A stretch of 64,000 bases of DNA from an uncultured Rhizobium sp. (GTDB taxonomy: Bacteria; Pseudomonadota; Alphaproteobacteria; Rickettsiales; UBA1997), in contig CAZOKU010000002.1 in assembly GCA_964580715.1 (NCBI GenBank), positions 531-64,530 on the forward strand. The letters are read 5' to 3'. This document shows positions 1 through 64,000 of this stretch, piece by piece. The notes under the pieces are model-generated. The model saw nothing but the letters and a program-made list of their open reading frames with translations. It had not been told where the DNA came from and did no database searches. Made by a program: the position numbers and the translations under genes. How positions within the stretch are numbered: position 1 is the stretch's first letter; each line of letters opens with the position of its first letter.

Positions 1-1864
1 GCAACCTGCGTGAAAAATCTTTTGCGTCTTTGATTGGCTCATCTTCAATGATACAAGCCAAATCAAACAAAGTTTTAACAACATCCGTCGCCTCTTCTTT
101 CTTTGCTTCATCTAAACATTTTTCTTTTAAAGATTTAACAATTTTATTATTCGGATTGATTTCAAAAATTTTTGCCGATGCAGCTTGAATCTGTTTTTGC
201 TCAAGCAAAAATCTTTCTAAACGAATGTCCATTGAGTTTGAATCAACCGCTAAACAAGCTGGGCTGTCCGTCAATTTTTTTGAAATTCTTGCATCAGCAA
301 TTTTATCGCCCAAAACTTCTTTAATAAATTTTAAAACGCCTTCAAAATCGCTGCTGGTGACATCTTTTATCTCTTCTTTTTTGCTTTCTTCAGTTTTTTC
401 ATCCAATTTTTTATCAATTTGTTCTAAATCAACATCATGACGATTGATTGATTGAAATTCCTTGTCTTTGTAAGGCAACGCAACTGTAACCCAAAATTCA
501 TCAACCGCATCAGTTAAAAACAAAACCTCAACATCTTTTTTCAAGAAAATTTCTAACTGTGGCGAAGATTTTATTTTTTCAACTGATTCACCAGTCAAGA
601 AATAAATTTTGTCCTGACCAATTTTTACGCGGTCTAAATATTCAGCAAGCGAAATCAATTTTCCTCCAGACTTAGAAGAATGAAAACGACAAATTTCTAA
701 AATTTTTTCTCTAAAATCAGAAGATTCACAAAGCCCTTCTTTTAAAACTGCACCAAAATTTTCCCAAAATTTTAAATATTCTTCCTCGCTTTCATTGGCC
801 TTCTTCTTCAGCTCTGACAACACTTTATTCACCACTGATTTTCTGATTTTTTCTAAGATCAAATTATGCTGCAAAGTTTCGCGACTGATGTTGAGCGGCA
901 AATCATCAGAATCAATAAGGCCGCGCAAAAAGCGCATGCAAGTTGGCACCAAATTTAAATCTTCTGAAATAAAAACTTTTTTTACATAAAGCTTCACTGA
1001 AGTTCTGCGATCTGGATGAAACAAATCAAACGGCTTGCTTGAAGGAATAAAAAGTAAATTTGTATAGCTCACCAAACCTTCTGCTTTATTGTGCAAAACC
1101 ATGTAAGGCTCGCCTGGCAAATGTGAAAGATGCTTGTAAAAATTTTGATATTGTTCTGCCGTAATTTCCTCTTTCGGCTTAGTCCAAAGCGCCGAGGCAG
1201 AATTTAAAACTTCAATTTTTGCACCAGCTTCTAGAGTTTCTGGCACAAATTCAATTTTAAAATTAATGTGATCAGAATAAGTTTGAACTATATGCTTGAT
1301 GTGAAAGCGGTCTAGGAAGTTATCCGCGTCATCTTTAAGATGTAAAATTATTTTTGTGCCATGCGTTATTTTTTCATCCGCTTCAGAAATGCTAAATTCG
1401 CCAGCGCCCGCAGATTCCCATTTCCAAACTTTATCATCATCAAATTTTCGTGAAAATACTTCCACTTTATTTGCGATCATAAAACTAGAATAAAAACCAA
1501 CGCCAAATTGCCCAATCAGCTGCACATCTTTTTGCTTGTCACCAGTAAGCGACTTTAAAAATCCTTCAGTTCCCGAGCGCGCAATTGTGCCTAAATTATT
1601 GATTAAATCTTCACGATTCATGCCAATTCCATTGTCCGTAATGATCAGCAACTTTTTTGCCTTATCAACGGTAATCGAAATTTTTAATTCATCTTTTGCC
1701 AAATCTGGATTTTGCACCGAAAGATAGCGCAATTTATCACAAGCATCAGAAGCATTAGAAATCAACTCTCGCAAAGCCACATCACGATTTGTGTAAAGCG
1801 AATTAATCATTAAATTGAGAATTTTTCCAACCTCAACATCAAAATTAAATTTTTGTTCTGTCAT
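1..1864 (-). CDS. htpG: Molecular chaperone HtpG (Hsp90 family); C-terminal end runs off the window
   Basis: Absent from the ORF track because there is no stop in the window. The reverse complement from the ATG at 1864-1862 reads MTEQKFNFDVEVGKILNLMINSLYTNRDVALRELISNASDACDKLRY...ITDNGIGMNREDL...GQFGVGFYSSFMI, which are Hsp90 GHKL ATPase motifs. The frame stays open to base 1 (...IIEDEPIKDAKDFSRRL). Confidence 0.9.
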   Translation of the reverse strand, partial: MTEQKFNFDVEVGKILNLMINSLYTNRDVALRELISNASDACDKLRYLSVQNPDLAKDELKISITVDKAKKLLIITDNGIGMNREDLINNLGTIARSGTEGFLKSLTGDKQKDVQLIGQFGVGFYSSFMIANKVEVFSRKFDDDKVWKWESAGAGEFSISEADEKITHGTKIILHLKDDADNFLDRFHIKHIVQTYSDHINFKIEFVPETLEAGAKIEVLNSASALWTKPKEEITAEQYQNFYKHLSHLPGEPYMVLHNKAEGLVSYTNLLFIPSSKPFDLFHPDRRTSVKLYVKKVFISEDLNLVPTCMRFLRGLIDSDDLPLNISRETLQHNLILEKIRKSVVNKVLSELKKKANESEEEYLKFWENFGAVLKEGLCESSDFREKILEICRFHSSKSGGKLISLAEYLDRVKIGQDKIYFLTGESVEKIKSSPQLEIFLKKDVEVLFLTDAVDEFWVTVALPYKDKEFQSINRHDVDLEQIDKKLDEKTEESKKEEIKDVTSSDFEGVLKFIKEVLGDKIADARISKKLTDSPACLAVDSNSMDIRLERFLLEQKQIQAASAKIFEINPNNKIVKSLKEKCLDEAKKEEATDVVKTLFDLACIIEDEPIKDAKDFSRRL

Positions 1865-1922
1865 AAATATTTTTTTATTTTTAAGTGATTAACTTTCGTA
1901 ATGTTTCATTAATAAGCGAAGA

Positions 1923-2094
1923 CCCCTCACCCTAACCCTCTCCCCGCTCGCGAGGAGAGAGGACGCGTGTATAAAGCCTTATCATTACACCCTTCTCCTC
2001 ACTCTCAAAGAGAAGGGATATTGGTTTTAGAGATAGAATCTTATTCACGGGTATCCCCTCTCCCCGCAAGCGGGGAGAGGGTTAGGGTGAGGGG
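1923..2094. repeat. Composite palindromic element (family C), about 172 bp, with 25-bp terminal inverted repeats and three internal hairpins
   Basis: Left end CCCCTCACCCTAACCCTCTCCCCGC (1923-1947) is the exact reverse complement of right end GCGGGGAGAGGGTTAGGGTGAGGGG (2070-2094). Internal hairpins are CCTCTCC..GGAGAGG (about 1935-1962), CCCTTCTC..GAGAAGGG (1990-2017) and CCCTCTCCCCGCAAGCGGGGAGAGGG (2055-2081). The element lies between lipB and htpG. Confidence 0.85.
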
Positions 2095-2153
2095 CTTTTA
2101 TCTATTAATTGAAACATTATATTAATTTTAAATATTATCTAAACTATATAATT

Positions 2154-2792
2154 TCAAGACCCCAACTTTTTAAACTTCCCAACAATCACTTCTTCCAACT
2201 CAATATCCTTTCTACCAACAACCTCAGCAATCGAAGTCACCCCAAACTCCTTAATTCCGCAAGGCACAATCTTTTCAAAACCCGACAAATCAGGATCCAC
2301 ATTAATCGCAATGCCATGATAAGAAACCCATTTTTTTATCTTAATTCCAAGTGCTGCAATTTTTTTCTCTAAACCATCATGATTAACCCAAATTCCAACT
2401 CTGCCCTTTCTGATTTCTCCTCTAATTCCAAACTCCGCTAAAATTTCAATCACCCAATTTTCCAAAAACTCAACAAAACGCGCAACATCAGGCGCTTCTG
2501 GTGCAAAAAATTTTTTTAAATCAAGCATCACATAAACAATTTTCATGCCCGGCGCGTGATAAGTATATTTCCCGCCACGATTAGTTTTAAAAACTGGAAT
2601 ATCGGTTTCCCCAAGCAAATCCTCATCTTTCGCGCTAACTCCTGCAGTATAAACTGGATGATGTTCCAAAATCCAAATCAGCTGTTTTTCCTTGCCACTT
2701 ATAATGCCATCAACCCGCTGCTGCATAAATTCCACAGCATCTTGAAAAGAAACTAATTCTTTACTGATTTTAAATTCAATATTATCAAGCAT
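2154..2792 (-). CDS. lipB: Octanoyltransferase (lipoyl(octanoyl) transferase) LipB
   Basis: 212 aa. Motifs EHHPVYTAG, NRGGKYTYHAPGM and KKIAALGIKI..WVSYHGIAINV are typical of LipB. Confidence 0.85.
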   Translation of the reverse strand: MLDNIEFKISKELVSFQDAVEFMQQRVDGIISGKEKQLIWILEHHPVYTAGVSAKDEDLLGETDIPVFKTNRGGKYTYHAPGMKIVYVMLDLKKFFAPEAPDVARFVEFLENWVIEILAEFGIRGEIRKGRVGIWVNHDGLEKKIAALGIKIKKWVSYHGIAINVDPDLSGFEKIVPCGIKEFGVTSIAEVVGRKDIELEEVIVGKFKKLGS

Positions 2793-2850
2793 TGAGGAAT
2801 AAAAAAAATTAAACTAAGGTTTGTTTTTTATTTAAATTAACATTTAAAAC

Positions 2851-3480
2851 ATGATCGGTAAATTACGCGGTTTTATTGATTCAGTCAATGACGATAAAGC
2901 AATAATTGACGTTTCTGGCGTGGGCTATGTGGTTTTTATCGCCAAAAAAACTGCAGATTTTTTAAAACAATTCCCCAAAGAAAAAGAAGTTTCTCTAACC
3001 ATTGAAACCATTGTTAAAGAAGACTCAATCGAGCTTTATGGCTTTGGATCAGAAATTGAAAAAATCTGGTTTCTAGAACTAACCAAAGTGCAAGGAGTTG
3101 GCGCAAAAATGGCGCAAAAAATTCTCAGCGCCTTTACAATTTCTGACCTCGCCAAAGCTTTAATTTCTTCTGACATTAAAGCTTTTTCACAAATTTCAGG
3201 AATTGGCCCAAAACTTGCCAGTCGCCTTACAACCGAGCTTAAAGACAGTCCAAAGAAACTGGGAATTGATGTTGGAATCAACATTGATAAAGCATCAGAT
3301 TTTTCTAAACTCACAAACAATCACATAGTTTCAGATGCACTTTCCGCCCTTGAAAACCTTGGCTATAAAAAAGCCGATTGCCTAAAAGTGATAAATTTCC
3401 TAATTTCTGAAAATGAAAAAATCACTCTCGAAAGCTTAATCACCTCGTCTTTGCGAGAATTATCTAAAAATCGATTTTAA
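2851..3480 (+). CDS. ruvA: Holliday junction branch migration complex subunit RuvA
   Basis: 209 aa. [12 protein letters not shown]...[11 protein letters not shown]-terminal OB fold, then HhH region [16 protein letters not shown] / [12 protein letters not shown]. It is directly followed by ruvB. Confidence 0.9.
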
Positions 3481-3485
3481 AACCT

Positions 3486-4484
3486 ATGCCAAAACATGAA
3501 GATCTAAACTCAACCTTAAATCAGGAAGATCCAAGCGAAAAAAGCAACGAAAACATCCTACGTCCGCTTTATTTGCGAGACTTTTTGGGGCAAGAAAAAC
3601 TCAAAGAAAATTTACAAATTTTCATTAATGCTGCAAAAAACCGTAAAGAAGCACTTGACCATGCTTTATTCTACGGCCCTCCCGGCCTTGGAAAAACCAC
3701 TCTTGCGCAAATCATTTCTCACGAAATGGGTGTTGGTTTTAAAGGCACTGCCGGCCCTGTCATTTCTAAGTCTGGTGATTTAGCTGCAATTTTAACCAAT
3801 CTTCAGGCAGGAGACGTTTTATTCATCGATGAAATTCACCGCTTAAACAAAAATGTCGAAGAAGTTTTATATGCCGCAATGGAAGATTTCAAACTCGACA
3901 TCATGATTGGCGAAGGCCCAGCAGCACGCGCCATTAAAATTGACTTGCCAAAATTCACACTAGTTGGCGCAACCACACGCGTTGGATTAATTGCAAACCC
4001 CCTAAAAGACCGCTTTGGCATTCCCCTTCGCATCAATTTTTACAGCCCACAGGAGCTTGAACAAATCATCATTCGTGATGCACGAATTTTAGAAATTGAA
4101 ATTGAAAAAAACGCTGCAGCAGAAATCGCTAAAAGATCGCGCGGAACCCCAAGAATCGCGATTCGCCTGCTCAAACGTGTTCGAGATTTTGCCAGTCATG
4201 CTCAAGAACAAATCATCAGTCAAAAAACTGCTGATCACGCCCTACAGCGCCTTGAAATCGACAATGCTGGCCTTGATGCTTCTGATTATCGCTATCTAAA
4301 ATTTATCGCGATCAACTATCGCGGAGGCCCTGTGGGAATTGACACGATTGCTTCAGCAATTGGCGAAGAAAAAGACACTGTCGAAGACACTATTGAACCA
4401 TATTTAATCCAACAAGGCTTCGTTGAAAAAACCCCACGCGGCCGCATTTTAACCGAAACCGCGCTAAAACATCTTGGAATATAA
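3486..4484 (+). CDS. ruvB: Holliday junction DNA helicase RuvB
   Basis: 332 aa. Walker [12 protein letters not shown], Walker [11 protein letters not shown], sensor TLVGATTR and [15 protein letters not shown]. Confidence 0.95.
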
Positions 4485-4485
4485 A

Positions 4486-4510
4486 ATGTAAGGTGTAAAA
4501 TGCCTTACAT
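4486..4510. promoter_or_regulatory. 8-bp perfect inverted repeat ATGTAAGG-N9-CCTTACAT between ruvB and the vapB-like gene (terminator or antitoxin operator candidate)
   Basis: Read directly: atgtaaggtgtaaaatgccttacat, 2 nt after the ruvB stop and about 28 nt before the 4538 start. Confidence 0.4.
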
Positions 4511-4537
4511 TATTACTTTACAATTTTACCTTACTTT

Positions 4538-4819
4538 ATGGAAACCACAAATCACACTTACACCAAAACCAGTCTTTATCTGAGAGACGACCTCAAAGAA
4601 AAGATCCACAAGCTTGCTCCTAAACAAAAACAAAGCGATTTTATTAATCAGACCTTAGAAAACACTTTAAAAAATCTTGAAAAAGAAATGATTAAACAAG
4701 AATTGTTGAAAGATTTAAAATCTATTAAAAAAATCAAAAGTAAAACTACAGCAAAACAAACTTTGGAAAAACTTAGAAAACAAAGAGAAAAAGTTTTGCT
4801 AGGCAGATTAAGCAAATAA
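4538..4819 (+). CDS. Putative ribbon-helix-helix antitoxin (VapB-like)
   Basis: 93 aa. The N-terminus KTSLYLRDDLKEKIHKLA..SDFINQTLENTL fits a strand-helix-helix (CopG/RHH) pattern, followed by a charged tail. It lies 22 nt upstream of a PIN-domain gene. Confidence 0.55.
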   Translation: METTNHTYTKTSLYLRDDLKEKIHKLAPKQKQSDFINQTLENTLKNLEKEMIKQELLKDLKSIKKIKSKTTAKQTLEKLRKQREKVLLGRLSK

Positions 4820-4841
4820 AATTAAACCAACATCACAAACC

Positions 4842-5279
4842 ATGACAAAAAAATTTGTAATCGACTCATGCGTCTTTATGAAGCTGTTTCTTGAAGAAGA
4901 TGATGATAAAATAGCAGAAAAACTATTAATAGAAGCTATCAAAAATTATAATCAAATTTACGTTCCAAGTATTTTTATTTACGAAATATCAAATATTGCA
5001 GCAAATAAAAACTTAGACTTAAAACATTTTTTTTCTATTTTAGAAAAATATGAAAAATCCGTTTTAAAAATAATCGAACCTTCTGCTGATTTACTTAAAA
5101 AATCAATTAAAATGGCTAAAAGTGGCAATACAAAATCTGACTATCCTTCTGTTTATGATTGCATTTATCATGTTTTGGCAATTGAAAAAAATTGTGTTTT
5201 TATTACTAGCGATCATAAACATTATGCCAAAGCAAAAAAATTTAGTTTTATTAAACTATTAAAAGACTATGGAAAATAA
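4842..5279 (+). CDS. vapC: PIN-domain ribonuclease toxin (VapC-like)
   Basis: 145 aa. N-terminal FVIDSCVF (acidic residue 1), LFLEEDD, and C-terminal FITSDHKHY (the TSD acidic residue) are typical of the PIN fold. Size and pairing with a small upstream gene fit a type II TA module. Confidence 0.65.
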   Translation: MTKKFVIDSCVFMKLFLEEDDDKIAEKLLIEAIKNYNQIYVPSIFIYEISNIAANKNLDLKHFFSILEKYEKSVLKIIEPSADLLKKSIKMAKSGNTKSDYPSVYDCIYHVLAIEKNCVFITSDHKHYAKAKKFSFIKLLKDYGK

Positions 5280-6486
5280 AAAAATTCTTCTAATCATCAC
5301 TGGCTCAATTGCCGCTTACAAATCAATGGATTTAATCCGTTTGCTTACGAAGAAAAATTATGACATCACCTGCATTTTAACCAAAGCAGCACAAGAATTT
5401 ATCACGCCCCTTCTTGCTTCAAGCCTTTCTGGCAACAAAACTTACACCGAGCTTTTTTCAGCTGATGAAGAACAAGAAATGGGGCATATCAACCTTTCGC
5501 GTCAAGCTGATTTAATTGTTGTTGCTCCAGCTTCTGCAGATTTTATCGCTAAAATGGCCAATGGTTATGCTGATGATCTGGCTTCTTCTGTAATTTTAGC
5601 CGCCAATAAAACAATATTTGTAGCCCCAGCAATGAATGAAAAAATGTGGGATAATAATAGCACTCAGCAACATCTAAAACAGCTCTTAGAAGCAGAAATA
5701 TCAATCATCCAGCCCGAAACCGACATTCTTGCTTGCGGCGAATTTGGCAAAGGAAAAATGTCTGCACCAGAAAAAATTTGCGAAGAAATTTGTAATTTTT
5801 TTGCGAATCAAAATTTGCTTGCTGGTAAAAAAATTCTTCTAACAGGTGGTGCAACCCTTGAGCCAATTGACCCTGTGCGTTTCATTGGCAATCACTCTTC
5901 TGGAAAACAAGCAATTGAAATTGCGAAAGCATTAAATGACATGGGCGCTGACGTAACTTTCATTGCTGGAAATATCAAAGAAGAAATTCCTTTAAAATCA
6001 GAAAAAATAATTCGCATCAAAACCGCTGAAGAAATGTTTTTAGCCGTTCAAAAAAATCTCGCAAATAACGATATATTCATTGCCTGCGCTGCAGTTGCTG
6101 ATTTCAAAGTTAAAAATTTTTCTGAAGATAAAATAAAAAAAACCACCAGCGACAGCATGACTTTAGATTTAGTAAAAAACCCTGATATTCTTGACTTTGT
6201 GGGGCACAATCAAAACCGCCCTGCCCTTGTCATCGGCTTTGCTGCAGAAGGAAAAGATTTAATTAAAAATGCTCAAGAAAAATTACAGAAAAAAAACTGC
6301 GATCTCATAGTTGCAAACGACATCAACGACGGAAAAATCTTCGGCGCAAACACAACTCGCGCTTATTTCGTTGAAAAAAACCAAATCAGCGATTGTCACG
6401 AAACTTCTAAAACAGAATTAGCCAAACTATTAGCCAAAAAAATTACCGAAAAGGTGTCAGACACTTTTACATCAAAAAGTGTCTGA
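5269..6486 (+). CDS. coaBC: Bifunctional phosphopantothenoylcysteine decarboxylase / phosphopantothenate-cysteine ligase CoaBC (Dfp)
   Basis: 405 aa. N-terminal flavoprotein motif ILLIITGSIAAYK, PAMNEKMW, and the C-terminal CoaB half GGATLEPIDPVRFIGNHSSGKQ and AAVADF. The last 11 aa (KVSDTFTSKSV) are encoded by the family-B palindrome. Confidence 0.9.
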   Translation: MENKKILLIITGSIAAYKSMDLIRLLTKKNYDITCILTKAAQEFITPLLASSLSGNKTYTELFSADEEQEMGHINLSRQADLIVVAPASADFIAKMANGYADDLASSVILAANKTIFVAPAMNEKMWDNNSTQQHLKQLLEAEISIIQPETDILACGEFGKGKMSAPEKICEEICNFFANQNLLAGKKILLTGGATLEPIDPVRFIGNHSSGKQAIEIAKALNDMGADVTFIAGNIKEEIPLKSEKIIRIKTAEEMFLAVQKNLANNDIFIACAAVADFKVKNFSEDKIKKTTSDSMTLDLVKNPDILDFVGHNQNRPALVIGFAAEGKDLIKNAQEKLQKKNCDLIVANDINDGKIFGANTTRAYFVEKNQISDCHETSKTELAKLLAKKITEKVSDTFTSKSV

Positions 6487-6494
6487 CACCTTTT
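6448..6494. terminator. Family-B palindrome (GAAAAGGTGTCAGACAC..GTGTCTGACACCTTTT) forming a bidirectional terminator-like hairpin between the convergent coaBC and pepP genes
   Basis: gaaaaggtgtcagacacttttacatcaaaaagtgtctgacacctttt: 17-18 bp arms, an A-run on one side and a T-run on the other. It overlaps the stop codons of both convergent genes. Confidence 0.75.
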
Positions 6495-8154
6495 AAAATT
6501 TACGCTGATATTCCGCCAACCATTTTTTTTCAGGATAAGTTAACATCGAAAAATCAATCAACCTTTCATCAAGCGGAACTAAAGTGAGGGTTTTGAAGCA
6601 CAAAAATTTCTCATTAAATTCTTCAACCAACATTAAATTTTCAATACGAATTCCATATTCCCCCTCTTTATAAAATCCCGGTTCGTTAGAAATTATCATT
6701 CCAGGTAAAAGCTCTTGATGCGCTCTGCGGCTTATTCCACATGGCCCTTCATGAACTGACAAAAAACTTCCAACGCCGTGCCCAGTTCCGTGATCATAAT
6801 CTTTTCCAACATTCCACAAATGAAAACGCGCTAAAGCGTCAAGCTGTCCGCCAGTTGTGCCTCGCGGAAATTTGGCGCGCGCCAAAGCGATGTGGCCCTT
6901 TAAAACTCGCGTAAAATTCTCCATCATTTCTTCAGTTGGATTTCCAACCGCAACAGTGCGCGTTACATCCGTAGTGCCAATAAAATCGCCACAATATTGC
7001 CCACCCGAATCAATCAAATAAAGCGAGTCTCCTTCAATTTTTTTATTAGTTTTTTTGCTAGCATGATAATGAATCACCGCACCATTATCCGCAAAGCTTG
7101 AGATTGTATTAAAACTTGGATATAAAAAATTTTTACTTTCTTTGCGAAATTCCAAAATTTTTTCTTCCGCCTTAATTTCATCAACTTCTTCACCATTTTT
7201 TAGCGCATTTTCAAGCCACAATAAAAACTTAGAAACCGCCGCGCCGTCTTCTTCATGTGCTTTGATCATACCAGAAACTTCTGTTTGATTTTTACACGCT
7301 TTTAACAAATTAATCGGATCAGTTTTAGCAATTATTTCAAAATTATTTTTTTCTAAAATCTCGTAAAGCCAATAGTTTGTTGATTCCAAATCAATCTGAA
7401 TTTTTTTTACTGATTTTTTTAAAACCGCAATTCTTAAATCAAAACAATCATTTTGCACAAAATTAACTTGCGGCAAATTTATTCCAGCAAATCTTTTTTC
7501 ATCAACAAATAATTCAACTTCACCATTTTTAAATAAAATTGCGTAAGCCAAAAGAAGCGGCGTAAATTCAATGTCAAAAGCCCTAATATTCAACAACCAA
7601 CATAAATTTTCTGGCTTAGTTATTATCATTGCATCAGCATCAAAATTTTTCAAAACTTGATTTCTTTTAAAAATCGAATCAGCACCTGTCAATTTTTCAT
7701 CTAAGGCAAAAACCTTAGATGCTGTAGCATTTGGCACGTCATGCCAGATCTCATCAACTAAATTTTTTTCACAAAAAACTTTTTCTGCAGCAATTTTTTT
7801 AACAAAATTCACATTCACCAATTTTGGATCAAGTGCAATTTTTTCATCTTTTTTTATATTATCCGAAATCCATGATAACACTGGCTTTTCAGCAATATTA
7901 AAAATTTCAAATTCTGCTAAATCAATTTCATTTTGCGCCTGTAAAATATATCTTCCATCAGTAAAAAAATATGATTTATTTTGGCCAAAAATCACATAAG
8001 CATTAGAGCCAGTAAATCCTGTGACATATTGAATTCTCTTTTTATTTTCTGGTAAATATTCCGAAAAAAATTCATCCGAATTAGGCAAAAAGAAATAATC
8101 AATTTTTTGCTCTTTTAACAGCTTTTTAAGCTCTTTTAATCTGAAATTTTTCAT
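6493..8154 (-). CDS. pepP: Xaa-Pro aminopeptidase (M24B, aminopeptidase P family)
   Basis: 553 aa. M24 metal-ligand motifs LIDSGGQY, DVTRT, HGTGHGVG, NEPGFY and GIRIEN. Confidence 0.85.
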   Translation of the reverse strand: MKNFRLKELKKLLKEQKIDYFFLPNSDEFFSEYLPENKKRIQYVTGFTGSNAYVIFGQNKSYFFTDGRYILQAQNEIDLAEFEIFNIAEKPVLSWISDNIKKDEKIALDPKLVNVNFVKKIAAEKVFCEKNLVDEIWHDVPNATASKVFALDEKLTGADSIFKRNQVLKNFDADAMIITKPENLCWLLNIRAFDIEFTPLLLAYAILFKNGEVELFVDEKRFAGINLPQVNFVQNDCFDLRIAVLKKSVKKIQIDLESTNYWLYEILEKNNFEIIAKTDPINLLKACKNQTEVSGMIKAHEEDGAAVSKFLLWLENALKNGEEVDEIKAEEKILEFRKESKNFLYPSFNTISSFADNGAVIHYHASKKTNKKIEGDSLYLIDSGGQYCGDFIGTTDVTRTVAVGNPTEEMMENFTRVLKGHIALARAKFPRGTTGGQLDALARFHLWNVGKDYDHGTGHGVGSFLSVHEGPCGISRRAHQELLPGMIISNEPGFYKEGEYGIRIENLMLVEEFNEKFLCFKTLTLVPLDERLIDFSMLTYPEKKWLAEYQRKF

Positions 8155-8203
8155 TTATAATAAGTTTGAATTTCATTTAAACAGTAACACCAACATTATA
8201 AAT

Positions 8204-9676
8204 ATGACCAAAAAAAAATCAGCATATTCTTGTCAAACTTGTGGCGCCATACATTTTAAATGGTCGGGCAAATGCCCTGATTGTGGCGCTTGGAACAGCA
8301 TGATTGAAGAATTTGAAGAAGGCGGCCAATCACATTTTTCACGAATTTCTGAAGATAAAAAATCTGGAAAAGCAAATAGCAAAACCATTGAATTAGTTGG
8401 TCTAAACGGCGAAGCACAAGAGTTTCCGCGCGTCTACACCGGCATCAAAGAGCTAGATCGCGTGCTTGGCGGTGGCTTAGTTCAAGGCTCTGTAGTTTTA
8501 ATTGGCGGCGACCCTGGAATTGGCAAATCAACTTTATTGCTGCAAACCGCTGATGCTCTGGCTAAAAAGCACAATCAAGTGATTTACATTTCTGGTGAAG
8601 AATCCGTTGATCAAGTGCGCCTTCGTGCCAAAAGGCTTGGCACCACAGCAGATTCCATTCAACTTGGCGCAACCACCAACGTCGCCGAAATTATCAATTC
8701 AATTAAAACTGAAAAAACCAAACATCCTGAGCCAAAAACTAGTCATTCAGAACCGAAAACTAGTCATCCTGAGCCTGTCGAAGGGCCAACCATCGCCATC
8801 ATAGACTCTATCCAAACCATGTTTGTAGAAGATCTCTCTTCAGCACCAGGCACAGTGTCCCAAGTGCGCGCAGCTGCTGGTGAATTAACAATTTTTGCCA
8901 AAAAAAATAACATCACTTTATTAATTGTAAGCCACGTCACTAAAGACGGCCAAATCGCAGGGCCAAAGGTTTTAGAGCACATGGTTGATACGGTTTTATA
9001 TTTCGAAGGCGAAAAAGATTTACATTTTAGAATTTTGCGTGCAATCAAAAATCGCTTTGGTGCAGCCAATGAAATCGGCGTTTTTGAAATGAATGATGTC
9101 GGTCTTTCCGAAGTTTCAAACCCCAGCGAATTATTTTTAACTTCCTATGAACGCGAGACTTCTGGAACCGCAGTTTTTGCAGGAATCGAAGGCACTCGCC
9201 CAATTTTAGCGGAAGTGCAAGCTTTAGTTTCCCCATCTTTCATGCCCACACCAAGACGTGCTGTGGTTGGCTGGGACAGCAACCGCCTTGCCATGATTAT
9301 AGCAGTTTTAAACAATCGTTTTGGCTTAAATTTATTTGATAAAGAAGTTTATCTAAATGTGGTGGGAGGCCTTAAAATCGAAGAAACCGCCGCTGATTTA
9401 GCAGTTGCCTGTGCCTTAATTTCCGCCGCTCGCGACATTGCCCTTCCCTCTAACACCATTGCAATCGGCGAAATTGGCCTCAGCGGAGAAGTTCGCATGG
9501 TTGGCAATCTAGAGGGAAGATTAAAAGAAACCGCCAAGCTTGGATTCAAGAAATGCCTGATTCCCAAAGCCAACGAAAAAAATAAAAATTTCACCAATTT
9601 AAAAAAATCTTTACCTGAATTAGAACTTAATCTAATCTCTCACATCAGAGATTTAGCAAAATTTTTTAAGAAATAA
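8204..9676 (+). CDS. radA: DNA repair protein RadA/Sms, with an in-frame repeat insertion
   Basis: 490 aa. Zinc finger CQTCGAIHFKWSGKCPDCGAWNS, Walker A GGDPGIGKSTLLLQ, the RadA-specific KNRFG motif, and a Lon-like C-terminal domain. Confidence 0.95.
   Translation: MTKKKSAYSCQTCGAIHFKWSGKCPDCGAWNSMIEEFEEGGQSHFSRISEDKKSGKANSKTIELVGLNGEAQEFPRVYTGIKELDRVLGGGLVQGSVVLIGGDPGIGKSTLLLQTADALAKKHNQVIYISGEESVDQVRLRAKRLGTTADSIQLGATTNVAEIINSIKTEKTKHPEPKTSHSEPKTSHPEPVEGPTIAIIDSIQTMFVEDLSSAPGTVSQVRAAAGELTIFAKKNNITLLIVSHVTKDGQIAGPKVLEHMVDTVLYFEGEKDLHFRILRAIKNRFGAANEIGVFEMNDVGLSEVSNPSELFLTSYERETSGTAVFAGIEGTRPILAEVQALVSPSFMPTPRRAVVGWDSNRLAMIIAVLNNRFGLNLFDKEVYLNVVGGLKIEETAADLAVACALISAARDIALPSNTIAIGEIGLSGEVRMVGNLEGRLKETAKLGFKKCLIPKANEKNKNFTNLKKSLPELELNLISHIRDLAKFFKK
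8723..8785 (+). repeat. Three tandem 21-bp units inside radA (the third diverged)
   Basis: catcctgagccaaaaactagt / cattcagaaccgaaaactagt / catcctgagcctgtcgaaggg, encoding HPEPKTS HSEPKTS HPEPVEG just before the Walker B strand IAIIDSIQ. Confidence 0.9.
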
Positions 9677-9680
9677 TTCT

Positions 9681-9722
9681 GACGCTGGGTGGAATTTGTA
9701 ATGCCGCCTTAAATATTTATGC
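9681..9722. repeat. Degenerate family-A palindromic element downstream of radA
   Basis: gacgctgggtggaatttgtaatgccgccttaaatatttatgc aligns with the copy at 47791 (tttgctgggcggaatttgcaattccgcccttctattcatgc). Confidence 0.6.
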
Positions 9723-9735
9723 AAACTAAAAACTT

Positions 9736-10056
9736 ATGAAAAAATTATTTTTTTTACTTTTCATTTCCATTTCCACCCAAACCTTCGCTCAAGAAAAAGA
9801 ATATCTAGTTCAAATCAAAGATCACCAATTTCAACCATCAGCGCTTGAAGTTCCTGCGAATGTCGAATTTAAATTAATCGTTGAAAATCTTGATAAAACC
9901 TTAGAAGAATTTGAAAGCAACGATCTAAAAAAAGAAAAACTTATTGGCGGAGGCAAAAAAATCACCATCAAAATCCAAGCACTAAAAACTGGCGAATATA
10001 AATTCTTCGGCGATTTTCACCAAAAAACTGCCCAAGGCAAAATTATTGTGAAATAA
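9736..10056 (+). CDS. Secreted cupredoxin-fold-like small protein
   Basis: 106 aa. Signal peptide MKKLFFLLFISISTQTFA. The pattern HQFQPSALEVPANVEFKLIVENLD...GEYKFFGDFH..AQGKIIV resembles cupredoxin_1-type domains, but the usual Cys copper ligand is not evident. Confidence 0.45.
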   Translation: MKKLFFLLFISISTQTFAQEKEYLVQIKDHQFQPSALEVPANVEFKLIVENLDKTLEEFESNDLKKEKLIGGGKKITIKIQALKTGEYKFFGDFHQKTAQGKIIVK

Positions 10057-10094
10057 TATAAAACCCCCAGCATCACTCTGGTTGCAGACATAGT

Positions 10095-10138
10095 CCAGTT
10101 GCTGTACGGAGTCTCGACTCCGTCCACACTTTCATATC
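10095..10138. repeat. Family-A palindromic element (variant core ACGGAGTC-TCG-GACTCCGT)
   Basis: ccagttgctgtacggagtctcgactccgtccacactttcatatc shares the GCTG...stem-loop...CAC..TTCAT(A/G)(T)C layout with the other copies. Confidence 0.75.
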
Positions 10139-10173
10139 CTAAAATAATTTTTTAGAAAAATTTATCTCAACCG

Positions 10174-11439
10174 CTAAACCCCCAGCATCACCAACTGATC
10201 AATCCTTACCACAACTCTCCTCGCAATATTTTCAGAACTTTCAATCACCTCAAAAGCACGCCCCGACATAGATTTTACCATATCAGTATCTTCAAAAAAC
10301 TTCTTAACCACCACAGCAATTTCTGCGCCAGAATCAAGCATCACACAAGCATTTTGCCGCTCTAACTTTTCATAAATTTCTTTAAAATTAAAAACTCCAC
10401 GACCAGAAATAACCGCACATCCAAGCTTAATTGGCTCGAATGGATTATGCCCACCAATTTCAAAAAGCGAACCTCCAATAAAAGAAAAATTACAAAGCGA
10501 ATAAAAAATTCCCATTTCGCCTAAAGTGTCAACCAAGTAAATTTCTGTAGAATCTTCAATCTTTCCTGCAACACTTCTTTGCGCAATTTTGAAATTTCTC
10601 AACAAAGCCTTAACTTCCTCTGCGCGATTTGGATGACGCAAAACTAAAATTGTTAATAAATCTGGAAATTCACTTTTTAACTTCTTATGCGCCGCAATCA
10701 CATATTCCTCTTCACCCTTGTGAGTGCTTGCTGCAAGCCACATTTTTCTTCCGCCAATTTGTGTTTTTATTTTTTCTAACTCATCAAAATTAACCGATAA
10801 ATTTCTTGCTTGCGACTTCAAATTTCCATAAAATAAAACTTCCTGCTTGGTCAATTTTGCAAATCGCTCTTTACTTTCAACCATCTGCACAAAAATCGCT
10901 GCAAAATAATCAAAAATATTAAAATTAATTTTCTTAGCAAAATGCCATTTTTTAAAAGATTTTTCTGACATTCTAGCATTCACTAAAAAACTTAAAATTC
11001 CACGATTGCGCGCTTCAAAAACAAGGTTTGGCCAAATTTCTGATTCAACAAAAATTGCCACTCTTGGCTTCCAAAAATCAAAAAAACTTTTAACGCAAAA
11101 ATATGAATCAATCGGCAAAAATTGATGCAAAACTCTGCCTTTAAATTCTGGCAATTTTTTATCTAAAATCGCTGCAGAAGTGAGAGTTGTAGTGGTAAAT
11201 AAAATCGTAATTTTTGGCGAAAAATTTAATAATTCTTCAATCAAAACCATCGCTGAATTTGCCTCACCAACACTCACGGCATGAAGCCAAACAATGTGAC
11301 CTTCTGGCCTCTTCACCGAAGACTTCCCCAGTCTTTCAAGAAAACGTTTTTTATCTTCTTTTTTATTAAGCAACCGCCAAAACAAATAAACCAACAAAAG
11401 CGGGTAAATAACAATCGAAATAATACGGTAAAAAATCAT
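10174..11439 (-). CDS. waaA: 3-deoxy-D-manno-octulosonic acid (Kdo) transferase WaaA/KdtA
   Basis: 421 aa. N-terminal membrane anchor, VWLHAVSVGE motif, and a glycosyltransferase N/C layout (GGSL...GGHNPFEP). Confidence 0.85.
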   Translation of the reverse strand: MIFYRIISIVIYPLLLVYLFWRLLNKKEDKKRFLERLGKSSVKRPEGHIVWLHAVSVGEANSAMVLIEELLNFSPKITILFTTTTLTSAAILDKKLPEFKGRVLHQFLPIDSYFCVKSFFDFWKPRVAIFVESEIWPNLVFEARNRGILSFLVNARMSEKSFKKWHFAKKINFNIFDYFAAIFVQMVESKERFAKLTKQEVLFYGNLKSQARNLSVNFDELEKIKTQIGGRKMWLAASTHKGEEEYVIAAHKKLKSEFPDLLTILVLRHPNRAEEVKALLRNFKIAQRSVAGKIEDSTEIYLVDTLGEMGIFYSLCNFSFIGGSLFEIGGHNPFEPIKLGCAVISGRGVFNFKEIYEKLERQNACVMLDSGAEIAVVVKKFFEDTDMVKSMSGRAFEVIESSENIARRVVVRIDQLVMLGV

Positions 11440-11448
11440 GATATAAAT

Positions 11449-12870
11449 TTAAAAACCTCCAGCAGATTTAATAAAAAATCGCTTCAAAGGCCCGATTTTG
11501 TTCACCAAACCAAGCCCAACATCACGCATGGTTTTAAGAGAAAAACTCTTGGTTTCAAAAATAGAATTCAAAACATCAGTTGCAATCAGCATTTTTCTTG
11601 CCCCAATTTTTGCTTTTTTATTGTAAGAATCAATTACACTTTGCGCCGAAATATCAAATCCACAAAATAAATTTTCTCTAATTAATTCTTGCAAAATTTT
11701 AATTCCTGAAATTGCTAAATTAAAACCTTGCCCCGCAATTGGGTGCACACCACAAGCGGCGTCTCCAATCAAAAGCATTTTTTTGTAATAAAAATCTTTC
11801 GCCTCAATTGCAATCAATGGATAGGAAAATTTTTCAGAAATAATTTTTATTTCTCCTAAAACATTTTCCATTTTTTTGCTTAACTGATGCGTGAAATTTT
11901 CTTCATCCAGCTTCAAAATTGCTTTCGCCTCCTCACTAGGAAAAATCCACACAATCGATGATTGATTATGATCTTTAAAAGGCAAAATCGCAAGTGGCCC
12001 ACCTGGCAAAAACTTTTCATGCGCAATATTTTGATGTGATTTTTCGTGAGAAATATTAAACACAATTGCAGTTTGATGATAGTTTTTTACAGTTGTTGGA
12101 ATTTGATATGTCTCGCGAAGCTTAGAAAACCTGCCATCACAAGCTAGGATTAGTTTTGATGATAAGGTTGTTTTGTTATCAAGTTTTATTTGGCATGAAC
12201 CTCCAGGCGGGATTGCAAATCCCGCCTGAGCAAGGATTCTTCCATCATCAAGTTTGATTTGGCGTGAACGTGAGGACTGGGTCAGAGACCCATTCCTGCT
12301 CAAGGTCTCACATTCAGGATCCTGTTGCACAACAGGATCTCTGACGGTGTCCTCACGTTCATTTTCCATCCGTTGCTGGACGGGGTTTGCAACCCCGTCC
12401 TCACGTTCATGCCTCTGCTGCAGGACTGGTTCTGTGACGGCGTCATCACGTTCATGCAAAAATTTAATCTCCTCATAAAAATTCGGACAAAAAACCGTAA
12501 CATTTTTCCGCTTCAAAACCTCATCCCGCAAAGCATTATGAATATGATAATTCTCAATAATCATCCCAAAATCCCCTTCCACTTCAGACCCAATAAAATC
12601 AAGGATAAACGGCGATTTTTGATCAGTAATTTTTATATCAGAAATCTTCCCCGCCTCTTTTTCAAGCCGCTCAAAAATTCCAATCTCTTCAAACAATTTC
12701 AAAGAAGCCGAAGATATCGCATAAGCCCTTCCATCGCGCTTGCGATCATGATTCAAAATATCTTGCCTTTCCACTATCGCAATTTTCAAATCATCAGAAA
12801 CCACAGCTAAAGCAAGAGCTGACGTCATCCCCGCAAATGATCCACCAATTATTATTATGTCAAAATTCAT
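11449..12870 (-). CDS. FAD-dependent ubiquinone-biosynthesis hydroxylase (UbiH/UbiF/COQ6 family) carrying an approximately 90-aa repeat-derived insertion
   Basis: 473 aa. FDIIIIGGSFAGMTSA dinucleotide-binding motif, ACDGRFSKLR, and GDAACGVHPIAGQGFNLA, the family signature. The internal stretch ERDDAVTEPVLQQRHEREDGVANPVQQRMENEREDTVRDPVVQQ...AQAGFAIPPGGSCQ is encoded by family-A elements. Confidence 0.85.
   Translation of the reverse strand: MNFDIIIIGGSFAGMTSALALAVVSDDLKIAIVERQDILNHDRKRDGRAYAISSASLKLFEEIGIFERLEKEAGKISDIKITDQKSPFILDFIGSEVEGDFGMIIENYHIHNALRDEVLKRKNVTVFCPNFYEEIKFLHERDDAVTEPVLQQRHEREDGVANPVQQRMENEREDTVRDPVVQQDPECETLSRNGSLTQSSRSRQIKLDDGRILAQAGFAIPPGGSCQIKLDNKTTLSSKLILACDGRFSKLRETYQIPTTVKNYHQTAIVFNISHEKSHQNIAHEKFLPGGPLAILPFKDHNQSSIVWIFPSEEAKAILKLDEENFTHQLSKKMENVLGEIKIISEKFSYPLIAIEAKDFYYKKMLLIGDAACGVHPIAGQGFNLAISGIKILQELIRENLFCGFDISAQSVIDSYNKKAKIGARKMLIATDVLNSIFETKSFSLKTMRDVGLGLVNKIGPLKRFFIKSAGGF
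12178..12458. repeat. Cluster of five family-A palindromic elements in mixed orientation, all in frame within the UbiH-family gene
   Basis: Copies at about 12194-12235 (catgaacctccaggcgggattgcaaatcccgcctgagcaagg), 12262-12305, 12306-12362, 12368-12412 (ccgttgctggacggggtttgcaaccccgtcctcacgttcatgcc) and 12413-12456. Flanking direct repeat atcaagttt(t/g)atttggc(a/g)tgaac at 12178-12200 and 12247-12269. Confidence 0.9.
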
Positions 12871-12895
12871 ATTAATTTCTTATCTTTTTTACTTT

Positions 12896-13267
12896 TCAAA
12901 AAATTATTTTAATTGGCTCAGCTTTCTTCGATGGAATTGATTGAATAAGACGAAAAATTGTTTCCAAATCACCAACATCCGTCAGCCTCAATTTACCATC
13001 TTCAGCAATCATTTTCAACTGGTGACAATTTGTCACCAGTTCACTTCCTTCCAGTTCTAGTCTTTCTTTAAGCTTATTCCAATATTTCCGCGCCTTCTGA
13101 AATTCATACTGCTCCGTCAAAGCAGCCACAACATCAACAATCGAAAAAAACCATTTCTGACTTTTTTCATCAAAATGACGACGAATTTTAAATTTTTCAA
13201 AAATAGCTGGAAGGCTAGTTTTGCTGGTGTTTTTCATATTAAATTTATTGTTATTATTAATCTTCAC
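12896..13267 (-). pseudogene. Truncated Bro-N-domain paralog (N-terminal domain only)
   Basis: 123 aa. FKIRRHFDEKSQKWFFSIVDVVAALT...LIQSIPSKKAEP parallels residues about 15-105 of the adjacent 286-aa protein (IRRTWYNEEWWFSVVDIVAALT...IIQSIPSSKAEP), then stops where the longer paralog continues with FKKWLAQVGYERI. Confidence 0.5.
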
Positions 13268-13275
13268 TAAATAAG

Positions 13276-14136
13276 TTAATTAATTTTCAATTTTTCCTTT
13301 TTATCAAAGGCAATATCCAAATAATTCTCCTTACTAATCACACTTCTTTTTAATTCCTTTTCAGTTGATTTTCGCGCACTGCCCGCAACCGCTCCGCCAC
13401 GCTTTGCAACTTTTTTACTTTTATTAAAATTATCTGGCTTTTCTTGTTTTGAAATTTCAGTGGTCACTTTCTCACCAAGCATCGTAAATATTAGCTCCAA
13501 GTCAGTCATGTTATCACGCAAATTGGCATTTGATTTGCTCGGAATATTTTTAAATTTTTTATATTCATTTGGCGTCATGCCAAATGTCGCTTTGGAAATT
13601 TCAGCAGTCAAAATTGCATAATCTTTTTCCGCCAAAATTCCTCTTTCTTTCCATTCATCAGTTAAATTTTGTCTTATCGCAATACCGCGCAATCTTTTAT
13701 CAATCCAATCTTTAGGATAACCTTTTTGCTCATAAAGCATTTTCATGCGCTGCTGTGCTAGCTCAGGATCTTCAATTTCCTTAATGCGCTCATAACCAAC
13801 TTGTGCAAGCCATTTTTTAAAGGGTTCTGCTTTTGATGATGGAATTGATTGAATAATACGAAAAGCACCTTCAACATTGGTGCAATTAATATTTTGAACT
13901 CCACCAATAGTTTGTATTGGAAGGGGGGTGGCAATTTGCCCCCACCCTTTTGATAATTCTTCATCCCTTCGACGCATATCTTTGATATATCCAGCAGGAT
14001 CAATAGAGTCTGTTAAAGCAGCAACAATATCAACCACACTAAACCACCATTCTTCATTATACCAAGTACGACGAATTTGTTTTTCTTTAAAAATTACTAA
14101 AGATTTTTCGTGGTTTAAGTTTTTTTTATTTTTCAT
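13276..14136 (-). CDS. Bro-N domain-containing protein (DinD / antirepressor-like family)
   Basis: 286 aa. Bro-N-like N-terminus (WWFSVVDIVAALT, IQSIPSSKAEPFKKWLAQVGYERIKEIEDPE) plus the conserved C-terminal part (LTDEWKERG..DYAILT.EI...GMTPNEYKKFK, LRDNMTDLEL). I recognise this widespread family from memory; it was not searched. Confidence 0.6.
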   Translation of the reverse strand: MKNKKNLNHEKSLVIFKEKQIRRTWYNEEWWFSVVDIVAALTDSIDPAGYIKDMRRRDEELSKGWGQIATPLPIQTIGGVQNINCTNVEGAFRIIQSIPSSKAEPFKKWLAQVGYERIKEIEDPELAQQRMKMLYEQKGYPKDWIDKRLRGIAIRQNLTDEWKERGILAEKDYAILTAEISKATFGMTPNEYKKFKNIPSKSNANLRDNMTDLELIFTMLGEKVTTEISKQEKPDNFNKSKKVAKRGGAVAGSARKSTEKELKRSVISKENYLDIAFDKKEKLKIN

Positions 14137-14163
14137 AAATATTGGTGTTTAGTTAATAATTTT

Positions 14164-15714
14164 TTAAATCATCTTTTTCGGATCAACCCACTTATCAAAA
14201 TCCTCCGCGCTAACCAGCCCTGTTGCTACAGCAGCTTGCTTCAAAGTCGTTCCTTCTTTATGCGCTTTTTTCGCAATTTTTGCCGCATTATCATAACCAA
14301 TATAAGGATTCAGCGCAGTTACCAACATCAAGGATTGTTCCAAAAGCTGTTTAATACGATCTTCATTCGCCACAATTCCAACCAAACATTGATCGATGAA
14401 GCTGTTGATGCCGTCAGACAATAAATTAATCGATTCAATCACATTTCTAATAATCATCGGCCGAAAAACATTTAATTCAAAATGTCCGTTGGATCCACCA
14501 AATGTTACAGCCACATGATTTCCCATCACCTGACAAGCAATCATAGTTAAAGCTTCGCATTGCGTTGGATTAACTTTTCCAGGCATAATCGAAGAACCGG
14601 GTTCATTTTCAGGAAGAGAAATTTCACCCAAACCAGAGCGCGGACCAGAAGCAAGAAAACGAATGTCATTAGCAATTTTCATAACAGAAGCTGCAAGTGA
14701 ATTCAAGCTTCCCGAAAGGTTTACTAATTCATCATTACAAGCTAAAGCAAAAAATTTATTTTTATTGCTATAAAAATTATTACCATATTCCAAACCAAGC
14801 TTATATAAATTTGAGTCTTTAACCTTCCAAACCCCATCAGACAAGGTTGTACGCCCCAAATCAAGGCTCAACAATTTATTATAAATCTTTTTTAAATCTG
14901 AAACTTCAGTAATTTTTTCTGCAAATTTTTCTGCAAATTTTGGATGACAGTTAAGGCCAGTACCAACTGCTGTGCCACCTTGTGCAAGATGAGTTACATA
15001 AGAAATTGCTTGAGAAACAAAAACTGCCGCAGATTGAATTTGCACTTTATAAGCCGAAAACTCTTGCCCCAAAGTTACAGGAGTTGCATCTTGCGTATGA
15101 GTTCGACCAATTTTTACAATATCAAAAAATTCTTTTTCTTTTTTCCCTAATTCATTAGCAAATCTAACCAAAGTCGGCAGCAATTTTTCATAAGCCAGCA
15201 ACACCGTTGCAACATGCATCGCTGTAGGAAATGTGTCATTTGAAGATTGCCCCAAATTCACATGATCATTCGGATGAACCGGCGATTTTCCGCCCTTAAC
15301 ACCATTAACTTTTTCATTCGCAACTGAAGCAATCACCTCATTCACATTCATGTTAGTTTGCGTTCCAGAGCCAGTCTGCCAAACCACCAAAGGAAAATGA
15401 TTTTCATAAAACCAATCAAACCGCGCTAAAATCACATCAACCGCATCAACAATTTTATCCGCTAAATCAGGCGTAAATTTTTTAAACTCATCAGATTTCG
15501 GATCTTCCTTCATCAATTCTTTATTCGCCAAAGCCGCCGCCTTTTTTACAAGCAACATCGCACGAATCACTTCCTTTGGCATTTTATGCCCCGCATTATC
15601 ACTGCAAATCGGAAAATTTTGCACAGATCTTTGCGTTTGCGCCGCATAATAAGCATCAGCAGGAACTTTAATTTCACCGAATGAATCAGTTTCAATACGA
15701 AAATTTTTAGTCAT
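14164..15714 (-). CDS. fumC: Class II fumarate hydratase FumC with lineage-specific insertions
   Basis: 516 aa. [17 protein letters not shown], the [16 protein letters not shown] signature and [15 protein letters not shown]. It is about 50 aa longer than typical FumC (about 460 aa). Confidence 0.95.
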
Positions 15715-15729
15715 AATTTTTTATTTTAA

Positions 15730-16578
15730 TTAGAATTGAGAAAGAGCAATATTTAAAAATTCTTTTGCATCTAAACTGGCCTTTCCAACCAACAGCCCAG
15801 CAACTCCATCAGCTTTCAAAATTTCTCCAGAATTTGCAGAATTTACCGAACCACCATAAAGAACAAAAACTTCTTTTGCAAAGCCAGAAAAATTCTCTTC
15901 CACCAACTTTTTTATCGCCAAATTCATCTCAGAAATCTGCGCCAAGCTAGGAAGCACACCAGTTCCAATCGACCATATCGGTTCATAAGCAATAATCAAA
16001 CGATTAAATGCAACATTCTTTGGCACTGAATTTAAAACCTGCTTGCAAACAAATTCCAAATGATTTTGCGAATCTCTAACTTCTTTGCTTTCACCAACAC
16101 AAATTATCGGAGTCAAGCTTTTGCTCAGCGCCATCTGAACTTTTTTGCTTACAATTTCATCTGTTTCAAAATGATAACTTCTGCGCTCTGAATGCCCTAA
16201 AATCACATATTGGCAACCAACTTTATTCAACATGTCAGCGCTAATGTCTCCCGTAAATGAGCCATTATTTTCCGCACTACAATCTTGCCCACCAAGCTTT
16301 ATCGGCCTTTCATCAAGCACAATTCTAGTTAATTCTTCTTCAGAAAAATCTTCAAAATCTCTTTGCTCAGCTTTCAACAAAGCTTCAAAATTTTCAAAAC
16401 CATCATGCATCAATTCCGAATCAACATAATCAAGCAAAACCGTTGGCGGACAAAGAACCAGCTCAACATTTTCTAAACGCTCTTTATTATCCAAATAATC
16501 TTTTAAAAAACTATCAATCCAAGAATCCGCCTCATCAAATGAGTGATTCATCTTCCAATTTGCGACTATTATTTTCAT
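15730..16578 (-). CDS. tpiA: Triosephosphate isomerase with an approximately 35-aa insertion
   Basis: 282 aa. ANWKMN, ILGHSERR, AYEPIWSIGTG and LYGGSV. There is extra sequence between the CPP strand and KLGGQD. Confidence 0.9.
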   Translation of the reverse strand: MKIIVANWKMNHSFDEADSWIDSFLKDYLDNKERLENVELVLCPPTVLLDYVDSELMHDGFENFEALLKAEQRDFEDFSEEELTRIVLDERPIKLGGQDCSAENNGSFTGDISADMLNKVGCQYVILGHSERRSYHFETDEIVSKKVQMALSKSLTPIICVGESKEVRDSQNHLEFVCKQVLNSVPKNVAFNRLIIAYEPIWSIGTGVLPSLAQISEMNLAIKKLVEENFSGFAKEVFVLYGGSVNSANSGEILKADGVAGLLVGKASLDAKEFLNIALSQF

Positions 16579-17671
16579 AAGTATATTTTAAAATTATTTC
16601 TTTTAACTTATCGCCAAACAAACTGTGGCGCCATCCAAACACAGTTTCGTCAAATAAGTTTTGATTACAAATTATTTTTTTTAAATCAAAATTAGTAATC
16701 AAAAATTGCTCTTTAAAACCAATTTTATTAGCAGTTTTATTTATTAAATTTTTTGCGCTTTGATAACAAGCCTTTTGTCGATCATTATTAAGCAAAACCT
16801 CATTATTTTCAAAGAAAATTTCCTCCGAAGAAATCAAACTTTGAATTTCTTCTATCATCTCTTCTGAAAAATTTAAACCAGATAAATCGCAAGAAACAAC
16901 AATATCAGAAACCTTCTCATCACCAAGCAAATGACGTCTTGGAATATTAATTTTTTGCGCCCATTTTTCACGCCACAGCGCTAAATTTTTGATCTTTGAA
17001 ATTTCAAGCGGAGTTTTATCAACAAAATAAAAATTCTTAAAAATATTTTCTTCTTTTTTAAACAAACTTCGCGACACAAAACTGTTCATTTCTTCCAAAA
17101 ACCATTCCAACCTTTGCATTTCCTGTAATTTACCAAGAAAAATATTATAAATTTCCTCTAAAAAAACCACATCAAGCAAAGCATAATCAAGCTGACTTTT
17201 GCTTAAGGGACGCCTCTGCCAGTCGCTTCTCTGCTGTTTTTTATCCAACTTCTTATCAAACAAATTCTCCACCAAACTCGAATAACCAACATTAAAATCA
17301 AAACCACAAAAATTCGCCATCACTTGCGTGTCAAAAACATTGCACGGAGTTAATTCAGAATGATAATGAAAAATCTGCAAATCTTGTGCAGAAGAATGAA
17401 GAATTTTAACAATTTTAGGATTCGCAATTAATGAAAAAAACTCGCTCAAATCAAGCTTAGACAAACAATCAATAACAAAAGTTTTTTGCTTATTATCAGA
17501 ATCCTTAACCGCAACTTGAATCAGTGACAAAATCGGATAATAAGTTTTCTCCCGCGTAAATTCTGTATCAAGCGCAACAATTCCAGCCCTCTCAATCAAG
17601 GCCACAACATCCTTCAAAGCATCATCACTATTTACATAAAAATCTTTTACCACTTTTTTTAAAAACCACAT
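16535..17671 (-). CDS. rnd: Ribonuclease D
   Basis: 378 aa. DEDD exonuclease motifs ALDTEF, HSSAQDLQ and YALLDVVFL, followed by an HRDC-like region. Its 3' end overlaps the tpiA start by 44 nt. Confidence 0.85.
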   Translation of the reverse strand: MWFLKKVVKDFYVNSDDALKDVVALIERAGIVALDTEFTREKTYYPILSLIQVAVKDSDNKQKTFVIDCLSKLDLSEFFSLIANPKIVKILHSSAQDLQIFHYHSELTPCNVFDTQVMANFCGFDFNVGYSSLVENLFDKKLDKKQQRSDWQRRPLSKSQLDYALLDVVFLEEIYNIFLGKLQEMQRLEWFLEEMNSFVSRSLFKKEENIFKNFYFVDKTPLEISKIKNLALWREKWAQKINIPRRHLLGDEKVSDIVVSCDLSGLNFSEEMIEEIQSLISSEEIFFENNEVLLNNDRQKACYQSAKNLINKTANKIGFKEQFLITNFDLKKIICNQNLFDETVFGWRHSLFGDKLKEIILKYTYENNSRKLEDESLI

Positions 17672-17684
17672 TTAAATAGTTTGA

Positions 17685-19880
17685 TTAAACTGCTATAGTT
17701 GGAGCAGCAGCATGACCAGCAATTGGAGAAGAAACTTCACCCGCACAACTCGGCGAAGTAGAAGGAATATTATCAACTGGAGTATTATCAAGTTTTGTCT
17801 CAACCCTGCTATCTCCAGCCCGATAAGCCATAAGCAAACTCTCTGCCAAAATAGATTTTGCTCGATTAATTGCATCTTCTGCATAAGCCGAATCTACTAA
17901 AATTCTTTTTTTATTAACATTTTCTCCAGTTCTATGATCAAAAACTTCCACCTCTTGATCAAAAGTTTTAACCCCAGCAGTTTCTGCAGCATAAGCAGCA
18001 AATTCTCTTCTTAAAACTTTTTTTCCATCCGCAAGTAAACGAGAATATTGTGGATTAGATTCATTTAAAACATCAACAACACTTCCCACACCACCAATAG
18101 ATTCATAACCCAAATAAGCCGAAAACTTTTTCTGCATTGTTTTAAAAAGAGCTTGTTGACGTTCTCTGTTTTCTGTAATATTTTCATCAAGACCTTCTAA
18201 ATGCGCTACAGCTCTTTTGATAACTTCATCTTTGTCTGCATCTTCACCTAGACTATCTTTAATTGCAATTATAGTATTAACAATATCTCCACTAAACAAA
18301 TCCTTAGCTATCGTTTTCTTATCACCATCCAAAATAAATTCCACTAATTTAAGCTTACCAAAAGCTTCCTCAATAGCTTCAAATTGCATTTCCGCAATTT
18401 TTACCGCCATTTCTTTCTTTCTTTCATCATTAGCTTGACCAAATTGTGCCAAAATATCTCTTAATTTATCCACCGAAGAATCTGTAATCTTATTTTTTGT
18501 CTTATAATGTTCCACTTCTTCATCCAAATGCTTAATCAAATAACCACCAGCAATAACAAATAAAAGCACTGGTTTCATAACTTGCACAGTTGAAAACAGC
18601 ATCCTTCCAATCTCATTATTAAAAAGCATAGTTTCAATATCACCAATATCAGAAATTAAAGGCACCTTATCCAGAAATCCCTCCACTAAATAATCAAGAT
18701 GCAACACTTCATATAACTTACCAAGACCAATCGGCAAATGCTTCGGAGCTTCCGCCACAGCTGCAGAAAATGGACCATCAAAAAGTGGACCAATAAGATC
18801 AGATATAATATCAAAATAATCAAGAAATGGAACAATAAAACCAAAAGGTGTAAAAAAAACTAAAACTGAAGTTATAGCTCTTTTCAAGATTATAGAATTA
18901 ATCTTATCCATCACTCCACTTTGATATTCAGAAGCAGATTCTTTAAACACCCCAGAAATCTTAGCATTTTCTTCATCAGATAATTTTTTTCTACTGTCTT
19001 CCATTACCTGTCTGCACTCATTCACCAAATCTCTAAGACCTTGCTCTGACAATATACTTAAAAAATGCGAGTTTTGACTTCTTAAAATCATTTCAAGAAG
19101 TTCTGGATCAATATGCTCTAACCTTGATAATTCTTCTAACCTAACCCTAGCAATTCGATTTAACTTCTCTCTATTTTCTATAAATTTTGTACTTTCATGA
19201 ACTCCGGGATTTTTTCCCATCATCCTATCAAAAAAGTTATTAAACCGAACGCTTAAATTTCCGGGAATATGTGATGTTGAAACCGGCGCTTCTATTATTT
19301 CTTTGATTTCTTGTAATGAAATGTCTTTTTGATCAAACACATCTTGCAACAACAGATCACATTTTTTTATTTCTTCTCCAACTACAAATTTTTCTCTTTG
19401 AAGATTCATAGCATAAGAAAAACTAGGCGCTCTAAGATGAACCCCAGGATTTTCTATTTTTCTTAAAACTTTCGGACTTTCACTCAGGCTAGAATGTTCT
19501 CCCTTTGGATTCCACTTCCATTTATCAGCAACATCTTTTCTTTTACGTTCTGCAACTGCCATCTGATCAATGGCTTTTGGATCATATACTGCGCCAGACA
19601 TTGCGGCAAAAACTTCCCTTCTCTCTTTTTCTAAATTAATTTGGTCATCTTTAAGACTTTTTTTTCTTTCTAACAAAAACTCTAGTGATTTCAAACCTTG
19701 CAAAGCTTTTCTAGAACCAGCAATTTCATCAATTCTTGTTCGAAAACCCTCAAGAACTTCTCCTGGAGCATAAAAGTCAGATACTAAAGTTTTCACTCTT
19801 TCTTGTAATTGTTCTATTGCTTCGCTTTGATCGCTTCGAATCGCTCCTGTTCTTCCTAAATTTTGAGAATCTCGAGACAT
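17685..19880 (-). CDS. Hypothetical 731-aa protein with central hydrophobic hairpins (orphan)
   Basis: Long uninterrupted ORF with no signal peptide. Coiled-coil-like charged N- and C-terminal regions. Hydrophobic segments ITSVLVFFTPFGFIVPFL and VMKPVLLFVIAGGYLI. Repeated NPGVH motif (ENPGVHLRAP, KNPGVHESTK). I recognise no family motif. Confidence 0.6.
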   Translation of the reverse strand: MSRDSQNLGRTGAIRSDQSEAIEQLQERVKTLVSDFYAPGEVLEGFRTRIDEIAGSRKALQGLKSLEFLLERKKSLKDDQINLEKERREVFAAMSGAVYDPKAIDQMAVAERKRKDVADKWKWNPKGEHSSLSESPKVLRKIENPGVHLRAPSFSYAMNLQREKFVVGEEIKKCDLLLQDVFDQKDISLQEIKEIIEAPVSTSHIPGNLSVRFNNFFDRMMGKNPGVHESTKFIENREKLNRIARVRLEELSRLEHIDPELLEMILRSQNSHFLSILSEQGLRDLVNECRQVMEDSRKKLSDEENAKISGVFKESASEYQSGVMDKINSIILKRAITSVLVFFTPFGFIVPFLDYFDIISDLIGPLFDGPFSAAVAEAPKHLPIGLGKLYEVLHLDYLVEGFLDKVPLISDIGDIETMLFNNEIGRMLFSTVQVMKPVLLFVIAGGYLIKHLDEEVEHYKTKNKITDSSVDKLRDILAQFGQANDERKKEMAVKIAEMQFEAIEEAFGKLKLVEFILDGDKKTIAKDLFSGDIVNTIIAIKDSLGEDADKDEVIKRAVAHLEGLDENITENRERQQALFKTMQKKFSAYLGYESIGGVGSVVDVLNESNPQYSRLLADGKKVLRREFAAYAAETAGVKTFDQEVEVFDHRTGENVNKKRILVDSAYAEDAINRAKSILAESLLMAYRAGDSRVETKLDNTPVDNIPSTSPSCAGEVSSPIAGHAAAPTIAV

Positions 19881-20009
19881 AAAATTTTTTATTTTTTACT
19901 AAAACTTTAATTTATTAAAAATCAAAATTTTAGATAGTTGACATTAACAAAAATAGAATAAAAATGAGAAATTATTCTTAGTTTCAATCAACTTAATTAG
20001 AGGTTTAAA

Positions 20010-20561
20010 ATGTTCAGAAAAATACTGATTATCGCCCTTATAATTTCATTCTCTTCTTGTAAAAGCAAGCTAAAAAAGCATGGTGAAGCTGGATCTGAAG
20101 GCGATCAAACCACCGCTGTCATTGAAAATCCATCTCAAACTGGCACTTACCAAACCATTCCAGACGAGCAACAGGCTGCTGCCCTTGACCGTCAAACCGA
20201 ACAACAACTACAATCTCAAGTGGAAGAAATCGAAGTGCAAGACCGCGTCCTTTTTGGCTATGACTCGTTTAGCATCAATGATGAAGCACAAAAAATTCTC
20301 GACACTCAAGTTGACTGGCTAAAAAGCGATGAATCAATCAAAATCCTTGTGGAAGGCCACTGCGACGAGCGCGGAACCCGCGAATATAACATCGCTTTAG
20401 GCGAAAAAAGAGCTAACGCGGTTAAAAATTACCTAGTTTCTCACGGAATTGACAATTCTCGCATCAAAACCATCTCTTACGGCAAAGAACGCCCTGCCTT
20501 CATCGGCTCAAACGAAAGCTCTTTTGCTAAAAACCGCCGCGCGGTCACTGTTGTACAATAA
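20010..20561 (+). CDS. pal: Peptidoglycan-associated lipoprotein Pal (OmpA-like domain)
   Basis: 183 aa. Lipobox IISFSSC, then FGYDSFSI...VEGHCDERGTREYNIALGEKRA...NRRAV. Confidence 0.9.
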   Translation: MFRKILIIALIISFSSCKSKLKKHGEAGSEGDQTTAVIENPSQTGTYQTIPDEQQAAALDRQTEQQLQSQVEEIEVQDRVLFGYDSFSINDEAQKILDTQVDWLKSDESIKILVEGHCDERGTREYNIALGEKRANAVKNYLVSHGIDNSRIKTISYGKERPAFIGSNESSFAKNRRAVTVVQ

Positions 20562-20580
20562 TTCTGTACAAACTAAACAT

Positions 20581-20620
20581 CTGCTGGGCGGGATTTGCAA
20601 TCCCTCCCAAGTGTTCATGC
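20581..20620. repeat. Family-A palindromic element
   Basis: ctgctgggcgggatttgcaatccctcccaagtgttcatgc, immediately downstream of pal. Confidence 0.85.
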
Positions 20621-20652
20621 AATTATAGTTAAATAACTTACCTATTTTTTAC

Positions 20653-20696
20653 CCGTTGCAGGACGGGGTCTCTGACCCCGTCCTCACGTTCATATC
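20653..20696. repeat. Family-A palindromic element (GGGGTCTCTGACCCC core variant)
   Basis: ccgttgcaggacggggtctctgaccccgtcctcacgttcatatc. Confidence 0.85.
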
Positions 20697-20760
20697 AAAC
20701 TATTAAAGAACATAAACATTTTGTCATAGTCAAAAAACCCACCCTCAACTTCATGTTCTA

Positions 20761-23700
20761 TCAGGCATTTTTCACCACCTTTTCCAACAAAGAATTCTGC
20801 TGACATCTAGCATGTAAATGCTCAAAACTAAACTTATCCATATTTTGATCTTGTTCCATGCAAGCATAAAAATATTCCACCTCACCATTTTCATCAAACC
20901 TTTTTTGCAGACACTGCGAACAAACTGCCTTCATCATACATTGCATTGGCGCGTTTAAACTGGTAATTGCAATTGGCGCCTCCACAATTTCTGGCACAAT
21001 TTTTTCATAACGCAACTTCGCAATTTCATGCATCATTTCATCATTACCAATAGTAAAAATACGATCAATTTTATTGCTGATACCGATGCTGGGCTTAGTG
21101 CTGGAAAGGGTTACGATGCTGTGTTTGCTCCCAATGCTGGACTGGACAGAGCTGCTGGGCGGGGTTTGTAACCCCGCCCACATGTTCATGCCAAAATATT
21201 CTTTTACCGCATCAATCACCGTTCCTTTAATCCCTAAGCTTTCCACCTTGTGCAATTCCAACTTAGAATCATTTTCAATCGCAAAAATCATCTGGTCACA
21301 AGAATTTTCCATACGTTCTTGCCTAACCACAAAAGAAGCATCACGATATCCCGCAACAAAAATAACTTTACAACCATTTTGTTTAAAAACTTCCGCTAAT
21401 GCTGTAAGTGGCTGATTACCACGGCCTCCACCAATCAGTAAAACAGTCTCATTTTTCGGAATTTCCGTCGGCTTGCCACCAGGGCCCATGAAAACACAAG
21501 GCTCTCCTTCTTTAAAATTTTTAATCAAAGAAGTTGAACCACCAGTTTCTACAACAATTCCACTAATAATTCCATTAACTTCATCAACGCTTAAAGCTGT
21601 AACAGCAACACCTTCCATCGCTAAAGTTTTATCCTCAACTTTTTTTGCTAAAGCGTGATAATTTTGCAATCTAAAAATATGCCCAACTTTCGTTTTCCTT
21701 GCAAGCAGCGGCGCTTTAATAAAAATTTCAACGACGTGTTCTGACAAACGGTCAACTCTTTCAACTCTAGTTAAAAAATCATAATTAATTTTTTCTAAAA
21801 AATTCAAATCATACCTATCGCTGGACTGGGTTTCTAACCCTGTCCACATGTTCATATCTAATTTCTCAATAATCTGCTTATATCCCAATTTTGCACTGGC
21901 CATCGCCTTCACCACATTGCCCTCAAACTTTTCACTAGCATCACCAAAAAAACTAATTTTATCCGAATTAATATCCATTTGATCTTCATAAAACGGTGAT
22001 AGATTCGGATGAGTTCCAGCCGCAACCAGCAATGATCCACAAGGATATTCCCCTTCATTACATTTTAATGATTTTATATGAGAAAATTCATCAAGCTCAG
22101 CTTTTACAGGAACAACATTTTCAATAAATTCGACACCTTCTTCCAAAGCTTTATTTAACTCTTGATGATTGTGTTTGTAGGCTGGAGATTCCTGAATTTT
22201 TTTACGATATAAAATTTTTACACCACCAAGTTTTTTTAAAAATTCATGGCTCGAAGCAGATTTTAAAAGCTGCTCGTGATGAGACAAAAATTCTTCAGCA
22301 ATTATTTTTTCCTCTTCATTTAATTGTTTAAATAATTTTTCTTTACCAATTTTTGCAACATTTTCAGCAAATTTTTTAATCTGCTCAACATAATAAGCAC
22401 CAGCTTCACAAGCAACGTCAATCGCCGTCAACCCTCCTCCAACCACCAAAATTGGCATTCTAAGTTGTAAATTAGTTTGCAAATCTTTACGAAATGCCCC
22501 ACCTAAGTGCAACGCCATTAAGAAATCAGAAGCTTGGCGAATCCCTTTAGCAAAATTATTTTCTAAATTGATGATATTTGGTTTTCCCGCACCAATGCAA
22601 AGCGCCACATGATCAAAGCCATATTCTTTAACTGCATCTTCAATTGTAATTGATGAACCAAAACGAAGTCCGCCAAACATTCTAAAATTTTCTCTGCGCT
22701 CTAAAAGCAAACGAATAATTTTTAAAAAATTTTTATCCCATCTTGCCGTAATTCCATATTCCGAAACCCCGCCAAAACCATGTATCAAACGAGTTGAAAG
22801 CGGTTCATAAATTTCTTCAATAAATTTGATTGGCCTAAATTTTCTTCTATTACCAAATTCATCAATCCCTGATATTTCTGGATCTAAAGGCTCAATTTTC
22901 AAACCATCAATTGCAACAACGCTAAATCCTTCATTTAATAAATAGTGCGACAAAGTATAACCAGCAGGCCCTAAACCACATACTAAAATTTTTTTATTAT
23001 TCTCACTTTTAACAATTGGCGAATCAATATTTAACGGATTCCAACGCGTTAATAATGAATAAATTTCAAATCCATAAGGCAGTTTTAAAACATCCTTCAA
23101 CACTCGCGTTTCAATTTGCGGAATATCCACCGGATCTTGTTTTTGATAAATGCAAGCCTTCATACAATCATTGCAAATGCGGTGTCCAGTGCCTGCCACC
23201 ATCGGATTGTCAATAATTGTAAAAGCTAGTGATGCCAAAGAAAAACTTTCAGCCTTTAACAAATTCATCTCTGAAATTTTTTGATCTAAAGGACAACCTC
23301 CCAGCTGCTGGACGGGGTCAGACACATTTTTTTTCTCATATCCCTTACGACAAGAATCCTTATCCTGCCTATGACAAAAAATACAATAGTGCGCCTCCGC
23401 CAAAACCCGATTAAGCGCAAACCCTTGATCAGTAAGATCAAAACCATCACGATTACGTAAAAAGGTGTCAGACACCTTTTGATCAAAAGGTGTCTGACAC
23501 CTTTCAATTTTTTGCGGCAAAATAAATAAAGAACCATTTTTGTGGAAAGCTTTTCCTTCGCCGCTGTAAAGGGCCCAAGTTGCATAAGCTATAAAATCAG
23601 ATAACTCATCTTCAGCATTATTTTCAAGCAAAGAAAAAATTTTATCCGCTAACTTTTTTTCTAAATCATCAATATTTCCATGATAATCAAGACCAAGTGC

Positions 23701-24078
23701 TTCTAAAATTTTAAGAGGTAAAGCCTCTGATGACGAAGATAAAATCAAAGAAGATGAATATTTTTTTGCAACAAATCTCTGAACAAATTCCCTTCTAACA
23801 TAATAAATTTTTTCCAACTCATCATGTTGCTTTTTTAACTCTTTATTTTCTTTTTCAATTTGGAACAATTCAACAATAAATTCTTCTAAAACCCTTGCAA
23901 CATCAAGCAAAACAGCAGCATCATATTTTTTTAATGCAAAAAAATTTTCTGCTAATTCAGAATTTTTTTCACTTAAAAATTCTCTAAATTTTTGGTCTAA
24001 TTTAAGTAAGCCAAAGCGCGAATAAAGATCTTCAAATTCTAAACCAAATTTTAAATTAAGCGGATTTTTCCAAGACAT
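20761..24078 (-). CDS. Large Fe-S/FAD oxidoreductase: glutamate synthase small-subunit-like (GltD) domain fused to a PyrK/ferredoxin-reductase-like domain
   Basis: 1105 aa. Cys cluster CIFCHRQDKDSCRKG, Rossmann motifs KILVCGLGPAGYTLSHYL and LVVGGGLTAIDVA, an FNR-like module (GHIFRLQ..., LLIGGGRGNQPL) and a C-terminal Cys cluster MQCMMKAVCSQCLQK. The architecture matches proteins annotated in Rickettsiales as bifunctional glutamate synthase beta subunit/2-polyprenylphenol hydroxylase (from memory). It contains at least 4 in-frame repeat insertions. Confidence 0.75.
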   Translation of the reverse strand: MSWKNPLNLKFGLEFEDLYSRFGLLKLDQKFREFLSEKNSELAENFFALKKYDAAVLLDVARVLEEFIVELFQIEKENKELKKQHDELEKIYYVRREFVQRFVAKKYSSSLILSSSSEALPLKILEALGLDYHGNIDDLEKKLADKIFSLLENNAEDELSDFIAYATWALYSGEGKAFHKNGSLFILPQKIERCQTPFDQKVSDTFLRNRDGFDLTDQGFALNRVLAEAHYCIFCHRQDKDSCRKGYEKKNVSDPVQQLGGCPLDQKISEMNLLKAESFSLASLAFTIIDNPMVAGTGHRICNDCMKACIYQKQDPVDIPQIETRVLKDVLKLPYGFEIYSLLTRWNPLNIDSPIVKSENNKKILVCGLGPAGYTLSHYLLNEGFSVVAIDGLKIEPLDPEISGIDEFGNRRKFRPIKFIEEIYEPLSTRLIHGFGGVSEYGITARWDKNFLKIIRLLLERRENFRMFGGLRFGSSITIEDAVKEYGFDHVALCIGAGKPNIINLENNFAKGIRQASDFLMALHLGGAFRKDLQTNLQLRMPILVVGGGLTAIDVACEAGAYYVEQIKKFAENVAKIGKEKLFKQLNEEEKIIAEEFLSHHEQLLKSASSHEFLKKLGGVKILYRKKIQESPAYKHNHQELNKALEEGVEFIENVVPVKAELDEFSHIKSLKCNEGEYPCGSLLVAAGTHPNLSPFYEDQMDINSDKISFFGDASEKFEGNVVKAMASAKLGYKQIIEKLDMNMWTGLETQSSDRYDLNFLEKINYDFLTRVERVDRLSEHVVEIFIKAPLLARKTKVGHIFRLQNYHALAKKVEDKTLAMEGVAVTALSVDEVNGIISGIVVETGGSTSLIKNFKEGEPCVFMGPGGKPTEIPKNETVLLIGGGRGNQPLTALAEVFKQNGCKVIFVAGYRDASFVVRQERMENSCDQMIFAIENDSKLELHKVESLGIKGTVIDAVKEYFGMNMWAGLQTPPSSSVQSSIGSKHSIVTLSSTKPSIGISNKIDRIFTIGNDEMMHEIAKLRYEKIVPEIVEAPIAITSLNAPMQCMMKAVCSQCLQKRFDENGEVEYFYACMEQDQNMDKFSFEHLHARCQQNSLLEKVVKNA
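21151..21192. repeat. Family-A palindromic element inside the GltD/PyrK-like CDS
   Basis: gctgctgggcggggtttgtaaccccgcccacatgttcatgcc, translated in the gene frame as GMNMWAGLQTPPSS. It is preceded (21073-21150) by a run of degenerate TGCTGG-containing half-sites encoding SVQSSIGSKHSIVTLSSTKPSIGISN. Confidence 0.9.
21817..21858. repeat. Family-A palindromic element inside the GltD/PyrK-like CDS
   Basis: atcgctggactgggtttctaaccctgtccacatgttcatatc, translated as DMNMWTGLETQSSD. Confidence 0.85.
23304..23325. repeat. Half element joining a family-A arm to a family-B core
   Basis: gctgctggacggggtcagacac: a GCTGCTGGACGGGG arm (family A) runs directly into GTCAGACAC (family-B core). It lies inside the CDS. 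Confidence 0.6.
23460..23504. repeat. Family-B palindrome inside the GltD/PyrK-like CDS
   Basis: aaaaggtgtcagacaccttttgatcaaaaggtgtctgacaccttt is nearly identical to the coaBC/pepP terminator palindrome at 6448-6494. Here it is translated as ERCQTPFDQKVSDTF. Confidence 0.9.
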
Positions 24079-25537
24079 TTTTTACAATTTTCTCCTCGTC
24101 AAATTCAAATTTTTCTTCACCAATAATTTGATATTTTTCATGACCTTTGCCAGCCAAAATCAAAACATCACCATTTTGCAACATATTAATTGCCTTTTCA
24201 ATCGCCATTTTACGATCCGCAATTTCCACTGTTTTAGCCATATCACAACCAACTAATATCGCTTTACGAATATCATCAGACCTTTCTTTTCTTGGATTAT
24301 CATCAGTCACGATCACCAAATCCGCCATTTTTGAAGCAATTTCACCCATTAGCGGACGCTTTACAGCATCACGATTTCCACCACAACCAAACAAAACAAT
24401 AATCTTTGATTCAGTAAGCTTCCTTGCCGATTCCAAAACATTTCTAAGCGCTTCTGGCTTATGTGAATGATCAATAAAAATTTGCGCTTTATTTTCTAAA
24501 GTTGCAACTTTTTGCATCCTTCCTTTTGCTGCATAAAGGCGGGAAAATTTTGGCAATAAATTTCTAATTTCTTGATCATTTAATGTAAATTTTGCCAAAA
24601 CATTTCCCAAAGCACAAAGCACATTAAACACTTGAAAATCTGCAATCACACTCAAATCAAAACTGTAAGAATTATTTTTATAATCAAAAAATATTTTCTG
24701 TCCAAAATCCGTTTGCTCAAACCTTTTCAAACATAAATCACGCGCCTTAAAACCATATTCAATAATTTTTATTTTTCTTGCTTCACAAATTTTTTTAATT
24801 GCCGCAAATTCAGGAATGTCAGAGTTTAAAACTGCCACACCATCGTTAGATAAAATTTTGTTAAACAAAATCATTTTACAATCAAAATATTCAGCCATCG
24901 AAGCATGATAATCTAAATGATCTTGTGAAAAATTAGTAAATGCCGCAACGTCAATTTTTAACCCCGCAATTCTTCCCTGTTCTATTCCAATTGAACTTGC
25001 TTCAATTGCAACATCATCAATTCCAACTTTTTTTAGATTATAAAGATTTTTATAAAGACTCACCAAATCAGGTGTAGTAAGATCAGAAACAATATTATTT
25101 TTAAATTCTTTAACATCCGTAAGCACACCAAGTGAACCAATCGAAGCTGATTTATTTCCTAAAGAACCCAAAATTTGTCTGGTAAATTCTGCTGTTGAGG
25201 TTTTACCATTAGTTCCTGTAATAGCATAAATATTGGCTGGAAGCGGTTTATAAAAAAACTGTAAAAATTCCACTAACAACAAAAATGGCTGTTTAGATAA
25301 AATCAGCGGCACAGATAATTCAACTTCCTGGCTTGAAACCACAGCGATCGCGCCGTTTTTTATAGCATCATCAATAAATTTTTTTCCATCTTGCGATTTT
25401 CCATTTAAAGCAAAAAACACCGAACCTTTTTTAACTAAACGAGAATCAATTTCTATTGCAGAGATTTCTACATCATCAAACTTTCCAAAACACTGATATT
25501 GCGATTGCAACTGCGCTAAAATTTCCTTCAATTTCAT
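24056..25537 (-). CDS. murE: UDP-N-acetylmuramoyl-L-alanyl-D-glutamate--2,6-diaminopimelate ligase MurE
   Basis: 493 aa. GTNGKTST P-loop, EASSIG, DHLDYH and the DNPR motif (VTDDNPRKE) typical of meso-DAP-adding MurE. Confidence 0.9.
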   Translation of the reverse strand: MKLKEILAQLQSQYQCFGKFDDVEISAIEIDSRLVKKGSVFFALNGKSQDGKKFIDDAIKNGAIAVVSSQEVELSVPLILSKQPFLLLVEFLQFFYKPLPANIYAITGTNGKTSTAEFTRQILGSLGNKSASIGSLGVLTDVKEFKNNIVSDLTTPDLVSLYKNLYNLKKVGIDDVAIEASSIGIEQGRIAGLKIDVAAFTNFSQDHLDYHASMAEYFDCKMILFNKILSNDGVAVLNSDIPEFAAIKKICEARKIKIIEYGFKARDLCLKRFEQTDFGQKIFFDYKNNSYSFDLSVIADFQVFNVLCALGNVLAKFTLNDQEIRNLLPKFSRLYAAKGRMQKVATLENKAQIFIDHSHKPEALRNVLESARKLTESKIIVLFGCGGNRDAVKRPLMGEIASKMADLVIVTDDNPRKERSDDIRKAILVGCDMAKTVEIADRKMAIEKAINMLQNGDVLILAGKGHEKYQIIGEEKFEFDEEKIVKNVLEKSA

Positions 25538-25622
25538 ATATCCATTTTCTAAAAAAACTATTTACAAGAATTGTAAGTAGTTTTTTTAACATAATGAAAT
25601 ATAATTTTATACCACAAAATAT

Positions 25623-25970
25623 TTATGAAACTTCAAGCTCTTCATTAATAAACTCTAAAACTAGATGCAATTCTTCCCTAACTTTTTTTAATATATCATT
25701 TTTTTGCTCCATATTATCTTCTGGATGTTTTTGAGCATATTCCAAAGCTTTAGACAATTCAAATGCACCAATCGATGCAGCAGCCCCTTTAAAAGCATGA
25801 GAAGCCATATACCAAGAATTATTGTCACTGTTCTTGATCGCTTCTTCCATTTTTATCATATTGCGATGAGCATTTTCTGAAAAAATTGCAAAAAGCTCCT
25901 TTTCAAATTCTTTATCATTTTCAATAATACTGCGTAAAAACTCTGTATCTATGGCCTTTTTACTTTCCAT
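25623..25970 (-). CDS. Stand-alone histidine phosphotransfer (Hpt) domain protein
   Basis: 115 aa. ASHAFKGAAASIGA contains the canonical HxxKG phospho-His motif in a four-helix-sized protein. Confidence 0.8.
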   Translation of the reverse strand: MESKKAIDTEFLRSIIENDKEFEKELFAIFSENAHRNMIKMEEAIKNSDNNSWYMASHAFKGAAASIGAFELSKALEYAQKHPEDNMEQKNDILKKVREELHLVLEFINEELEVS

Positions 25971-25991
25971 ATAATCCTCAAAAAAATTAAA

Positions 25992-26480
25992 TTAATTAAT
26001 AATAAGATCAGTAGCCAGACTGTTCAGCCTAATACCAAGATCTCTAACAAGCTTTGAATTCAAAGTTAATTCAAAATTTCTTCTACCAACTTGAATTTGC
26101 AACATTCCACCGCCTTCAGTGAAACCATCAAAAATTGCAATCGTTAAAATTTTATGTTTGTTATATTTATCAATATCAACCCTAAAAATCCTCTCACGAT
26201 CTTTAGCGAAATATATTGACTTACATGATAAAAATTTATCTGGAGCTTTGCCTAAATCTATTGTTCGTGGATTTTGAAACACCAAAAGCTTTGATATTTC
26301 ATCAGAACCAACAACACATATCACCCCTGAATTTATTCCCTGAGTTGTGTTAACAACACTTTTAATAAATGCAGCGAAAGCAGACGCTTCGTCATCTTCT
26401 ATTGCAAAAGCATTCGAACAAAAGACCATCAAAGGCAGCAAAACTAACGATATAAATGTTTTTATTTTTTTCAAATACAT
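25992..26480 (-). CDS. YfiR / DUF4154-family periplasmic protein
   Basis: 162 aa. Signal peptide. The pattern ICVVGSDE...CKSIYFA...ILTIA..DGFTEGGGMLQIQVGRRNFELTLNSKLVRDLGIRLNSLATDLII fits the DUF4154 layout (from memory). Confidence 0.6.
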   Translation of the reverse strand: MYLKKIKTFISLVLLPLMVFCSNAFAIEDDEASAFAAFIKSVVNTTQGINSGVICVVGSDEISKLLVFQNPRTIDLGKAPDKFLSCKSIYFAKDRERIFRVDIDKYNKHKILTIAIFDGFTEGGGMLQIQVGRRNFELTLNSKLVRDLGIRLNSLATDLIIN

Positions 26481-26498
26481 TAACTCTTTAAATCAACT

Positions 26499-28511
26499 TT
26501 AATATCTCCACACCACTTTGCCATAGACAGTTCTGCCAATTAAAGTTTGGCTGCTAAGTGATCCAGGTCTGAATTCCGAATGTGTTTGATCAAGTAAATC
26601 CTGAATTCCAATGCTTAGATCAACATTTTTTGTCGCTAAATAACCGATTCTAGTGTCAAATCTAAAATAAGAAGGAATTCCTCTAGGAGAAACAGAAAGG
26701 CCAGAAGCAGTTGAAGTGGAAAAAGAAGTAGGCAAACCGCTAACGTAATAAACTATATTATCAAACTCAATTTTAGAGGTCAGGTTATAAAATGATTTTA
26801 TCTTAAACTGACTTTGCGGTGATTGGCCTTCCGCAAATTGCATTGCAAAATTTGAAGCATAATTATCAGTAGACTTATTATTCAAATGCAAAGTCGTTTT
26901 TAAGAAATCATAATCGAACTCTAACTTCAAGTCATCGGTTGCTTGCCATTTGGTTGCAAGTTCAAATCCATAGGATTCACCATATCCGTTATTTCCAGCA
27001 ATAAACCCGCCTGTCGAGCTGCGATCAAAAGTTCTAAGCTGATTATATTGGTTGAAAAAAGTAGCTATATCTATGGTTAGACGATAATAAGGCTTAACCC
27101 TGTAACCCATCTCATAAGCAATTAATTTTTCGGAATTCATTGCTGTGCTTCCTTTTTGAACTCCAAGCAAATTTAAACCATCTTCATTTCTAGTCGGAGT
27201 TCTAACTGCTCTAGAAACTGACCACCAGATTGTTTGATTTCTAGTTGGATAATATGCAAGTTTCGCATTTGGCTGATGTTCAAAACCTGTAAAATTATTA
27301 TACAAGAACTTAGAGCCAACTGTTAAATAAAGTTTATCTGGAATCAGTCCAAATTTATTTTGAATAAAGCTGCTATAGATATAGCTAACCATATTATTTG
27401 GCGTATAATTAAGCGGAGTAGTTCCATTAGCAGTGCTTTCTTCAATATCATCTGAAATATTTCTATAACCTAAACCCCAAGTAAATTGGTTTTCTTTAGA
27501 AAAATTATAGAAATGCTGAAAATCCAAATCATAGGTTTTTGCACTTCTTTGCAGCACCGGAATGCGAAACTGATCATAATCAAAATATGCATCCAAAGTG
27601 AAATTTGATTTTTTAGAGAGTTTTTTATTCCAATTAACCACTAAATTAGCACCTTTAGAGCTTTTGTCATTTTGATCTGGATTGTTTAAAGTGGTATTAA
27701 AATAATTCTGTGCTCGACCGTCAAAAACATCACCATGAATTGATATCACACTATTTTGTATCGAAGAAATATCATATCTAAAACCTGCACGATCTTGCTG
27801 ATTTCCATCACGATTATAAGCTCTTGTTCTATAATTTTCTAGACCATCTCTTACTGATTTTTTATAATATAATCTGTAAGTATCATTGCTTGCGGTTTTT
27901 CCACCATAACGAGCCTCAGTAATTGATTTATCTTGATTTCCAATAATCTGCGAAACATAAGCACCTTGAGTTTGTGCCGCATTTTTAGTAATAATGTTAA
28001 TCACACCATTAACTGCATTCGCCCCCCAAATTGTTCCCCCAGGGCCTCTAACCACCTCGATTCTATCGATATCTTCTAAAACATAATCATGAAGATCCCA
28101 TAAAACTCCTGAAAAAACTGGCGTATAAACCGTTCTTCCGTCAATCATTACCAATAATTTGTTAGAAAATTGTCCGTTAAAACCTCTTGCTGAAATTGCC
28201 CATTTATTACCGTCAATTCTTGCAACTTGCAAACCCGGAACCATTCTTAAAGCTTCTGGAATTGAGGTTGCGCCAGACCTGCGAATGTCATCAGAAGACA
28301 AAACATAACTTGCTGAAGGAGCATCAAAAGAATTTTCTTTCTTTTTTGATAAAGAAAAAATTTCAGAATCAAAAAAATTCTGACTTGTTTGTTCTTCAAC
28401 AGAAGCTTTATCCTTTCCTGAAATTATGTTATTTGTTGCTGAATAAGCATTTGCAGAGCAGGTTAATAAAGCAAGAAAGTAGATTAATTTAGTAGATGAA
28501 TTAATTTTCAT
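26499..28511 (-). CDS. TonB-dependent outer-membrane receptor
   Basis: 670 aa. Signal peptide, plug domain (VLSSDDIRRSGATSIPEALRMVPGLQVAR...LLVMIDGRTVY, EVVRGPGGTIWGANAVNGVINIITK), a long beta-barrel and a terminal aromatic residue (VVWRY). Confidence 0.9.
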   Translation of the reverse strand: MKINSSTKLIYFLALLTCSANAYSATNNIISGKDKASVEEQTSQNFFDSEIFSLSKKKENSFDAPSASYVLSSDDIRRSGATSIPEALRMVPGLQVARIDGNKWAISARGFNGQFSNKLLVMIDGRTVYTPVFSGVLWDLHDYVLEDIDRIEVVRGPGGTIWGANAVNGVINIITKNAAQTQGAYVSQIIGNQDKSITEARYGGKTASNDTYRLYYKKSVRDGLENYRTRAYNRDGNQQDRAGFRYDISSIQNSVISIHGDVFDGRAQNYFNTTLNNPDQNDKSSKGANLVVNWNKKLSKKSNFTLDAYFDYDQFRIPVLQRSAKTYDLDFQHFYNFSKENQFTWGLGYRNISDDIEESTANGTTPLNYTPNNMVSYIYSSFIQNKFGLIPDKLYLTVGSKFLYNNFTGFEHQPNAKLAYYPTRNQTIWWSVSRAVRTPTRNEDGLNLLGVQKGSTAMNSEKLIAYEMGYRVKPYYRLTIDIATFFNQYNQLRTFDRSSTGGFIAGNNGYGESYGFELATKWQATDDLKLEFDYDFLKTTLHLNNKSTDNYASNFAMQFAEGQSPQSQFKIKSFYNLTSKIEFDNIVYYVSGLPTSFSTSTASGLSVSPRGIPSYFRFDTRIGYLATKNVDLSIGIQDLLDQTHSEFRPGSLSSQTLIGRTVYGKVVWRY

Positions 28512-28649
28512 TTTGATATAATTTTATCTTTTTAAAAAACTACGTAGTAAACATAGTTTTAGTTCTACAGGTTTAGCAAGAAAATAAGACCTTGTAGATT
28601 CTCTATTCAAGATAAAAAAATTTTTAATTATTAATAAAACATAACTGCC

Positions 28650-29594
28650 TCAAAAAGAAACAGGTGAAATTTCGTAAGTTTTTTCAAGAGACTCGTGAAT
28701 TTGCTTAGTTTCTTTATCAATTTTATATTTTCCTGATAAATCAATTTTGTTATTTGCTTTATCAAATTTGATAATCTGTATTCCACCAAAGTTTTTACGA
28801 GAGTTATATTGGTAAGGAAATAATGTTACGTAATATTCCTTGTTCAAAATAGAAGCTATAGAACAATTAATCGATCCACAAACCACGTCTTCTCCACTGC
28901 CCTCTTCTTTTCCAATGATAAGATGAGAAAAAACTCTAACCTCAACATCAATTCCTTCTAGCTCACTTGCAGAAATTATTCCGATAACTCGTGAGTTAAA
29001 TTCACAAGCAAATTTTTCTAATAAATCAAGATTAGGAACAATTGATCTTAGTGTTTTAGAATCTTTCAAACATAAAATATAATCATTAATCTCTGGAGAT
29101 CTATAAACTGCTGTAACGGCTTTTTCATCAACATTAAAAACTGCACATAATTTTTGACGTAAATAATCATCCTCATCTAGCCTAACTTTACATGTATCCA
29201 CTCTAATTGTGATTAAGTCATCTTTAATCAACACTTCCAAGATTCTATCACTTAAATGAAAAAATATTTTATCTGATTTTATATGATTAATTTCTTTGAT
29301 AACACTGGCTGCACATATTGTACCATGACCACATAAACCAAACTCTTTTCCATCTTTAGTGTAATAACGCAGATCAAATTCATTTGCTTTACTACGTGGC
29401 CTGATAAAAGAAGTGATTGGAAATTTTTCTGCAGAAATTTCTGACATTATGTCTTTGGTCATTTTTTCTTTCTTGGAAAATAAAACCACATTTGCCATGT
29501 TACCAACAGCTTCTGTGTCACCATAATTTCCAACAAAAGCATAGGATTTTTGCAATTTCATAAAGTTATATTTTAAATTTGATTTAAATGCCAA
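28650..29594 (-). CDS. PhzF-family (phenazine biosynthesis-like) isomerase-fold protein
   Basis: 314 aa; the true start may be the Met at 29561 (MKLQKSYAFV). The N-domain LRYYTKDGKEFGLCGHGTICAA and C-domain VVCGSINCSIA resemble the two-repeat PhzF/DAP-epimerase fold. I could not locate the usual catalytic Glu (S-E-T-A-F region reads ITSFI). Confidence 0.55.
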   Translation of the reverse strand: MAFKSNLKYNFMKLQKSYAFVGNYGDTEAVGNMANVVLFSKKEKMTKDIMSEISAEKFPITSFIRPRSKANEFDLRYYTKDGKEFGLCGHGTICAASVIKEINHIKSDKIFFHLSDRILEVLIKDDLITIRVDTCKVRLDEDDYLRQKLCAVFNVDEKAVTAVYRSPEINDYILCLKDSKTLRSIVPNLDLLEKFACEFNSRVIGIISASELEGIDVEVRVFSHLIIGKEEGSGEDVVCGSINCSIASILNKEYYVTLFPYQYNSRKNFGGIQIIKFDKANNKIDLSGKYKIDKETKQIHESLEKTYEISPVSF

Positions 29595-29826
29595 TTCTTA
29601 GAATTTTTGAGGAAAAATGACGACAAGGAATGTAAGATGTACCAAATGATACAGCATTATTTCTCGAGTAAATTTTTACCAAAAAAGTGAAGTAAAAAGT
29701 ATCAATAGATTTATGCTTTTTTATAGTTTAACAACTGACGCTTTAAGATTAATAAAAAATACCCCAAATCAAAGAGAACAACAAACAATAGATTGTTAAA
29801 ATTACAAAAAAACCTAGAAAAAATTT

Positions 29827-30705
29827 TTAAACCCGCGCACAAAATGGCGCAACATATGATTGACTAGAAATTCTTTCAAGTGCCATCTGCTTTGATTTTT
29901 CATCAATAAATTTTCTAACATCTTTCATCCTAATACCAGTTCCAGTTGAAAGAAACTTCGCTTTAGTAAGTTCTAAGACATTCACTGTAGGACCATTATC
30001 TTTTTTAATTTGCCCAACATATTCAAAACCACGACGCAAAATAATTGCTTGAGAGTTGTGATTATCAGAAATCGCAGTTGCAATGATTTTTTGTACCGAA
30101 GAGATTGAGAAACTTTGTTTTGCCATAACAGAAGAAACAATCAAAGGAACTGTACCACGATATTCTTTTTTAAACATATATCCGAAATCAAGAACCTCTG
30201 GTTCACCATTTTGATTTTTTTCTAAAACTGCTGCCATAATAAATCCCATCAATTCACCAGTTTTTTTAATTACCTTATAAGATAAAGGCTTCATAGAAAT
30301 TCTATTAGCTTCTGTTAAGATTTTAAAAGTACTTTCAATTTCTTCCTCACTTTTTGCAGAACGACAATCAAATAAAGAAACCGTTTTCATTATTTCATCA
30401 TCAGTCACGATTGCTTTATAATCTTCATAATCAGTTTTTGATTCTGGATCAAATGGCACCATAGTAAAATTATCAAAATGAATAATATGCTGATCTAAAA
30501 CAGAATTAGTAACACCGTTTGAAATGTTGTTATGGTCTATTGATTGCATATTATCTTGCTCTATCGCTTTTTCTTTATGTAATTTAGATATTGATTTTGT
30601 AAATTGCATAACTTTATTACTAACTGCATCACCTTGCGCTATAAAAGAATCAAAAGCAATCTCAAAATTATCGACAGTGTTTAGTGGCATATCTCTACTA
30701 GTCAT
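29827..30705 (-). CDS. Hypothetical protein with a C-terminal GNAT-like acetyltransferase domain
   Basis: 292 aa. The C-terminal half (GFIMAAVLEK...FGYMFKKEYRGTVPLIVSSVMAKQSF...ATAISDNHNSQAIILRRGFEYVGQ) resembles the GNAT beta4-alpha3 region. The N-terminal approximately 130 aa has no recognisable motif. Confidence 0.4.
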   Translation of the reverse strand: MTSRDMPLNTVDNFEIAFDSFIAQGDAVSNKVMQFTKSISKLHKEKAIEQDNMQSIDHNNISNGVTNSVLDQHIIHFDNFTMVPFDPESKTDYEDYKAIVTDDEIMKTVSLFDCRSAKSEEEIESTFKILTEANRISMKPLSYKVIKKTGELMGFIMAAVLEKNQNGEPEVLDFGYMFKKEYRGTVPLIVSSVMAKQSFSISSVQKIIATAISDNHNSQAIILRRGFEYVGQIKKDNGPTVNVLELTKAKFLSTGTGIRMKDVRKFIDEKSKQMALERISSQSYVAPFCARV

Positions 30706-31269
30706 AAAAATAAATATTTTAATTGGTTAAAACTAAAAATAGTTTTCAAAAGATTTGAGGTGACAAATAAAAAATTAGTGCTGACTTATAAAACAAAAAA
30801 CAACCTCAATGTTTCAACAAAACGCTGAAAAACTACCGAGAAGTGAAGCCTCTGTGGTTTTAGCATACAACAATTTCACAGGTCATTAATCCACCTAAAA
30901 AAGGCAATGTGTCAAAATGGGACGCAGGACTTCTGACCAACAAAAACGATAATCAGCAACTTTTAGTAAACTTTAAAACATGGAAAAACCCTTGATTTTA
31001 CTGATTAGATACCGTAAAACCTTTCCAGCATTGATTATTCCCATTTTGAGACAAAAGTCATTTTTGAGGCTAGTCTAAAGAATTACCAAAAAAATTTACC
31101 TAAGCAGAGATTTTTAAAAAATTATGTCCCTGTCGTAAATAAATCTTTTCTGAAAAATTCAATTTACAACACCAAGTCTGTAATAAAAAAATTAAAAAAA
31201 CATTTGACAGCTAGATAGCAAAACACAAATCTATGCAATCTAATTTTTTAAAAAATCTCTTTAAATTTA

Positions 31270-34185
31270 ATGCCAGAAAAAAGCACCATTGGTGCTATAA
31301 AATCTAAGATGAACAAACCTCACAAATCTCTTTTTAAGAAAAAAGAAAAAGCGATTTTGCCTAACATTTTTCAGCGTTTACACTATTACATACTTTTAAT
31401 TTTAATTGGAAAAGACGGCAGAGATTACAGAAAAATAAAACAAAAAAGCATCATTGATCCATCTTACCCCGGCAAGTTTCGCAGAATTCGCAAAAGGCAT
31501 GATCGTATTTATTCCAAACAGAATGTTAGAAATAAAAAATCCAGCATGGATTTAGGTCAGTCTTACAATATTTTTGCTTATGCTTTGTCGTTTCTTGTGC
31601 TTGGTTGGCTTGCTCTAAACGCCTTTTTAGTATATGTAAATTTTTGGTCAAATCTTGATAAACAAATAAAATTCCAAAGTGGCGTCATTGAAAAAGCAGC
31701 CTCTTCTTTATTCAGCGCAGTTGATAATTATCTAAACTATATCGGAGACAAGCTTTTGGTGGTGCAAGGAGAGCAAAATCCTCAAATGATCGCTAATTTT
31801 TTAAAAAGAACTCTCAACAAAGACATTGGTCAAAAAAACGTTTCTTCTTGGATCAACATTGATTTTGCTGATGCCAATGGCAACATCATCGTTAAATCAG
31901 ATGCTGGAGTTTTAAAAAAGCCAACTAAAATTGCCGAATATTTTCCCTATGAAGAATCCTTAAAAAACACTGCTTGGCGATTAAAAATTGGCAAGTTAAA
32001 ACATATTCAAAATGATTACACAATTTATGAAATGATTCCCGTTGCAATGCGTGTCGATTATGACAGCTTGAAAACGATTGGAACTTTTCTTGCTGCTGTT
32101 CCAACTGAGGTTGTGCAAAGGCAAATTGATTGGGTTTTTGGCGATGAAGACATATGCTATATTGTGGTTGATCGCAGTTATGACTTGCTTGCTTATTCAT
32201 CTGGTCTTGATCGCGTTTCCTACAATAAAGAGCAGTTGAGATCCAAACAATTTTTACACGAACCAATCGAACAAAGAAAAGGGCCGCTTGACGATTTTCT
32301 GCCCGCAAGATTTGAAATTAATGATTGCGTAATTTCACATTTTCAACGCTCAACAGATTATTCAATCACCAATTTAACTGGTTATAATCGTGGAAACGCC
32401 TATCGCAACCTTACCTACCAATTGTTTGCGTCCGTTGGTCAATCTTTAATTTTAAGTATCGTCTTTATCATAATTATCCACTTCTTCCGACGCTGGAAAA
32501 TTGGACCATTCGTCAACGAATTAATTGGTGCAAAAACTGCTGCAGAATCTGCCAGTATCGCAAAAAGCCAATTCTTATCTAACATGAGTCATGAGCTTAG
32601 AACACCAATGAATGGAATCATTGGAATGAGCCAGGCACTTTGTGAATCAGGCAAATTAAAAAATGAAGAATTAGATCAAGCAAGCACAATTTACCGCTCT
32701 GCAGAGTCACTTTTAATGATTTTAAATGATATTTTGAATTTCTCCAAAATTGAAGCCAGAAAAATTGAAATTGAAAAAATCAATTTTGACCTCCAAGATT
32801 TAATTGATGATATTGCAGATTTAATGTCACCCACTGCAAACAACAAAGGCATAGAAATTGTAACCAAAATTTCCAAAGAAGTTCCAAATGCCTTGGTTGG
32901 AGATTCTGGAAGATTAAGGCAAATCATGAATAATTTGATCAATAATGCTATCAAATTTACTTATCATGGACAAATTTTTATTCATATAACTCTGGAACGA
33001 AACGAAAATGGAATCTTTTATGTTCACTTTAGCATTAAAGACAGCGGCATCGGAATTCCTTCTGATAAAATAAGTAATATGTTTAGAGTGTTTACTCAAG
33101 TAGACATGTCAACCACCAGAAAATATGGAGGAACTGGTCTTGGTCTTTCTATTTGCAAAGAATTGATTGAATTAATGCATGGAAAAATTGGTGTAAACAG
33201 TGAAATTGGAACTGGTTCAAATTTTTGGTTTACCATTCCATTTACTAAATCAGAAGAGGAATTGGACTCAGTAGAAAATTATTCTGTTCAAAAACAACAA
33301 ATTGCTAACAAGAAAGTTATCTTAGTTGAAAATAACGCCGTATCCGCACAAAACCTGTTAGAAGAGTTTGAAGACCTGAAAATACAAGCGTCAAAAATAA
33401 TTATTCCGAATAATATCAATAAAATTTCTGAAAAATCACAATGGATTTTTGCCGCAATAAAACAGACTTTTGAAAATAATAACCAGCAAGATGCAATAAT
33501 CATAAGCCATAATTTATATAATGGTGTAAATACAATAGAAATTGCAGAATTATTAAAAAACAATGATTCAACCAAAGCTGTTCCAATAGTAGCTTTGATA
33601 TCAGTTCAAGAAAAATTAAAAATCCCAAGTGACAAGCTAAAACTATTAGATCGTATAGTAATCAAACCAGTTAAGAGGAAGAATTTCTTATTGGCACTTT
33701 TCTTTGTCTTTAAAATTACTTACTACGAAGAAGAAGGAACTCTAATTAAAGAAGGAAAAGAAGTTACTCGCAGCGAAAGCTTACAAGGCTCAAATATGCG
33801 TGTTTTACTTTGCGAAGATAATGAAGTTAACATGAAAGTTGCGGTTACAATTTTAAAAAGATTTGGCTTCCAGCTTGATTTTGCTGAAAATGGTCAAGAG
33901 GCTTTAAATAAAACAATGCACATTAAATATGATATGATTTTAATGGATTGCATGATGCCAATCATGGATGGCTTTGAAGCGACTAAAAAAATTCGCGAAA
34001 TGGAAAAAGAACGAGGCGAAGAAAAAGCAACATTAATCGTTGCTTTAACTGCAAATGCCAGCGAAGAAGATAAAAACAAATGTCTAGAAGCAGGTATGGA
34101 TGATTTCGTCGCAAAACCAATCAAACGTGAAGCAGTAGAAGAAATGATTAAAAAATGGGTCAACCCAGATTTTTCACGCAAGTAA
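31270..34185 (+). CDS. Hybrid sensor histidine kinase / response regulator
   Basis: 971 aa. Two TM segments flank an approximately 260-aa periplasmic domain. H-box [11 protein letters not shown]-box [11 protein letters not shown]1 DSGIGI, G2 GGTGLGLSI, a degenerate receiver-like linker, and a C-terminal REC (LLCEDNEVN...[13 protein letters not shown]...VAKPI). The first 92 aa are very basic; Met93 at 31546, directly before TM1, is an alternative start. Confidence 0.9.
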
Positions 34186-34893
34186 TTCTATCAACTCACG
34201 ATGATCGAAATATACTGGCAGAGCCCCTTCTGAGTTTTTTCCATTTTGCAAAATATCTTTTGGAATGGTCTTAGAAATTGCATGAGAAAAATGACCATAA
34301 ACAATTGGTCTGCAACCAGAATTATAGGCACATTCCACATCAGCGATTGTGTCACCAACAAACCAAATTTCATCTTTTTTTGGATCAATATCAGAGCCCA
34401 TTAAAGCAAGCTCTAATGGAGCTTTATCTGGTTTGTCATAGGCAGAATCTTGTGCCCCGATTATGGCAAAAAAATCTTTATCAACTTTTAATTTTTCTGC
34501 TTCTTTTCTAAGCGTTAGGCCAATTTTGTTGCTTACAATAAATTGTAAAATGCCTTTTTTTGTAATCAGATCAATTAATTCTCTTGCGCTGGGTAAAAGC
34601 TCTAGACGCTCTAGGTTAATTGAGCGATAGGTTTTTTTATAAATTTCACCTGCATCTTGCCAATTATCACCGAAAATTTCTGGAAAAGATTCGCGCATTG
34701 ATTTATGCACATTATCTCGCACTTTTTCTAAACCCCAAGGCTCTTTTCCCATAGAAACCATTGTGGTGTCTATAGAAGTTTGAATTAATGGCCAGGTGTC
34801 AACTAAAGTGTTGTCCCAATCAAAAACAATTGCCTTTGGTGGATATTTTTTTAGTGCAGCAAATGCCTGCTTATTTGCTAAAAGTTCATCCAT
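34174..34893 (-). CDS. HAD-superfamily hydrolase (phosphoglycolate phosphatase-like)
   Basis: 239 aa. Motif [12 protein letters not shown], motif II IVSNK, motif [13 protein letters not shown]. Confidence 0.75.
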
Positions 34894-34899
34894 ATATTT

Positions 34900-35514
34900 T
34901 TAATTTAAAATGTTGCTGATGTAGTGAAAAACATTTAGACCCAACAAAACCATAGAAACTGAAATCGTAACTCCAACCAATCCAGTTATAATGCCAATAA
35001 TAACCACTAATCCATCTTTTCCAATTAAACCAAAAGAAATAATTAAAATTCCAAGACCCGGAATAAAGTTAGAAAGCGGCATCGGCAAAAGAACAAAAGA
35101 AGAAAAAATTAAAATAAAAAAACCAACTATTCTTTCCGCAAAACGAGAAATCATGAAAGAAAGACGCGGGCGCAAAAATTTTTCAATTTTTCTGATATAA
35201 GGCCCAGATTTCTGCACCAACATCGCAAGCACTGATCTTTTAACTGATAATTGGAAAAATCTTTTTGGCAATTTTGGCGAAGAACAGCCCATCACCATTT
35301 GCAAAGAAAATAAAACCAAAGGAATTGAAATAATGCTTGGAAAAGGAGGAGGAAGCGGAATTATCAAACCAAAAGCAAAAATCATCATCGCCAAACCAAA
35401 CCCAGCAGCATGCATTGCTTCAACCAAAATGTAGATTGGAATGCGATCTGAAGAAGAGTGATTAACCACATCTTCAATCGCTTGAGTTGTAATAATTTTT
35501 TTATGATCTGGCAA
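34900..35514 (-). CDS. ExoD-family membrane protein (exopolysaccharide synthesis ExoD-like)
   Basis: 204 aa polytopic protein. GFGLAMMIFAFGLIIPLPPP...SIPLVLFSLQMVMG and the size fit the ExoD family (from memory). Confidence 0.55.
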   Translation of the reverse strand: MPDHKKIITTQAIEDVVNHSSSDRIPIYILVEAMHAAGFGLAMMIFAFGLIIPLPPPFPSIISIPLVLFSLQMVMGCSSPKLPKRFFQLSVKRSVLAMLVQKSGPYIRKIEKFLRPRLSFMISRFAERIVGFFILIFSSFVLLPMPLSNFIPGLGILIISFGLIGKDGLVVIIGIITGLVGVTISVSMVLLGLNVFHYISNILN

Positions 35515-35531
35515 AATTTATCTTAACTTAA

Positions 35532-35711
35532 TTATTTGGAATTTTTATCAGAAGAATCTTTTTTATCTTCTTTTTCTTCGGATTTTAGGCCCTCTTTCAA
35601 ACCTTTTACACCTTTTCCAATATCCTTCATTACTTGCGGCAATTTTCCTGCACCAAATAAGACAAATACAATTACTAAAATTAATAATAATTCACCGATT
35701 CCAACTGACAT
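35532..35711 (-). CDS. tatA: Twin-arginine translocase subunit TatA/E
   Basis: 59 aa, below the ORF-track cutoff. The reverse complement reads MSVGIGELLLILVIVFVLFGAGKLPQVMKDIGKGVKGLKEGLKSEEKEDKKDSSDKNSK, with the canonical TatA TM helix, FG hinge and amphipathic helix. Confidence 0.85.
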   Translation of the reverse strand: MSVGIGELLLILVIVFVLFGAGKLPQVMKDIGKGVKGLKEGLKSEEKEDKKDSSDKNSK

Positions 35712-35723
35712 ATTTTTAAAAAA

Positions 35724-36665
35724 TTAATTAATTTCCAAAAGCTTTACCAACTCTTGCCACTCGCGTGCTGAAAGGCCACTTTCTTCTTGCCTAACTTTCT
35801 GACCCTTCAACATTTTCTTAACCACTTCAAGCGCCGGGCCAGAAAGATCTTGCCCTTCACGACGATGCTTAACGAAAGCTTCATAACAATGAGGCACCCA
35901 TTTTTTTACAATATCAAGCATAATTTCTGCGTAAACTCTAATTTCATATTGTGCGTGAGAATCAGCGCGTAAATTTAAAAAATGCATTAAATTGTGCAGG
36001 TCAATTTTCCAATACCACTGTGTGTAACAATTAAGCGGAAGATTCATGCGCGCCAATTCACGAGCAAGCCCTTCACGATTTGAATCAAGCACATTTCCTT
36101 TGTCATCTTGATTGATCATTTCAAGATAATGTTTGTATGATTTCAGTGAATCTTCTTTTAAAATTTGCAAAACTTTTTTCTGCTCTTCCACGTTTAATTC
36201 TCTGCTTTCATCACGACCTTGATGATTAATTTTTGATTGCGCTGAAAGATGTTTTGCTTGTGGAATGTAAAATTCGTCTTCCATGATTGAATAGCGCGCA
36301 GAATATTCATTAACAGAAGCTGTGCGATGGCGAATCCATTGTCTGGCGATAAAAATTGGCAATTTAATGTGGAATTTTATTTCACACATTTCAAGCGGAG
36401 TTGTATGACGATGTGCAATCAAATAATTGATCAAACCTTTGTCCGCATTAATCTTTTTTGTGCCAGCGCCGTAAGACACACGGGCCGCTTGCACCACTGA
36501 AGCGTCATTACCCATATAATCAACCACTCTAACAAATCCATGATCCAAAACTTCAAATGGTTTATAAAGAATTTTTTCTAACTCTTCTGAAACAGGGCGC
36601 AATGTTTGATTTGACTGGCTTCTAAGCTGATTGATTTCTTCAAGCTGTTCTTTTTTTATAGTCAT
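35724..36665 (-). CDS. thyX: FAD-dependent thymidylate synthase ThyX
   Basis: 313 aa. ThyX motif [14 protein letters not shown]. Confidence 0.9.
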
Positions 36666-36760
36666 TTTGTTTACAATTCTTAAAAATTATTTAAAATATA
36701 TATCATTTCTAACAAATATTTTAATTTATTAAAGATTTTTTTGCTAATAAACTTAATTTA

Positions 36761-38440
36761 ATGCCAGCAGAAATAATAAAACTAGACAATATTCCACCAA
36801 CTAGCGGTGTTTATCAATTTTTTGATGCAAAAGACCGCGTTTTATATGTTGGAAAAGCCAAAAATCTTTACAAAAGAGTTGCCAGTTACACCAAAACTGA
36901 CAAGCTTTCACAGAGAATTTCTCACATGGTTTTTTTGGCACAAAAGCTGGAAATTATTCAAACTGAAAATGAAGTTGAAGCGCTGCTTCTGGAGCACAAT
37001 TTAATCAAAAAGCTTGAGCCCCGTTATAACATCTTGCTGCGCGATGATAAAACTTTTCCTTACATTCACATTACTAAGCATAATTTTCCACAAATCACCA
37101 AATATCGCGGGCCAAAAAAAGATGACGGGTTTTATTTCGGACCATTCGCCTCAGCCCATGATGTTAATCACACCATCGATGTTTTGCGCAAAAGTTTTTT
37201 GCTTAGAAATTGCTCTGATGCTGAATTTAAATCGCGCAAAAAACCTTGTCTTGAATATCAAATTAAAAAATGCTTCGCGCCTTGTGTGAATCTGGTTTTG
37301 CAGAATGATTATGAAACTGCTGTAAAAAACGCAGTTGAATTTTTAAACGGCAAATCTGCTGAAGTGCAAAAAAATTTGCTCGCTAAAATGCAAAAATTAA
37401 GCGCAGAAGAAGAGTTTGAAAAAGCCGCAATAATTCGCGATCAAATTAAATCTTTAAACAGCATTCAAACCAAGCAAAACATTAACTTACAAGACATTAA
37501 AAATGTTGATATTATCACGCTAAAACAGCTAAACAACATGACTTGCGTTTATATTTCTTTTTATCGCAACGGGCAAAATTATGGCGCAAAACCTTATTTC
37601 TATGAAATTGATAGCACTGAAAAACAAGAAGAATTTTTATCTGATTTTTTAGGACAATTTTATTTAAACCAAATTCCTGCAAGTGAAATTTTTCTAAATC
37701 TTGAAATAGCCGAGCAATCCTTAATGGAAGAGTTTTTAAGCAAGCTGGCGGGTTGTAAAGTTATCATAAAAATTCCTAAAATTGGCAGTAAATTGGCTTT
37801 AATCAAAGATCAGGAAAAAATCGCACTGCAAAATATTGAGCAAAAAATATTACAAAATTTAAATAATCGCGAATTGCTTTTAGAGATAAAAAAAGCTTTT
37901 GATTTACCAAAAATGCCACAAAAAATTGAAGTTTATGACAACAGCCACACCAGCGGAAGTAATGCTGTAGGGGTTTTAATCACCGCCGACATCAATGGCT
38001 TTGTTAAAAGCGGCTATCGCAAATTTAACATAAAATCAGCAACACCAAATTCAGAAACCAACATTCTTTACGGCAAAGACGACACTGCCATGATGCGCGA
38101 AGTTTTATTTCGCAGATTCTCAAAATTAGACAAATCTGAATATCCTGATTTAATCATTCTTGATGGTGGAAAACCACAACTATCAGCGGCTCAAGCAATT
38201 TTTGATGAATTAAAAATCAAAATTCCTTTTATTTGCATGGCCAAAGGCGAAAACCGCAACGCTGGTGAAGAAAAATTTCATCAAACCAACAAAGAAATTG
38301 TAACTTTTCCCAAAAATCACCCCGCCCTACATTATCTGCAAAGATTACGCGACGAAGCCCACCGCTTTGCGATTATGACTCATCGCAAAAAACGTAGCAA
38401 AGAAACTTTTTTATGGGCCACTAATTCTCACGCCTCCTGA
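36761..38440 (+). CDS. uvrC: Excinuclease ABC subunit C (UvrC), apparently lacking the C-terminal (HhH)2 domain
   Basis: 559 aa. GIY-YIG (GVYQFFDAKDRVLYVGKAKNLYKRV), UVR domain (EEEFEKAAIIRDQIKSL) and the endonuclease V-like domain (IEVYDNSHTSG...RDEAHRFAI). The ORF ends about 20 aa after the EAHRF motif, inside the converging 994-aa gene. Confidence 0.85.
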   Translation: MPAEIIKLDNIPPTSGVYQFFDAKDRVLYVGKAKNLYKRVASYTKTDKLSQRISHMVFLAQKLEIIQTENEVEALLLEHNLIKKLEPRYNILLRDDKTFPYIHITKHNFPQITKYRGPKKDDGFYFGPFASAHDVNHTIDVLRKSFLLRNCSDAEFKSRKKPCLEYQIKKCFAPCVNLVLQNDYETAVKNAVEFLNGKSAEVQKNLLAKMQKLSAEEEFEKAAIIRDQIKSLNSIQTKQNINLQDIKNVDIITLKQLNNMTCVYISFYRNGQNYGAKPYFYEIDSTEKQEEFLSDFLGQFYLNQIPASEIFLNLEIAEQSLMEEFLSKLAGCKVIIKIPKIGSKLALIKDQEKIALQNIEQKILQNLNNRELLLEIKKAFDLPKMPQKIEVYDNSHTSGSNAVGVLITADINGFVKSGYRKFNIKSATPNSETNILYGKDDTAMMREVLFRRFSKLDKSEYPDLIILDGGKPQLSAAQAIFDELKIKIPFICMAKGENRNAGEEKFHQTNKEIVTFPKNHPALHYLQRLRDEAHRFAIMTHRKKRSKETFLWATNSHAS

Positions 38441-41395
38441 ACCACCTGCAGGCTCAACTATGGATCCAGAAGAAGAGCGTGAAGCTGGACCAACAACTGC
38501 TCCAGATGAAGAGTTAGAAGACCCAACAGTTGTTCCACCTTTTGAAGATGAGGCAGAACCAACCATAACTCCTTTTTTACCACCGCTAGAACCAACCACA
38601 ACTCCTGATTTTTCCCTTCCTCCAACATCAGCAACACTGGTTCCTTTATTACCATATTTCTGAACTTTTGATGAACCATATCTTCCAACCTTTTTAGCAA
38701 GTTTTTCTGTACCACGCATTGCACGTCTTTGTGCTTTCCTTAAGAAATTACCAGTGCTTGACATCATCTTAGTCATAGAAGCGGCCCAAGGAGCAGGGCC
38801 TCCAGCACCAACCAACTTCTGAGCGAATTGCGTAATCTTATCCATAAATGCCGATAAAATAAACAATATAAATGCACCCTTCAGAATTGCCATAAACTTG
38901 GTTTTATTCATCGTTACCATAAGAATAGGAATTCCAAAACCAAGACTTCTAAACACTGAAGACACTTTGTAATTTACAATATTCATTATGCAGTAAATAC
39001 TTTCATCAGCTCCTGGTGTGGTGCAATCAATGGTTTTTTCTTCCTTCACACCATCTCCACTGAATAAAACATCACCAACTACTACCTTATCAAAAACAAT
39101 AATCACAAAAGCAAGATAACAAAACAAAATCATTGGCTGCAAACAAAAGCCCAGAACCTGTCGCCACCAACCATCGAACACATTTTTAGTACGATTAAAA
39201 AGTGCCAAAGTTATAGTGACAGGAGAAACATATATCAAAATCGTAATTGCAATAATTGCCACCAACATTATATGTATTGCTCGAATCACTAAAGACAACA
39301 TGAAGAACCCTAAGATCAAACTAAACACCACGAAATAAATACCAAGTCCACCAGTAAAAAACCCAGCAACCACTAACATAATTAAATTTGGAACTGTTGC
39401 TGAAGGTCCGTAACCCATAGCACGGGCCAATTTACAATCTAGTGTATCCCAAGGTCTTAAATATTCTTTTCCAGGAGGATAGGCTCGAGTTGCTGGATTA
39501 TATCTGGTATCCTCATTTTTATCTTTATAGTTAAAGCGAGGAAATTGACAACCATCTAGCCGATTTTGATTTACACTAGGACTGCCATAGTATCCATCAT
39601 CACCTAAATTGAACACCATGTTCGCCAAATAAGAAGAAGATTTAATAACACCAGAAGCAAATTGATCTTGCCATGCAGTGCCCAGCGCAAAATAAGAAAC
39701 TAATCCAATTTTTAATATGTAGGGAAGCAACTGTTTTTTTGCAACTGGCTGAAGCCCAAGCAAAATCATTGCACCAAAAAGCATCACCGAAATCGACATC
39801 GCAACTTTAATTACGGTTCGTAATCCCGATACTATCTTAGAAAAGAAAGAAGGAGTTGTTAAAGTATCACCATTTTTATACTTAACCCCACTATGTGGAC
39901 ATGGATTTTGTGTAGTAGTAACCACAATATCTGCCGTAGCATCAAAAAGAGGAATCTCAGAAGAATCATTACATATCGTATGCCCTGCCCTGTTAAAAAA
40001 TAAATTTTCTACAGTCTCTTTAAAACATTGTATAACTGGAGCAGAAAAATGCCTGATATTACTCGTCAATATTCCTGCATTATAAGAATAAACATTCTGC
40101 GAATCCCCTTCCATATTAGCGCAAGCAGAAGAAACAAAAGCTTGTGCGAAAGCAGGCTGCTTAATGGTTGGAATAATCGGAAGTTTTATGCAATGGTTCA
40201 TATATTGACAAGAGTTTGTCATATAACCAGGATTATTTGGGTCCGGATTTTGTGTTTCTGTTCCACCGCCAAGATTATGATTAAAAGGACAAACAGAATA
40301 TGTTTTTGCACAAATATAATTTGGCACAGTTTTAGATGGAAAAATATCAAAAGTTATCGCATCGACAATACATCTGCTGCCCAATTTACAAACTTTATAG
40401 TCTTTTCCTTTATCAATACACATTGTGTTTTGACTTCTTTGAACACAACAATCATAAGCATTTTGCGCAGCAGCTCTTTCATCTTCCGTAGCAAATTTAT
40501 ATAATAAAAACCGATTGCAAGCATAAACCGGAGCATTTCCTGCGCCAGTGTAATAATATTTTTGATTATCACTGTCATATCCAAGTCTTATTAACCTTGT
40601 AGGACCATCCCACGGGTTTGTACAAGCATCATCTCCATTATCCGTATATTCCATTCCACCATAAAAATATTCACGATAAAGCTTATTTGTCATATGGCGA
40701 CTTAGGTCACTATCAGAATTTATTCCATAACTGTTACATTCTGCAGGAATGCCCCCTGGACCGAATATAGTTTCAATACATTTACGATAACCACCCTTAC
40801 CTTTCACCAAAGGACTATTAGAGCCACTGTCAGCAGCACTGCCATCAGCCTTGCTCCATCCTGACCAAGCAGCGCCACAAACCCTTGTGCTATCATAAGC
40901 AGATTTTGCTGCTGCATAAACAACCCCCATAGCAGCAATCGTAGCAGCAGTTGAAGCAACCAAAGCCCAAGCAGTAGCACAACAAAAAGGATTAGAAACA
41001 CTAGTTGCCGCACAAGTTGCATTATTTTGTGCGATCTCCATAATTTTTGTTGGGGACATTGCAACCCCAGCAGCTATTTGGCGTGCGGTTTCAGCATTAT
41101 ATATCGTATTAGCACAAGCATTATTTGCCGCATATGACGCCGCAGCACCAACCAATCCAACACCAGCAACCAAAGACGCACAAACTGGATTAGAAATTTG
41201 CCAATCTAGATCTATACCACCAAAGGGAGTAAATGAAATTTCAGCAACATCACAACGATCTTGAGTATAACTTTTAACCGTTCTTGGCCCATCATAAATC
41301 GCATAAGCATTGTTTGTTTTACAGACAGCAGAAAAAAACAACAATAAAGCTAGAGAGTAACAAAAATTTTTTTTCCAAAAATTATAAAACATCAA
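38411..41395 (-). CDS. Large Cys-rich polytopic membrane protein, tentatively TrbL/VirB6-like
   Basis: 994 aa. Signal/anchor sequence, an approximately 500-aa N-terminal region with more than 20 Cys, at least 6 TM helices (e.g. LIMLVVAGFFTGGLGIYFVVFSLILGFFMLSLVIRAIHIMLVAIIAITILIYVSP, then FDGWWRQVLGFCLQPMILFCYLAFVIIVF, reminiscent of the TrbL/VirB6 core) and a Gly/Ser-rich tail (GSSGGKKGVMVGSASSSKGGTTVGSSNSSSGAVVG). The family assignment is from pattern memory only. Confidence 0.4.
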   Translation of the reverse strand: MMFYNFWKKNFCYSLALLLFFSAVCKTNNAYAIYDGPRTVKSYTQDRCDVAEISFTPFGGIDLDWQISNPVCASLVAGVGLVGAAASYAANNACANTIYNAETARQIAAGVAMSPTKIMEIAQNNATCAATSVSNPFCCATAWALVASTAATIAAMGVVYAAAKSAYDSTRVCGAAWSGWSKADGSAADSGSNSPLVKGKGGYRKCIETIFGPGGIPAECNSYGINSDSDLSRHMTNKLYREYFYGGMEYTDNGDDACTNPWDGPTRLIRLGYDSDNQKYYYTGAGNAPVYACNRFLLYKFATEDERAAAQNAYDCCVQRSQNTMCIDKGKDYKVCKLGSRCIVDAITFDIFPSKTVPNYICAKTYSVCPFNHNLGGGTETQNPDPNNPGYMTNSCQYMNHCIKLPIIPTIKQPAFAQAFVSSACANMEGDSQNVYSYNAGILTSNIRHFSAPVIQCFKETVENLFFNRAGHTICNDSSEIPLFDATADIVVTTTQNPCPHSGVKYKNGDTLTTPSFFSKIVSGLRTVIKVAMSISVMLFGAMILLGLQPVAKKQLLPYILKIGLVSYFALGTAWQDQFASGVIKSSSYLANMVFNLGDDGYYGSPSVNQNRLDGCQFPRFNYKDKNEDTRYNPATRAYPPGKEYLRPWDTLDCKLARAMGYGPSATVPNLIMLVVAGFFTGGLGIYFVVFSLILGFFMLSLVIRAIHIMLVAIIAITILIYVSPVTITLALFNRTKNVFDGWWRQVLGFCLQPMILFCYLAFVIIVFDKVVVGDVLFSGDGVKEEKTIDCTTPGADESIYCIMNIVNYKVSSVFRSLGFGIPILMVTMNKTKFMAILKGAFILFILSAFMDKITQFAQKLVGAGGPAPWAASMTKMMSSTGNFLRKAQRRAMRGTEKLAKKVGRYGSSKVQKYGNKGTSVADVGGREKSGVVVGSSGGKKGVMVGSASSSKGGTTVGSSNSSSGAVVGPASRSSSGSIVEPAGGSGGVRISGP

Positions 41396-42017
41396 AAACT
41401 TTTACTAGCTGATTAATCTCTTGGTTTTTAACCTTAAGAGAAGTTCGGTTAACCACTAAGTGAGAGGTTACATCAATTATTTTTTTTAGTTCAAACATTT
41501 CATTTTCAATTAAAGTTTTTCCACTGCTAACTAAATCTAAAATAAAATCACACAAACCAAGCGCCGGCGCAATTTCAATTGATCCGTTAAGCTTGATTGC
41601 TTCAGTTTGAACCCCATTTGCTGAAAAATATTTTTCTGCAATGTTGGTATATTTCGTGGCAATTCTGATATGACTAATTTTATTTAAATCAAGCTCAATA
41701 TTTTTTTTTGCCGCAATTGACAAACGACATTTGCCAATTTTTAAATCAAGAACTGGAAAAATTTCTGGTGAAGAAAATTCTTCTAAAACGTCAAGCCCAC
41801 AAATTCCAAGATCCGCCGCGCCAAATTTTACAAAAGTTGCCACATCAAAACTTCTAACTTTTACAATCTCCAAATTTTCTATATTGGTTTTAAAAATTAA
41901 CTTTCTTGCCGAATCATCAAAAAAATCAGCTTCCGGAACAATTCCCGCTCTTTCAAACAAAGGATAAAGCTCAGATAAAATTCTTCCTTTTGGAACTGCA
42001 AATAAAATTTTTTTCAT
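41382..42017 (-). CDS. hisG: ATP phosphoribosyltransferase, short form (HisG)
   Basis: 211 aa. LFAVPKGRI, VRSFDVATFVKFGAADLGICGLDVL, IATKYTNIAEKYF and LVSSGKTLIENEM. No other his genes are adjacent. Its stop overlaps the start of the 994-aa gene by 14 nt. Confidence 0.85.
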   Translation of the reverse strand: MKKILFAVPKGRILSELYPLFERAGIVPEADFFDDSARKLIFKTNIENLEIVKVRSFDVATFVKFGAADLGICGLDVLEEFSSPEIFPVLDLKIGKCRLSIAAKKNIELDLNKISHIRIATKYTNIAEKYFSANGVQTEAIKLNGSIEIAPALGLCDFILDLVSSGKTLIENEMFELKKIIDVTSHLVVNRTSLKVKNQEINQLVKVFDVL

Positions 42018-42043
42018 ATTTAAAAATTCTTATAATAACCTTT

Positions 42044-42084
42044 GGTGCTAGTCGGGGTCTCCTGACCCCGACTGACTGTTCATT
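42044..42084. repeat. Family-A-like palindromic element between hisG and the OMP gene
   Basis: ggtgctagtcggggtctcctgaccccgactgactgttcatt, with core GTCGGGGTC-TCC-TGACCCCGAC. Confidence 0.8.
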
Positions 42085-42178
42085 TTCCTATCAAAAATTG
42101 GCATTTATAATAACTTAAAATAAACCTAATAACCTAGAAAAAAAGCCGCTACCGCAAAAAAAATAATTTTTTCCATGT

Positions 42179-43393
42179 TTAAAAATTCTTATAATAACGA
42201 AGCAACAGCCCCAATCCATTAACTTTATTAGAACCAGTTTTAAAGTCATTATATTGATTTTGATAACCAACTTGCACTAAAAAACGATCAAATAAAATGT
42301 TTTTATCAAATTCATAACCAACTGAAATCTCTTTCAAAGATTGATCAAATCCATATTGATATGGCTTGTTATTGTGTCGAGCACTATATCCAAGCGTCAC
42401 ATTCCAATTACGACAAAAACGATTAACCGCATTAGCAGTTAAATAGTTTTCATCATTGCCACGACGCCCCAAAACATTTTTCAGCAAAGCATATTCAACC
42501 AAAAAATCTGTATCAACTTTTTCATGAGACGCAAATTTATAATTCATTCCCGCCACAACTCCTGTTTGGTTTGACACATTGTAATCCAAACTAGCATTAG
42601 CATTAACCGCTAAATTCATATAACCAAAATGATAAGTCAATTTTTCTCTTTCACCAAAATCAAATTTAATATCAAGCCCAATAGTGTAAGATTTTAAAGA
42701 TCTCGTATCACCAGGAACAGCATCTTGCTTGCGTTCCGACTCTCTGCTTGTAATCAAAGAATTATCCAAATTTTTGCGATCATTAGTGAAGCTAGAAAAA
42801 CTAAATTCATATTCACCAGTCTTTTTTAAATTTCCTAAACGATAAACTCCACCAAAACCAAGTTTTTCAGTTTGTCGATAGTTGTTTGCAATAAGATGGT
42901 TCCAAATGCCGCGATTCCAGCGCCAAGCAGTTCCAAAATTTGGATTAAACTTTCCCGCAAGAAGTGCAAATTTTTTCCTATCATAAGAAATGTTTAATTC
43001 TCTTGCATAAATTCCTTCTGAATCAAAAGCAAAATCGCCAGCATTATGCGACACTTGAGTTATTCCATTAGTTCTTCCATCTTGGTTCACAACTTCCATA
43101 ATAAACTGGCCATTTAATGCCAAATGCTTGGTAAGGTTAAGCGACGAAAAAAGACGGCCTCTTGCAGCAATATTTCTATATTCACTAGCTTTATCAGTGG
43201 CGCGATATTGATCATTAACATTTACATCAAAAATCAATTGATTAGAAAATTTTGGAAAAAAAGCCTCACCACTTTCTGTTTCTTTATTATCCTCTTCAAG
43301 CAAATGCCTGAAAGTGTTGATCTTAACATCTTCAGCAAATAACTTGAAAGGAAAGAAAATAAAAACTAAAACTATTAAAAAATTCTTTTTCAT
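42179..43393 (-). CDS. Putative outer-membrane beta-barrel protein (porin-like)
   Basis: 404 aa. Signal peptide MKKNFLIVLVFIFFPFKLFA, alternating-hydrophobicity strands throughout and a C-terminal ...LLLRYYKNF with terminal Phe. Confidence 0.5.
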   Translation of the reverse strand: MKKNFLIVLVFIFFPFKLFAEDVKINTFRHLLEEDNKETESGEAFFPKFSNQLIFDVNVNDQYRATDKASEYRNIAARGRLFSSLNLTKHLALNGQFIMEVVNQDGRTNGITQVSHNAGDFAFDSEGIYARELNISYDRKKFALLAGKFNPNFGTAWRWNRGIWNHLIANNYRQTEKLGFGGVYRLGNLKKTGEYEFSFSSFTNDRKNLDNSLITSRESERKQDAVPGDTRSLKSYTIGLDIKFDFGEREKLTYHFGYMNLAVNANASLDYNVSNQTGVVAGMNYKFASHEKVDTDFLVEYALLKNVLGRRGNDENYLTANAVNRFCRNWNVTLGYSARHNNKPYQYGFDQSLKEISVGYEFDKNILFDRFLVQVGYQNQYNDFKTGSNKVNGLGLLLRYYKNF

Positions 43394-43420
43394 TAATCTA
43401 TGGTTAGGTAAAACAATTTT

Positions 43421-43622
43421 ATAAACGCCAATTCGGGATAAAAAAGTAATTGTTTTAAACCAAAATGTGTGAAAACCGTCGTCTTCCTTCGATCTGGCTT
43501 AGAATTTTTAATTTAAAAAACTCACTTATTTGCATAAGCTCAAGTTTTTTAAATTAAAAATTCTAAGCCAGCTCTTTGCAATACTCGGTTTTGACACATT
43601 TTTATCCCGAATTGGCGTTTAT
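43421..43622. mobile_element. Approximately 200-bp near-perfect palindrome (MITE-like, family D)
   Basis: ATAAACGCCAATTCGGGATAAAAA (43421-43444) pairs with TTTTTATCCCGAATTGGCGTTTAT (43599-43622). Inner arms also pair: caaaatgtgtgaaaaccg with cggttttgacacattttt, and ctggcttagaatttttaatttaaaaaac with gttttttaaattaaaaattctaagccag. The loop centre is cttatttgcataag. There is no coding capacity. Confidence 0.8.
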
Positions 43623-43656
43623 AAGAAATTAATCTTGATACAAAGACACAAATTTT

Positions 43657-44385
43657 ATGTCAATTCCAGTTTTAATCGCAATAAGTTTTTCTGCCGGATT
43701 TTTTATTGAAAGCATCGTTGGCTTTGGCGGTGGTTTAATTGCTTATGCGATTCTCGGCTTTTTCATGGATCTTAAAGACATGATTTTAGCTGGCTTTTAC
43801 ATCGGCACCTGCTCTAGCGCCTATATTGCCTATACCGACATAAAATCATTCAACAAACCAATTTTTAAATCAATTCTGCCAATCTCTTTAATCGGAACTA
43901 TAATCGGCGTTTTTATCTTTAGCAAATTCTCTCCAGACTCTCTTGCTCTTGCCTTCGGAATTTTGTTAATTTTTCTTGCCACCAAAATCTTATTTTTCGA
44001 TCACTATATTTTGCCAAAAATCTTTAAAAATAAATTAATTTTACTCGGCGGAATCTCTCACGGAGCCTTTGGAATAGGCGGCCCATTCTGGGTTAATGCT
44101 TTAAAAAATGACTTCCAAAACAAATCACAATTGCGCACCACAATGGCAATTATTTTTGTTGCTTTTAATTTTGTACGCTTAATTCAGCTAAGTCTGCAAG
44201 GCCAAATAAAACTACAATTTTTTCAAGAAATATGGTGGGTAATCATACCAATCTTCATAACCATAAAGCTCGGACATCATGTTCATACAAAAATTAGTGA
44301 TAATATATTCAAAAAAATGATTGCTTTAATGACATTTTTTGCTGGAATAAAGTTTATCTCTAAATTTCTAATGGCATTTTTGTAA
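43657..44385 (+). CDS. TauE/SafE-family sulfite/anion exporter
   Basis: 242 aa with about 7-8 TM segments. VGFGGGLI and GAFGIGGPFWV glycine motifs in the two halves. Confidence 0.65.
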   Translation: MSIPVLIAISFSAGFFIESIVGFGGGLIAYAILGFFMDLKDMILAGFYIGTCSSAYIAYTDIKSFNKPIFKSILPISLIGTIIGVFIFSKFSPDSLALAFGILLIFLATKILFFDHYILPKIFKNKLILLGGISHGAFGIGGPFWVNALKNDFQNKSQLRTTMAIIFVAFNFVRLIQLSLQGQIKLQFFQEIWWVIIPIFITIKLGHHVHTKISDNIFKKMIALMTFFAGIKFISKFLMAFL

Positions 44386-44425
44386 ATCAAAAATTTCAAC
44401 AAAAAGTTTGATTTGCAACAGTGCC
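44384..44425 (+). promoter_or_regulatory. Hairpin-containing motif AAATCAAAA..TTTGATTTGCRACAGTGCC, 22 nt upstream of the SulP-CA start (copy 1 of 2)
   Basis: aaatcaaaaatttcaacaaaaagtttgatttgcaacagtgcc. Compare 59871-59922, upstream of the pilin-like array. Confidence 0.4.
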
Positions 44426-44446
44426 CTAATTAACCTAATTTAAATT

Positions 44447-46600
44447 ATGAAACTTACTCTTCGCAACTTAAAACGCGATCTGCCTGCAAGTATCGTAGTT
44501 TTCTTTGTCGCCCTTCCTTTGTGCCTTGGAATTGCTCTTGCTTCAGGGGCTCCTTTATTTTCAGGAATTATCTCTGGAATTGTCGGCGGAATTGTTGTCG
44601 GATTTGCTAGCAAATCTGAAATCGGCGTCAGTGGCCCTGCTGCTGGTCTTGCCGTTATTGTTTACACCTATATTGCCACTTTAAACAATTCTTACCCCGC
44701 TTTTTTAAACGCTGTAATTATCGCTGGTTTCATACAAATCATCGCGGGCTATCTAAAAATGGGCTCAATTGCTTATTACCTTCCATCTTCGGTGATTAAG
44801 GGAATGCTTTCGGGAATTGGCATCATCATCATTCTCAAACAAATTCCTCACGCAATCGGTTATGACAGCGATTTTGAAGGCGACATGGCTTTTGAACAAC
44901 AAGACGGCTATAACACAATTTCTGAAATCACTCACGCCTATGAACTTCTAACTCCAGAAGTGATTTTAATCTCACTTATTTCAATGTTAATCTTGATTTT
45001 TTGGGATAGGCTTCTTAACCGAAAACATCGAATTTTCAGATTTCTTCAAGGCCCTTTAATGGCCGTATTAATTGGCATCATCATCACCAGCCTTGCTAAA
45101 TCTGGTGTTCTGCCCTTTTATCTTGAAGACAAACATTTAGTCAACATTCCAACTTCGTCTAACCTCAGCGAATTTTTAACTCAATTCACTCTGCCAGATT
45201 TTTCTTATTTAAGAGATCCACAAATTTATTTAATGGGTTTAATTTTAGCAGTTGTAGCAAGCGTTGAAACCTTGCTTTGCGTGGAAGCAACCGACAAAAT
45301 TGATCCTTACAGAAGAATCACCCCAACCAACCGCGAGCTTAAAGCTCAAGGGCTTGGAAACGTAATTTCAGGCTTTATCGGCGGATTGCCTCTAACTCAA
45401 GTTGTGGTGCGAAGCAGTGCCAACGCTTCTTTTGGCGCCAAAACCAAAACTTCAGCAATTCTACATGGTTTTTTCCTTTTATTTACTGCAATTGCAATTC
45501 CCGACATTTTAAACATGATTCCACTAGCAAGCCTTTCCTGCATATTAATCATTGTTGGATATAAACTTGCCACCCCCAAAATTTTCAAAGAAACCTTTAA
45601 GCTAGGGCTAGAACAATTTCTGCCTTTCATCACCACCATTATTGTCATGGTTCTAACCGACTTGCTTAAAGGCGTTGCTGCTGGATTATTGGTTGCAATA
45701 ATTTTCGTATTACATAAAGGCTTACAAAACTCTTATCAACTCATGGTTGAAAAAGGAGTTAGCGGCTCTCAATATCTCGTCCGCCTTGCCGAAGAAGTTT
45801 CTTTCTTAAACAAAGGAAGCATCCTCAAACTTCTTAACTCAATACCTCGGCGCTCTCGTGTCATCATTGACGGTGCTCATTCTGAATATATTCACCATGA
45901 CGTTGTAGAAATCATCGACAATTTTCAAATTAACTCTAAAACTAAAGGCATCAGCCTTGAAGTTCGCGGCAAAGAAATTAACAAAAGAAAGGAAATTTCC
46001 GCCATCAGTCAGAGAGATTTAAAAGAACTAACCCCCAAAAAAGCCATACAACTTTTAAAAGATGGCAATAAAAGATTCGTTAATAACCTTCATATTAACC
46101 GTAATCTATTGCGTCAGGTTAACGACACTTCAAAAGAACAAAATCCTTTTGCCTTTGTTTTAAGCTGCATCGACTCTCGCACCTCTGCAGAGCTGATCTT
46201 CGACCAAGGTTTGGGCGACATCTTATCTTGTCGTATCGCTGGCAATATTTTAAATGACGACATTTTAGGCAGCATGGAATTTGGCTCTAAAGTTATCGGG
46301 GTTAAACTGATCGTAGTTCTTGGCCACAGCGGCTGTGGCGCCATTAAAGGTGCTTGCGAACATGTTGAAATGGGCAATCTCACTGGTCTTTTAGAAAAAA
46401 TCAAACCAGCAATTGCAATGGAAGGCAAAAATCATGACCGCAATTTCGTTGAAAATGTCGCAACAAACAACGTCAAACTAATCATCAAAGACATAACCAA
46501 ACGCAGCCCAATCATCAAAGAACTAATCGGACAACAAAAAATCGCCATAATCGGCGGCATGTATGACGTAGCAACCGGCAAAGTCGAATTTTACGATTAA
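44447..46600 (+). CDS. SulP-family anion transporter fused to a beta-carbonic anhydrase
   Basis: 717 aa. SulP TM core, STAS-like region (YLVRLAEEVSFLNKGS...), then beta-CA motifs CIDSRTSAE and VLGHSGCGAIKGA. Confidence 0.85.
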   Translation: MKLTLRNLKRDLPASIVVFFVALPLCLGIALASGAPLFSGIISGIVGGIVVGFASKSEIGVSGPAAGLAVIVYTYIATLNNSYPAFLNAVIIAGFIQIIAGYLKMGSIAYYLPSSVIKGMLSGIGIIIILKQIPHAIGYDSDFEGDMAFEQQDGYNTISEITHAYELLTPEVILISLISMLILIFWDRLLNRKHRIFRFLQGPLMAVLIGIIITSLAKSGVLPFYLEDKHLVNIPTSSNLSEFLTQFTLPDFSYLRDPQIYLMGLILAVVASVETLLCVEATDKIDPYRRITPTNRELKAQGLGNVISGFIGGLPLTQVVVRSSANASFGAKTKTSAILHGFFLLFTAIAIPDILNMIPLASLSCILIIVGYKLATPKIFKETFKLGLEQFLPFITTIIVMVLTDLLKGVAAGLLVAIIFVLHKGLQNSYQLMVEKGVSGSQYLVRLAEEVSFLNKGSILKLLNSIPRRSRVIIDGAHSEYIHHDVVEIIDNFQINSKTKGISLEVRGKEINKRKEISAISQRDLKELTPKKAIQLLKDGNKRFVNNLHINRNLLRQVNDTSKEQNPFAFVLSCIDSRTSAELIFDQGLGDILSCRIAGNILNDDILGSMEFGSKVIGVKLIVVLGHSGCGAIKGACEHVEMGNLTGLLEKIKPAIAMEGKNHDRNFVENVATNNVKLIIKDITKRSPIIKELIGQQKIAIIGGMYDVATGKVEFYD

Positions 46601-46637
46601 AAGCTGAAATTAGTCCTCAAGCGCTCGGCGCAAGAAA

Positions 46638-46677
46638 GGGGCCAGGCGACTTTTAAGCCTAAAAGTTGCCTGGCCCC
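46638..46677 (+). terminator. Long GC-rich hairpin downstream of the SulP-CA gene
   Basis: ggggccaggcgacttttaagcctaaaagttgcctggcccc has about 19 paired positions and is followed by gttctttc. The stem start GGCCAGGC resembles the hairpin at 49836. Confidence 0.6.
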
Positions 46678-46742
46678 GTTCTTTCGGTTGACATTTTGTT
46701 AATTCAAAAATATGCTGTAGCGTACTATTTTTCTAACTCTAA

Positions 46743-47774
<1,032 letters not shown>

Positions 47775-47790
47775 TTCCTGATAAAAACTA

Positions 47791-47831
47791 TTTGCTGGGC
47801 GGAATTTGCAATTCCGCCCTTCTATTCATGC
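47791..47831. repeat. Family-A palindromic element downstream of ilvC
   Basis: tttgctgggcggaatttgcaattccgcccttctattcatgc. Confidence 0.85.
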
Positions 47832-48000
47832 AATACCCAATTACACCAAATTGCATTTTATATCACAATCGGCGGTTATCCCTTCATAAACAACTCGGTG
47901 TAATGGGATATTTCCCTAACAATCCCAAAAAAAACATCTTTAAAAAAAACATCTCTTATCTAAGATAAAATAATCAAATTATTTTAATCATTATTTTATC

Positions 48001-49344
48001 ATGACCAACTCTCTATCCATCATCATCCTTGCCGCTGGAAAAGGCACTCGAATGAAATCTGATTTGCCAAAAGTAATGCATAAAATTGCGGGCAGAGAAA
48101 TGCTCAACATGGTTATTGATGAAGCAAAAAAACTTTTCCCCAAAAACATCACCGTCGTGGTTTCTGATGAAATGCAAAATTCTTTTACAAAAATTCTCAA
48201 AGAACATCCAGAAACAAAAATTAATTTTGCTATACAAAAAGAACGCAAAGGCACAGCTCACGCGCTTCAAACTGGTTTAGAAAATCTGTCTGATTTAGGT
48301 GAAAAACTTTTAGTTTTATATGGCGACACTCCCTTAATAAAACATGCAACCTTAGAAAAAATGATCGAAAAACTCGATAATTTTTCACTATGCGTTTTAG
48401 GCTTTGATGATGAAGAAGAAAATGCCTATGGACGCTTGGTAATAGACGATCACGGCCATATCGAAAAAATCGTAGAATTTAAAGATGCTACAAATGAAGA
48501 AAAGAAAATTTCTTTATGCAATTCTGGCGTGATGGCAATTGACGGACATCAAATTAAAAATTTATTATCGCAAATCAACAACCATAACGCTGCTGGTGAA
48601 TTTTATCTCACTGACATTGTTGCAATCGCAGGAAAATCAGGGCTTAAACGTAGTTTCATTAAAACCGAAATAAATCAAGTTTTAGGCGTTAATTCACGCT
48701 TTGAACTAGCAAAACTTGAAACTATCAAACAACAAGAAATCAGAAAAAAAATGATGGATGATGGCGTAACTTTGCTTGATCCAGAGTCAGTTTATTTTTC
48801 TTACAACACCAAAATCGCCTCAGATGTCATCATTCATCCGCATGTGGTTTTTGGCAAAGATGTTGAAATCAGCAAAAATGTCGAGATCAAATCTTTCTCA
48901 CACATTGAAGGCGCTGTAGTAAAATCTCATTCAGTGGTTGGGCCATTTGCGCGCTTGCGTCCCGGCACCATAATTTCTGAAAATGCTAAAATTGGCAATT
49001 TCGTTGAAGTAAAAAAATCTAACATCAAAACTGGCGCCAAAATCAACCATTTAAGCTATATTGGCGACAGTGAAATCGGCGAAAATTCTAACATTGGCGC
49101 TGGCACCATCACTTGCAATTATGATGGCTATAACAAATTCAACACTATCATTGGAAAAGATGTTTTTGTCGGCTCAAATTCTGCATTAGTTGCACCAATA
49201 ACCATCGAAGACGGCGCAGTTATTGGCGCTGGAAGTGTTATCACCAAAGATGTAAAAAAAGATGAATTAGCAGTTGCAAGATCAAAACAAATTGCGATTC
49301 TTGATGGCGGAAAAAAATTTCATCAAACCAAATCTAAAAAATAA
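48001..49344 (+). CDS. glmU: Bifunctional UDP-N-acetylglucosamine pyrophosphorylase / glucosamine-1-phosphate N-acetyltransferase GlmU
   Basis: 447 aa. LAAGKGTRMKS, YGDTPL and C-terminal hexapeptide repeats (IGDSEIGENSNIGAGTITCNYDG). Confidence 0.95.
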   Translation: MTNSLSIIILAAGKGTRMKSDLPKVMHKIAGREMLNMVIDEAKKLFPKNITVVVSDEMQNSFTKILKEHPETKINFAIQKERKGTAHALQTGLENLSDLGEKLLVLYGDTPLIKHATLEKMIEKLDNFSLCVLGFDDEEENAYGRLVIDDHGHIEKIVEFKDATNEEKKISLCNSGVMAIDGHQIKNLLSQINNHNAAGEFYLTDIVAIAGKSGLKRSFIKTEINQVLGVNSRFELAKLETIKQQEIRKKMMDDGVTLLDPESVYFSYNTKIASDVIIHPHVVFGKDVEISKNVEIKSFSHIEGAVVKSHSVVGPFARLRPGTIISENAKIGNFVEVKKSNIKTGAKINHLSYIGDSEIGENSNIGAGTITCNYDGYNKFNTIIGKDVFVGSNSALVAPITIEDGAVIGAGSVITKDVKKDELAVARSKQIAILDGGKKFHQTKSKK

Positions 49345-49824
49345 GTGAAAAAAATCTTTAATTTATTTATCACATTTTTATCGCTTTCTTTCCTACTGCC
49401 TCAAGCTTCTTTGGCCAACCAAACCATCGAAGAAGTCAATTATTTTGCCTCGCTTCGTGCCGCACAAACCAACGTGAGATCTGGCCCCGGCCAAAGTTAT
49501 CCAATCAAATTCACTTACAAACTTCGCGGCATTCCAGTTCGAGTTGTGCGCGAATATGACAATTGGAACGAAATCGAAGATTATGATGGCCAAACTGGCT
49601 GGGTTACACAAAGCCTGCTCACCAAAAAAAGAACTTTAATGGTACGCACCACCAAAAGCTTCATCAACATGCACAGCAAAGACAACCACAAATCCCGCAT
49701 CATCTATCACCTAGAAAACAACGTAATTGGCGATTATATCAACTGCTCAGATAATTGGTGCGCAGTCAAAATCAACAACAAAAAAGGCTGGGTGCAAAAG
49801 GAAGAACTTTGGGGAATTGAATAA
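49345..49824 (+). CDS. Secreted SH3-like (DUF1058-type) domain protein
   Basis: 159 aa with a GTG start. Signal peptide. NVRSGPGQSYPIKFTYKLRGIPVRVVREYDNWNEIEDYDGQTGWV and C..NWCAVKINNKKGWVQKEELWG match the alphaproteobacterial SH3-like pattern (from memory). Confidence 0.65.
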   Translation: MKKIFNLFITFLSLSFLLPQASLANQTIEEVNYFASLRAAQTNVRSGPGQSYPIKFTYKLRGIPVRVVREYDNWNEIEDYDGQTGWVTQSLLTKKRTLMVRTTKSFINMHSKDNHKSRIIYHLENNVIGDYINCSDNWCAVKINNKKGWVQKEELWGIE

Positions 49825-49835
49825 AAAATTGGAAA

Positions 49836-49868
49836 GGAGCCAGGCTGACGTCGTTGCTTGGCTCTTTT
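49836..49868 (+). terminator. Rho-independent terminator-like hairpin after the SH3-like gene
   Basis: ggagccaggctgacgtcgttgcttggctc followed by tttt. Confidence 0.6.
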
Positions 49869-50328
49869 CTAACCTAAGATTCTAGTGGGTTTGGTTGTGG
49901 TGTGGTTACTATTTGTGATGCTGGTATGGTGGTGTTGAGTATGTTTTATGGTGCTGGCCTATTTTGTGATGTTTCGGGTTTTAAAGCCATGGTATTATAA
50001 TCATAATCCATAACTTCTCGTGGTGTTCTCTGGGCTTGCGTGACAGTGTTCAGTGTTGCAGAGCCGTCCTCTATTAATTTGGGCTCAGAATAAAAATTTA
50101 TATATAATATCTCAATAAAACGCGCCAACAGCCGCTTGAAATGCTTCATAAGGTGCAAATGGTACAAAAAACGCGGATAATGGTGATTAATATGCAAAAG
50201 CTTCATGTTCTAAAAAGAATCATTGTTAAGAATTGTTAAACAAGCCTAAACAAAAAAGTTGATTTAAGGTTAAAAAGCAAATTAGTTATATTAATTCCAT
50301 CAATAACTACATTGATATTATCAATTAT

Positions 50329-51264
50329 ATGACCGATTTAAATAATTTTTTTTACAAAAAAAATGTATTGCAACAGATCAAAGGATTCTATTATGCAACT
50401 AGACTTAAAAGCGTTTCAGAAGCCGCAAAAGCTATGAATTTAACTCAATCTACTGTTAGTTTACAGATTGGATCTTTAGAAAGAGATTTAGGCTTAAAAT
50501 TGTTAAAAAGAGATAGCAAGCCAATTTCACCAACTTTAGATGGTGAAGAGTTTTACAAATTAATCTGCCCTTTAATACAAAAATTTGAATCAGTTATTAA
50601 GAATTTTCTAGATAGCAAAAAGAAAAAAGAAGAAAAACAAATTAAAATTGCTGTGCATCACATAGCCATTTCTTATCTAATGCCAAAAGTGGTTGCACAA
50701 TTTAAAAAAATTAATCCAGACGTTAAAATTATTATTAAAAATATTGCACCTCTCGACGCAATAAATGCTCTCAAGAATGGCGAATTAGATCTAATTTTTT
50801 ACCCAAATTTATCGCAAGATCCAGAAATAGAATATATCGAGAGCTTTTCTTATGACCCAATATTAATCATGAATAAAAACCATCCGCTAGCTAGAAAAAA
50901 AATTCAAAGTTTAAAAGATTTAAAAGATTTTGATTTAATTAGAATTGACAAAGGACTGATAACATTGCCTTTATTTGAAGAAGCGGTCAAAAATCATCAT
51001 TTGAAAGGCAGTGTGGAATTCGAAAATGGCAATTGGGAAATGCTCAAACATTTTGTTAAAGAAAACGATTTTGTGGCAATTATTTCAACAATTTGCCTAG
51101 ATAAAAATGATTCTGACTTAGTGGTAAAAGATCTATCCAATTTCTTCCCAAAGATGGGTTACAATATGGCCATTAAAAAGGGTAACCTGTTAAAAACATC
51201 CATAAAAGATTTTATTAATTCATCACAGAAAGTAAGAAACACACTTGTAGAGCCAAAGAATTAG
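50329..51264 (+). CDS. LysR-family transcriptional regulator
   Basis: 311 aa. N-terminal wHTH (LKSVSEAAKAMNLTQSTVSLQIGSLERDLGLKLL) plus a LysR substrate-binding domain. Confidence 0.85.
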   Translation: MTDLNNFFYKKNVLQQIKGFYYATRLKSVSEAAKAMNLTQSTVSLQIGSLERDLGLKLLKRDSKPISPTLDGEEFYKLICPLIQKFESVIKNFLDSKKKKEEKQIKIAVHHIAISYLMPKVVAQFKKINPDVKIIIKNIAPLDAINALKNGELDLIFYPNLSQDPEIEYIESFSYDPILIMNKNHPLARKKIQSLKDLKDFDLIRIDKGLITLPLFEEAVKNHHLKGSVEFENGNWEMLKHFVKENDFVAIISTICLDKNDSDLVVKDLSNFFPKMGYNMAIKKGNLLKTSIKDFINSSQKVRNTLVEPKN

Positions 51265-51660
51265 CCAAAACTTTGTAAATAATACAGAAATGCATCAAGT
51301 TGGCATTGTTGCATGGCTTTTCCACTGCTCAGGCAGCGTTACATAACGACACCGGAGCAGTGGAACACACACCATACAGTAAAAATTCAAAAACGGGTCT
51401 TTGTGCTATAAGTATCACATGCGCTATTTAAATGTCAGTTAATTACTCCTAAATCCCAATAAACTCTTGCAATATCACGTTATTATATGATTTAATTACA
51501 CTATTGATTCCTTCAATATGGTATTAATTTTTTATGAATTATACAAATTCTTTCAAGAAAAATGAAAAATTGGATTTAGTTCACCATGTTATTTTCTTTT
51601 TGTTTAAAAATAATAATCATTATTTAACGATCGGTAGCTTTCTTTGGGGGCTGTTTTGAC

Positions 51661-53001
51661 ATGTCAAGACGAGATCATACTTTATTATCTCCACATCATT
51701 TGGAAGCTTTTGAATTTTTAGAAAAAAAATCTTCACCTGGATATGACTTATCATCTGCAACACCTATAACAGCCGCCTCAAGTACAGTTCTAAAAGAAGC
51801 AATTAGTTCTGGGCAGTTATCTTATGCTCACTTTACTGGCGAATCGAGGGGAAGTGAAGATGTTTTAAAAAAATGCACCTCTTTTTTTCAAAAACATGGT
51901 ATAAAATGCAAAACTAAAAATATCGCTCTTTTCAGTGATGGCATAACTTCTGCTATAGGACAAGCATATAACTTATTAAAAGTAAAAAGTATATTGGTCC
52001 CAACACCAACTTTTGGATATTTTTTTAAACAACTTAATAAATTTGGTATTAGTTTTGTAACTATACCTACTAATAAAGATAGCGGATTCCTAATCGATCC
52101 GGAAGAATTAGAAAAATCAATTATTAAAAATAATATTCGTGTTTTGCTAATTTGTTACCCTAACAACCCAACTGGAGTTGTAATAACAGAAGAAAATGCT
52201 AGAGCAATAGCAGAAGTGGTTAAAAGATATAATGTCTTTGTTATACAAGATGCAATTTTCCTTGAAAATTCATTATCTAGCGAAACAAACAAGAATTTTT
52301 TAATTGCTGCCGTAGAGGGTATGCTAGATAGATCTTTAACTTTATACAGCACTTCTAAAATGATGTCCCATGCAGCAGATCATGTTGCCGTTGGTGTTGG
52401 TCCAGAAGATTTAGTTAAAGATTTTGCAAAGCTTGGGGGACATTCAGTATTCTCTGAAAGAGTTTTTACTTCCGCAGTAAAAGAAATCGAAGAAAACCAT
52501 GAATATTTCGAAGATGCCAGACAAAAATATTTAAATAACATTTGGTTAGTGAATACAAAAATCGAAGTTCTAAATGAAAAATTTAGTAAAATTTTTGGTG
52601 AACAAGATGCAGATGAACAACCCTATGTAAAACCATATATCGAAATTCCAGAAGCTGGAAATGTCTATTTGCTAGACTTTTCTGGTTTAAAAGGAAAAAT
52701 ATTTGATGGCAAAGAAATGTTAACTGGACTTGATATTAGTAAATTCTTACTTGAAAATGCTTCGGTTGCAACTGTTCCTGGTGAATGTTTTTTCTTTCCA
52801 GAAGAATCAATGTTAGTAAGAATTTCTTTGGGTCATCCAATTGAATATATTAGCGAAGCTTTTAATAGTATAATTTATTCCGTAGAAAAACTCAATGTCG
52901 TAGAAAAAACTGATCCAAGGTCTTCACCGTCTTCAAGCAAAGCTAAACCTCTTTCTGAAGCTGCTATGGAAGCTATGAAATCAATCAAATCCCGCCTATA
53001 A
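51661..53001 (+). CDS. PLP-dependent aminotransferase (class I/II fold)
   Basis: 446 aa. CYPNNPTGVV, VIQDAIF and YSTSKMM (candidate Schiff-base Lys) are in the expected order and spacing. Confidence 0.7.
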   Translation: MSRRDHTLLSPHHLEAFEFLEKKSSPGYDLSSATPITAASSTVLKEAISSGQLSYAHFTGESRGSEDVLKKCTSFFQKHGIKCKTKNIALFSDGITSAIGQAYNLLKVKSILVPTPTFGYFFKQLNKFGISFVTIPTNKDSGFLIDPEELEKSIIKNNIRVLLICYPNNPTGVVITEENARAIAEVVKRYNVFVIQDAIFLENSLSSETNKNFLIAAVEGMLDRSLTLYSTSKMMSHAADHVAVGVGPEDLVKDFAKLGGHSVFSERVFTSAVKEIEENHEYFEDARQKYLNNIWLVNTKIEVLNEKFSKIFGEQDADEQPYVKPYIEIPEAGNVYLLDFSGLKGKIFDGKEMLTGLDISKFLLENASVATVPGECFFFPEESMLVRISLGHPIEYISEAFNSIIYSVEKLNVVEKTDPRSSPSSSKAKPLSEAAMEAMKSIKSRL

Positions 53002-53003
53002 CC

Positions 53004-53771
53004 ATGAAAATCCTATTACTAATAAACAACGATATTCATTCTGCAACCGCTCTGAATCTTCTACTTCCTGAGTTAAGAAAGAATGAGGTTAGAATAATTT
53101 TATCTGAAATAAATTCTTATAAAGACAAAGCGCCAGAGCTGCTTGCAATGGAAGAAATTGAGCGCGATGCAGTGAAGGAAGGGTTTTTGCAGAAAAATGA
53201 TTTATCGACTTTTGGTTATATCTTAGAAAACAAACAATTTAAAACCTTCGAACAAATTGCAAAAATACTTAATTGTCAGATAAAAATTTATGACAACATA
53301 AATTCAGAAAAATCTATTTTTGATTTAAAAGAATTTGCGCCAGATCTGGCTTTGTCTATTCGTTTTCGTCAAATTTTGCATGAAGAAATAATAAAAATTC
53401 CAAAGAATGGCGTAATCAATCTTCATTCTGGTCTTTTGCCGCAATTTCGTGGAGTTTTGCCAAGCTTCTGGACAATTTTGTCAGGAGAAAAAACTTTAGG
53501 AACAACACTGCACTTTATAAATAATCGAAAAATTGATGTCGGAGACATTATTGGCTTTACTACAAAAGACGTTGATTTTAATCAATCTTTATCAGCAAAC
53601 ATAAACCAGCTTTATTATGAAGGGTGTCAGTTAATTGTTAATACGATAAACAAAATTAATAGCAATTCTATTATCAAAACCACTAAGCAAGATGAGACTT
53701 GCGCTCGATATTTTTCTTATCCGCAAGAAAGTGACGTGAAAAAATTTTTGCAAATTATGAAGTTGGTTTAA
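53004..53771 (+). CDS. Formyltransferase-family protein (Fmt/PurN-like catalytic domain only)
   Basis: 255 aa. INLHSGLLPQFRGVLPSFWTILSGEKTLGTTLHFINNRKIDVGDII contains the N/H/D catalytic pattern of formyl transferases. It starts 2 nt after the aminotransferase stop. Confidence 0.7.
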   Translation: MKILLLINNDIHSATALNLLLPELRKNEVRIILSEINSYKDKAPELLAMEEIERDAVKEGFLQKNDLSTFGYILENKQFKTFEQIAKILNCQIKIYDNINSEKSIFDLKEFAPDLALSIRFRQILHEEIIKIPKNGVINLHSGLLPQFRGVLPSFWTILSGEKTLGTTLHFINNRKIDVGDIIGFTTKDVDFNQSLSANINQLYYEGCQLIVNTINKINSNSIIKTTKQDETCARYFSYPQESDVKKFLQIMKLV

Positions 53772-53846
53772 GGCGATATCTCAATTTAAGCTGAAGCGGC
53801 ATAGTCTTGGAACACTCAGGATGCCTGAGAAACAAGAAAGAAAAAA

Positions 53847-54749
53847 CTATTCAGATTTTTTCCTTGGATCGAAATAAAGCAGGATTGGTGCGGAGATGTA
53901 GATTGAAGAGTAAGTTCCAATAATAATGCCAACAAAAGTTGCTGTGCTGAAGCTTTTCAAAGCTTCTCCACCAAACAACATCAAAGCAAGCAGTGAAATC
54001 AATGTAACGCTGGAAGTTAGGATGGTTCGGCTCATGGTTGAGTTGGTGCTAGAATTAATCAAGTCAGACAAATCCATTTTTTTGTAAAGACGCAAATTTT
54101 CGCGAATGCGATCATAAATCACCACTGAGTCATTGATTGAATAACCAATCACCGTAAGGATTGCCGCAATTGAAGTTAAGTTAAATTCCAACCCGCTTAA
54201 AGAATAAAAACCAACAGTTAAAAATGCATCATGCAATAAAGCAAAAATTCCACCAAGACCAAACTGCCAATCAAAACGAATCCAAATGTAAATCATAATA
54301 AAAATGAAAGACATCAAAAGCGCCATGAAGCCTTTTTTAATCAGCTCCAAGCCAACTTGCGGGCCAACATAATCAATTTTTCGATATTCAATTTGTGAGA
54401 ATTTTTTGCTTAAAATTTCTTGAATTTTCTTAACCACTAAAGACTGCTCTTGCTCAGTTTTTGCCACTCGAATCAACAAATCTTTTTGATCAACATTTTG
54501 AATTTGCACATCTTTTATTTCAGCGCTCAACATTTTTCGAACTTCCGCAACATCAACAGCCTCTTGAACTCTTGCTTCAATTAAAATTCCACCAGCAAAA
54601 TCAATTCCGAAATTCAAACCCTTAACCATAACCAAAACCACTGATCCAATAATGCAAACAACCGACGCAATAAGCGCCAATTTATGCACTTTCATAAAAT
54701 CGATTTTGGTATTATTTAAAGCTGAACGAAAAGCAGAGATTATTTTCAT
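53847..54749 (-). CDS. secF: Protein translocase subunit SecF
   Basis: 300 aa. GLNFGIDFAGG, DAFLTVGFYSL, IAAILTVIGYSINDSVVIYDRIREN. Confidence 0.9.
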   Translation of the reverse strand: MKIISAFRSALNNTKIDFMKVHKLALIASVVCIIGSVVLVMVKGLNFGIDFAGGILIEARVQEAVDVAEVRKMLSAEIKDVQIQNVDQKDLLIRVAKTEQEQSLVVKKIQEILSKKFSQIEYRKIDYVGPQVGLELIKKGFMALLMSFIFIMIYIWIRFDWQFGLGGIFALLHDAFLTVGFYSLSGLEFNLTSIAAILTVIGYSINDSVVIYDRIRENLRLYKKMDLSDLINSSTNSTMSRTILTSSVTLISLLALMLFGGEALKSFSTATFVGIIIGTYSSIYISAPILLYFDPRKKSE

Positions 54750-54809
54750 CTTAATAGTGTTTTCAAGCTTTTAAAAGAGTTGCTGTAGCATTGGGTTTGA
54801 GCGCAGTGT

Positions 54810-54855
54810 CTTTCAAGCACTGGGCGGAATTAAAAACTGCGCCCAAGCTTGAAAG
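54810..54855. repeat. Palindromic hairpin between rpsT and secF
   Basis: ctttcaagcactgggcg-N12-gcgcccaagcttgaaag. There is no clear U-tract on the rpsT sense strand, so its role as a terminator is uncertain. Confidence 0.6.
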
Positions 54856-54864
54856 TTAAAAATA

Positions 54865-55134
54865 TTATGCAGTTTTTAATGTGCGAATTTTTGCTGCAAT
54901 TCTGGTTAATTTTCTTGCTGCTGTGTTTAGCTTGTAAACCTTTTTGGTTACACCACGCATGATTTCAGGTTCCAAAGCTTTAAAAGCTTCACGAGCCTGT
55001 TTTTCATCACCAGATTTAATTGCATCATCAACTTTTCTGATGAAAGTTCTGATACGATTTTTTCTTGCGTTATTTACTTCGTTTTTTGCCGCACTTGAGC
55101 GTAACGCTTTCTTCGCTGCTTTAGTATTTGCCAT
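54865..55134 (-). CDS. rpsT: 30S ribosomal protein S20
   Basis: 89 aa. MANTKAAKKALRSSAAKNEVNNARKNRIRTFIRKV, typical of S20. Confidence 0.95.
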   Translation of the reverse strand: MANTKAAKKALRSSAAKNEVNNARKNRIRTFIRKVDDAIKSGDEKQAREAFKALEPEIMRGVTKKVYKLNTAARKLTRIAAKIRTLKTA

Positions 55135-55193
55135 GAGTTAATGTATATTTAGTTTTTAAAAACAGGCCCGCCAAAATATTGATTTAATTGAAA

Positions 55194-56456
55194 TTAGCAA
55201 GAAATTTCAGCTAAACCTCCAATATAAGGCCTTAAAATTGATGGAATTGTAATTGATCCGTCCTGATTTTGATAATTTTCCAAGATCGCAACCAAGGTTC
55301 GACCCACTGCCAGAGCGGATCCATTGAGGGTATGAGCAAAAACTGCCTTACCTTCTTTGTTTTTATATTTAATTCCCGCACGTCGCGCCTGAAAATCACC
55401 ACAATTTGAGCAACTTGAGATTTCACGATATTTATTTTGACTTGGCAACCACACCTCTAAATCATAGGTTTTTTGCGCACAAAAGCCCATGTCGCCAGTG
55501 CAGAGCAAAATTCTGCGGAATGGCAATTCCAGCCTTTTTAACACTTCCATGGAAACGTTAGTCATTCTCTCATGCTCAATTTGCGAGCTTTCTGCAGTAG
55601 TTATTGAAACCAACTCAACTTTTTTAAATTGATGCTGACGAATCATGCCCCGCGTGTCTTTTCCCGCAGCACCCGCCTCTCTTCTAAAGCAAGGAGTGTA
55701 AGCAGTAAAGCGCAGCGGCAAATCATTTTCTAATAAAGTTTTTTTTGCCACCAAATTCACTAAAGAAACTTCCGCCGTTGGAATCAACCAATAGCCATCA
55801 CTGGTTACAAAAGCCTCTTCAGCAAATTTTGGCAATTGCCCTGAATTAAACATTCCCGCATCTTTAACCAAATTTGGCGGAGAAACTTCCTCATAACCAT
55901 GTTCCAGCGCAACATCAAGCATAAAATTTGACAATGCCCTTTCCAGCCTTGCCAAACCACCTTTTAACGTTGAAAAACGTGAGCCAGACATTAAAGAAGA
56001 TTGCTCAAAATCAAGCATTTTTAAACTTTCGCCCAACTCATCATGGGCTTTTGGCGTAAAAGAAAATTTTTTGATTTCACCAAATTTTTCAATTTCCACA
56101 TTGTCATTTTCATCTTTTCCTGTTGGAACTAAAGGCTCAGGAAGGTTTGGAATTGTTGCAAGCAAAGCGTTAAGCTGTTCATCCAGTGAAAAATCGCTTT
56201 CAGCAGCAGCAAGCTCAAGGTTAACTTTTTTCGATTCTTCCAAAATTTTTGAAGCATCCGCTCCAGATTTCTTTGCCACAGCAACTTCTTGCGCAAATTT
56301 ATTTCTTTTAGCTTGTAATTCTTGAATCAGCGACTGTTTTTTGCGTTTTTCTTCATCAAGAAACAAAATTTCTGCAGCACGAAAACTTGCTGAGCGCGCG
56401 ATCATCGCTTCATCAAATTTTGTTGGATTTTCACGGATAAATTTTATATCTAACAT
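55194..56456 (-). CDS. serS: Seryl-tRNA synthetase
   Basis: 420 aa. N-terminal coiled-coil arm, class II motifs (TPCFRREAG, GSALAVGRTLVAILEN). Confidence 0.95.
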   Translation of the reverse strand: MLDIKFIRENPTKFDEAMIARSASFRAAEILFLDEEKRKKQSLIQELQAKRNKFAQEVAVAKKSGADASKILEESKKVNLELAAAESDFSLDEQLNALLATIPNLPEPLVPTGKDENDNVEIEKFGEIKKFSFTPKAHDELGESLKMLDFEQSSLMSGSRFSTLKGGLARLERALSNFMLDVALEHGYEEVSPPNLVKDAGMFNSGQLPKFAEEAFVTSDGYWLIPTAEVSLVNLVAKKTLLENDLPLRFTAYTPCFRREAGAAGKDTRGMIRQHQFKKVELVSITTAESSQIEHERMTNVSMEVLKRLELPFRRILLCTGDMGFCAQKTYDLEVWLPSQNKYREISSCSNCGDFQARRAGIKYKNKEGKAVFAHTLNGSALAVGRTLVAILENYQNQDGSITIPSILRPYIGGLAEISC

Positions 56457-56542
56457 AATTGCTTAGTTAAGCTTGAAAAGAAAGCTTTGCAGTTTAAAGT
56501 CTGTCTAGTTTTAAGTAAATAAAAACTTCATCCTGATTTAAA

Positions 56543-57694
56543 ATGACTTTTGACGCAACTTCTTTATCGCAACAACTGATCCGCATTCCGTCCTACTCTG
56601 GAAACAATCCCGAGGTTATTAATTTTTTAAAAAATTATTTAGAAAAATTAAATTTTAAATGCGACATTTTAGAATATGAAGGCGATGGATCCTACAAAGT
56701 CAACAATCTTCACGCAGTTTTTAATCCAAAAAAATCCGACAAAGTTTTATATTTTGCTGGCCACACCGACGTGGTAAAAGAAGGAGATAAATCTTCTTGG
56801 AAATTTGACCCATTTTCCGCCACAATTTCTGAAGGAAAACTTTATGGCCGCGGCGCTTCCGACATGAAATGTGCCATTGCTTGCTTTGTTAGGGCCGTTG
56901 AAGAATTTTTACAAGAAAATCCTCAACCAAATTTTGGTATTGGTTTTTTAATCACCAATGATGAAGAAAATGACAGCATTAACGGCACTAAAAAAGTTTT
57001 AAAATGGATGGCCGAAAATGGTTGCAAAATCACTCATGCACTTGTTGGAGAGCCAACCAACCCAGAAAATTTTGGTGAAATGATCAAAATCGGCAGGCGC
57101 GGATCAGTTAGCTTCAAAGTTAAAATCACTGGCAAACAAGGCCACGTGGCTTATCCTGATTTAGCACTTAATCCCATCACAATTATCATTAATTTATTAA
57201 AAACACTCAAAGATCATAAATTTGACAATGGTTCAGAATTTTTTGATGCAACAAACTTAGAAATCACTTCTATTTCATCACAAAATCTTGGCAATAATGT
57301 GATTCCAAATGAAGCAGAAGCTGCTTTTAATGTGCGCTTCAACGATTTACATAATGGCCAAAACATCATTGATTTAGTTGATTATGCCTGCAAAAAAACA
57401 GTCGGACTTGGCGCTAAATATCAACTTGTTCATTCCTTAAGCGGTGATTCATTTTTGAGCAAACCAAAAATTTTAGCCGAAATCGCCATCAAATCTATTG
57501 AAAAAATCTGCGGTATAACTCCAAAATTAAGCACTAGTGGTGGAACTTCTGACGCGCGTTTTATTAAAGATTATGCTGAAGTTGTTGAGCTTGGACTAGT
57601 CAATCAAACCGCTCATAAAATTGATGAATTTGCTTTAATTTCCGAAATAAATTTGCTGCAAAAAACCTATAAAGAAATTTTGAGAAACTTTTAA
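56543..57694 (+). CDS. dapE: Succinyl-diaminopimelate desuccinylase DapE (M20 family)
   Basis: 383 aa. AGHTDVV, GRGASDMK, DEE and GEPT motifs, and a dimerisation-domain-sized insert. Confidence 0.85.
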   Translation: MTFDATSLSQQLIRIPSYSGNNPEVINFLKNYLEKLNFKCDILEYEGDGSYKVNNLHAVFNPKKSDKVLYFAGHTDVVKEGDKSSWKFDPFSATISEGKLYGRGASDMKCAIACFVRAVEEFLQENPQPNFGIGFLITNDEENDSINGTKKVLKWMAENGCKITHALVGEPTNPENFGEMIKIGRRGSVSFKVKITGKQGHVAYPDLALNPITIIINLLKTLKDHKFDNGSEFFDATNLEITSISSQNLGNNVIPNEAEAAFNVRFNDLHNGQNIIDLVDYACKKTVGLGAKYQLVHSLSGDSFLSKPKILAEIAIKSIEKICGITPKLSTSGGTSDARFIKDYAEVVELGLVNQTAHKIDEFALISEINLLQKTYKEILRNF

Positions 57695-57775
57695 AATTTA
57701 TAGACTGTCAAAAAACAAAAAAAACTTTATGACATTTTTACAAATCAGATTTTTTCTAAGAACTAAAATTCGTAA

Positions 57776-59305
57776 ATGAAAAAATCGTCATTTTTTAAAA
57801 CAACAAACCTTTCTTTAAACAGCCAACTGGAAGAGGATTTTTCAAAAAATAAAAAAAATAATTTTACCACCTCAATTAAAATATATGGCAACTTTTTCGA
57901 AGATGCTTCTGTAATTTTTTCAATATTTCTCTGTTCATTTTTCATTGCCTCAACTTGGTTTTTAGCTTATTTAATGAATAGCGAAAAACATCAGATTAAA
58001 TCTGCTTTAGAAATTCAATCTTCAAAACTGGAAAAATCTTTTATCGATCGCATCAAGCAAACAGAAGCTTTAGCAGAAGAAATTTCCAACGAAATCAAAA
58101 TCAACCCAAGCAATAAACAACAAATTTATCTTTCATTAAAAAAATTTCAGATCAGTCCAAAATTAAATAAAACTTTTGCATGGTCAGAATTTTTATGGAT
58201 TGATGACAAACACCAGATAACAATCAACAGCTCTAAAGAATCTTTTAAAAAACCAATTGATTTATCAATACAAGCGCAAATTCCCCCAACTAAACGAAAA
58301 CCACAAAAACTTTATATTGGCGATCCAATAATTGAAGAAAACAGCAAAAAACTGGTGATTCCAGCTTCATATGGTGTTTTAAATAATAAAAACCAATATG
58401 TCGGAACAATTTTGATAGGCCTTGAAATTGAAGGATTAGCCAAAATCATGAATGAAGAAATGGAAACCAGCCACATTTCTGCTGATCTTATTGATCTTAA
58501 CAATCAACCATTATTTTTTGTTAATAAAGAATCTTTTGGAACCATAAAAGATCGCACCAAAATCAACGATCGTTATGAAGAATTTTTATTCAAAAAAGTT
58601 ATTTTTAACAACAAAGTCAGCACTGCAAGCAACATCAATTTAATGATTGATCAACATGCAATTTTAGTAAAAAAACTAGATAATCTTCCTTATTTATTTG
58701 TTTTATATTATGACAAAAACGCTATTACTTCTGACTTAAAAAAATCAATTCTTTCCCGCTTACTCGAGCTAACATTATTTTTTACCACTTCTGCAATTTT
58801 ATTATTGTTTGTTTTTATTCAAGAAAAAAAACGTCAATCAAAAATTATTTCAATTAAAGATTTAAATGATCAACTTCACGAAATAAAATCAAAATTTTTA
58901 CTGCTTTTAGTAAAAGAGTTAAAAGATGTTTCTCTGCAATTAAAATATAAAACAGATCTTGCCAAAGAACAAAAAAAACAAACTAATCAATCAATTATTT
59001 CTGACAGCGAAGATGAAATATCAAGGCTGAATAACGAACTATCAGAATTAATTGAAGACCTCAAAGAATTGGGAAATTTATCCTACAAAAAAAATGATGA
59101 TGATATAAAAAAAATAAGCTTACAGGCAATTTATCTTTTAGACATTCAAAAAAATAATGACAATTTTAACGAGCTAAACAACCAAATCGAAGGAATTTTA
59201 TATCAATTATTTTTGATTAATCCTAAATATTTGAAAAAAATTTTCTCACAACTTAAACCAAGCAATGTTAGAATTAGAAATTTTTTTAAAGAACTTGGCA
59301 TTTAA
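57776..59305 (+). CDS. Membrane sensor-like protein: periplasmic Cache-like domain plus a degenerate DHp-like helix, with no ATPase domain
   Basis: 509 aa. TM1 VIFSIFLCSFFIASTWFLAYL, an approximately 270-aa extracytoplasmic region (KKLVIPASYGVLNNKNQYVGTILIGLEIEGL), TM2 LLELTLFFTTSAILLLFVFI, then KSKFLLLLVKELKDVSL where kinases have [14 protein letters not shown] (His absent), and a coiled-coil tail. Confidence 0.45.
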   Translation: MKKSSFFKTTNLSLNSQLEEDFSKNKKNNFTTSIKIYGNFFEDASVIFSIFLCSFFIASTWFLAYLMNSEKHQIKSALEIQSSKLEKSFIDRIKQTEALAEEISNEIKINPSNKQQIYLSLKKFQISPKLNKTFAWSEFLWIDDKHQITINSSKESFKKPIDLSIQAQIPPTKRKPQKLYIGDPIIEENSKKLVIPASYGVLNNKNQYVGTILIGLEIEGLAKIMNEEMETSHISADLIDLNNQPLFFVNKESFGTIKDRTKINDRYEEFLFKKVIFNNKVSTASNINLMIDQHAILVKKLDNLPYLFVLYYDKNAITSDLKKSILSRLLELTLFFTTSAILLLFVFIQEKKRQSKIISIKDLNDQLHEIKSKFLLLLVKELKDVSLQLKYKTDLAKEQKKQTNQSIISDSEDEISRLNNELSELIEDLKELGNLSYKKNDDDIKKISLQAIYLLDIQKNNDNFNELNNQIEGILYQLFLINPKYLKKIFSQLKPSNVRIRNFFKELGI

Positions 59306-59308
59306 TCT

Positions 59309-59818
59309 ATGATAAATATCTCAGAATTATTATTAACTTTTTTTTACTCTGGAAAAGCAAAAAAGGCCCCCGGAACTTTTGGCAGCGCTGCCGCTTTAAT
59401 GTTTTGGTTTTGCTTAAATTGGATATTTTTTAAAACAGAAGTTTCTCTATTAAATCAAAATATTTTTTGGGGATTTTTTCTATTTAGCATTTTTTTCTAT
59501 GGCTGTTTTGCAATAAAAAATTATGCTAAAAAAGTTGGTGAAATTGATCATTCTTCAATTGTGCTTGATGAGGTTGTTGGACAAATTTTGCCACTGCAAA
59601 TCACTTTTAATTTAATTGTTACAGATTATTTTTTTAAAAATGATTTAATCGCAAAACATCTCTTATTCTGCTTTATTTTATTCCGCCTTTTAGACATTAA
59701 AAAGCCACTATTAATAGGCTGGTGTGATCGCAATTTAAAAAACGGATTTGGTGTAATGTTTGACGATTTACTTTGCGGAATTTTTACTACATTGCTTGGC
59801 TATTTCTTTTTCAAATAA
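59309..59818 (+). CDS. pgpA: Phosphatidylglycerophosphatase A
   Basis: 169 aa. APGTFGSAAAL, VLDEVVGQ and FRLLDIKKP motifs. Confidence 0.85.
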   Translation: MINISELLLTFFYSGKAKKAPGTFGSAAALMFWFCLNWIFFKTEVSLLNQNIFWGFFLFSIFFYGCFAIKNYAKKVGEIDHSSIVLDEVVGQILPLQITFNLIVTDYFFKNDLIAKHLLFCFILFRLLDIKKPLLIGWCDRNLKNGFGVMFDDLLCGIFTTLLGYFFFK

Positions 59819-59870
59819 AGCTTGATTTGCTAAAAACTTTTTAAAGACTATTCAATTCATAGATAAAGTT

Positions 59871-59922
59871 ACTGTCGCAAATCAAAATTTTCTAAGAAAT
59901 TTTTGATTTGCGACAGTGCCAT
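59871..59922 (+). promoter_or_regulatory. 17-bp-stem hairpin plus GATTTGCGACAGTGCC motif, 22 nt upstream of the first pilin-like gene (copy 2 of 2)
   Basis: actgtcgcaaatcaaaa-ttttctaagaaat-ttttgatttgcgacagt gcc. It shares AAATCAAAA..TTTGATTTGCRACAGTGCC with 44384-44425. Confidence 0.45.
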
Positions 59923-59944
59923 AAAAAATCTTTACTGTTTTTTA

Positions 59945-61045
59945 ATGCAAAAAAAGCCTAAGGCATTCAGCCTAATTGAGCTATCCATCGTTATTACAAT
60001 TATCGCAATCCTCGTTGTTGGCGCTGTTTCTGTGTCAATTTTTAATGACACTAAAGAAAAAATTAAACTCACTCAAGAGCGCATGAATGAAATTTATAAA
60101 GCACTTGGAATTTACGCCGCAAAAAATGGAAAATTGCCCTGCCCCGCCTCTATGAAAGTTGAATCAAGCGATGCATCTTATGGTTTTGCAGCAGATTGCT
60201 CATACACTTGCACTTCCACCAGCTTCCCATCTTCAAGCCTAGGAATCTGGTGTTCCTCAGCTGCAACAAACATTTGGTATGGCATGATTCCAGTTTCAAC
60301 TCTGGATCTACCGATTAGTTATGCCACCGACGCCTTTGGCACTAGATTTAGCTATTTTGTTTTACGCGGCTACACCAACACCACTGATTTTGCAAGCGAG
60401 AACACTTCAACTTTCATTAATGGCAGCGCAAATTATAGTTACGACTCAGGAGACAGCGAAGGAGTTGGAGCCGCCCGCATCAGAGTCTATGAAAATTTAA
60501 ATGGAATTAACCGAAGAATCACCGACAATGCAGCATTTGTTATCGTAAGCCACGGGCCTAATAAATTTGGCGGATGGAATGACACAGCAACAACACAAAA
60601 TGCTGAATCATCCGTTTCAAATTTTGAAAGAGCAAATTATATAACCCCCTCAACAACAGACGCCACAAACATCGGCATGGCCACTTTTTATTCCTCTTAC
60701 ATCACCGCAAAGCATGACACTTCAAAAGTTTTTGATGATATTGTTTTGTATAAAACCATCGATCAACTTGTACTCGATTTCAACATACTCTATTTAGTGC
60801 CTTGTGACAAGCCTGATGGCAGCGGCAACAGTTTATATCCACTAAATAAACTAAACATCTATGACCAATATGGCAGTTCTACTTCTTCTTGGCCATCTGG
60901 AAACACGGCGCCAAAATATGGCGCAATATATAACAGCACCTCAACTTGCAGTTCACCTTATAACAAATGGGTAACTTATCCAAATCGCCGATGTGGTGCA
61001 TTCGGAATTTGGGAAACCACTACCACTGAAAATTGTTTTAATTAA
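59945..61045 (+). CDS. Large prepilin-type N-terminal methylation-domain protein, paralog 1
   Basis: The ATG at 59945 gives MQKKPKA|FSLIELSIVITIIAILVVGA (class III signal, Glu at +5). The track ORF begins upstream at a TTG (59903). It shares the blocks listed in the findings with the three downstream genes. Confidence 0.8.
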   Translation: MQKKPKAFSLIELSIVITIIAILVVGAVSVSIFNDTKEKIKLTQERMNEIYKALGIYAAKNGKLPCPASMKVESSDASYGFAADCSYTCTSTSFPSSSLGIWCSSAATNIWYGMIPVSTLDLPISYATDAFGTRFSYFVLRGYTNTTDFASENTSTFINGSANYSYDSGDSEGVGAARIRVYENLNGINRRITDNAAFVIVSHGPNKFGGWNDTATTQNAESSVSNFERANYITPSTTDATNIGMATFYSSYITAKHDTSKVFDDIVLYKTIDQLVLDFNILYLVPCDKPDGSGNSLYPLNKLNIYDQYGSSTSSWPSGNTAPKYGAIYNSTSTCSSPYNKWVTYPNRRCGAFGIWETTTTENCFN

Positions 61046-61051
61046 AAAATT

Positions 61052-62182
61052 ATGTCACTATTGCAAAAAAAACCTTCGGCATTCAGCCTAATCGAGCTTT
61101 CGATCGTGCTTGCAATCATCTCAATTTTAGTTACAGGCGCTTTATCGCTTTCAACAAACAACGCCAACAAAGAAAAAATCCGCATCACCAACGAAAGAAT
61201 CAACGAAGTTTATAAAGCGATGGGAATTTATCTCGCTAAAAACGGCAAACTTCCTTGCCCAGCTTCAGTTAAAATTGACAAAACCAACCAATCTTATGGA
61301 AGTGCTGCCGATTGTTCTTACGACTGCAGCAGCAGCTTTCCTTCTTCAAGCCTTGGCATTTGGTGTGCCAAAAACAACACCAATGTTTGGTATGGCATGA
61401 TTCCCACTAAAACTCTAAAACTTTCCTCTGATTATGCCGAAGATGCATTTGGCAATCGTTTCAGCTATTTCGTTTTGCGCGGCTATACCAACACCAGCAC
61501 ATTTGGCACTGAAAATGACGCAACTTTCGTTGGCAACGGCGCTCCAAATAATTACACCGCTACGGTAGATAATTTAAGCATAGGAACCAACCGCATCCGC
61601 GTTCATGAAACATTAAACTTTGGAAACCCAAAGCCAATCACTTATAACGCAATTTTTGTTATTGTAAGCCACGGACCAAACGGCTATGGCGCTTGGAACT
61701 CTTATTCAACCACTCAAAACAGTCTTTCCACCAGCACTTCCGAAAGTGGAAATTACATTTCTGGAACAGTCGATTCACCTTCCACAGGAAAAGCCACCTT
61801 CTACAATTATCCATCTGATTATCTCACCGCATATAATGATGCTGATGGAATTTTTGATGATATTGTTTTTTTTAAAACCGTCGACCAGATAGTTTCAGAT
61901 TTTAACATCATGCATTTAATTCATTGCGATAAACCATTTGGCACCAACACCTATCCCGCAAATAATTCCGCACGAATCACCGATTCCAAAAGCGACACCG
62001 GATACTTCGAATGGACCAACAGCACTGATTCGAATCGCCCGATTAAATATGGACAAATAGTTGAAGCCAACTCTTCTGGATCATGTGCTTCACCTTACAC
62101 CAAAGTTCTTGCCAAAGCAACCCGCCGCTGTGGTGCCTTTGGAATCTGGGATCCAGGACTAACATATAATTGCTTAAGATGA
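61052..62182 (+). CDS. Large prepilin-type N-terminal methylation-domain protein, paralog 2
   Basis: 376 aa. MSLLQKKPSA|FSLIELSIVLAIISILV. Conserved blocks NERINEVYKAMGIYLAKNGKLPCPAS, WYGMIPTKTL, FGNRFSYFVLRGYTN, FVIVSHGPNGYGAWN, FDDIVFFKT and RRCGAFGIW. Confidence 0.8.
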   Translation: MSLLQKKPSAFSLIELSIVLAIISILVTGALSLSTNNANKEKIRITNERINEVYKAMGIYLAKNGKLPCPASVKIDKTNQSYGSAADCSYDCSSSFPSSSLGIWCAKNNTNVWYGMIPTKTLKLSSDYAEDAFGNRFSYFVLRGYTNTSTFGTENDATFVGNGAPNNYTATVDNLSIGTNRIRVHETLNFGNPKPITYNAIFVIVSHGPNGYGAWNSYSTTQNSLSTSTSESGNYISGTVDSPSTGKATFYNYPSDYLTAYNDADGIFDDIVFFKTVDQIVSDFNIMHLIHCDKPFGTNTYPANNSARITDSKSDTGYFEWTNSTDSNRPIKYGQIVEANSSGSCASPYTKVLAKATRRCGAFGIWDPGLTYNCLR

Positions 62183-63177
62183 GAATAAACAAAACCGCCT
62201 TCAGTTTAATTGAATTATCAATTGTCATTCTAATTATTGCTGCCATCGCTGCTTTAACTTTAGCCAATAATATCAACAATAATTTAACTCAAAAAAACAA
62301 ACTCACCAATGACCGCATTCGCGAAATTTACAAAGCAATGGGAATTTATCTTGCCAAAAACGGCAAGCTTCCTTGCCCAGCCCCAATTAACTTAACCAGA
62401 GACAATGCCAATTATGGCAAAGCCGCCTCCACCTGCACCAGCGCGCCAAGCTCTGGATCTGGCTATTGGCAAAGCTCTGATTCTGTAAGTTCTAACGTCT
62501 ATTACGGCGCAGTTCCAATCAGAAACCTTGAACTCTCTTCTTACTTCGCCGAAGATGGCTTTGGATCAAAATTTGGCTATGCCATCATCAGCGGCTTCAC
62601 TGACTCAACCAAATTTGGCACTTCTAATAATTCCACTAACGGAACTTATGCTATAAGTGGCGGCTCTGATCGCCTAGTGATTAAAGAACTTTTAACCAAC
62701 GGCACCTCACAAATAACCAACGATGCAATGTTTGTGATCATCAGCTATGGCGCCAACAAAAGCGGGGCTTTTGACGCAATGTCAACCACCCAAAACACTG
62801 CTTCAAGCGTCACTGAAGAATTAAACAACACTGGAACTCTCAGCACAGGAGCTGGCTCAACTAACGCTTTTGATAAAATATTTTACTCTTCTTCAATCTC
62901 CAGCGGATTTGATGACATAGTGTTTTACAAAAGCCGTACCGACATGGTGCAAGATTTCAATCTGATGTATTTATTATTTTGCGACACTTCATCTGGCGCA
63001 ATAACTGACGCTAAAAGCACCACTGGAAGCTTCACTTGGAACATAAGCACTGCCCGCTACGGCGGAATTTATGCCGCCACCAGCGGCACTTGTAACAACC
63101 CCACTGCCGTAACTTACCCCGCCAGAAGGTGTGGCCTAAACGGCTGGGAAGGCGTCAACGTAATTGACTGCACTTAA
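62179..63177 (+). CDS. Large prepilin-type N-terminal methylation-domain protein, paralog 3
   Basis: The ATG at 62179 overlaps the paralog-2 stop as ATGA and gives MRINKTA|FSLIELSIVILIIAAIA (the track start at 62170 is a TTG). Conserved blocks DRIREIYKAMGIYLAKNGKLPCPAP, YYGAVPIRNL, FGSKFGYAIISGFTD, FVIISYGANKSGAFD, FDDIVFYKS and RRCGLNGW. Confidence 0.8.
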   Translation: MRINKTAFSLIELSIVILIIAAIAALTLANNINNNLTQKNKLTNDRIREIYKAMGIYLAKNGKLPCPAPINLTRDNANYGKAASTCTSAPSSGSGYWQSSDSVSSNVYYGAVPIRNLELSSYFAEDGFGSKFGYAIISGFTDSTKFGTSNNSTNGTYAISGGSDRLVIKELLTNGTSQITNDAMFVIISYGANKSGAFDAMSTTQNTASSVTEELNNTGTLSTGAGSTNAFDKIFYSSSISSGFDDIVFYKSRTDMVQDFNLMYLLFCDTSSGAITDAKSTTGSFTWNISTARYGGIYAATSGTCNNPTAVTYPARRCGLNGWEGVNVIDCT

Positions 63178-63205
63178 ACATAAATATTTTTGCTTTTGCT
63201 ATAAA

Positions 63206-64000
63206 ATGGAAAAAAATAAAACAAAAACCGCCTTCACCTTTATCGAGCTAGCACTTGTAATCACAATAGTCGGCATCATCATCGCCATCCTAGTTCCTTC
63301 TTACAACAACTTCTCCAACAATTATAAAACAAAATTAACCAACGAACGCATTAAAATAATTTATAACGCTTTAGGAAATTACGCCAGAAGCAACAAACAC
63401 CTGCCTTGCCCAGCATCAATGCTTTATATAAACAGCGATGCAAATTATGGAATTTCTGAAAATTGTCTAATTGCATCTCCTTCTGGAAATGGTAAAATTT
63501 GGTATTCTGCTTCATCTCAACACAATAATTTGTGGTATGGAATGGTGCCAGTTAAAACTCTTGGCCTTAATCCAGAAGTTGCTAATGATGGATTTGGAAA
63601 TCGCTTCGCTTACGCTGTTTTACGAGGATATGCCGACCCTAATTATTTTGGAAGTGATGACAATTCAACATTCACTGGAACTGGCTATAACTATAATTAT
63701 GGTTCACCCGGCAACAGTTACATAGGATTATTAGGAATGGATCGCATTAGAATCTTAGAAGCAAATGCTAAACTAAGTGGAAGCGGGGTAACTGCAAAAA
63801 TCGTAACTGATGAAGCAATATTTATTATAATAAGCTATGGACCAAATGGCAGTGGAGCATGGAAACCAAATTCCGCATCACCGAATAGCTTCCCAATAAG
63901 TGTAAATGAACAAGGCAATGCAGTTTCGTACAGCAATAATGGACTAGCAGCACAAAATTACTACTCATCAAATTTTTTCTTATATTCTACAAATTATAAC
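63206..64000 (+). CDS. Large prepilin-type N-terminal methylation-domain protein, paralog 4 (3' end beyond the window)
   Basis: Absent from the track because there is no stop. The ATG at 63206 gives MEKNKTKTA|FTFIELALVITIVGIIIAILV...NERIKIIYNALGNYARSNKHLPCPAS...LWYGMVPVKTLGL...GFGNRFAYAVLRGYAD...IFIIISYGPNGSGAW. The frame is open through 64000. Confidence 0.75.
   Translation, partial: MEKNKTKTAFTFIELALVITIVGIIIAILVPSYNNFSNNYKTKLTNERIKIIYNALGNYARSNKHLPCPASMLYINSDANYGISENCLIASPSGNGKIWYSASSQHNNLWYGMVPVKTLGLNPEVANDGFGNRFAYAVLRGYADPNYFGSDDNSTFTGTGYNYNYGSPGNSYIGLLGMDRIRILEANAKLSGSGVTAKIVTDEAIFIIISYGPNGSGAWKPNSASPNSFPISVNEQGNAVSYSNNGLAAQNYYSSNFFLYSTNYN

Follow-up and report, generated by a model that had tools for sequence, protein, structure and literature searches.

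Long direct repeats of host sequence around REP-like hairpin repeats at gene ends: a footprint consistent with long, variable target-site duplication

The mobility of REP- and RPE-like hairpin repeats is a long-standing open question. REP/REPIN repeats, like IS200/IS605-type elements, are, to our knowledge, described as inserting without any target duplication. Classical MITEs carry a short duplication of fixed length, 2–10 bp, that is set by the parent transposase, and Cas1-type integration (CRISPR spacers, casposons) generates a ruler-fixed duplication of 14–15 bp or of one repeat length. Target duplications that are both long and variable, from 8 to 514 bp, have been recorded for IS1549 and IS1634 (Vilei 1999, Plikaytis 1998, per PMC2266710), and the passage of PMC2266710 that treats them gives no mechanistic model. 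Genomes carrying CGTC-tagged REPs contain RAYT genes, none of which has the repeat at its flanks (Di Nocera, De Gregorio, Rocco 2013; PMC3733652). The same paper accepts not even a candidate enzyme for the CGTC/RPE repeats, and does not mention target duplications for CGTC-REPs. In the literature on REP, RPE and MITE-like repeats, we found no description of long target duplications; a footprint of this type is known for IS1634/IS1549 and has not been described for REP-like hairpin repeats.

The repeat examined here, family A, is a 43 nt hairpin with approximately 217 nhmmer hits at 139 loci in a 1.43 Mb genome. Its 9 bp stem is paired in 96.4% of stem cells of the alignment, with compensatory changes in eight of the nine pairs, and none of 500 shuffles equalled this. 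The elements (43–135 nt, singlets or doublets) have no coding capacity. Doublets make up 50 of the 139 loci in the source genome and, in relatives, 49 of 56 sampled loci are +/- pairs of 95–135 bp. Copy number is patchy across related genomes. The commonest subfamily, GGGCGGAAT..ATTCCGCCC, ends in CCGCCC and lacks CGTC, while another, GGACGGGGT..ACCCCGTCC, has CGTC (CCGTCC) at the stem end.

Family A resembles REP/REPIN-RAYT systems in several respects: the hairpin is short, rich in G+C and bordered by conserved bases, its copies number in the hundreds and occur both as singlets and, frequently, as inverted doublets, they lie at gene ends, and their number is patchy between related genomes. 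It differs in that it also lies in frame inside genes, and in that no cognate RAYT gene flanked by family A was found in the 85%-complete assembly. Going by their described features, the CGTC-REPs and the Rickettsia palindromic elements (RPEs; PMC10969869) are similar, as these are alphaproteobacterial hairpins that lie downstream of genes or, in frame, within them, and family A likewise has no dedicated transposase flanked by the repeat. The CCGCCC end of the main subfamily, however, sets it apart from the CGTC-REPs, though one subfamily has CCGTCC. With MITEs (Correia, ERIC, Nezha) it shares small size, lack of coding sequence, inverted ends in doublets and the presence of direct repeats at some copies, but family-A copies mostly have no duplication and otherwise a long, variable one, and no parent IS was found in the 85%-complete assembly.

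In the window, which is the whole 64 kb stretch of DNA that was analysed, the 16 bp sequence AAACCCCCAGCATCAC is present exactly twice, at 10061–10076 and 10176–10191. There is no third match even with two mismatches allowed, and two matches were seen in none of 100 shuffles. The exact 16 bp direct duplication reported by an earlier, sequence-only reading of this DNA is therefore real. It lies between two convergent genes. The first, on the forward strand, encodes a 106 aa cupredoxin-like protein (9736–10056; Pfam Cupredoxin_1, E=1.9e-31) and ends with a TAA stop at 10054–10056. The second, on the reverse strand, is waaA, encoding a 421 aa Kdo transferase (10174–11439; Pfam Glycos_transf_N, E=4.6e-52) that is 57–65% identical to its orthologs. 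Copy 2 of the duplication (10176–10191, reverse strand) is functional: it encodes the final residues V-M-L-G-V of WaaA and also supplies the stop codon with its first base. The earlier reading assigned both the C-terminus and the stop of waaA to this copy; the former is correct, the latter only partly, as the TAG stop (10176 to 10174) spans the boundary and takes its T from the repeat and AG from the inserted block. Copy 1 (10060–10076, no strand assigned) is a relic of the waaA 3′ end that matches at 16/16 positions from 10061 and extends to 17 bp if one change at 10060 is allowed. A t at 10060 would give ancestral waaA a TAA stop lying 2 bp away from that of the cupredoxin gene, a reconstruction based on the closest waaA ortholog, L001, which is likewise 421 aa and ends ..IDQILMLQY*.

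The 99 bp block inserted between the copies (10077–10175, forward strand) includes a partial half-element, GTTGCAGAC, at 10081–10089, a family-A hairpin at 10098–10135 (forward strand; nhmmer hit C2:10628-10665) and a 40 bp unique tail ending ..TCTCAACCGCT, the last bases of which are the AG of the present waaA stop. The hairpin stem, GTACGGAGT/ACTCCGTCC, has eight of nine pairs and is accompanied by the conserved TGC on its 5′ side and TTCAT on its 3′ side. The bracketed block had been put at about 100 bp with a family-A element within it, which agrees with the single hairpin found, though the limits then given for the element, 10095–10138, are slightly wider than the nhmmer match. A Logan contig, L024, which was assembled independently and derives from SRR11567520, agrees at every position of the repeat–insert–repeat structure, and an assembly mis-join is disfavoured because a 16 bp repeat is too short for one, being below the assembly k-mers. 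No canonical terminator was found in the insert, and a terminator role for it was rejected.

Two other element sites in the window, 12178/12247 and 41998/42154, had been proposed to carry similar duplications, and both are genuine duplications of host sequence. The first is in a UbiH-like gene that holds five family-A copies in frame. Here, one target copy (12163–12192, reverse strand) encodes QIKLDNKTTL and runs on into the host SSKLILACDG, and is separated by an in-frame hairpin (12193–12232, reverse strand; nhmmer hit C2:12723-12762; translated AQAGFAIPPGGSC) from the second target copy (12233–12261, reverse strand), which encodes (R)QIKLDDGRIL and is the better-preserved version of the host KLDDGKIL segment. 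The match between 12178–12192 and 12247–12261 (14/15 bases) is the core of a diverged 30 bp duplication. CAAAC-like tails are common, and the possibility that this pair is the element's own 3′ tail was rejected when alignment with 11 orthologs revealed that both copies are host sequence (KLDDGKIL). At the second site, the copies are 45–48 bp and approximately 85–90% identical. Copy 1 (41995–42039, reverse strand) contains the working start (42017–42015) and first codons of hisG (Pfam HisG, E=1.7e-48), as well as a relic of the ..YYKNF* end of the upstream gene. It is followed by a hairpin (42043–42083, forward strand; nhmmer hit C2:42573-42613; stem AGTCGGGGT/ACCCCGACT) and approximately 67 bp of unique filler reaching 42150. 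Copy 2 (42151–42198, reverse strand) contains the working end, ..RYYKNF*, of the 404 aa upstream gene (stop 42181–42179), after which come AC and a relic hisG start (ATGGAAAAAATTATT..).

When orthologous sites were compared, same-genus genomes were found to have one copy of the duplicated sequence, in favour of an insertion. The junction between the porin-like gene and hisG has a single RYYKNF* or RYQKNF* end, followed by 3–4 bp and then ATG KKI.., the ubiB–acs junction also has a single copy, and the UbiH-like protein has a single ..VKLDDGKILxSKLLLACDG segment. In relatives, waaA and the convergent cupredoxin gene are separated by a 0 bp gap (L012) or overlap by 14 bp (L004). The cmk junction, at which the C24 case lies, was uninformative in relatives, since synteny is not conserved there. 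The closest relatives share 61–77% amino acid identity (best 65% among genome contigs and 61% among metagenome contigs), and an exact-protein look-up returned matches from the same population only. As the relatives are distant, the empty site was deduced from proteins and gene order, not nucleotide by nucleotide.

A genome-wide survey of flanks also favours the sequence-only reading, with direct repeats approximately 10 times as frequent around family-A loci as around randomly chosen positions. Gapped scores of at least 30 were obtained at 11 of 130 family-A loci and 6 of 600 random controls (Fisher p=1.8e-5), and exact repeats of at least 14 bp at 5 of 130 loci and 11 of 3000 controls (p=3.5e-4). 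Exact repeats of at least 16 bp flank 3.8% of element loci compared with 0.2% of control positions. In the source genome, duplications were found at at least 12 family-A loci (approximately 10% of copies) and span 11–48 bp (11, 13, 16–17, 26, 28, 28, ~30, 31, 36, 42 and 45–48 bp); in relatives they are 22, 37–39 and ~128–145 bp, the last in the same-genus genome G006. The 16 bp duplication had been noted to exceed the 2–10 bp typical of MITEs, and this extends to the family, in which duplications are long and variable and none is short. The more than 10-fold variation in length is also unlike Cas1-type integration. The approximately 90% of family-A copies that have no target duplication of any length fit IS200/IS605-type insertion, but the 12 or more loci with 11–48 bp do not.

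The duplicated intervals nearly always cover a gene end or a tight gene–gene junction, and both genes therefore stay intact. In the orientation of the element, the duplication lies within 1–6 bp of the 5′ end (..TGC..), and on the 3′ side it comes after a tail of approximately 18 nt, so that the inserts are discrete units of approximately 60 bp (61, 60 and 60 bp at C27, C38 and C24). The ~128–145 bp copies in G006, the core of which is identical at 113/115 positions, have exactly between them a hairpin doublet whose inverted ends are intact. Copies are perfect at C27 (42/42) and C52 (28/28), and inspection of the sequence found no junction microhomology in the perfect cases, namely C27, C52 and waaA. 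C27:14329-14473 and C52:3566-3702 count, with the waaA site (10060–10191) and the G006 case (G006:C37, around the phnA-like gene), as the youngest insertions. Elsewhere the identity between copies ranges down to approximately 70%, a spread that suggests a range of insertion ages. Beside the hairpin, the inserts contain variable unique fillers of 10–75 bp and partial half-elements. Low-complexity matches aside, no donor copies of the fillers or the tail were found elsewhere in the 85%-complete assembly. In an anchored test, there was no excess of 4–8 bp flanking repeats at 65 full-length family-A singlets, and no target duplication was found at the ends of 91 family-A doublets. The idea that every insertion duplicates its target and that most duplications have decayed was rejected: median nearest-neighbour identity is approximately 0.95 in copies with and without a duplication (Mann–Whitney p=0.88), so duplicated copies are not detectably younger.

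The same footprint surrounds inserts unrelated to family A. A palindrome of family B, a RAYT-associated repeat that in the source genome brackets one Y1_Tnp gene in a REPtron-like unit, is flanked by a 31 bp direct repeat, and a 48 bp duplication encloses unique hairpins inserted at tRNA 5′ ends. Sharing of the footprint by family A, family B and unique hairpins in one genome hints at a host-level rather than an element-specific process.

Several candidate enzymes were sought. An IS4/IS1634-type DDE transposase was rejected, as PF01609 (DDE_Tnp_1) has no match in the assembly, while controls matched in 9 of 14 genomes. The 85%-complete assembly has two Y1_Tnp (RAYT-like) genes, neither with a family-A match nearby, and Y1_Tnp was rejected as the family-A enzyme because its presence across the genus does not follow hairpin copy number. 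A small GIY-YIG nuclease is absent from the assembly and also fails to track hairpin number in the genus: G007 combines five of these genes with 0 hairpins, and 31 to at least 148 hairpins are present in G000, G004 and G006, all of which lack the nuclease. None of 13 sampled enzyme loci had a family-A hairpin within 1.5 kb, and no reverse transcriptase was found in the 85%-complete assembly.

With a probability of roughly 55%, we consider the 99 bp block to be one insertion of a REP-like family-A hairpin, and the 16–17 bp repeat to be the target-site duplication of the same event. The target would have been the point at which the cupredoxin gene and waaA met tail to tail in the ancestor. Staggered breaks, 17 bp apart on the opposite strands (11–48 bp at the other loci and ~128–145 bp in the relative), would open it, the element would be joined to both ends as a discrete unit, and filling in of the single-stranded interval would leave one copy on each side. 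In this compact genome, most landing sites are gene ends or overlapping gene junctions; afterwards, the genes to the left and right would each use one of the duplicates, and the half of each duplicate that is not used would decay. Insertions at stop/start overlaps may survive because each gene keeps its own copy, but this is not the whole story, as gene integrity did not require the duplication in the waaA, C52 and UbiH cases. By analogy, we infer that the structure was produced in one step by a long stagger of variable length such as has been reported for IS1634/IS1549, and that a REP-like repeat may behave here in the manner of those IS. The two groups are alike in their variable long target repeats (8–514 bp there, and 11–48 bp here with ~128–145 bp in a relative). 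They differ in that IS1634 and IS1549 are 1.5–2 kb long with a DDE transposase, whereas family A consists of 43 nt hairpins or 100–130 nt doublets, DDE_Tnp_1 is missing from the assembly and approximately 90% of copies have no duplication. The long duplication is thus a minority outcome, and the stagger model leaves this unexplained.

Replication could produce a similar structure if a nascent strand left the target, copied or was joined to a stretch containing a hairpin, and re-annealed 11–145 nt behind its point of departure, so that this interval was duplicated (FoSTeS/MMBIR-like template switching or flap re-ligation). The hairpin stretch might then be a single-stranded excision product, and the process would be generic to hairpin DNA and need no element-specific transposase. 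The highly variable duplication length, the unique fillers and partial half-elements, the like footprint at the family-B palindrome and tRNA 5′ ends, and the failure to find a dedicated enzyme in the assembly all speak for this, and an occasional side route would be expected to leave most copies without a duplication. However, the three perfect cases have no junction microhomology, the element 5′ end is mostly joined precisely, the G006 doublet retains its two inverted ends, and filler donors are absent elsewhere in the 85%-complete assembly. We regard template switching as unlikely. It is hardly credible that the copies match by chance in AT-rich DNA or were created by the assembly. The genome is only 35.7% G+C and AT-rich matches of 9–11 bp are common in controls, but the 16-mer is partly G+C-rich (CCCCCAGC) and confined to its two positions in the window, and this explanation is refuted by the shuffles, the control and gapped surveys with their enrichment of repeats of at least 16 bp, and the identical Logan assembly of a repeat below k-mer length.

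The remaining explanations separate the duplication from the insertion. Slippage could have duplicated the junction in tandem, a neutral change that uncouples overlapping genes, with the hairpin inserted later into a harmless landing pad; local direct repeats do occur at approximately 0.4% of random positions. A later insertion would land anywhere in the dispensable region, but in C27, C52, G006 and waaA the element is exactly at the boundary of full-length copies. Moreover, a scan for short-range repeats found no element-free tandem junction duplications, its hits being mostly protein tandem repeats or scaffolding artefacts. A duplication that came first is accordingly improbable. Unequal crossing-over within the element, between insertions to the left and right of the interval, or its variant, homology-facilitated illegitimate recombination with DNA imported from a relative, appears very improbable too. 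Family-A copies are numerous, and their similarity would allow recombination; moreover, the copies at C37, C46 and C4:45333 are as strongly diverged as imported orthologous DNA would be. Against this, a dozen or more sites would each need two rare events, both parental chromosomes would be unfit as each insertion would truncate one gene (in G006, for example, 128 bp within the phnA-like gene), and an imported origin is excluded for the youngest cases, the copies of which are 100% identical.

More broadly, REP and CGTC-REP hairpins might enter DNA in a way so far undescribed, generic to hairpin DNA, in which the target is copied over tens to more than 100 bases; they might, for example, insert at a flap formed during replication or in a long gap of single-stranded DNA. 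We offer this generalisation tentatively and think it more doubtful than the reading of the waaA site itself. If true, it would let such repeats colonise overlapping junctions, gene ends and even tRNA 5′ ends of compact genomes without killing the host.

The family-A footprint combines exact element ends and a lack of junction microhomology with a target duplication that, where there is one, is long and variable. It constrains the chemistry of insertion, and is predicted neither by simple IS200/IS605-type nor by classical DDE cut-and-paste models. The duplications explain how selfish repeats in very compact genomes can sit on stop/start overlaps and between abutting convergent genes without inactivating either gene. 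They also rewrite gene ends, as seen in the new waaA stop, the new C-terminal residues of UbiB, PyrD and Dxs, and the duplicated UbiH segments, and the decaying pseudo-starts and pseudo-ends they leave behind can mislead gene callers.

The waaA gene is a minus-strand ORF at 10174-11439 (Pfam Glycos_transf_N, E=4.6e-52) and the adjacent cupredoxin-like gene is a plus-strand ORF at 9736-10056, so the two converge. The 16-bp sequence AAACCCCCAGCATCAC occurs at 10061-10076 and at 10176-10191, with no third match in the window even when two mismatches are allowed, and two matches were reached by zero shuffles. As the sequence-only reading had proposed, the second copy is the true end of waaA: the last five WaaA residues are encoded there, and the TAG stop spans the boundary between this copy and the inserted block, with AG from the block and T from the repeat. 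The 99 bp between the copies include a partial half-element (10081-10089), a single family-A hairpin (10098-10135) and a unique 40-bp tail. A Logan contig from a separate assembly (run SRR11567520) is identical across the entire region, so the structure is not a mis-assembly in the source genome (1.43 Mb, 74 contigs, 35.7% G+C, 85% complete). In that assembly the window corresponds to C2:531-64530, and its relatives place the genome as a Rickettsiales-type alphaproteobacterial MAG from freshwater.

Iterative nhmmer searches found family A, a REP-like hairpin repeat, at 139 loci genome-wide (217 matches), namely 76 singlets, 50 doublets and 13 larger arrays. The unit, ..TGC-N-[9-bp stem]-loop-[stem]-N4-5-TTCAT(GC), spans approximately 43 nt. 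Across 58 aligned copies, stem pairing was 96.4% with changes on both sides at 8/9 pairs, and no shuffle or slid register came close. Doublets are REPIN-like inverted pairs of 95-135 bp that face each other, and in-frame intragenic copies exist, five of them within the UbiH-like gene at 12150-12470. Under a covariance model, at least 148 copies were present here; among the genus genomes G000-G015 and G026, five relatives had 143, 124, 84, 53 and 31 copies and another five had none, a patchiness that is the pattern of mobile DNA.

When 130-150 bp either side of every family-A locus was compared with random positions at equal spacing, exact flanking repeats of ≥14 bp were found at 6/130 loci and 11/3000 controls, and gapped local alignments scoring ≥30 at 12/130 loci and 6/600 controls. 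With one match on contig C17 removed as element-internal sequence, both differences were above chance (Fisher p=3.5e-4 and p=1.8e-5, respectively), and chance similarity or artefact is an unlikely explanation. The host-sequence duplications, in genome coordinates and with gene identities confirmed by Pfam, lie at ubiB/acs (C27:14329/14432, 42/42), between convergent genes (C52:3566/3675, 28/28), at hisG (C2:42525/42681, 45-48 bp), the pyrD end (C46:2115/2275, 36 bp), the msrA end (C4:50558/50695, 26/28), a stop/start overlap before cmk (C24:13395/13481, 24/26), the xthA start (C4:45257/45377, 26/31), the dxs end (C37:9482/9598, ~36 bp), a further stop/start overlap (C39:14016/14114, ~28 bp), waaA (C2:10591/10706, 16-17 bp), aspS/aminotransferase (C38:6060/6133, 13/13) and C3:21340/21399 (11/11). 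The hisG duplication (window 41998/42154) had been picked out from the sequence alone, as had an intragenic one in the UbiH-like gene (12178/12247), which was recovered when the survey was repeated hit by hit and the remaining elements were masked. Exact 55-bp repeats around N runs at C25:11762-12090 and C17:24110-24460, returned by a short-range repeat scan, probably arose from scaffolding or gap closing during assembly and are not biological.

The majority of family-A copies have no target duplication. There was no excess of 4-8-bp flanking repeats at 65 singlets, and none at 91 doublet ends. That every insertion duplicates its target and the duplication later decays is unsupported, because copies with duplications are no closer to their siblings than copies without (p=0.88).

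Read in the orientation of the element, the duplication lies within 1-6 bp of the 5' element end, or after a partial half-element, and on the 3' side is preceded by a tail, typically of ~18 nt. Clean inserts (61 bp at C27, 60 bp at C38 and 60 bp at C24) are thus discrete units; those at C52 (81 bp) and waaA are longer. Double-insertion recombination is an unlikely source of the duplications. Among 60 family-A loci sampled from same-genus genomes, an intact doublet in G006 (contig C37) lies exactly between two ~128-145-bp copies (core 113/115 identical) that cover two convergent gene ends, one phnA/yjdM-like, whose ancestral stops were 2 bp apart. Two other genomes have a 37-39-bp duplication over an ATGA stop/start overlap (G011:C124) and a 22-bp flanking duplication (G009:C51).

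No strain-level relative was present in the collections searched (top waaA identity 65% among genomes, 61% among metagenomes), so sites were compared on protein and gene order. The closest waaA ortholog is also 421 aa and ends ..IDQILMLQY*, compared with ..IDQLVMLGV* here. The cupredoxin gene and waaA also converge in most relatives, and the gap is 0 bp at locus L012, a 14-bp overlap at L004, 155 bp at L013, where it contains a family-A hairpin, and 0.4-3.2 kb in others, where it consists of inserted genes whose large ORFs differ between genomes. This junction (window 10057-10175; loci L001-L013) is an insertion hot spot in the genus. The L013 waaA has a tandem GEMVGEMAGEMGL repeat at its 3' end, followed by the hairpin, and may be another rewritten C-terminus. 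Here, the ancestral junction would have been cupredoxin-TAA-TA-[T]AAACCCCCAGCATCAC; the waaA stop TAA would have lain at 10059-10061, making the duplication 17 bp long with a single subsequent change, at 10060.

In three genomes of the genus the hisG junction is present once, as the stop ..RY(Y/Q)K(N/A)F* followed after 3-4 bp by ATG-KKI; in the window it is doubled, one copy serving as the hisG start and the other as the upstream gene's end. In L048 (G011:C163), the junction of a porin-like gene and hisG contains a ~120-bp insert of a different repeat (GGGATGGCCTTGTGCCATCC.. twice), so a second repeat family has independently inserted at this tight junction. At the C27 site, relatives have one UbiB C-terminus, offset by -14 to +16 bp relative to the start codon of acs. 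Eleven UbiH orthologs have one ..KLDDGKILxSKLLLACDG, while here RQIKLDDGRIL and QIKLDNKTTLSSKLILACDG lie on either side of the hairpin peptide, both translated. Relatives are single-copy at this level. The two findings that would have counted against the sequence-only reading, flanking repeats no commoner than chance and an orthologous site with both copies, were thus not obtained. Duplication first and insertion later is an unlikely reading.

We favour, at a probability of a little over one half, a reading of these sequences in which the duplication arises in the insertion event itself: two strand breaks, at variable and sometimes long spacing, would set the duplicated interval. IS1549 and IS1634 behave likewise, with duplications of 8-514 bp reported without a model (PMC2266710). 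Our literature search turned up no account of REP, RPE or MITE-type repeats flanked by long target duplications.

The main rival, a replication-based route by template switching or flap joining, appears doubtful. The exact element ends speak against it, as do the three perfect cases, in which insert ends and target flanks share no microhomology. In its favour, unrelated inserts share the footprint. A short-range direct-repeat scan found three further cases outside family A: a 31-bp repeat (29/31) around a family-B palindrome and its 38-bp filler (C26:1736-1879); a tRNA-Met 5' end with 32 bp upstream duplicated (48/48 bp) around a unique 30-bp small-hairpin insert (C30:11615-11740); and a ~60-bp duplication that flanks an insert of 88 bp whose hairpin has a 16-bp stem (C61:19-230), at a tRNA-fragment-like stretch where aragorn called no tRNA gene. 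The C26 footprint is as in family A, yet family B, an unrelated palindrome at 13 loci, does have a RAYT. Family-B palindromes (GGTGTCAGACAC..) at C22:18429-18466 and 19047-19084 bracket a RAYT-like Y1 transposase gene (C22:18476-19015, 179 aa), making C22:18429-19084 a family-B unit of REPtron-like form.

The missing enzyme also favours the replication-based route. The assembly (85% complete) contains no reverse transcriptase, IS4/IS1634-type DDE transposase or small GIY-YIG nuclease gene, and family A is near neither of the genome's two RAYT-like Y1 genes, one of them that bracketed by family B. GIY-YIG presence in the genus does not follow hairpin number; some genomes without family-A hairpins carry many small GIY-YIG genes (84-156 aa; five in G007), and no family-A hairpin lies within 1.5 kb of the sampled GIY-YIG or Y1 loci. 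These results match the published absence of a dedicated transposase for CGTC-type REPs (PMC3733652).

A stop or start codon lies inside nearly all duplications, and in the reconstructed ancestral junctions the two genes mostly overlapped or lay ≤9 bp from each other (TAATG, ATGA, abutting convergent stops). Selection alone is insufficient for this pattern, because at waaA, C52 and UbiH an insertion lacking a duplication could also have been tolerated. After insertion, each gene relies on whichever copy is joined to its own body and the unused halves decay, as seen in relics of the hisG start (MEKIIF..) and of the PyrD, Dxs and XthA ends. The relic hisG start opens a 16-codon ORF (MEKIIFFAVAAFFLGY*) at 42151-42198, 2 bp past the upstream gene's stop, which could function as a leader or cause errors in gene calling.

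Follow-up and report, generated by a model that had tools for sequence, protein, structure and literature searches.

A UbiH-family hydroxylase gene for ubiquinone biosynthesis from an uncultured freshwater alphaproteobacterium very probably harbors a nest of small, non-autonomous, REP-like hairpins that were inserted repeatedly at one permissive turn of the protein and are predicted to be translated as a loop of ~85 amino acids. Repeats of a single family (family A) would have landed again and again in a 5-residue beta-hairpin turn of a working gene, with the translated copies forming a disordered surface loop. We show that copies can persist there because the site tolerates length variation, because a GC-rich element in a 35%-GC genome rarely contains stops (four of its six frames are open), and because selection purges insertions that shift the frame or carry stop codons.

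The nest in the UbiH-family gene

The insert occupies a beta-hairpin turn that closely precedes the conserved ACDGxxS motif, and replaces the 5-6-residue beta turn found in most orthologs. A sequence-only reading of the window (the whole 64-kb stretch of DNA analyzed here) had proposed that five palindromic elements lie in frame in this gene, in both orientations and with the reading frame open. An nhmmer profile built from the repeat copies themselves confirms this arrangement: five full ~45-nt copies between 12191 and 12459, three in one orientation and two in the other, within a 473-aa open reading frame that has no stops (Table 1). One additional tail fragment is evident from a direct repeat (12307-12362 and 12400-12455; 77% identical). 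The peptide quoted in that reading is also exact. The ~90 residues it was said to add, however, amount to a net gain of 85 (90 minus the displaced 5-residue turn), and nine of the 90 are not element sequence but a second copy of the host beta strand that follows the insert (IKLDDGRIL).

Table 1. Repeat copies and their host genes in the window, ordered by position. E values are those of the nhmmer profile search.
Feature	Position	Strand	Basis
Diverged intergenic copy, immediately after the radA stop codon	9678..9723	+	E=1.4e-3, weak
Diverged intergenic copy, cupredoxin gene/waaA interval	10095..10139	+	E=2.6e-4, weak
UbiH/UbiF/VisC-family FAD-dependent hydroxylase gene, 473 aa	11449..12870	-	ORF and Pfam
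Whole insert, codons 138-227, 90 aa	12190..12459	-	Ortholog alignments; AF2
Copy E5, AQAGFAIPPGGSCQ; opposite orientation; perfect 11-bp stem	12191..12236	-	E=3.6e-8; inverted repeat
Duplicated host segment encoding IKLDDGRIL	12232..12258	-	Codon layout; 23-nt direct repeat
Copy E4, LSRNGSLTQSSRSRQ; opposite orientation	12260..12305	-	E=1.5e-9
Tail-only fragment of a further copy, ~15 nt, CTCACATTCAGGATC	12307..12321	+	Direct repeat
Copy E3, NEREDTVRDPVVQQ; stem decayed	12321..12366	+	E=2e-8
Copy E2, HEREDGVANPVQQR; perfect 10-bp stem GGACGGGGTT/AACCCCGTCC	12369..12414	+	E=1.6e-12; inverted repeat
Copy E1, gene reads HERDDAVTEPVLQQR; stem partly decayed	12414..12459	+	E=2.2e-10
Intergenic copy, between convergent OmpA-family and RP005-like genes	20577..20622	+	E=2.6e-10
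Second intergenic copy, between convergent OmpA-family and RP005-like genes	20652..20697	+	E=8.1e-12
RP005-like oxidoreductase gene, two in-frame family-A copies	20761..24078	-	
Copy in frame in the RP005-like gene, read as GMNMWAGLQTPPSS	21148..21193	+	E=2.7e-12
Copy in frame in the RP005-like gene, read as MNMWTGLETQSS	21814..21859	+	E=2.3e-10
Diverged intergenic copy, upstream of hisG	42041..42087	+	E=0.01, weak; GC island, 11-bp stem
Intergenic copy, 16 nt 3' of ilvC (Pfam KARI)	47788..47833	+	E=4.7e-9

The insert stands out from its surroundings in composition and folding. GC content is 51-57% over 12200-12450, while the flanks are at ~33-35%. The folding energy of the insert is -73.2 kcal/mol (z = -9.1 relative to shuffles). 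The motif CTCACGTTCATGC, allowing up to two mismatches, occurs six times in the window, where 0.65 occurrences are expected, and none of 100 shuffles reaches six.

The nest appears to have grown mainly through repeated insertion beside existing copies. The UbiH copies are only 43-78% identical among themselves and fall into at least three loop and stem subfamilies, and for E2, E4, and E5 the best match is an unlinked copy and not a neighbor. E2 shares 86% identity with the copy at 21148, as against 76% with E1 and 65% with E3. Similarly, E4 matches the copy at 20652 at 86% and E5 matches that at 20577 at 73%, while E4 and E5 share 46% identity with each other. These relationships are hard to reconcile with a single ancestral insertion that was amplified locally to five copies through slipped replication or through unequal crossing-over of hairpins, in which case the nest would say nothing about repeated targeting. 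The presence of unrelated element families at the same site in orthologs also argues against local amplification, which we consider unlikely as the main source of the nest. Some of the layout does fit it: a head-to-tail run of three copies repeats at intervals of 45 and 48 nt. In addition, a 23-nt direct repeat (12178-12200 and 12247-12269; 91% identical, 69 nt apart) shows that host sequence together with an element tail was duplicated locally at least once, alongside repeated insertion.

Insertion site and integrity of the host gene

The 90-aa segment is not an ancestral domain, since 84 of the 120 closest UbiH homologs have only a 5-6-residue turn at this position. This outcome favors the sequence-only reading, which had named an ancestral domain as a finding that would refute it. 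The remaining 36 homologs (30%) carry inserts of 7-90 aa that differ in length and belong to several different palindrome families, and the turn is thus a permissive insertion hot spot. In the closest ortholog with little or no insert (L011; 9 aa), only a tail remnant, GATTCATGCCAA, is present. Comparable in-frame inserts occur in many UbiH orthologs and in radA, cobT, bioF-like, and RP005-like genes; the RP005-like protein alone has about 30 such length-variable sites. At least three or four distinct palindrome families invade genes in this lineage.

The insert, if translated, is predicted to form a disordered surface loop between two beta strands. The alignment to the PDB structure 4n9x breaks at the insert, where query residues 137-227 face residues 139-147 of the chain. 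In the AF2 model, the insert has a pLDDT of 26-45 and lacks secondary structure, and it lies between strands 132-137 and 226-230. Both comparisons bear out the suggestion that the insert would map to a surface loop.

An open frame across 90 codons, and some insert at this site in 30% of close homologs, might be taken to indicate an adaptive addition, such as a regulatory or interaction loop held by positive selection. This is very improbable. The inserts of close relatives vary in length, sequence, and family without any conserved peptide, the loop is predicted to be disordered, and family-A DNA, which also lies between genes, is read in four frames across genes.

The host gene is intact and probably working. 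It encodes a protein with an FAD_binding_3 domain (PF01494; E=1.1e-19) whose relatives in the PDB are 4n9x (E=2e-44), 7mwa, and 4k22. The FAD_binding_3 fold and the N-terminal dinucleotide-binding, DG, and GD motifs place it among the class A flavoprotein hydroxylases UbiH/UbiF/UbiI (VisC)/COQ6. It has 473 aa, and its orthologs have ~393 aa. Every family-invariant residue across 28 aligned orthologs is retained, including G9, G10, D245, G246, G369, and D370. Outside the insert, dN/dS is ~0.07 relative to the closest insert-poor ortholog. Furthermore, the gene's own frame is the only one without stops across the insert; the other five contain 2, 11, 3, 3, and 1, respectively.

Decay of the hairpins in two of the five copies could instead point to a recently inactivated pseudogene that gathers elements without selection. 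We regard this as highly unlikely, given 473 codons without a stop or frameshift, the retention of all invariant residues, the low dN/dS, and the similar in-frame inserts seen in many orthologs and in other genes. It is scarcely credible that the array is a metagenome assembly artefact mis-joined at short repeats: the locus does come from a single metagenome-assembled contig, with the exact protein on record once, but the copies are too dissimilar and too short (less than a sequencing read) to mislead an assembler, the frame has been kept, and independent assemblies show family A in frame both at the same site (L010) and in other genes.

Structure, spread, and movement of family A

Family-A elements share a conserved hairpin. 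The consensus, GCWGGACGGGGTTTGTAACCCCGTCCWCAYGTTCAT, is about 45 nt long: a GC-rich stem of 11 bp closes on a loop of 3 nt and is followed by the conserved 3' tail CAYGTTCAT. In an alignment of 51 copies, pairing holds for 95.7% of stem cells, and changes on both sides of the stem are seen in nine of the 11 pairs. Stem covariation is 0.403, in comparison to 0.163 in shuffles (none of 500 reaches the observed value) and at most 0.11 in slid controls. The hairpin structure is thus conserved through compensatory change.

Thirteen copies were detected by nhmmer in the window, seven intragenic and six intergenic, and all six intergenic copies sit just downstream of genes. The sequence-only reading had listed the same six intergenic copies, of which three are weak (E = 1.4e-3, 2.6e-4, and 0.01), and had overlooked the two in-frame copies at 21148-21193 and 21814-21859 in the RP005-like gene. 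The first of these is missing from the closest RP005-like orthologs (P0122 and P0123), while the site of the second is an insertion hot spot among orthologs too. A weak match within the same gene (23302-23319; E=1.6; 'DPVQQLGG') is native conserved protein sequence rather than an element remnant. We also considered FumC (516 aa) and TIM (282 aa) as over-long insertion carriers, but a syntenic relative has proteins of equal length, and these are thus lineage features rather than fresh insertions.

Beyond the window, we found 38 copies of family A in 15 independent metagenome contigs, including in-frame copies in CobT and BioF-like aminotransferase genes. Another five occur at a locus from a related MAG (L010), and two of these five share the UbiH insertion site. 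Among the UbiH, RP005-like, CobT, and BioF-like genes, intragenic copies are read only in the four open frames of the element. The related contigs are dominated by tail-to-tail inverted dimers of ~90-105 nt, whereas the copies in the window are singles or part of the mixed nest. Family A nevertheless appears patchy among relatives, since no copy was detected at E<=0.01 in nine related loci from species-representative genomes (L001-L009; about 130 kb). Nor was there any match in the viral contigs or plasmids searched, or any Rfam match in the window at gathering thresholds. A search of the insert peptide against 1.84 billion representatives returned 24 matches, and none of those inspected contains the element. 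Most of the inspected matches are Kelch-type repeats (DPxTGTFSxTGSM...LLxDGRVL) whose likeness to the point where E4 meets the duplicated host strand is fortuitous, and two are unrelated tandem-repeat proteins.

Several properties hint at a single-strand mechanism for family A. The elements lack terminal inverted repeats and a consistent target duplication, an asymmetric conserved tail lies 3' of the hairpin, and tail-to-tail inverted dimers occur in related contigs, as they do in REPINs. Furthermore, 11 of the 13 copies share the C-rich strand; this corresponds to about 10 independent events, in a window with uniformly negative GC skew. Under this model, the elements would move as single-stranded hairpins without a fixed target duplication, mobilized in trans by an HUH/Y1-type enzyme (RAYT or IS200/IS605-TnpA-like) that would be encoded elsewhere in the genome. 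The window has 49 ORFs, and Pfam searches identified neither a transposase nor a RAYT in them. Words shared between the two flanks of a copy are mostly 6-11 nt, as in random controls, with no consistent direct repeat. Three loci, however, have long flanking direct repeats of 16, 23, and 38 nt, which count against simple cut-and-paste or peel-and-paste because neither model predicts them.

Relation to known repeats

Family A is a further case of the selfish in-gene DNA that was first described in Rickettsia, and intragenic REP clusters have already been published. The RPE-like interpretation of the sequence-only reading is supported: further copies of the family lie between genes, away from the nest, and others are in frame in genes besides UbiH. 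RPE-1 is described as ~150 bp long (Ogata et al. 2000, 2002, as cited in PMC10969869 and PMC3733652). As far as those two papers describe RPEs, the shared features are dispersed palindromic repeats in an AT-rich alphaproteobacterial genome (here, 13 copies in 64 kb), located between genes and in frame in housekeeping genes that remain open; orthologs without the insert (here, for UbiH, RP005-like, CobT, and BioF-like genes); compatibility with the protein fold; and clusters inside a single gene. The differences are in length (~45 nt, or ~95 nt for a dimer) and in the host, which is an uncultured freshwater lineage outside the genus Rickettsia whose relatives are MAGs labeled as Alphaproteobacteria, Rickettsiales, or Pelagibacterales bacterium.

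The CGTC-tagged REP superfamily, which includes RPE-4, RPE-6, and Neisseria dRS3 (PMC3733652), is similar in several respects. Its members are short stem-loops that are mostly located 3' of genes, are predominant in Alphaproteobacteria, and have no associated transposase. They also occur within genes as singles, dimers, and clusters, and different REPs can occupy one site of orthologous genes (recB in Xanthomonas; PMC3733652). Intragenic REP clusters encoding 43-82 aa are known from Thauera and Rickettsia conorii (Di Nocera et al. 2013; PMC3733652). The earlier description of five copies in a single gene as extreme was thus overstated, since 85 aa is only slightly above this range. CGTC REPs are defined by an unpaired terminal CGTC (or TGTC/CCTC) tag, an 8-9-bp stem whose first two pairs are A-T, a 4-5-nt loop, and a CCA tail (PMC3733652). 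Family A does not belong to this group: its CGTC is paired (columns 29-32 with GACG at 11-14), its 11-bp stem and 3-nt loop are followed by a 9-12-nt tail, CAYGTTCAT(GC), and only the outermost stem pair is A-T/T-A (AU in 23 copies, UA in 21), the second being G-C in 41 of 51.

REP/REPIN-RAYT systems appear, by analogy, to be the most plausible model for the movement of family A. They share with it a compensated hairpin, the lack of terminal inverted repeats and of target duplications, and positions 3' of genes; inverted dimers are a further likeness as far as the related contigs are concerned. Family A is nonetheless not a GTAG REP, as its consensus (nCnnnnGCTGGACGGGG...) has no GTAG tag. Pfam shows no RAYT in the 64-kb window. 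REPs are also overwhelmingly extragenic, whereas seven of the 13 family-A copies are intragenic. MITEs, by comparison, are bounded by terminal inverted repeats of 15-30 bp and have a target-site duplication of fixed length. The palindrome of family A is a central hairpin, with flanks that lack a consistent direct repeat, and the family is therefore not a MITE.

Palindromic GC clusters of AT-rich mitochondrial genomes (such as yeast GC42; PMC4478555) provide a parallel from another genetic system, with unrelated sequences. They are 42-48-nt GC-rich hairpins with constrained stems in an AT-rich genome that undergo 'merger' into nests, and one such cluster, 48 nt long, is located within the var1/rps3 coding sequence (PMC4478555). 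Unlike family A, the yeast clusters are mostly intergenic and have short AG or ACT flanking direct repeats (PMC4478555).

A broader possibility, which we hold to be doubtful, is that a number of unrelated GC-rich hairpin families are actively entering the same few protein loops again and again, via hairpin-directed insertion beside existing copies and without a dedicated flanking transposase. Were this so, there would be an ongoing, lineage-wide generator of disordered protein loops in abundant uncultured freshwater alphaproteobacteria. Gene invasion of the RPE type would then characterize AT-rich Rickettsiales-like bacteria in general rather than being peculiar to Rickettsia, and mitochondrial GC clusters would echo it. 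The long, variable flanking duplications of 16-38 nt would be traces of a replicative mode of insertion that has yet to be described.

The thousands of metagenomic orthologs that exist for this lineage provide a natural experiment on loop insertion. They could be used to measure which protein positions tolerate insertion, and could show the birth of disordered loops. With whole genomes, such material could also reveal the mobilizer of REP-like elements that have no associated transposase, which Di Nocera et al. (PMC3733652) left as an open question for CGTC REPs. At a practical level, the inserts inflate protein lengths and yield spurious low-complexity peptides in MAG annotations.

A nest of five hairpin elements in ubiH

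The ubiH gene harbors a nest of family-A elements, ~45-nt GC-rich hairpin repeats with the 3' tail CAYGTTCAT. Repeat finding detected a ~45-nt unit in both orientations inside this UbiH-family gene, where GC climbs to 51-57% (~12190-12459) over a background of ~35%. A search profile made from ten copies yields five full copies within ubiH, with E-values from 1.6e-12 to 3.6e-8. The tail motif is enriched (6 matches vs 0.65 expected), and the fold of the insert is far more stable than those of shuffled sequences (z = -9.1). In gene sense, its layout is EEIKF / L-HERDDAVTEPVLQQR / HEREDGVANPVQQR-ME / NEREDTVRDPVVQQ / DPECET / LSRNGSLTQSSRSRQ / IKLDDGRIL / AQAGFAIPPGGSCQ / IKLDNKTTL... Stops interrupt every frame of the insert except the gene's own (the other five contain 2, 11, 3, 3, and 1), and the sequence-only reading was thus accurate in describing five copies, in both orientations, in frame within an open ORF.

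The five copies (E1-E5) are not each other's nearest relatives. They span three stem and loop subfamilies: E2 is closest to a copy at 21148 (86%), E4 to one at 20652 (86%), and E5 to one at 20577 (73%), with E5 and E4 only 46% identical. This favors successive insertions next to copies already present, rather than simple tandem amplification, as the way the nest grew. Local duplication contributed as well. The host strand IKLD... occurs twice, on either side of E5, because a 23-nt direct repeat (12178-12200 and 12247-12269, 91% identical) comprises the element tail plus host codons for QIKLD.

The profile search found 13 family-A copies in the window, seven intragenic (five in ubiH, two in the RP005-like oxidoreductase gene) and six intergenic, which bears out the earlier claim of six intergenic sites. 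Every intergenic copy lies shortly 3' of a gene. Eleven of the 13 are on the plus strand, which is C-rich over the whole window.

Host genes and family-A copies in the window
Feature	Position	Strand	Remark
UbiH/UbiF/VisC-family FAD-dependent hydroxylase ORF	11449..12870	-	473 aa, uninterrupted
E1	12414-12459	+	profile match
E2	12369-12414	+	profile match
E3	12321-12366	+	profile match
E4	12260-12305	-	profile match
E5	12191-12236	-	profile match
Tail-only fragment	12307-12321		repeat finding
Intragenic copy	21148-21193		in frame in RP005-like oxidoreductase gene (1105 aa); overlooked by the sequence-only reading
Intragenic copy	21814-21859		as preceding
Intergenic copy			after radA
Intergenic copy			after cupredoxin gene
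Two intergenic copies			between convergent OmpA-family and RP005-like genes
Intergenic copy			downstream of gene preceding hisG
Intergenic copy			16 nt past ilvC

Insertion at a variable turn

Comparison with homologs shows that the UbiH segment is an insertion. The sequence-only reading had allowed that orthologs might share the ~90-aa segment as an ancestral domain; it is not one, since in 84 of the 120 closest homologs (identity up to 78%) this position is taken by a turn of 5-6 residues. The remaining 36 have inserts of 7-90 aa, the query's being the longest. These belong to differing families: P0024 contains a family-A peptide (...LDGVTNPVQQR), and other homologs contain typical peptides of other GC-rich palindromes (CHPERSEGS, HPELVEG, FDGLRMT, LSLSKHD, AQDDK, and PRHEDGVT...VTPHSLRGP). 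At the DNA level, the same site in a related MAG (L010) holds two family-A copies in mutually opposite orientation, and L010 has three intergenic copies besides. The closest ortholog with little or no insert (L011, 9 aa) retains only a tail remnant, GATTCATGCCAA/ATAAAACT. Across these orthologs, the turn is clearly a multi-family insertion hot spot.

The same pattern is seen in other genes. Aligned with the closest orthologs (70% identity), both copies in the RP005-like gene fall where those orthologs have gaps. Over 120 orthologs, this protein has ~30 variable insertion sites with peptides of several palindrome families, and lengths in P0121-P0240 range from 955 to 1253 aa. Hot spots after query residues 253 and 743 are filled in 8-21 orthologs by peptides of several of these families. 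Independent metagenome contigs have in-frame family-A dimers in a CobT gene and a class-I/II (BioF-like) aminotransferase gene.

The UbiH protein retains the features of its family. It matches Pfam FAD_binding_3 (E=1.1e-19), has PDB relatives 4n9x, 7mwa, and 4k22, and keeps every column that is invariant among 28 orthologs. Against L011, dN is 0.158 and dS 2.1 (saturated), giving a dN/dS of ~0.07. Mapped on a structure, as had been proposed earlier, the insert falls in a loop predicted to be disordered. The 4n9x HMM alignment spans query residues 2-136 and 228-472, and the 90-aa insert is the counterpart of 4n9x chain residues 139-147. In the AlphaFold model (pTM 0.74), strands 132-137 and 226-230 flank the insert, which has a pLDDT of 26-45 and no secondary structure. 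From this alignment gap, the strands, and the low pLDDT, the insert is predicted to be a disordered excursion from a beta-hairpin turn, shortly before the conserved ACDGRFS motif. We consider our overall reading of the family-A nest in ubiH likely.

Structure, affinities, and possible mobilization of family A

We aligned 51 family-A copies: 13 from the window, five from L010, and 33 from 15 metagenome contigs. Their consensus, GCWGGACGGGGTTTGTAACCCCGTCCWCAYGTTCAT, forms a hairpin with 11 bp in the stem and 3 nt in the loop, followed by a 3' tail that is conserved and asymmetric. As judged from this alignment, compensation maintains the stem: 95.7% of cells are paired, and 9 of 11 pairs show two-sided changes, the outermost one switching between AU (23 copies) and UA (21 copies). 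Covariation scores 0.403 vs 0.163 in shuffles (0/500 reach 0.403), and at most 0.11 when partner columns are slid as a control. Copies in related contigs usually come as inverted dimers of ~90-105 nt, joined tail to tail across an AT-rich spacer. The element has no match in Rfam, and its pattern was not found in viral contigs or plasmids.

Four of the six consensus frames are open (+0, CWTGFVTPS; +2, LDGVCNPV; -1, HEREDGVTNPV; -2, MNVRTGLQTPS), and every intragenic copy seen uses one of them. In a genome of 35% GC, a GC-rich element seldom spells TAA, TAG, or TGA. Selection would retain only events in tolerant loops with a net length divisible by three. We show that family A is a dispersed, structurally constrained hairpin repeat that inserts in genes, and that surviving intragenic copies occupy permissive loops and open frames.

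RPEs (Rickettsia palindromic elements) are the classic in-frame palindromes in genes (PMC10969869), and the RPE-like interpretation of the UbiH repeats was right; the finding is real. Di Nocera et al. 2013 recognized two REP superfamilies, GTAG-tagged and CGTC-tagged, the latter predominant in Alphaproteobacteria, inclusive of RPE-4 and RPE-6, and without a dedicated transposase (PMC3733652). Inside genes, REPs occur as singles, dimers, and clusters, with those clusters in Thauera and R. conorii coding for 43-82 aa, and the same site of orthologous genes can host different REPs (PMC3733652). Family A behaves like REP elements yet belongs to neither superfamily: its paired CGTC, stem of 11 bp, loop of 3 nt, and long tail put it outside both structural definitions. 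The ubiH nest is slightly larger than published intragenic clusters. Yeast mitochondrial GC clusters offer a parallel, being 42-48-nt GC-rich hairpins in an AT-rich genome that merge into nests, one inside var1 (PMC4478555). The phenomenon is known; the family and its host lineage are new. What makes family A valuable is the comparative data set and the question of its mobilizer rather than a new principle.

Long direct repeats accompany family-A copies at the ubiH nest (23 nt) and two other loci (16 and 38 nt). The exact 16-nt repeat AAACCCCCAGCATCAC (10061-10076 and 10176-10191) encloses ~100 nt including the copy at 10096; its second copy is the waaA 3' end, which is thus duplicated. The 38-nt repeat (3257 and 3428 in contig locus L021) surrounds a dimer. 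Flank comparison found no flanking repeat beyond chance at most copies. An HUH/Y1 enzyme (RAYT or IS200/IS605 type) may mobilize family A in trans, by way of single-stranded DNA. The conserved hairpin with asymmetric tail, the inverted dimers, the strand bias, and the lack of terminal inverted repeats or target duplications point this way, and we regard it as a possible rather than a probable route. Pfam identified no such gene among the window's 49 ORFs.

Other palindromes and neighboring loci

Other palindrome families are also present. RadA (radA, 8204..9676, plus strand) has a 22-aa insert, KHPEPKTSHSEPKTSHPEPVEG (8720-8800), missing in the 82%-identical L010 RadA and encoded by a GC-rich palindrome of the "HPELVEG" type, GTCATCCTGAGCCTGTCGAAGG, a family also found in UbiH and RP005-like orthologs. 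A third family, AAAGGTGTCAGACACCTTTTGATCAAAAGGTGTCTGACACCTTT, has two copies: one (6449-6501) overlaps the coaBC 3' end, and the other (23460-23512) is read in frame as ERCQTPFDQKVSDTF within the RP005-like gene, at a point where the segment in orthologs is shorter and different. A GC-rich inverted pair (1912-1979 and 2039-2100; CCCCTCACCCTAACCCTCTCCCCGC... / ...GCGGGGAGAGGGTTAGGGTGAGGGG), intergenic and adjoining lipB, is another palindromic repeat type.

Between fumC and ubiH (12896-14136) lie a Bro-N-domain ORF (286 aa) and a 123-aa ORF that share a C-terminal segment (50-nt repeat at 12907 and 13815, 82% identical). In a syntenic relative, ubiH directly adjoins fumC, so the ~1.3 kb between them here has the look of a separate insertion. 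Between ruvB and coaBC (4538-5279), a small ORF precedes a PIN-domain ORF; the two probably form a toxin-antitoxin pair. Four paralogous genes in tandem, repeating every ~1.1 kb (59903-64000; repeat families D1 and D3), are called pilin-like because one carries a prepilin-type N-terminal methylation motif. At 38411-41395, a 994-aa ORF containing a TrbL/VirB6 domain encodes a large VirB6-like protein of a kind seen in Rickettsiales, and together with the RP005_N-type oxidoreductase it gives a hint of what the source organism is related to.

Follow-up and report, generated by a model that had tools for sequence, protein, structure and literature searches.

A probable RvhB6-type VirB6 paralogue with a family-specific Cys-rich domain, encoded behind hisG in an uncultured member of Rickettsiales

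[quoted passage not shown] VirB6 is a polytopic inner-membrane subunit that forms the stalk base in P-type T4SSs. Neither the Cys-rich N-terminal domain of the protein nor the coupling of its gene to hisG changes this identity.

Gene boundaries and domain structure

The longest open reading frame of the locus is located on the minus strand (38411-41395), starts with TTG at 41395 and encodes 994 aa, in agreement with the first-pass annotation; residues are numbered here from this TTG. An ATG at 41392 sits within the terminal codons of hisG, in the context '...TTT GAT Gnn', and is kept in 7 of the 7 related loci compared, locus L007 having the variant '...TTT AAT G'. As this ATG is conserved across the related loci, it is, judging by the alignment, the true start, which gives a predicted protein of 993 aa and an overlap with hisG of 11 nt. 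The overlap that had been annotated is thus real, but its length of 14 nt applies only if translation is counted from TTG 41395. The convergent overlap with uvrC, annotated as 30 nt, was confirmed (Table 1).

The start/stop overlap of hisG and the virB6-like gene suggests translational coupling. A scan of the interval 38000-43700 was uninformative in this respect: promoter-like sites were rarer than in shuffled sequences, and no convincing terminator was observed between these two genes. The GC content and skews of the virB6-like gene match those of its flanks, and its composition shows no anomaly.

Table 1. Positions of the genes and protein regions discussed in the text. The coordinates are those of the window; residues are counted from TTG 41395.
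Feature	Position	Strand	Remarks
virB6-like gene (probable RvhB6 type), CDS	38411..41392	-	ATG 41392 conserved; longest ORF starts from TTG 41395
Overlap of the hisG stop and the virB6-like ATG, 11 nt	41382..41392	-	Conserved in relatives
hisG, short-form ATP phosphoribosyltransferase	41382..42017	-	Upstream in the operon
Gene of a 404-aa secreted protein, putative outer-membrane beta-barrel	42179..43393	-	Protein ends with ...YYKNF; first gene of OMP-hisG-virB6
uvrC, convergent, 559 aa, lacking (HhH)2	36761..38440	+	Last ~10 codons overlap the virB6-like tail at 38411-38440
Predicted Sec-type signal peptide, residues 1-32	41300..41395	-	Cleavage probably after AYA; predicted from the sequence and the family-conserved 'YA|xYxGVR'
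Cys-rich N-domain, residues 33-524	39824..41299	-	Presumably periplasmic; 24 Cys, of which 18 invariant
Polytopic VirB6 core, residues 525-855	38831..39823	-	Hydrophobic block; ~7 predicted TM helices
Best PF04610 (TrbL/VirB6) stretch, residues 684-772	39080..39346	-	The genome-wide search matches the same stretch
C-terminal tail, residues 856-994	38414..38830	-	Basic, then disordered and Gly/Ser/Val-rich; 11-12-residue periodicity; pLDDT <50

The protein had been described as consisting of three parts, a signal sequence followed by a region with more than 20 cysteines, a transmembrane block and a Gly/Ser tail, and all three proved to be real. The total number of cysteines is 32, of which 24 fall within residues 33-524. 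In the alignment of 27 homologous sequences 22 cysteines are invariant: 18 in the N-domain and the pairs C616/C654 and C791/C802, one pair in each of two predicted periplasmic loops. The topology was drawn from the signal peptide, the distribution of cysteines and the positive-inside rule. All 22 invariant cysteines fall outside the predicted cytoplasmic segments, lysine and arginine are enriched in the predicted cytoplasmic loops and the tail, and both the 'NRTKNVFDGWWRQ' loop and the basic tail are on the predicted cytoplasmic side. This predicted pattern is compatible with the topology of TrbL/VirB6 proteins, in which the N-terminus and a large loop are periplasmic and the C-terminus is cytoplasmic.

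Residues 871-994 of the tail comprise 20% Ser, 20% Gly and 11% Val. The loose periodicity that had been noted there exists at the protein level, with self-identity maxima at lags of 12 (40%) and 11 (29%) residues, and no DNA tandem repeat was found in the tail by Tandem Repeats Finder. Both the length and the composition of the tail differ between genomes.

Assignment of the membrane core

The Pfam search matched PF04610 with a score above the cut-off (35.3 vs 25.9 bits), the match spanning only ~90 residues of the core, whereas the protein had no match in NCBIfam. When the profile of 27 full-length homologues was compared with the PDB, the sole match was TrwI/VirB6 of plasmid R388 (E = 8.9e-4), with the 'FDgW' of the family aligned onto 'FDQW' of TrwI. 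The tryptophan aligned with that of the TrwI motif, W743, is invariant in the 27 sequences and lies in a predicted cytoplasmic loop; the invariant Trp that VirB6 carries in the loop following its central TM helices is an essential residue (PMC2653234).

The AlphaFold2 model built from the alignment of the 27 homologues is of middling confidence (mean pLDDT 68, pTM 0.48). In a Foldseek comparison of this model with the PDB, the top eight matches were all TrwI/VirB6 chains of the R388 stalk (probability 1.00, target TM-scores 0.57-0.64), and hence the predicted polytopic core has the fold of the solved VirB6. Thus, the VirB6/TrbL assignment, which the first-pass annotation had offered as a possibility to be checked with the PF04610 model and remote-homology tools, holds by the above-cut-off PF04610 score, by TrwI/VirB6 being the only match in the PDB, both for the profile and for the model fold, and by the invariant W743. 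The assignment to the large type found in Rickettsiales is likewise supported by these matches and by the T4SS encoded elsewhere in the genome.

Secretion genes and VirB6 paralogues in the genome

The search of the remaining genome for virB/trb genes and paralogues, which had been proposed along with the initial call, revealed an rvh-type T4SS and two further VirB6 paralogues. The assembly (1.43 Mb, 74 contigs, 85% complete) encodes two VirB4 (contigs C41 and C48), two VirB8 and two VirB9 organized as adjacent pairs (C34 and C59), VirB10 (C18), VirD4 (C17) and three VirB6, that is, the target protein and one protein on each of contigs C41 and C49. There are also four PF00437 ATPases, the candidates for VirB11, in the genome, and the one on contig C8 looks PilT-like. 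No VirB5 was found above the cut-off, a provisional result as the genome is 85% complete; the only match is sub-threshold and has stop codons. All other T4SS matches are on other contigs and no other vir genes were found within the 64-kb window, so that in this respect the initial reading was correct.

The hallmarks of rvh systems are duplicated RvhB4, RvhB8 and RvhB9, multicopy RvhB6 and no VirB5 (PMC11077975), and this set was observed in the genome studied here, the lack of VirB5 being provisional. The rvh genes are scattered as singletons or pairs, with VirB10 and VirB4b each located alone among housekeeping genes. As the genes are dispersed in this genome, a VirB6 gene situated away from the other vir genes is in character. 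The target gene, lying between hisG and uvrC, does not occupy the position in the virB3-virB4a-virB6 array; this position typifies RvhB6 genes without defining them, as a non-arrayed virB6e is known in Orientia (PMC2653234).

The claim that the protein is an orphan is true only in the sense that it has no vir neighbours. A word-indexed search yielded 43 full-length homologues that are 31-46% identical to the target, the alignments spanning 71-99% of its length (>85% in most cases). PF04610 is present in all 43, and some are annotated as 'VirB6-like' or as 'type IV secretion system protein [Rickettsiales bacterium]'; in addition, 171 clusters contain the N-domain (see below), and there is a paralogue in the same genome. 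The latter, on contig C41, is a full-length protein of 1050 aa with 32 Cys and a similar Gly/Ser/Val tail, has 32% identity to the target over 1034 columns, and is encoded immediately downstream of virB4a. The third VirB6-like protein, from contig C49, has 1296 aa and is differently built.

Almost all genomes of the family have two Cys-rich VirB6 paralogues, one after virB4a and the other after hisG, and the virB4-linked paralogue is directly downstream of virB4a in all genomes checked (7/7). The tree with distant outgroups was distorted by long branches and was rebuilt without them; in the trees lacking these outgroups the hisG-linked and virB4-linked copies form two clades, each at SH-aLRT of 92-99. 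As the hisG-linked copies form one clade, the phylogeny indicates that the linkage arose once and that both the duplication and the linkage are older than the split of the sampled genera, G223 (g5) excepted. In genome G223, the smallest one, hisG is lacking and virB4a is followed by a tandem pair of Cys-rich VirB6 genes, the second of which falls in neither clade with confidence, even in the rebuilt tree.

Conservation of the hisG locus

The position behind hisG had been considered an odd local context. We compared eight related MAG loci and, from the same family, genomes G098, G280, G116, G159 and G294, wherever the flanks extend, and observed a conserved order: the SulP-carbonic anhydrase and TauE genes on one strand, then OMP (404 aa)-hisG-virB6-like, and convergent uvrC-thyX-exoD, with the hisG/virB6 overlap recurring in these loci. 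Thus, the context is a family-wide rather than a local feature, the OMP-hisG-virB6 / uvrC-thyX arrangement being shared by six or more genera that belong to a single family, probably GTDB UBA1997. No family match was found for the 404-aa upstream protein in Pfam, NCBIfam or the PDB.

The virB6-like gene had also been thought to abut a truncated uvrC. In the UvrC protein the GIY-YIG and UVR domains and the two RNase H-like domains are present and (HhH)2 is missing; the TIGR00194 model, which has 574 positions, is matched over positions 4-538. The UvrC proteins of the relatives, called as ~546-550 aa, align only to residues ~547-551, and all of them lack (HhH)2; in one related locus uvrC and the VirB6 gene are separated by a 44-nt gap instead of an overlap, and UvrC is equally short. 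As the short UvrC without (HhH)2 is found throughout the family, uvrC was not truncated by the virB6-like gene, and only its last ~10 codons here are, by comparison with the relatives, a local extension into the tail of the neighbour.

The conserved neighbourhood also bears on the origin of the gene. PF04610 is populated mostly by conjugation proteins, and the target could in principle be a TrbL/VirB6 of an integrated conjugative element or a plasmid remnant. This is scarcely credible, since there are no tra/trb genes, integrase or relaxase nearby, the housekeeping flanks retain their order, the GC content is native, and the distribution of the N-domain is vertical inside a single family; we therefore reject such an origin on synteny and conservation.

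Across the related loci, identity is 55-77% for HisG, 63-66% for UvrC and 80-85% for ThyX, but only 27-46% for the VirB6-like protein and 31-50% for the OMP. Hence the VirB6-like protein evolves much faster than its neighbours, as would be expected of a protein acting in the envelope or towards a host, or of one under relaxed constraint. One alternative reading is that the protein is a redundant, decaying paralogue without its own function, as might be argued from the low identity of orthologues compared with the neighbours and from the variable length and composition of the tail. However, all genomes examined (at least six genera) have an undisrupted reading frame of ~1000 codons, 22 cysteines and many motifs are invariant, and the embedded start codon is conserved. 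Such conservation largely refutes the pseudogene or decay reading and makes it very improbable.

Another alternative takes the linkage to the OMP gene as the functional one. The protein would then be a VirB6-derived envelope protein uncoupled from the T4SS, forming a trans-envelope device with the co-transcribed 404-aa OMP (serving, for example, in transport or to attach the cell to its algal host), and the T4SS would be served by the virB4-linked paralogue. Indeed, the separation of the gene from all vir genes is older than the divergence of most genera of the family, and the gene is linked to one for a secreted OMP-like protein; in G241, where hisG has been lost from the locus and a different 286-residue HisG-like ORF is found elsewhere, the OMP gene and virB6 are still adjacent; the OMP and the VirB6-like protein are both fast-evolving, and the N-domain has no known fold. 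On the other hand, G159 has retained hisG-virB6 with no detectable OMP gene upstream, and in G223 the two tandem Cys-rich copies follow virB4a in a genome with no hisG. All rvh genes are scattered here, so that separation means little; the core retains the signature Trp and the fold of VirB6; and rvh systems as a rule have several divergent copies of VirB6 (PMC2653234, PMC11077975). We thus consider the uncoupled device unlikely and retain the assignment of the protein to the rvh T4SS.

The Cys-rich domain

The N-domain is the only unexplained part of the VirB6-like protein. A HMMER search with residues 33-520 over 1.84 billion representatives yielded 171 clusters; in nearly all of them the proteins are 950-1800 aa long and carry the domain close to the N-terminus. 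We also surveyed a sample of the order comprising 301 genomes and 160 genera. The N-domain profile matched 24 genomes, covering 7 genera, of the family to which the window belongs, usually with two copies per genome, and one other family matched weakly and only partially. No match was found in a genome with a canonical five-gene RvhB6 array.

In this canonical array ORFs of 1039, 675, 957, 887 and 1161 aa follow an 805-aa VirB4 and match the sizes of the R. typhi proteins (PMC2653234). The target aligned with all five members by BLASTP (E from 1.8e-20 to 9e-9), in the core only (~438-783), the best matches being the 675-aa copy (E = 1.8e-20) and the 1039-aa copy (E = 2e-19), whose size and position match RvhB6b and RvhB6a, respectively. 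The Cys content of the target, 3.2%, is higher than in the members of the array (0.8-2.7%). Thus, given the lack of N-domain matches in the canonical-array genome and the limits of the BLASTP alignments, residues ~33-437, which have no detectable counterpart in the array, are by these searches specific to one family (probably GTDB UBA1997), while residues ~438-524 also align with canonical RvhB6.

The domain was also modelled separately (pTM 0.61, core pLDDT 72-94). The Foldseek search with this model found no fold match in the PDB (best E = 0.43, unrelated), the N-domain profile had no sequence match in the PDB at E<=10, and there was no Pfam match. Two Ala/Gly-rich hydrophobic helices of the domain, 67-94 and 136-169, could be an additional membrane hairpin.

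We considered whether the N-domain could be a pilus-tip adhesin of the VirB5/TraC/TrwJ type, and rejected this candidate, as neither sequence nor fold similarity was observed (PDB, Pfam, Foldseek). A different suggestion is that the ~400-residue Cys-rich domain is a built-in substitute for VirB5, forming a periplasmic stalk or reaching the surface and contacting cryptophyte hosts, with the paralogues providing alternative or mixed stalks; similarity searches lend it no support, and we offer it as a speculation of rather low probability. Whatever its exact role, a family-confined, disulphide-rich and predicted periplasmic domain placed before a VirB6 core is relevant to the question of how a stalk is assembled in rvh systems that lack VirB5.

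Comparison with known systems and a possible mode of action

The closest parallel is provided by RvhB6a-e of Rickettsia (PMC2653234), which likewise have a PF04610 core with an invariant Trp, large divergent N- and C-terminal extensions and sizes of 670-1150 aa. In both cases the genome also has several copies that are very divergent, duplicated VirB4, VirB8 and VirB9, and no VirB5 (provisionally, in our case). In contrast to the Rickettsia genes, the target is situated behind hisG and not in the virB3-virB4a-virB6 array, and its genome has only three copies instead of five arrayed ones. An uncultured freshwater family of Rickettsiales is thus observed with the full rvh hallmark set, its genes being dispersed further than in Rickettsia.

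VirB6-1 to VirB6-4 of Anaplasma and Ehrlichia (PMC7648143) are also extended paralogues with hydrophilic, repeat-rich, strain-variable C-terminal tails, VirB6-3 and VirB6-4 of Anaplasma having such hydrophilic repeat-rich extensions. The tail of the target is much shorter, ~120 residues compared to thousands in VirB6-4, and its N-terminal domain is different. The linkage to hisG resembles the sodB-virB operon of Anaplasma, where vir genes are co-transcribed with a housekeeping gene (PMC7648143), although for the target co-transcription is deduced from the arrangement of genes. In the family considered here a secretion-system gene has been kept coupled to hisG, presumably at the level of translation, across at least six genera.

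With TrwI of R388 and VirB6 of A. tumefaciens (PDB 7O3V, 8RT9, 8RTD) the target shares the predicted membrane-core fold (TM ~0.6) and the 'FDxW' loop. Unlike these minimal proteins of ~300-340 aa, the target is three times larger, adding a predicted signal peptide as well as a ~490-residue Cys-rich domain before the core and a disordered tail after it; the VirB5 partner was not detected in its genome.

These comparisons allow us to propose how the protein may work. The virB6-like gene would be transcribed from the promoter of OMP-hisG, its translation being coupled to that of hisG via the conserved overlap of the ATG with the stop codon. The protein would be exported by means of a cleaved signal peptide, so that its ~490-residue N-domain, rich in disulphides, and both Cys-paired loops are periplasmic, and the W743 loop 'NRTKNVFDGWWRQ' and the basic, disordered Gly/Ser tail are cytoplasmic. 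Like TrwI in R388, the core would build the VirB6 platform on which the T4SS stalk rests, either alone or mixed with the paralogues. In a system without VirB5, the mass of the stalk or of the structure spanning the periplasm may come from the two Cys-rich paralogues with their large periplasmic domains.

Members of the GTDB family UBA1997 are described as freshwater, amino-acid-prototrophic epibionts of cryptophyte algae (bioRxiv 10.1101/2023.01.31.526412), and amino-acid prototrophy fits a genome with hisG.

Organization of the OMP-hisG-virB6 locus

In most relatives the gene of the 404-aa protein (OMP) and hisG are separated by only 1-4 nt. In the window, a 40-nt direct duplication straddles the junction between the OMP stop and the hisG start, and its copies flank on both sides an inserted GC-rich hairpin element. 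A once-tight OMP-hisG-virB6 operon is split in the window by this insertion. A spacer between the two genes, of 139 nt, is likewise present in one related locus (L011). The short hisG is absent at the conserved locus in one genus of the family (genome G241), where a distant hisG-like match lies elsewhere.

The 404-aa protein itself evolves fast (31-50% identity between genera), and searches of Pfam, NCBIfam and PDB gave zero matches; it probably belongs to an undescribed family of outer-membrane beta-barrels.

On the convergent side, the C-terminal (HhH)2 domain of UvrC was absent in all family members examined (the window and the related loci L005, L006, L012 and L019), and the conserved part of the protein comprises approximately 546-551 residues. 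The short UvrC is a trait of the lineage, rather than a truncation local to the window.

VirB6-like paralogues and dispersion of the rvh genes

In the window's genome (G000), both Cys-rich paralogues end in tails of similar style, rich in G-x-V-x-G/S-S with a periodicity of about 12 residues, whereas the repeats in orthologues from other genomes are quite different (e.g. 'TEDKA', 'GDRSAKSD'), which hints that the tails co-evolve within a genome. The third paralogue has a different, Cys-containing N-terminal region and a charged, coiled-coil-like C-terminal extension of approximately 650 residues; its gene lies apart from the other vir genes, with an aconitase-sized gene downstream.

The rvh genes are extremely dispersed in G000, which has no counterpart of the virB8-9-10-11-D4 cluster present in Rickettsia. 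Immediately downstream of virD4 there is an Ala/Arg/Pro-rich ORF, whose high-GC appearance contrasts with the 35% GC of the genome; this region may stem from contamination or from a chimeric end of the contig.

Coordinates of the features in the window, in other contigs of G000 and in G241
Feature	Location	Strand	Remarks
uvrC	window 36761-38440	+	lacks (HhH)2
Tails of Cys-rich paralogues	window 38414-38620; G000:C41:272-450		
40-nt direct duplication	window 42000-42039 and 42159-42198		90% identity, copies 159 nt apart
Conserved secreted protein, 404 aa	window 42179-43393	-	first gene of cluster; C-terminus ...YYKNF
ORF beside virD4	G000:C17:22668-24449	-	masked run plus Ala/Arg/Pro-rich sequence
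VirB10, solitary	G000:C18:18769-20103		neighbours: sigma-54-type response regulator, PpsR-like gene
VirB4b, solitary	G000:C48:698-3154		gatB-like gene on one side, citrate synthase gene on the other
Third VirB6-like paralogue, 1296 aa	G000:C49:6463-10353	-	
hisG-like match	G241:C12:17949-18422		32% identity, inside 286-residue open frame

What the first reader, a model, noticed from the sequence alone, without database searches (positions are those of the whole stretch)
41998..42198. Approximately 42-45-bp duplication of the OMP-stop/hisG-start junction bracketing a palindromic element
gcaaataaaatttttttcatatttaaaaattcttataataac (41998-42039) and gcaaaaaaaataattttttccatgtttaaaaattcttataataac (42154-42198) are near-identical direct repeats about 157 bp apart. 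Copy 1 contains the functional hisG start (MKKILFAV) plus a relic of the OMP C-terminus (YYKNF*). Copy 2 contains the functional OMP C-terminus and stop plus a decayed hisG start (MEKIIFFAVAA..stop).

Between them lies the family-A-like element at 42044-42084. The ancestral state was evidently a compact OMP-hisG junction that was duplicated when the element arrived. This provides a dated snapshot of the insertion mechanism.
Basis: seen in the sequence. Interest (0 to 1): 0.6.

Follow-up and report, generated by a model that had tools for sequence, protein, structure and literature searches.

The report
Hairpin repeat insertion duplicating gene junction
A small GC-rich hairpin repeat landed in the 2-base gap between a porin gene and hisG of an uncultured freshwater Rickettsiales bacterium, and about 45 bases of the junction were copied so that both genes kept intact ends; other copies of the repeat carry similar 11-42-base duplications, which hints at how these repeats, which have no known enzyme, insert.

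Summary
41998-42039 and 42154-42198 are direct repeats: alignment score 62 against 17±3 for shuffles, with the 21 bases nearest the genes identical. A second assembler's contig is 100% identical across the locus.

Copy 1 carries the working hisG start and a relic porin end. Copy 2 carries the working porin end and a decayed hisG start.

In 14 same-genus genomes the porin→hisG junction holds one copy of each gene end. The gap is 0-21 nt in 11 of them, so the ancestral junction was compact.

The hairpin at 42046-42083 belongs to a REP/REPIN-like family with about 180-220 copies in this genome, and it occurs in 14 of 31 genus genomes.

The main new result is that at least 12 other copies are flanked by direct repeats of unique target DNA, 11-42 nt long. 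This is about 6 times more frequent than at random sites. The left repeat abuts the element's 5' end. A related doublet in two sister species carries a ~36-nt duplication.

I read the repeat as an insertion-coupled, long, variable target-site duplication. The orientation bias follows the replication strand, and all 10 informative duplication-bearing loci sit on the C-rich strand. No cognate enzyme is present in the assembly.

A third copy of TTATAATAAC and 39 nt of filler remain unexplained.

The parts
41382..42017 (-). hisG (ATP phosphoribosyltransferase, short form, 211 aa), functional start MKKILFAV at 42017
   Evidence: It matches TIGR00070 at 1.3e-51 and PF01634 at 1.7e-48. It is 70-77% identical to genus orthologues over residues 1-209.
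41998..42039 (.). Direct repeat copy 1 (extendable to 41995). It holds the working hisG start, its 5' leader, and a relic of the porin C-terminus and stop (GYYKNF*, 42019-42039).
42040..42045 (+). 5' edge of the element (CTTTGG). It corresponds to the weakly conserved YYC-NN that precedes TGC in the family.
   Evidence: Family upstream consensus '..CtC'. The left repeats end 3-6 nt before TGC at 8 loci.
42046..42083 (+). REP-like core TGC-TAGTCGGGGTC-TCCT-GACCCCGACTG-ACTGTTCAT, with perfect 10-bp stems at 42050-42059 and 42064-42073
   Evidence: The nhmmer hit covers 42044-42083. The closest copies are on C8, C45, C14, C17 and C38 at 94-97%.
42084..42104 (+). Element tail TTTCCTATCAAAAATTGGCAT. 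It resembles the 19-nt spacer plus the first bases (..GGCAT) of an inverted second REP in doublets of the same subfamily, and the tail of the C27 copy.
   Evidence: Comparison by eye with the doublets GTTCAT-N19-ATGAAC. This is an inference.
42105..42114 (.). Third exact copy of TTATAATAAC, the last 10 nt of the duplicated target. With 42030-42039 it brackets exactly the 65-nt element.
   Evidence: family D4. Unexplained: it may be the 10-nt target duplication of a second insertion, or a stutter.
42115..42153 (.). 39-nt AT-rich filler of unknown origin
   Evidence: It has no significant match elsewhere in the genome, no similarity to the hisG 5' coding region (p = 0.23), and no hit to the REP profile even with filters off.
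42154..42198 (.). Direct repeat copy 2 (extendable to 42151). It holds the working porin C-terminus and stop (42179-42198) and a decayed hisG start.
42126..42176 (-). Relic hisG start, now a 16-codon ORF MEKIIFFAVAAFFLGY*
   Evidence: Reading.
42179..43393 (-). Porin-like outer-membrane beta-barrel gene (404 aa), ending in ..RYYKNF*
   Evidence: It has no Pfam or NCBIfam hit. The AlphaFold model is an all-beta barrel (pLDDT 71.7, pTM 0.73). The best PDB folds are PorB, MOMP and OmpC porins, E down to 2e-11. It is conserved upstream of hisG across the genus.
10061..10191 (.). Second example in the same window.
   Evidence: (lead)

Best explanation
**What it is.**

**Shown.**
- The junction was compact in the ancestor.
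- The hairpin is one of about 200 dispersed family copies.
- Flanking duplications of unique target DNA, 11-48 nt long and of variable length, recur at this family's copies, with the left repeat butting against the element's 5' end.

**Inferred: how the duplication arose.** The element was joined between breaks, or nascent-strand ends, on the two DNA strands that lay 11-48 nt apart. Fill-in synthesis then copied the interval. Family orientation follows the replication strand. All informative duplication-bearing loci have the TGC..GTTCAT strand on the C-rich (lagging-strand) side. I therefore favour a replication-fork, single-strand route. One possibility is that the element is joined between the 3' end of one Okazaki fragment and the displaced 5' flap of the next. 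Another is a short template-switch excursion. I do not favour a classical fixed-stagger transposase.

**Inferred: what happened afterwards.** Selection kept the porin end in copy 2. It kept the hisG start and its 21-nt leader in copy 1. The redundant hisG start decayed. The long duplication is what allows such an element to sit in a 2-nt intergenic gap without damaging either gene.

**Not resolved.**
- Which enzyme does this. None is identifiable in this 85%-complete assembly.
- Whether the locus records one complex event or two successive insertions at the same point.
For: - **Repeat is real.** It is statistically strong and is reproduced by an independent assembler.
- **Relatives.** Each has a single copy of both gene ends and a short gap.
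- **Family membership.** Searches place the hairpin in the family, which occurs in 14 of 31 genus genomes with 0 matches to the control pattern.
- **Other copies with flanking direct repeats of unique DNA**:
  - C27: 42/42 nt
  - C52: 28/28 nt
  - C4 (recJ end): 26/28 nt
  - C46: 36 nt
  - C37: 36 nt
  - C24: 22/23 nt
  - C4 (xth start): 19-25 nt
  - C52b: 19 nt
  - window 10061-10191: 16 nt
  - C38: 13 nt
  - C17: 13 nt
  - C3: 11 nt
- **Enrichment over random sites.** Flank score ≥13 in 13/177 elements vs 12/1000 random sites, p = 1.3e-5. With the left repeat within 6 nt of the element, 10/177 vs 34/3000, p = 1e-4.
- **Signs of recent activity.** The two perfect repeats flank copies with identical 38-nt cores.
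- **C27 locus.** Relatives have a short, unduplicated geneA/acs junction.
- **Independent event in relatives.** An orthologous REP doublet in G011 and G024 is flanked by a ~36-nt duplication of a gene start.
- **Decay pattern at this locus.** The differences between the two copies lie only in the unconstrained half.
- **Orientation bias.** 98:53 overall, rising to 48:15 where |GC skew| ≥0.15. The bias flips with gene strand, so it follows replication rather than transcription (Fisher p = 0.01). It is 10/10 at informative duplication-bearing loci.
Against: - Only about 7-10% of family copies show detectable flanking repeats. The rest may be old, or may have arrived another way.
- At this locus the right-hand repeat does not abut the element. 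49 nt lie between them, including a third TTATAATAAC.
- No donor copy with the same tail was found.
- No empty site at nucleotide resolution is available. The nearest genomes are only about 50% (porin) to 76% (hisG) identical in protein.
- No enzyme was identified. There is no reverse transcriptase, no DDE_Tnp_1 transposase and no small GIY-YIG nuclease. The two RAYT-like genes are flanked by other palindromes.
- The flap and template-switch details are inference only.
Confidence: 0.72

Rival explanations
1. Two unrelated events. The junction was first duplicated on its own, by slippage or by a larger tandem duplication followed by deletion of the middle. A hairpin element later landed between the copies.
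For: G016 has a 15-nt tandem duplication of the porin end at the same junction with no element present. So small duplications can exist here without an insert, unless that one is an excision footprint. At this locus 49 nt of non-element DNA lie between the element and copy 2.
Against: This does not explain why the left repeat ends exactly at the element's 5' edge. It does not explain why at least 12 other family copies at unrelated loci show the same A-element-A arrangement in significant excess. No relative has the two-ended duplication.
Confidence: 0.1
2. Two successive insertions at the same nucleotide. An older insert, now the 39-nt AT-rich filler, made the 45-nt duplication. The hairpin element arrived later with only a 10-nt duplication (TTATAATAAC).
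For: TTATAATAAC occurs exactly at both ends of the 65-nt element (42030-42039 and 42105-42114). I estimate the chance of that at about 1e-3. Family copies often cluster, and target duplications as short as 11-13 nt occur.
Against: The filler has no hairpin and no detectable similarity to the family or to anything else in the genome. The model also needs the second insertion to reuse precisely the first joint.
Confidence: 0.15
3. The element was moved by a RAYT (Y1 HUH) transposase, like classical REP/REPIN elements, and the duplication is incidental.
For: Two RAYT-like genes exist: NF047646 at 62.7 and 54.8 bits, and PF01797. The strand bias relative to replication is typical of single-strand HUH transposition.
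Against: Y1 HUH insertion leaves no target duplication (established knowledge of the IS200/IS605 family). Both RAYT-like genes are bracketed by their own, different palindrome families, and no family A copy lies within 1.5 kb of either. The family consensus lacks the GTAG tag.
Confidence: 0.08
4. Assembly artefact, or att-type repeats left by a site-specific integrase.
For: The exactly shared part is only 21 nt, which is close to the smallest k-mers assemblers use. The genome is a 74-contig MAG.
Against: The copies differ from each other. The whole structure (about 200 nt) fits within a read pair. A second assembler gives the identical sequence. The duplicated sequences differ at every locus, so no specific att core exists. 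No integrase lies adjacent.
Confidence: 0.03

Closest known systems
REP / REPIN elements with RAYT transposases (Nunvar 2010; Bertels & Rainey 2011; as cited in PMC3733652)
   Same: Short GC-rich hairpins of about 38 nt, present in hundreds of dispersed and mostly extragenic copies. About 40% occur as inverted doublets with 15-40-nt spacers. Orientation is biased relative to replication.
   Different: There is no GTAG tag and no RAYT flanked by this family. The two RAYT-like genes have other cognate palindromes. Long variable target duplications are not expected from HUH transposition.
CGTC-tagged REPs, including Rickettsia RPE-4/RPE-6 and Neisseria dRS3 (Di Nocera et al. 2013, PMC3733652)
   Same: They are alphaproteobacterial, hairpin plus short unpaired tail, mostly in head-to-head dimers, and have no dedicated transposase. 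One subfamily here reads ATGAA-CGTC-stem..stem-AGCA.
   Different: Stems here are 10-11 bp and GC-rich from the first pair, not 8-9 bp starting with A-T pairs. Most subfamilies carry CGTG, CATG or CCTA instead of CGTC. That paper does not mention target duplications: the words 'duplication', 'direct repeat', 'target site' and 'TSD' each occur 0 times.
YPAL/RU-2 miniature insertion sequences of Yersinia (De Gregorio et al. 2006, as summarised in PMC2229807)
   Same: They are palindromic non-coding elements whose insertions make target duplications of variable size (3-26 bp), at or next to gene ends or dyad symmetries.
   Different: YPAL is about 168 bp with internal inverted repeats and is unrelated in sequence. 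Duplications here reach 42-48 nt and flank 38-nt hairpins or their doublets.
'Insertion with long target duplication' of restriction-modification genes (Nobusato 2000; Furuta et al. 2010, PMC2853133)
   Same: Long, variable direct duplications of unique target DNA (30 to over 400 bp), often overlapping gene ends, with no recognisable transposase.
   Different: The inserts there are kilobase-sized gene cassettes, probably acquired by transformation. They are not a multicopy hairpin repeat.
IS1634 / IS1549 / IS1630 (long, variable direct repeats on insertion; own knowledge, with IS1634 mentioned in PMC2266710)
   Same: They show that a transposition reaction can give variable duplications tens of bases long.
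   Different: Those are DDE insertion sequences of 1.5-2 kb. No DDE_Tnp_1 gene and no multicopy insertion sequence is present in this assembly.

Membership tests
REP/REPIN (RAYT-associated, GTAG-tagged) | Short GC-rich imperfect palindrome in many dispersed, mostly extragenic copies | tested here: met
   There are 87 strict-pattern copies, and 180-218 nhmmer hits, in 1.43 Mb.
REP/REPIN (RAYT-associated, GTAG-tagged) | Inverted doublets (REPINs) | tested here: met
   ATGAA(C) is enriched 10-40 nt downstream of the core in about 77 of 182 copies. Intact doublets are seen in relatives.
REP/REPIN (RAYT-associated, GTAG-tagged) | Conserved GTAG tetranucleotide at one end | tested here: not met
   The family consensus is tTGCtgGgCgGaaT..CCGcCctcacgTTCAT, with no GTAG.
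REP/REPIN (RAYT-associated, GTAG-tagged) | A RAYT gene flanked by copies of the same repeat | tested here: not met
   Two RAYT-like genes are flanked by GGTGTCAGACACC-type and GGGGACAGTATACTGTCCCC-type palindromes. No family A copy lies within 1.5 kb of either.
CGTC-tagged REP superfamily (includes RPE-4/RPE-6) | Unpaired CGTC tag next to the stem and a short unpaired tail at the other end | tested here: inconclusive
   A literal CGTC occurs only in the CAGGCGG subfamily. Other subfamilies carry CGTG, CATG or CCTA. A GCA/AGCA tail is present.
CGTC-tagged REP superfamily (includes RPE-4/RPE-6) | Stems of 8-9 bp beginning with A-T pairs, and loops of 4-5 nt | tested here: not met
   Stems are 10-11 bp and G/C-rich from the first pair. 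Loops are 3-5 nt.
CGTC-tagged REP superfamily (includes RPE-4/RPE-6) | No dedicated transposase gene associated | tested here: met
   No gene for a nuclease or transposase is bracketed by inverted family copies. There is no reverse transcriptase, no DDE_Tnp_1 and no small GIY-YIG nuclease.
Classical bacterial MITE (Correia, ERIC, RUP type) | Terminal inverted repeats matching an insertion sequence, and a short target duplication of fixed length (often TA) | tested here: not met
   Duplications vary from 11 to 48 nt. There is no parental insertion sequence in the assembly.
Palindromic elements with variable target duplication (YPAL-like behaviour) | Variable-length direct duplication of unique target DNA flanking the element, with an unduplicated site in relatives | tested here: met
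   13 loci were tabulated. Relatives are unduplicated at two loci, at protein level. The excess over controls is shown.
GIY-YIG-bracketed hairpin repeats (lead from earlier scan notes) | A small GIY-YIG nuclease gene flanked by inverted copies of this family | tested here: not met
   This genome has none; its only GIY-YIG matches lie in open frames of 571 and 1074 aa. In relatives, 1 of 12 small GIY-YIG loci has a family A doublet, on one side only. The others sampled are flanked by different hairpins or none.

The most novel reading that the evidence does not exclude
Transposase-less REP-type hairpins (the CGTC/RPE-like class, whose means of movement is unknown) do not move by HUH or DDE transposition. 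Instead they are stitched as single strands into nascent DNA at the replication fork. This could happen between an Okazaki fragment's 3' end and the displaced flap of the next fragment, or by a brief template switch. The result is strand-specific insertions with 10-50-nt duplications. Those duplications rebuild both gene ends, which lets the repeats colonise the tightest junctions of streamlined genomes. Earlier unchecked notes of this scan describe similar footprints for unrelated hairpin families in other bacteria and in archaea. If those hold, this would be a general, host-enzyme-driven insertion pathway.
Probability: 0.3. Interest if true: 0.75.

Novelty: new variant of a known kind. Interest (0 to 1): 0.5.

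Why it matters
REP-type hairpins without a cognate RAYT, including the Rickettsia RPE-4/-6 class, have no known mechanism of spread. The published survey concludes only that they 'apparently lack a dedicated transposase' (PMC3733652).

A footprint narrows the possibilities and makes the question testable. The footprint here is long and variable in length, abuts the element's 5' end, and is biased by replication strand. It can be tested by surveys of empty and filled sites in populations.

It also explains how selfish repeats can sit in 0-15-nt gene junctions of a 1.4-Mb genome without killing either neighbour: the duplication hands each gene its own copy of the shared junction. The price is a leftover pseudo-start or pseudo-stop that decays. 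Such relics can confuse gene callers, producing false small ORFs and wrong starts.

Tried and rejected
- **Empty-site or other strains in JGI metagenomes:** a 33-nt degenerate junction pattern gave 0 hits.
- **Exact-protein look-up of hisG:** it found only one other contig, which was identical.
- **Donor copy:** neither the tails nor the filler of four inserts match anything else in the genome.
- **Filler as decayed hisG coding sequence:** not significant, p = 0.23.
- **Filler as decayed second REP:** no profile hit even with filters off.
- **Retro-element route:** no RVT_1.
- **IS1634-like DDE route:** no DDE_Tnp_1 and no multicopy insertion sequence.
- **RAYT route:** both RAYT-like genes have other cognate palindromes.
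- **GIY-YIG route (lead from earlier notes):** there is no small GIY-YIG gene in this genome, and no consistent link to family A in relatives.
- **Genes bracketed by inverted family copies:** only housekeeping genes.
- **Shared motif at the right end of the inserts:** TCAAC appears at 4 of the 13 duplication-bearing loci but is not enriched family-wide. By eye I saw no symmetric motif at the two ends of the duplicated intervals, only a weak tendency for the left repeat to end in C.
- **Rfam:** no credible RNA family in 41800-42400.
- **Intrinsic terminator:** the hairpin scores on the + strand only, which is antisense to both genes.
Full report
**The observation**

The window is a 35-36% GC stretch of a 1.43-Mb, 74-contig, about 85%-complete MAG. 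Its closest public relatives are freshwater-lake MAGs labelled 'Rickettsiales bacterium'.

On the minus strand lie a 404-aa gene (42179-43393) and hisG (41382-42017). hisG is confirmed by TIGR00070 and PF01634. The 404-aa protein has no family hit.

The two quoted sequences sit at the stated coordinates. They align with a score of 62, against 17.3±3.1 for shuffles. The 21 nt nearest the genes are identical. The other half differs by two substitutions and two indels. The similarity can be stretched to 45-48 nt.

Copy 1 gives ..GYYKNF* and then the real MKKILFAVPKGR. Copy 2 gives the real ..RYYKNF* and then MEKIIFFAVAAFFLGY*.

A Logan contig from run SRR11567520 is 100% identical over 3072 nt across the whole structure.

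**The ancestral state**

The porin→hisG order is conserved in the genus. In 14 orthologous loci each gene end occurs once. The gap is 0-21 nt in eleven loci and 38 nt in one.

Two sister species carry other material at the same point. G011 has three different GC-rich hairpins there. G024 has an in-frame 3×66-nt tandem repeat at the hisG start. G016 has a 15-nt tandem duplication of the porin end.

The junction is therefore a recurrent landing place.

**What lies between the copies**

The perfect 10-bp hairpin at 42050-42073 is the centre of a 38-nt unit, TGC-stem-loop-stem-NN(N)GTTCAT. This unit occurs in 87 strict-pattern copies and 180-218 profile hits in this genome. It is found in 14 of 31 genus genomes, with no matches to the reversed control pattern.

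About 40% of copies have an inverted partner 10-40 nt downstream, making REPIN-like doublets. The family is REP-like but lacks the GTAG tag. One subfamily carries a CGTC tag like the transposase-less alphaproteobacterial REPs and RPE-4/-6 of Di Nocera et al. (PMC3733652). Stem length and composition differ from those families, so I do not file it as a member.

**The key test: is the duplication linked to the element?**

I compared the 70-75 nt left and 160-170 nt right of every oriented copy, with family copies masked (the lengths differed slightly between runs).

- Thirteen of 177 copies score ≥13, against 12 of 1000 random sites (p = 1.3e-5).
- When the left repeat is required to end within 6 nt of the element, the counts are 10/177 against 34/3000 (p = 1e-4).

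The loci, in G000 coordinates:

| Locus | Flanking repeat |
|---|---|
| C27:14374 | 42/42 nt; last 14 codons of a gene next to acs |
| C52:5975 | 28/28 nt |
| C4:50591 | 26/28 nt; recJ end; flanks a doublet with a degenerate second unit |
| C46 | 36 nt |
| C37 | 36 nt, decayed |
| C24 | 22/23 nt |
| C4 minus strand:9991 | xth start, 19-25 nt |
| C52:4367 | 19 nt |
| window 10061-10191 | 16 nt |
| C38 | 13 nt |
| C17 | 13 nt |
| C3 | 11 nt |
| this locus | 45-48 nt |

- The duplicated sequences are unique and differ at every locus.
- All the sites lie at or close to ORF ends.
- The left repeat abuts the 5' edge of the element, or partial 5' 'stutters' of it at C52 and at window 10078-10100.
- The two perfect repeats flank copies with identical cores, as expected for recent events.
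- At C27, relatives have a short, unduplicated junction.
- In relatives, an orthologous doublet in G011 and G024 is flanked by a ~36-nt duplication of a gene start.

Three of these loci had been flagged independently by earlier first readers. I re-derived them from the sequence.

**Mechanism**

The footprint is a variable, long target duplication. This argues against Y1 HUH (RAYT) insertion, which leaves no duplication, and against a fixed-stagger DDE transposase.

The assembly holds no reverse transcriptase, no DDE_Tnp_1 transposase, no multicopy insertion sequence and no small GIY-YIG nuclease. Its two RAYT-like genes are each bracketed by a different palindrome family. No candidate enzyme gene is bracketed by inverted family A copies. 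Relatives carry many small GIY-YIG genes, but only 1 of 12 has a family A doublet nearby.

Orientation is informative. The TGC..GTTCAT strand lies on the C-rich strand in 98 of 151 copies, rising to 48 of 63 where skew is strong. The preference flips with gene strand, so it tracks replication rather than transcription (p = 0.01). All 10 duplication-bearing loci with informative skew follow it.

My best reading is a single-strand, fork-associated insertion, in which the element is joined between nascent ends that overlap by 11-48 nt. This could be a displaced flap or a short template switch. This step is inference, not shown.

**Consequences at this locus**

The duplication gave the porin its own stop, in copy 2. 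It gave hisG its own start plus 21 nt of leader, in copy 1. Both of those halves are still identical, while the redundant hisG start has decayed. The event is therefore not recent, and C27 and C52 are better 'snapshots'.

The intergenic RNA would fold into the GC hairpin plus an adjacent AT-rich hairpin (ΔG -38.8 kcal/mol, z = -3.2). No Rfam family matches credibly. No terminator-like site on the genes' strand lies in the insert; the hairpin scores only on the opposite strand.

**What remains unexplained**

Between the 65-nt element (42040-42104) and copy 2 lie a third exact TTATAATAAC (42105-42114) and 39 nt of AT-rich filler. The filler has no match to the genome, to hisG or to the family. 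Either the event was complex, with several hops, or two insertions used the same joint, the later one with a 10-nt duplication. Neither reading changes the conclusion that the repeat is an insertion footprint.

**Comparison with what is known**

- Variable target duplications of 3-26 bp are described for Yersinia YPAL elements (PMC2229807).
- 'Insertion with long target duplication' is described for restriction-modification cassettes (PMC2853133).
- Long variable repeats are known for IS1634-type insertion sequences (own knowledge).
- For REP and RPE-type hairpins the reviews list the target duplication as unknown or do not mention it.

This is therefore a new variant of a known kind. Earlier unchecked notes of this scan report similar footprints for unrelated hairpin families elsewhere. 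I treat those as leads only.

Noticed in passing
L003:2747-2952 (G024:C123): In a sister species, hisG carries an in-frame N-terminal extension made of three 66-nt (22-aa) tandem units that are 99% identical. It starts right after the ancestral ATGAAAAA. The reading frame stays open into MKK-less SKKLLLAVPKGR.
   Followed up: partly
L020 (G016:C7), porin/hisG junction: A 15-nt tandem duplication of the porin end (ACAAAAAACTTTTAG GCAAAAAACTTTTAG) with no element between the copies. It is either slippage or the footprint of an excised insert.
   Followed up: no
L002 (G011:C163), porin/hisG junction: 124 nt holding three other GC-rich hairpins (GGGATGGC..GCCATCCC twice, and GGGCGACC..GGTCGCCC) at the same junction. 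This gap is a hotspot for several repeat families.
   Followed up: no
L116 and L120 (G011:C124, G024:C153): An orthologous family A doublet flanked by a ~36-nt duplication of a gene start. The upstream copy is a decayed pseudo-start. A partial 5' REP fragment lies between the left repeat and the doublet.
   Followed up: partly
G000 C22:18476-19009 (L021) and C5:10291-10944 (L022); window 23461-23504: Two RAYT-like genes, each bracketed by its own palindrome family (AAAGGTGTCAGACACCTTT-type and GGGGACAGTATACTGTCCCC-type). These are classical REPtron layouts, distinct from family A. The first palindrome also occurs in the window at 23461-23504.
   Followed up: partly
A partial 5' REP fragment (GGTTGCAGAC..) lies between the left repeat and the full copy.
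   Followed up: yes
genus genomes G001-G046: Relatives hold up to about six small (80-150 aa) GIY-YIG nuclease genes each, some with internal stops. Some are flanked by hairpin repeats unrelated to family A (for example L066, TCGAGCTAGCATCTCGRCGACGC). This genome has none.
   Followed up: partly
window 1923-2094 and G000 C5, C20, C28, C53: A further repeat family built on CCCTCTCCCC..GGGGAGAGGG hairpins with a GGTTAGGGTGAGGGG tail is scattered in the genome.
   Followed up: no
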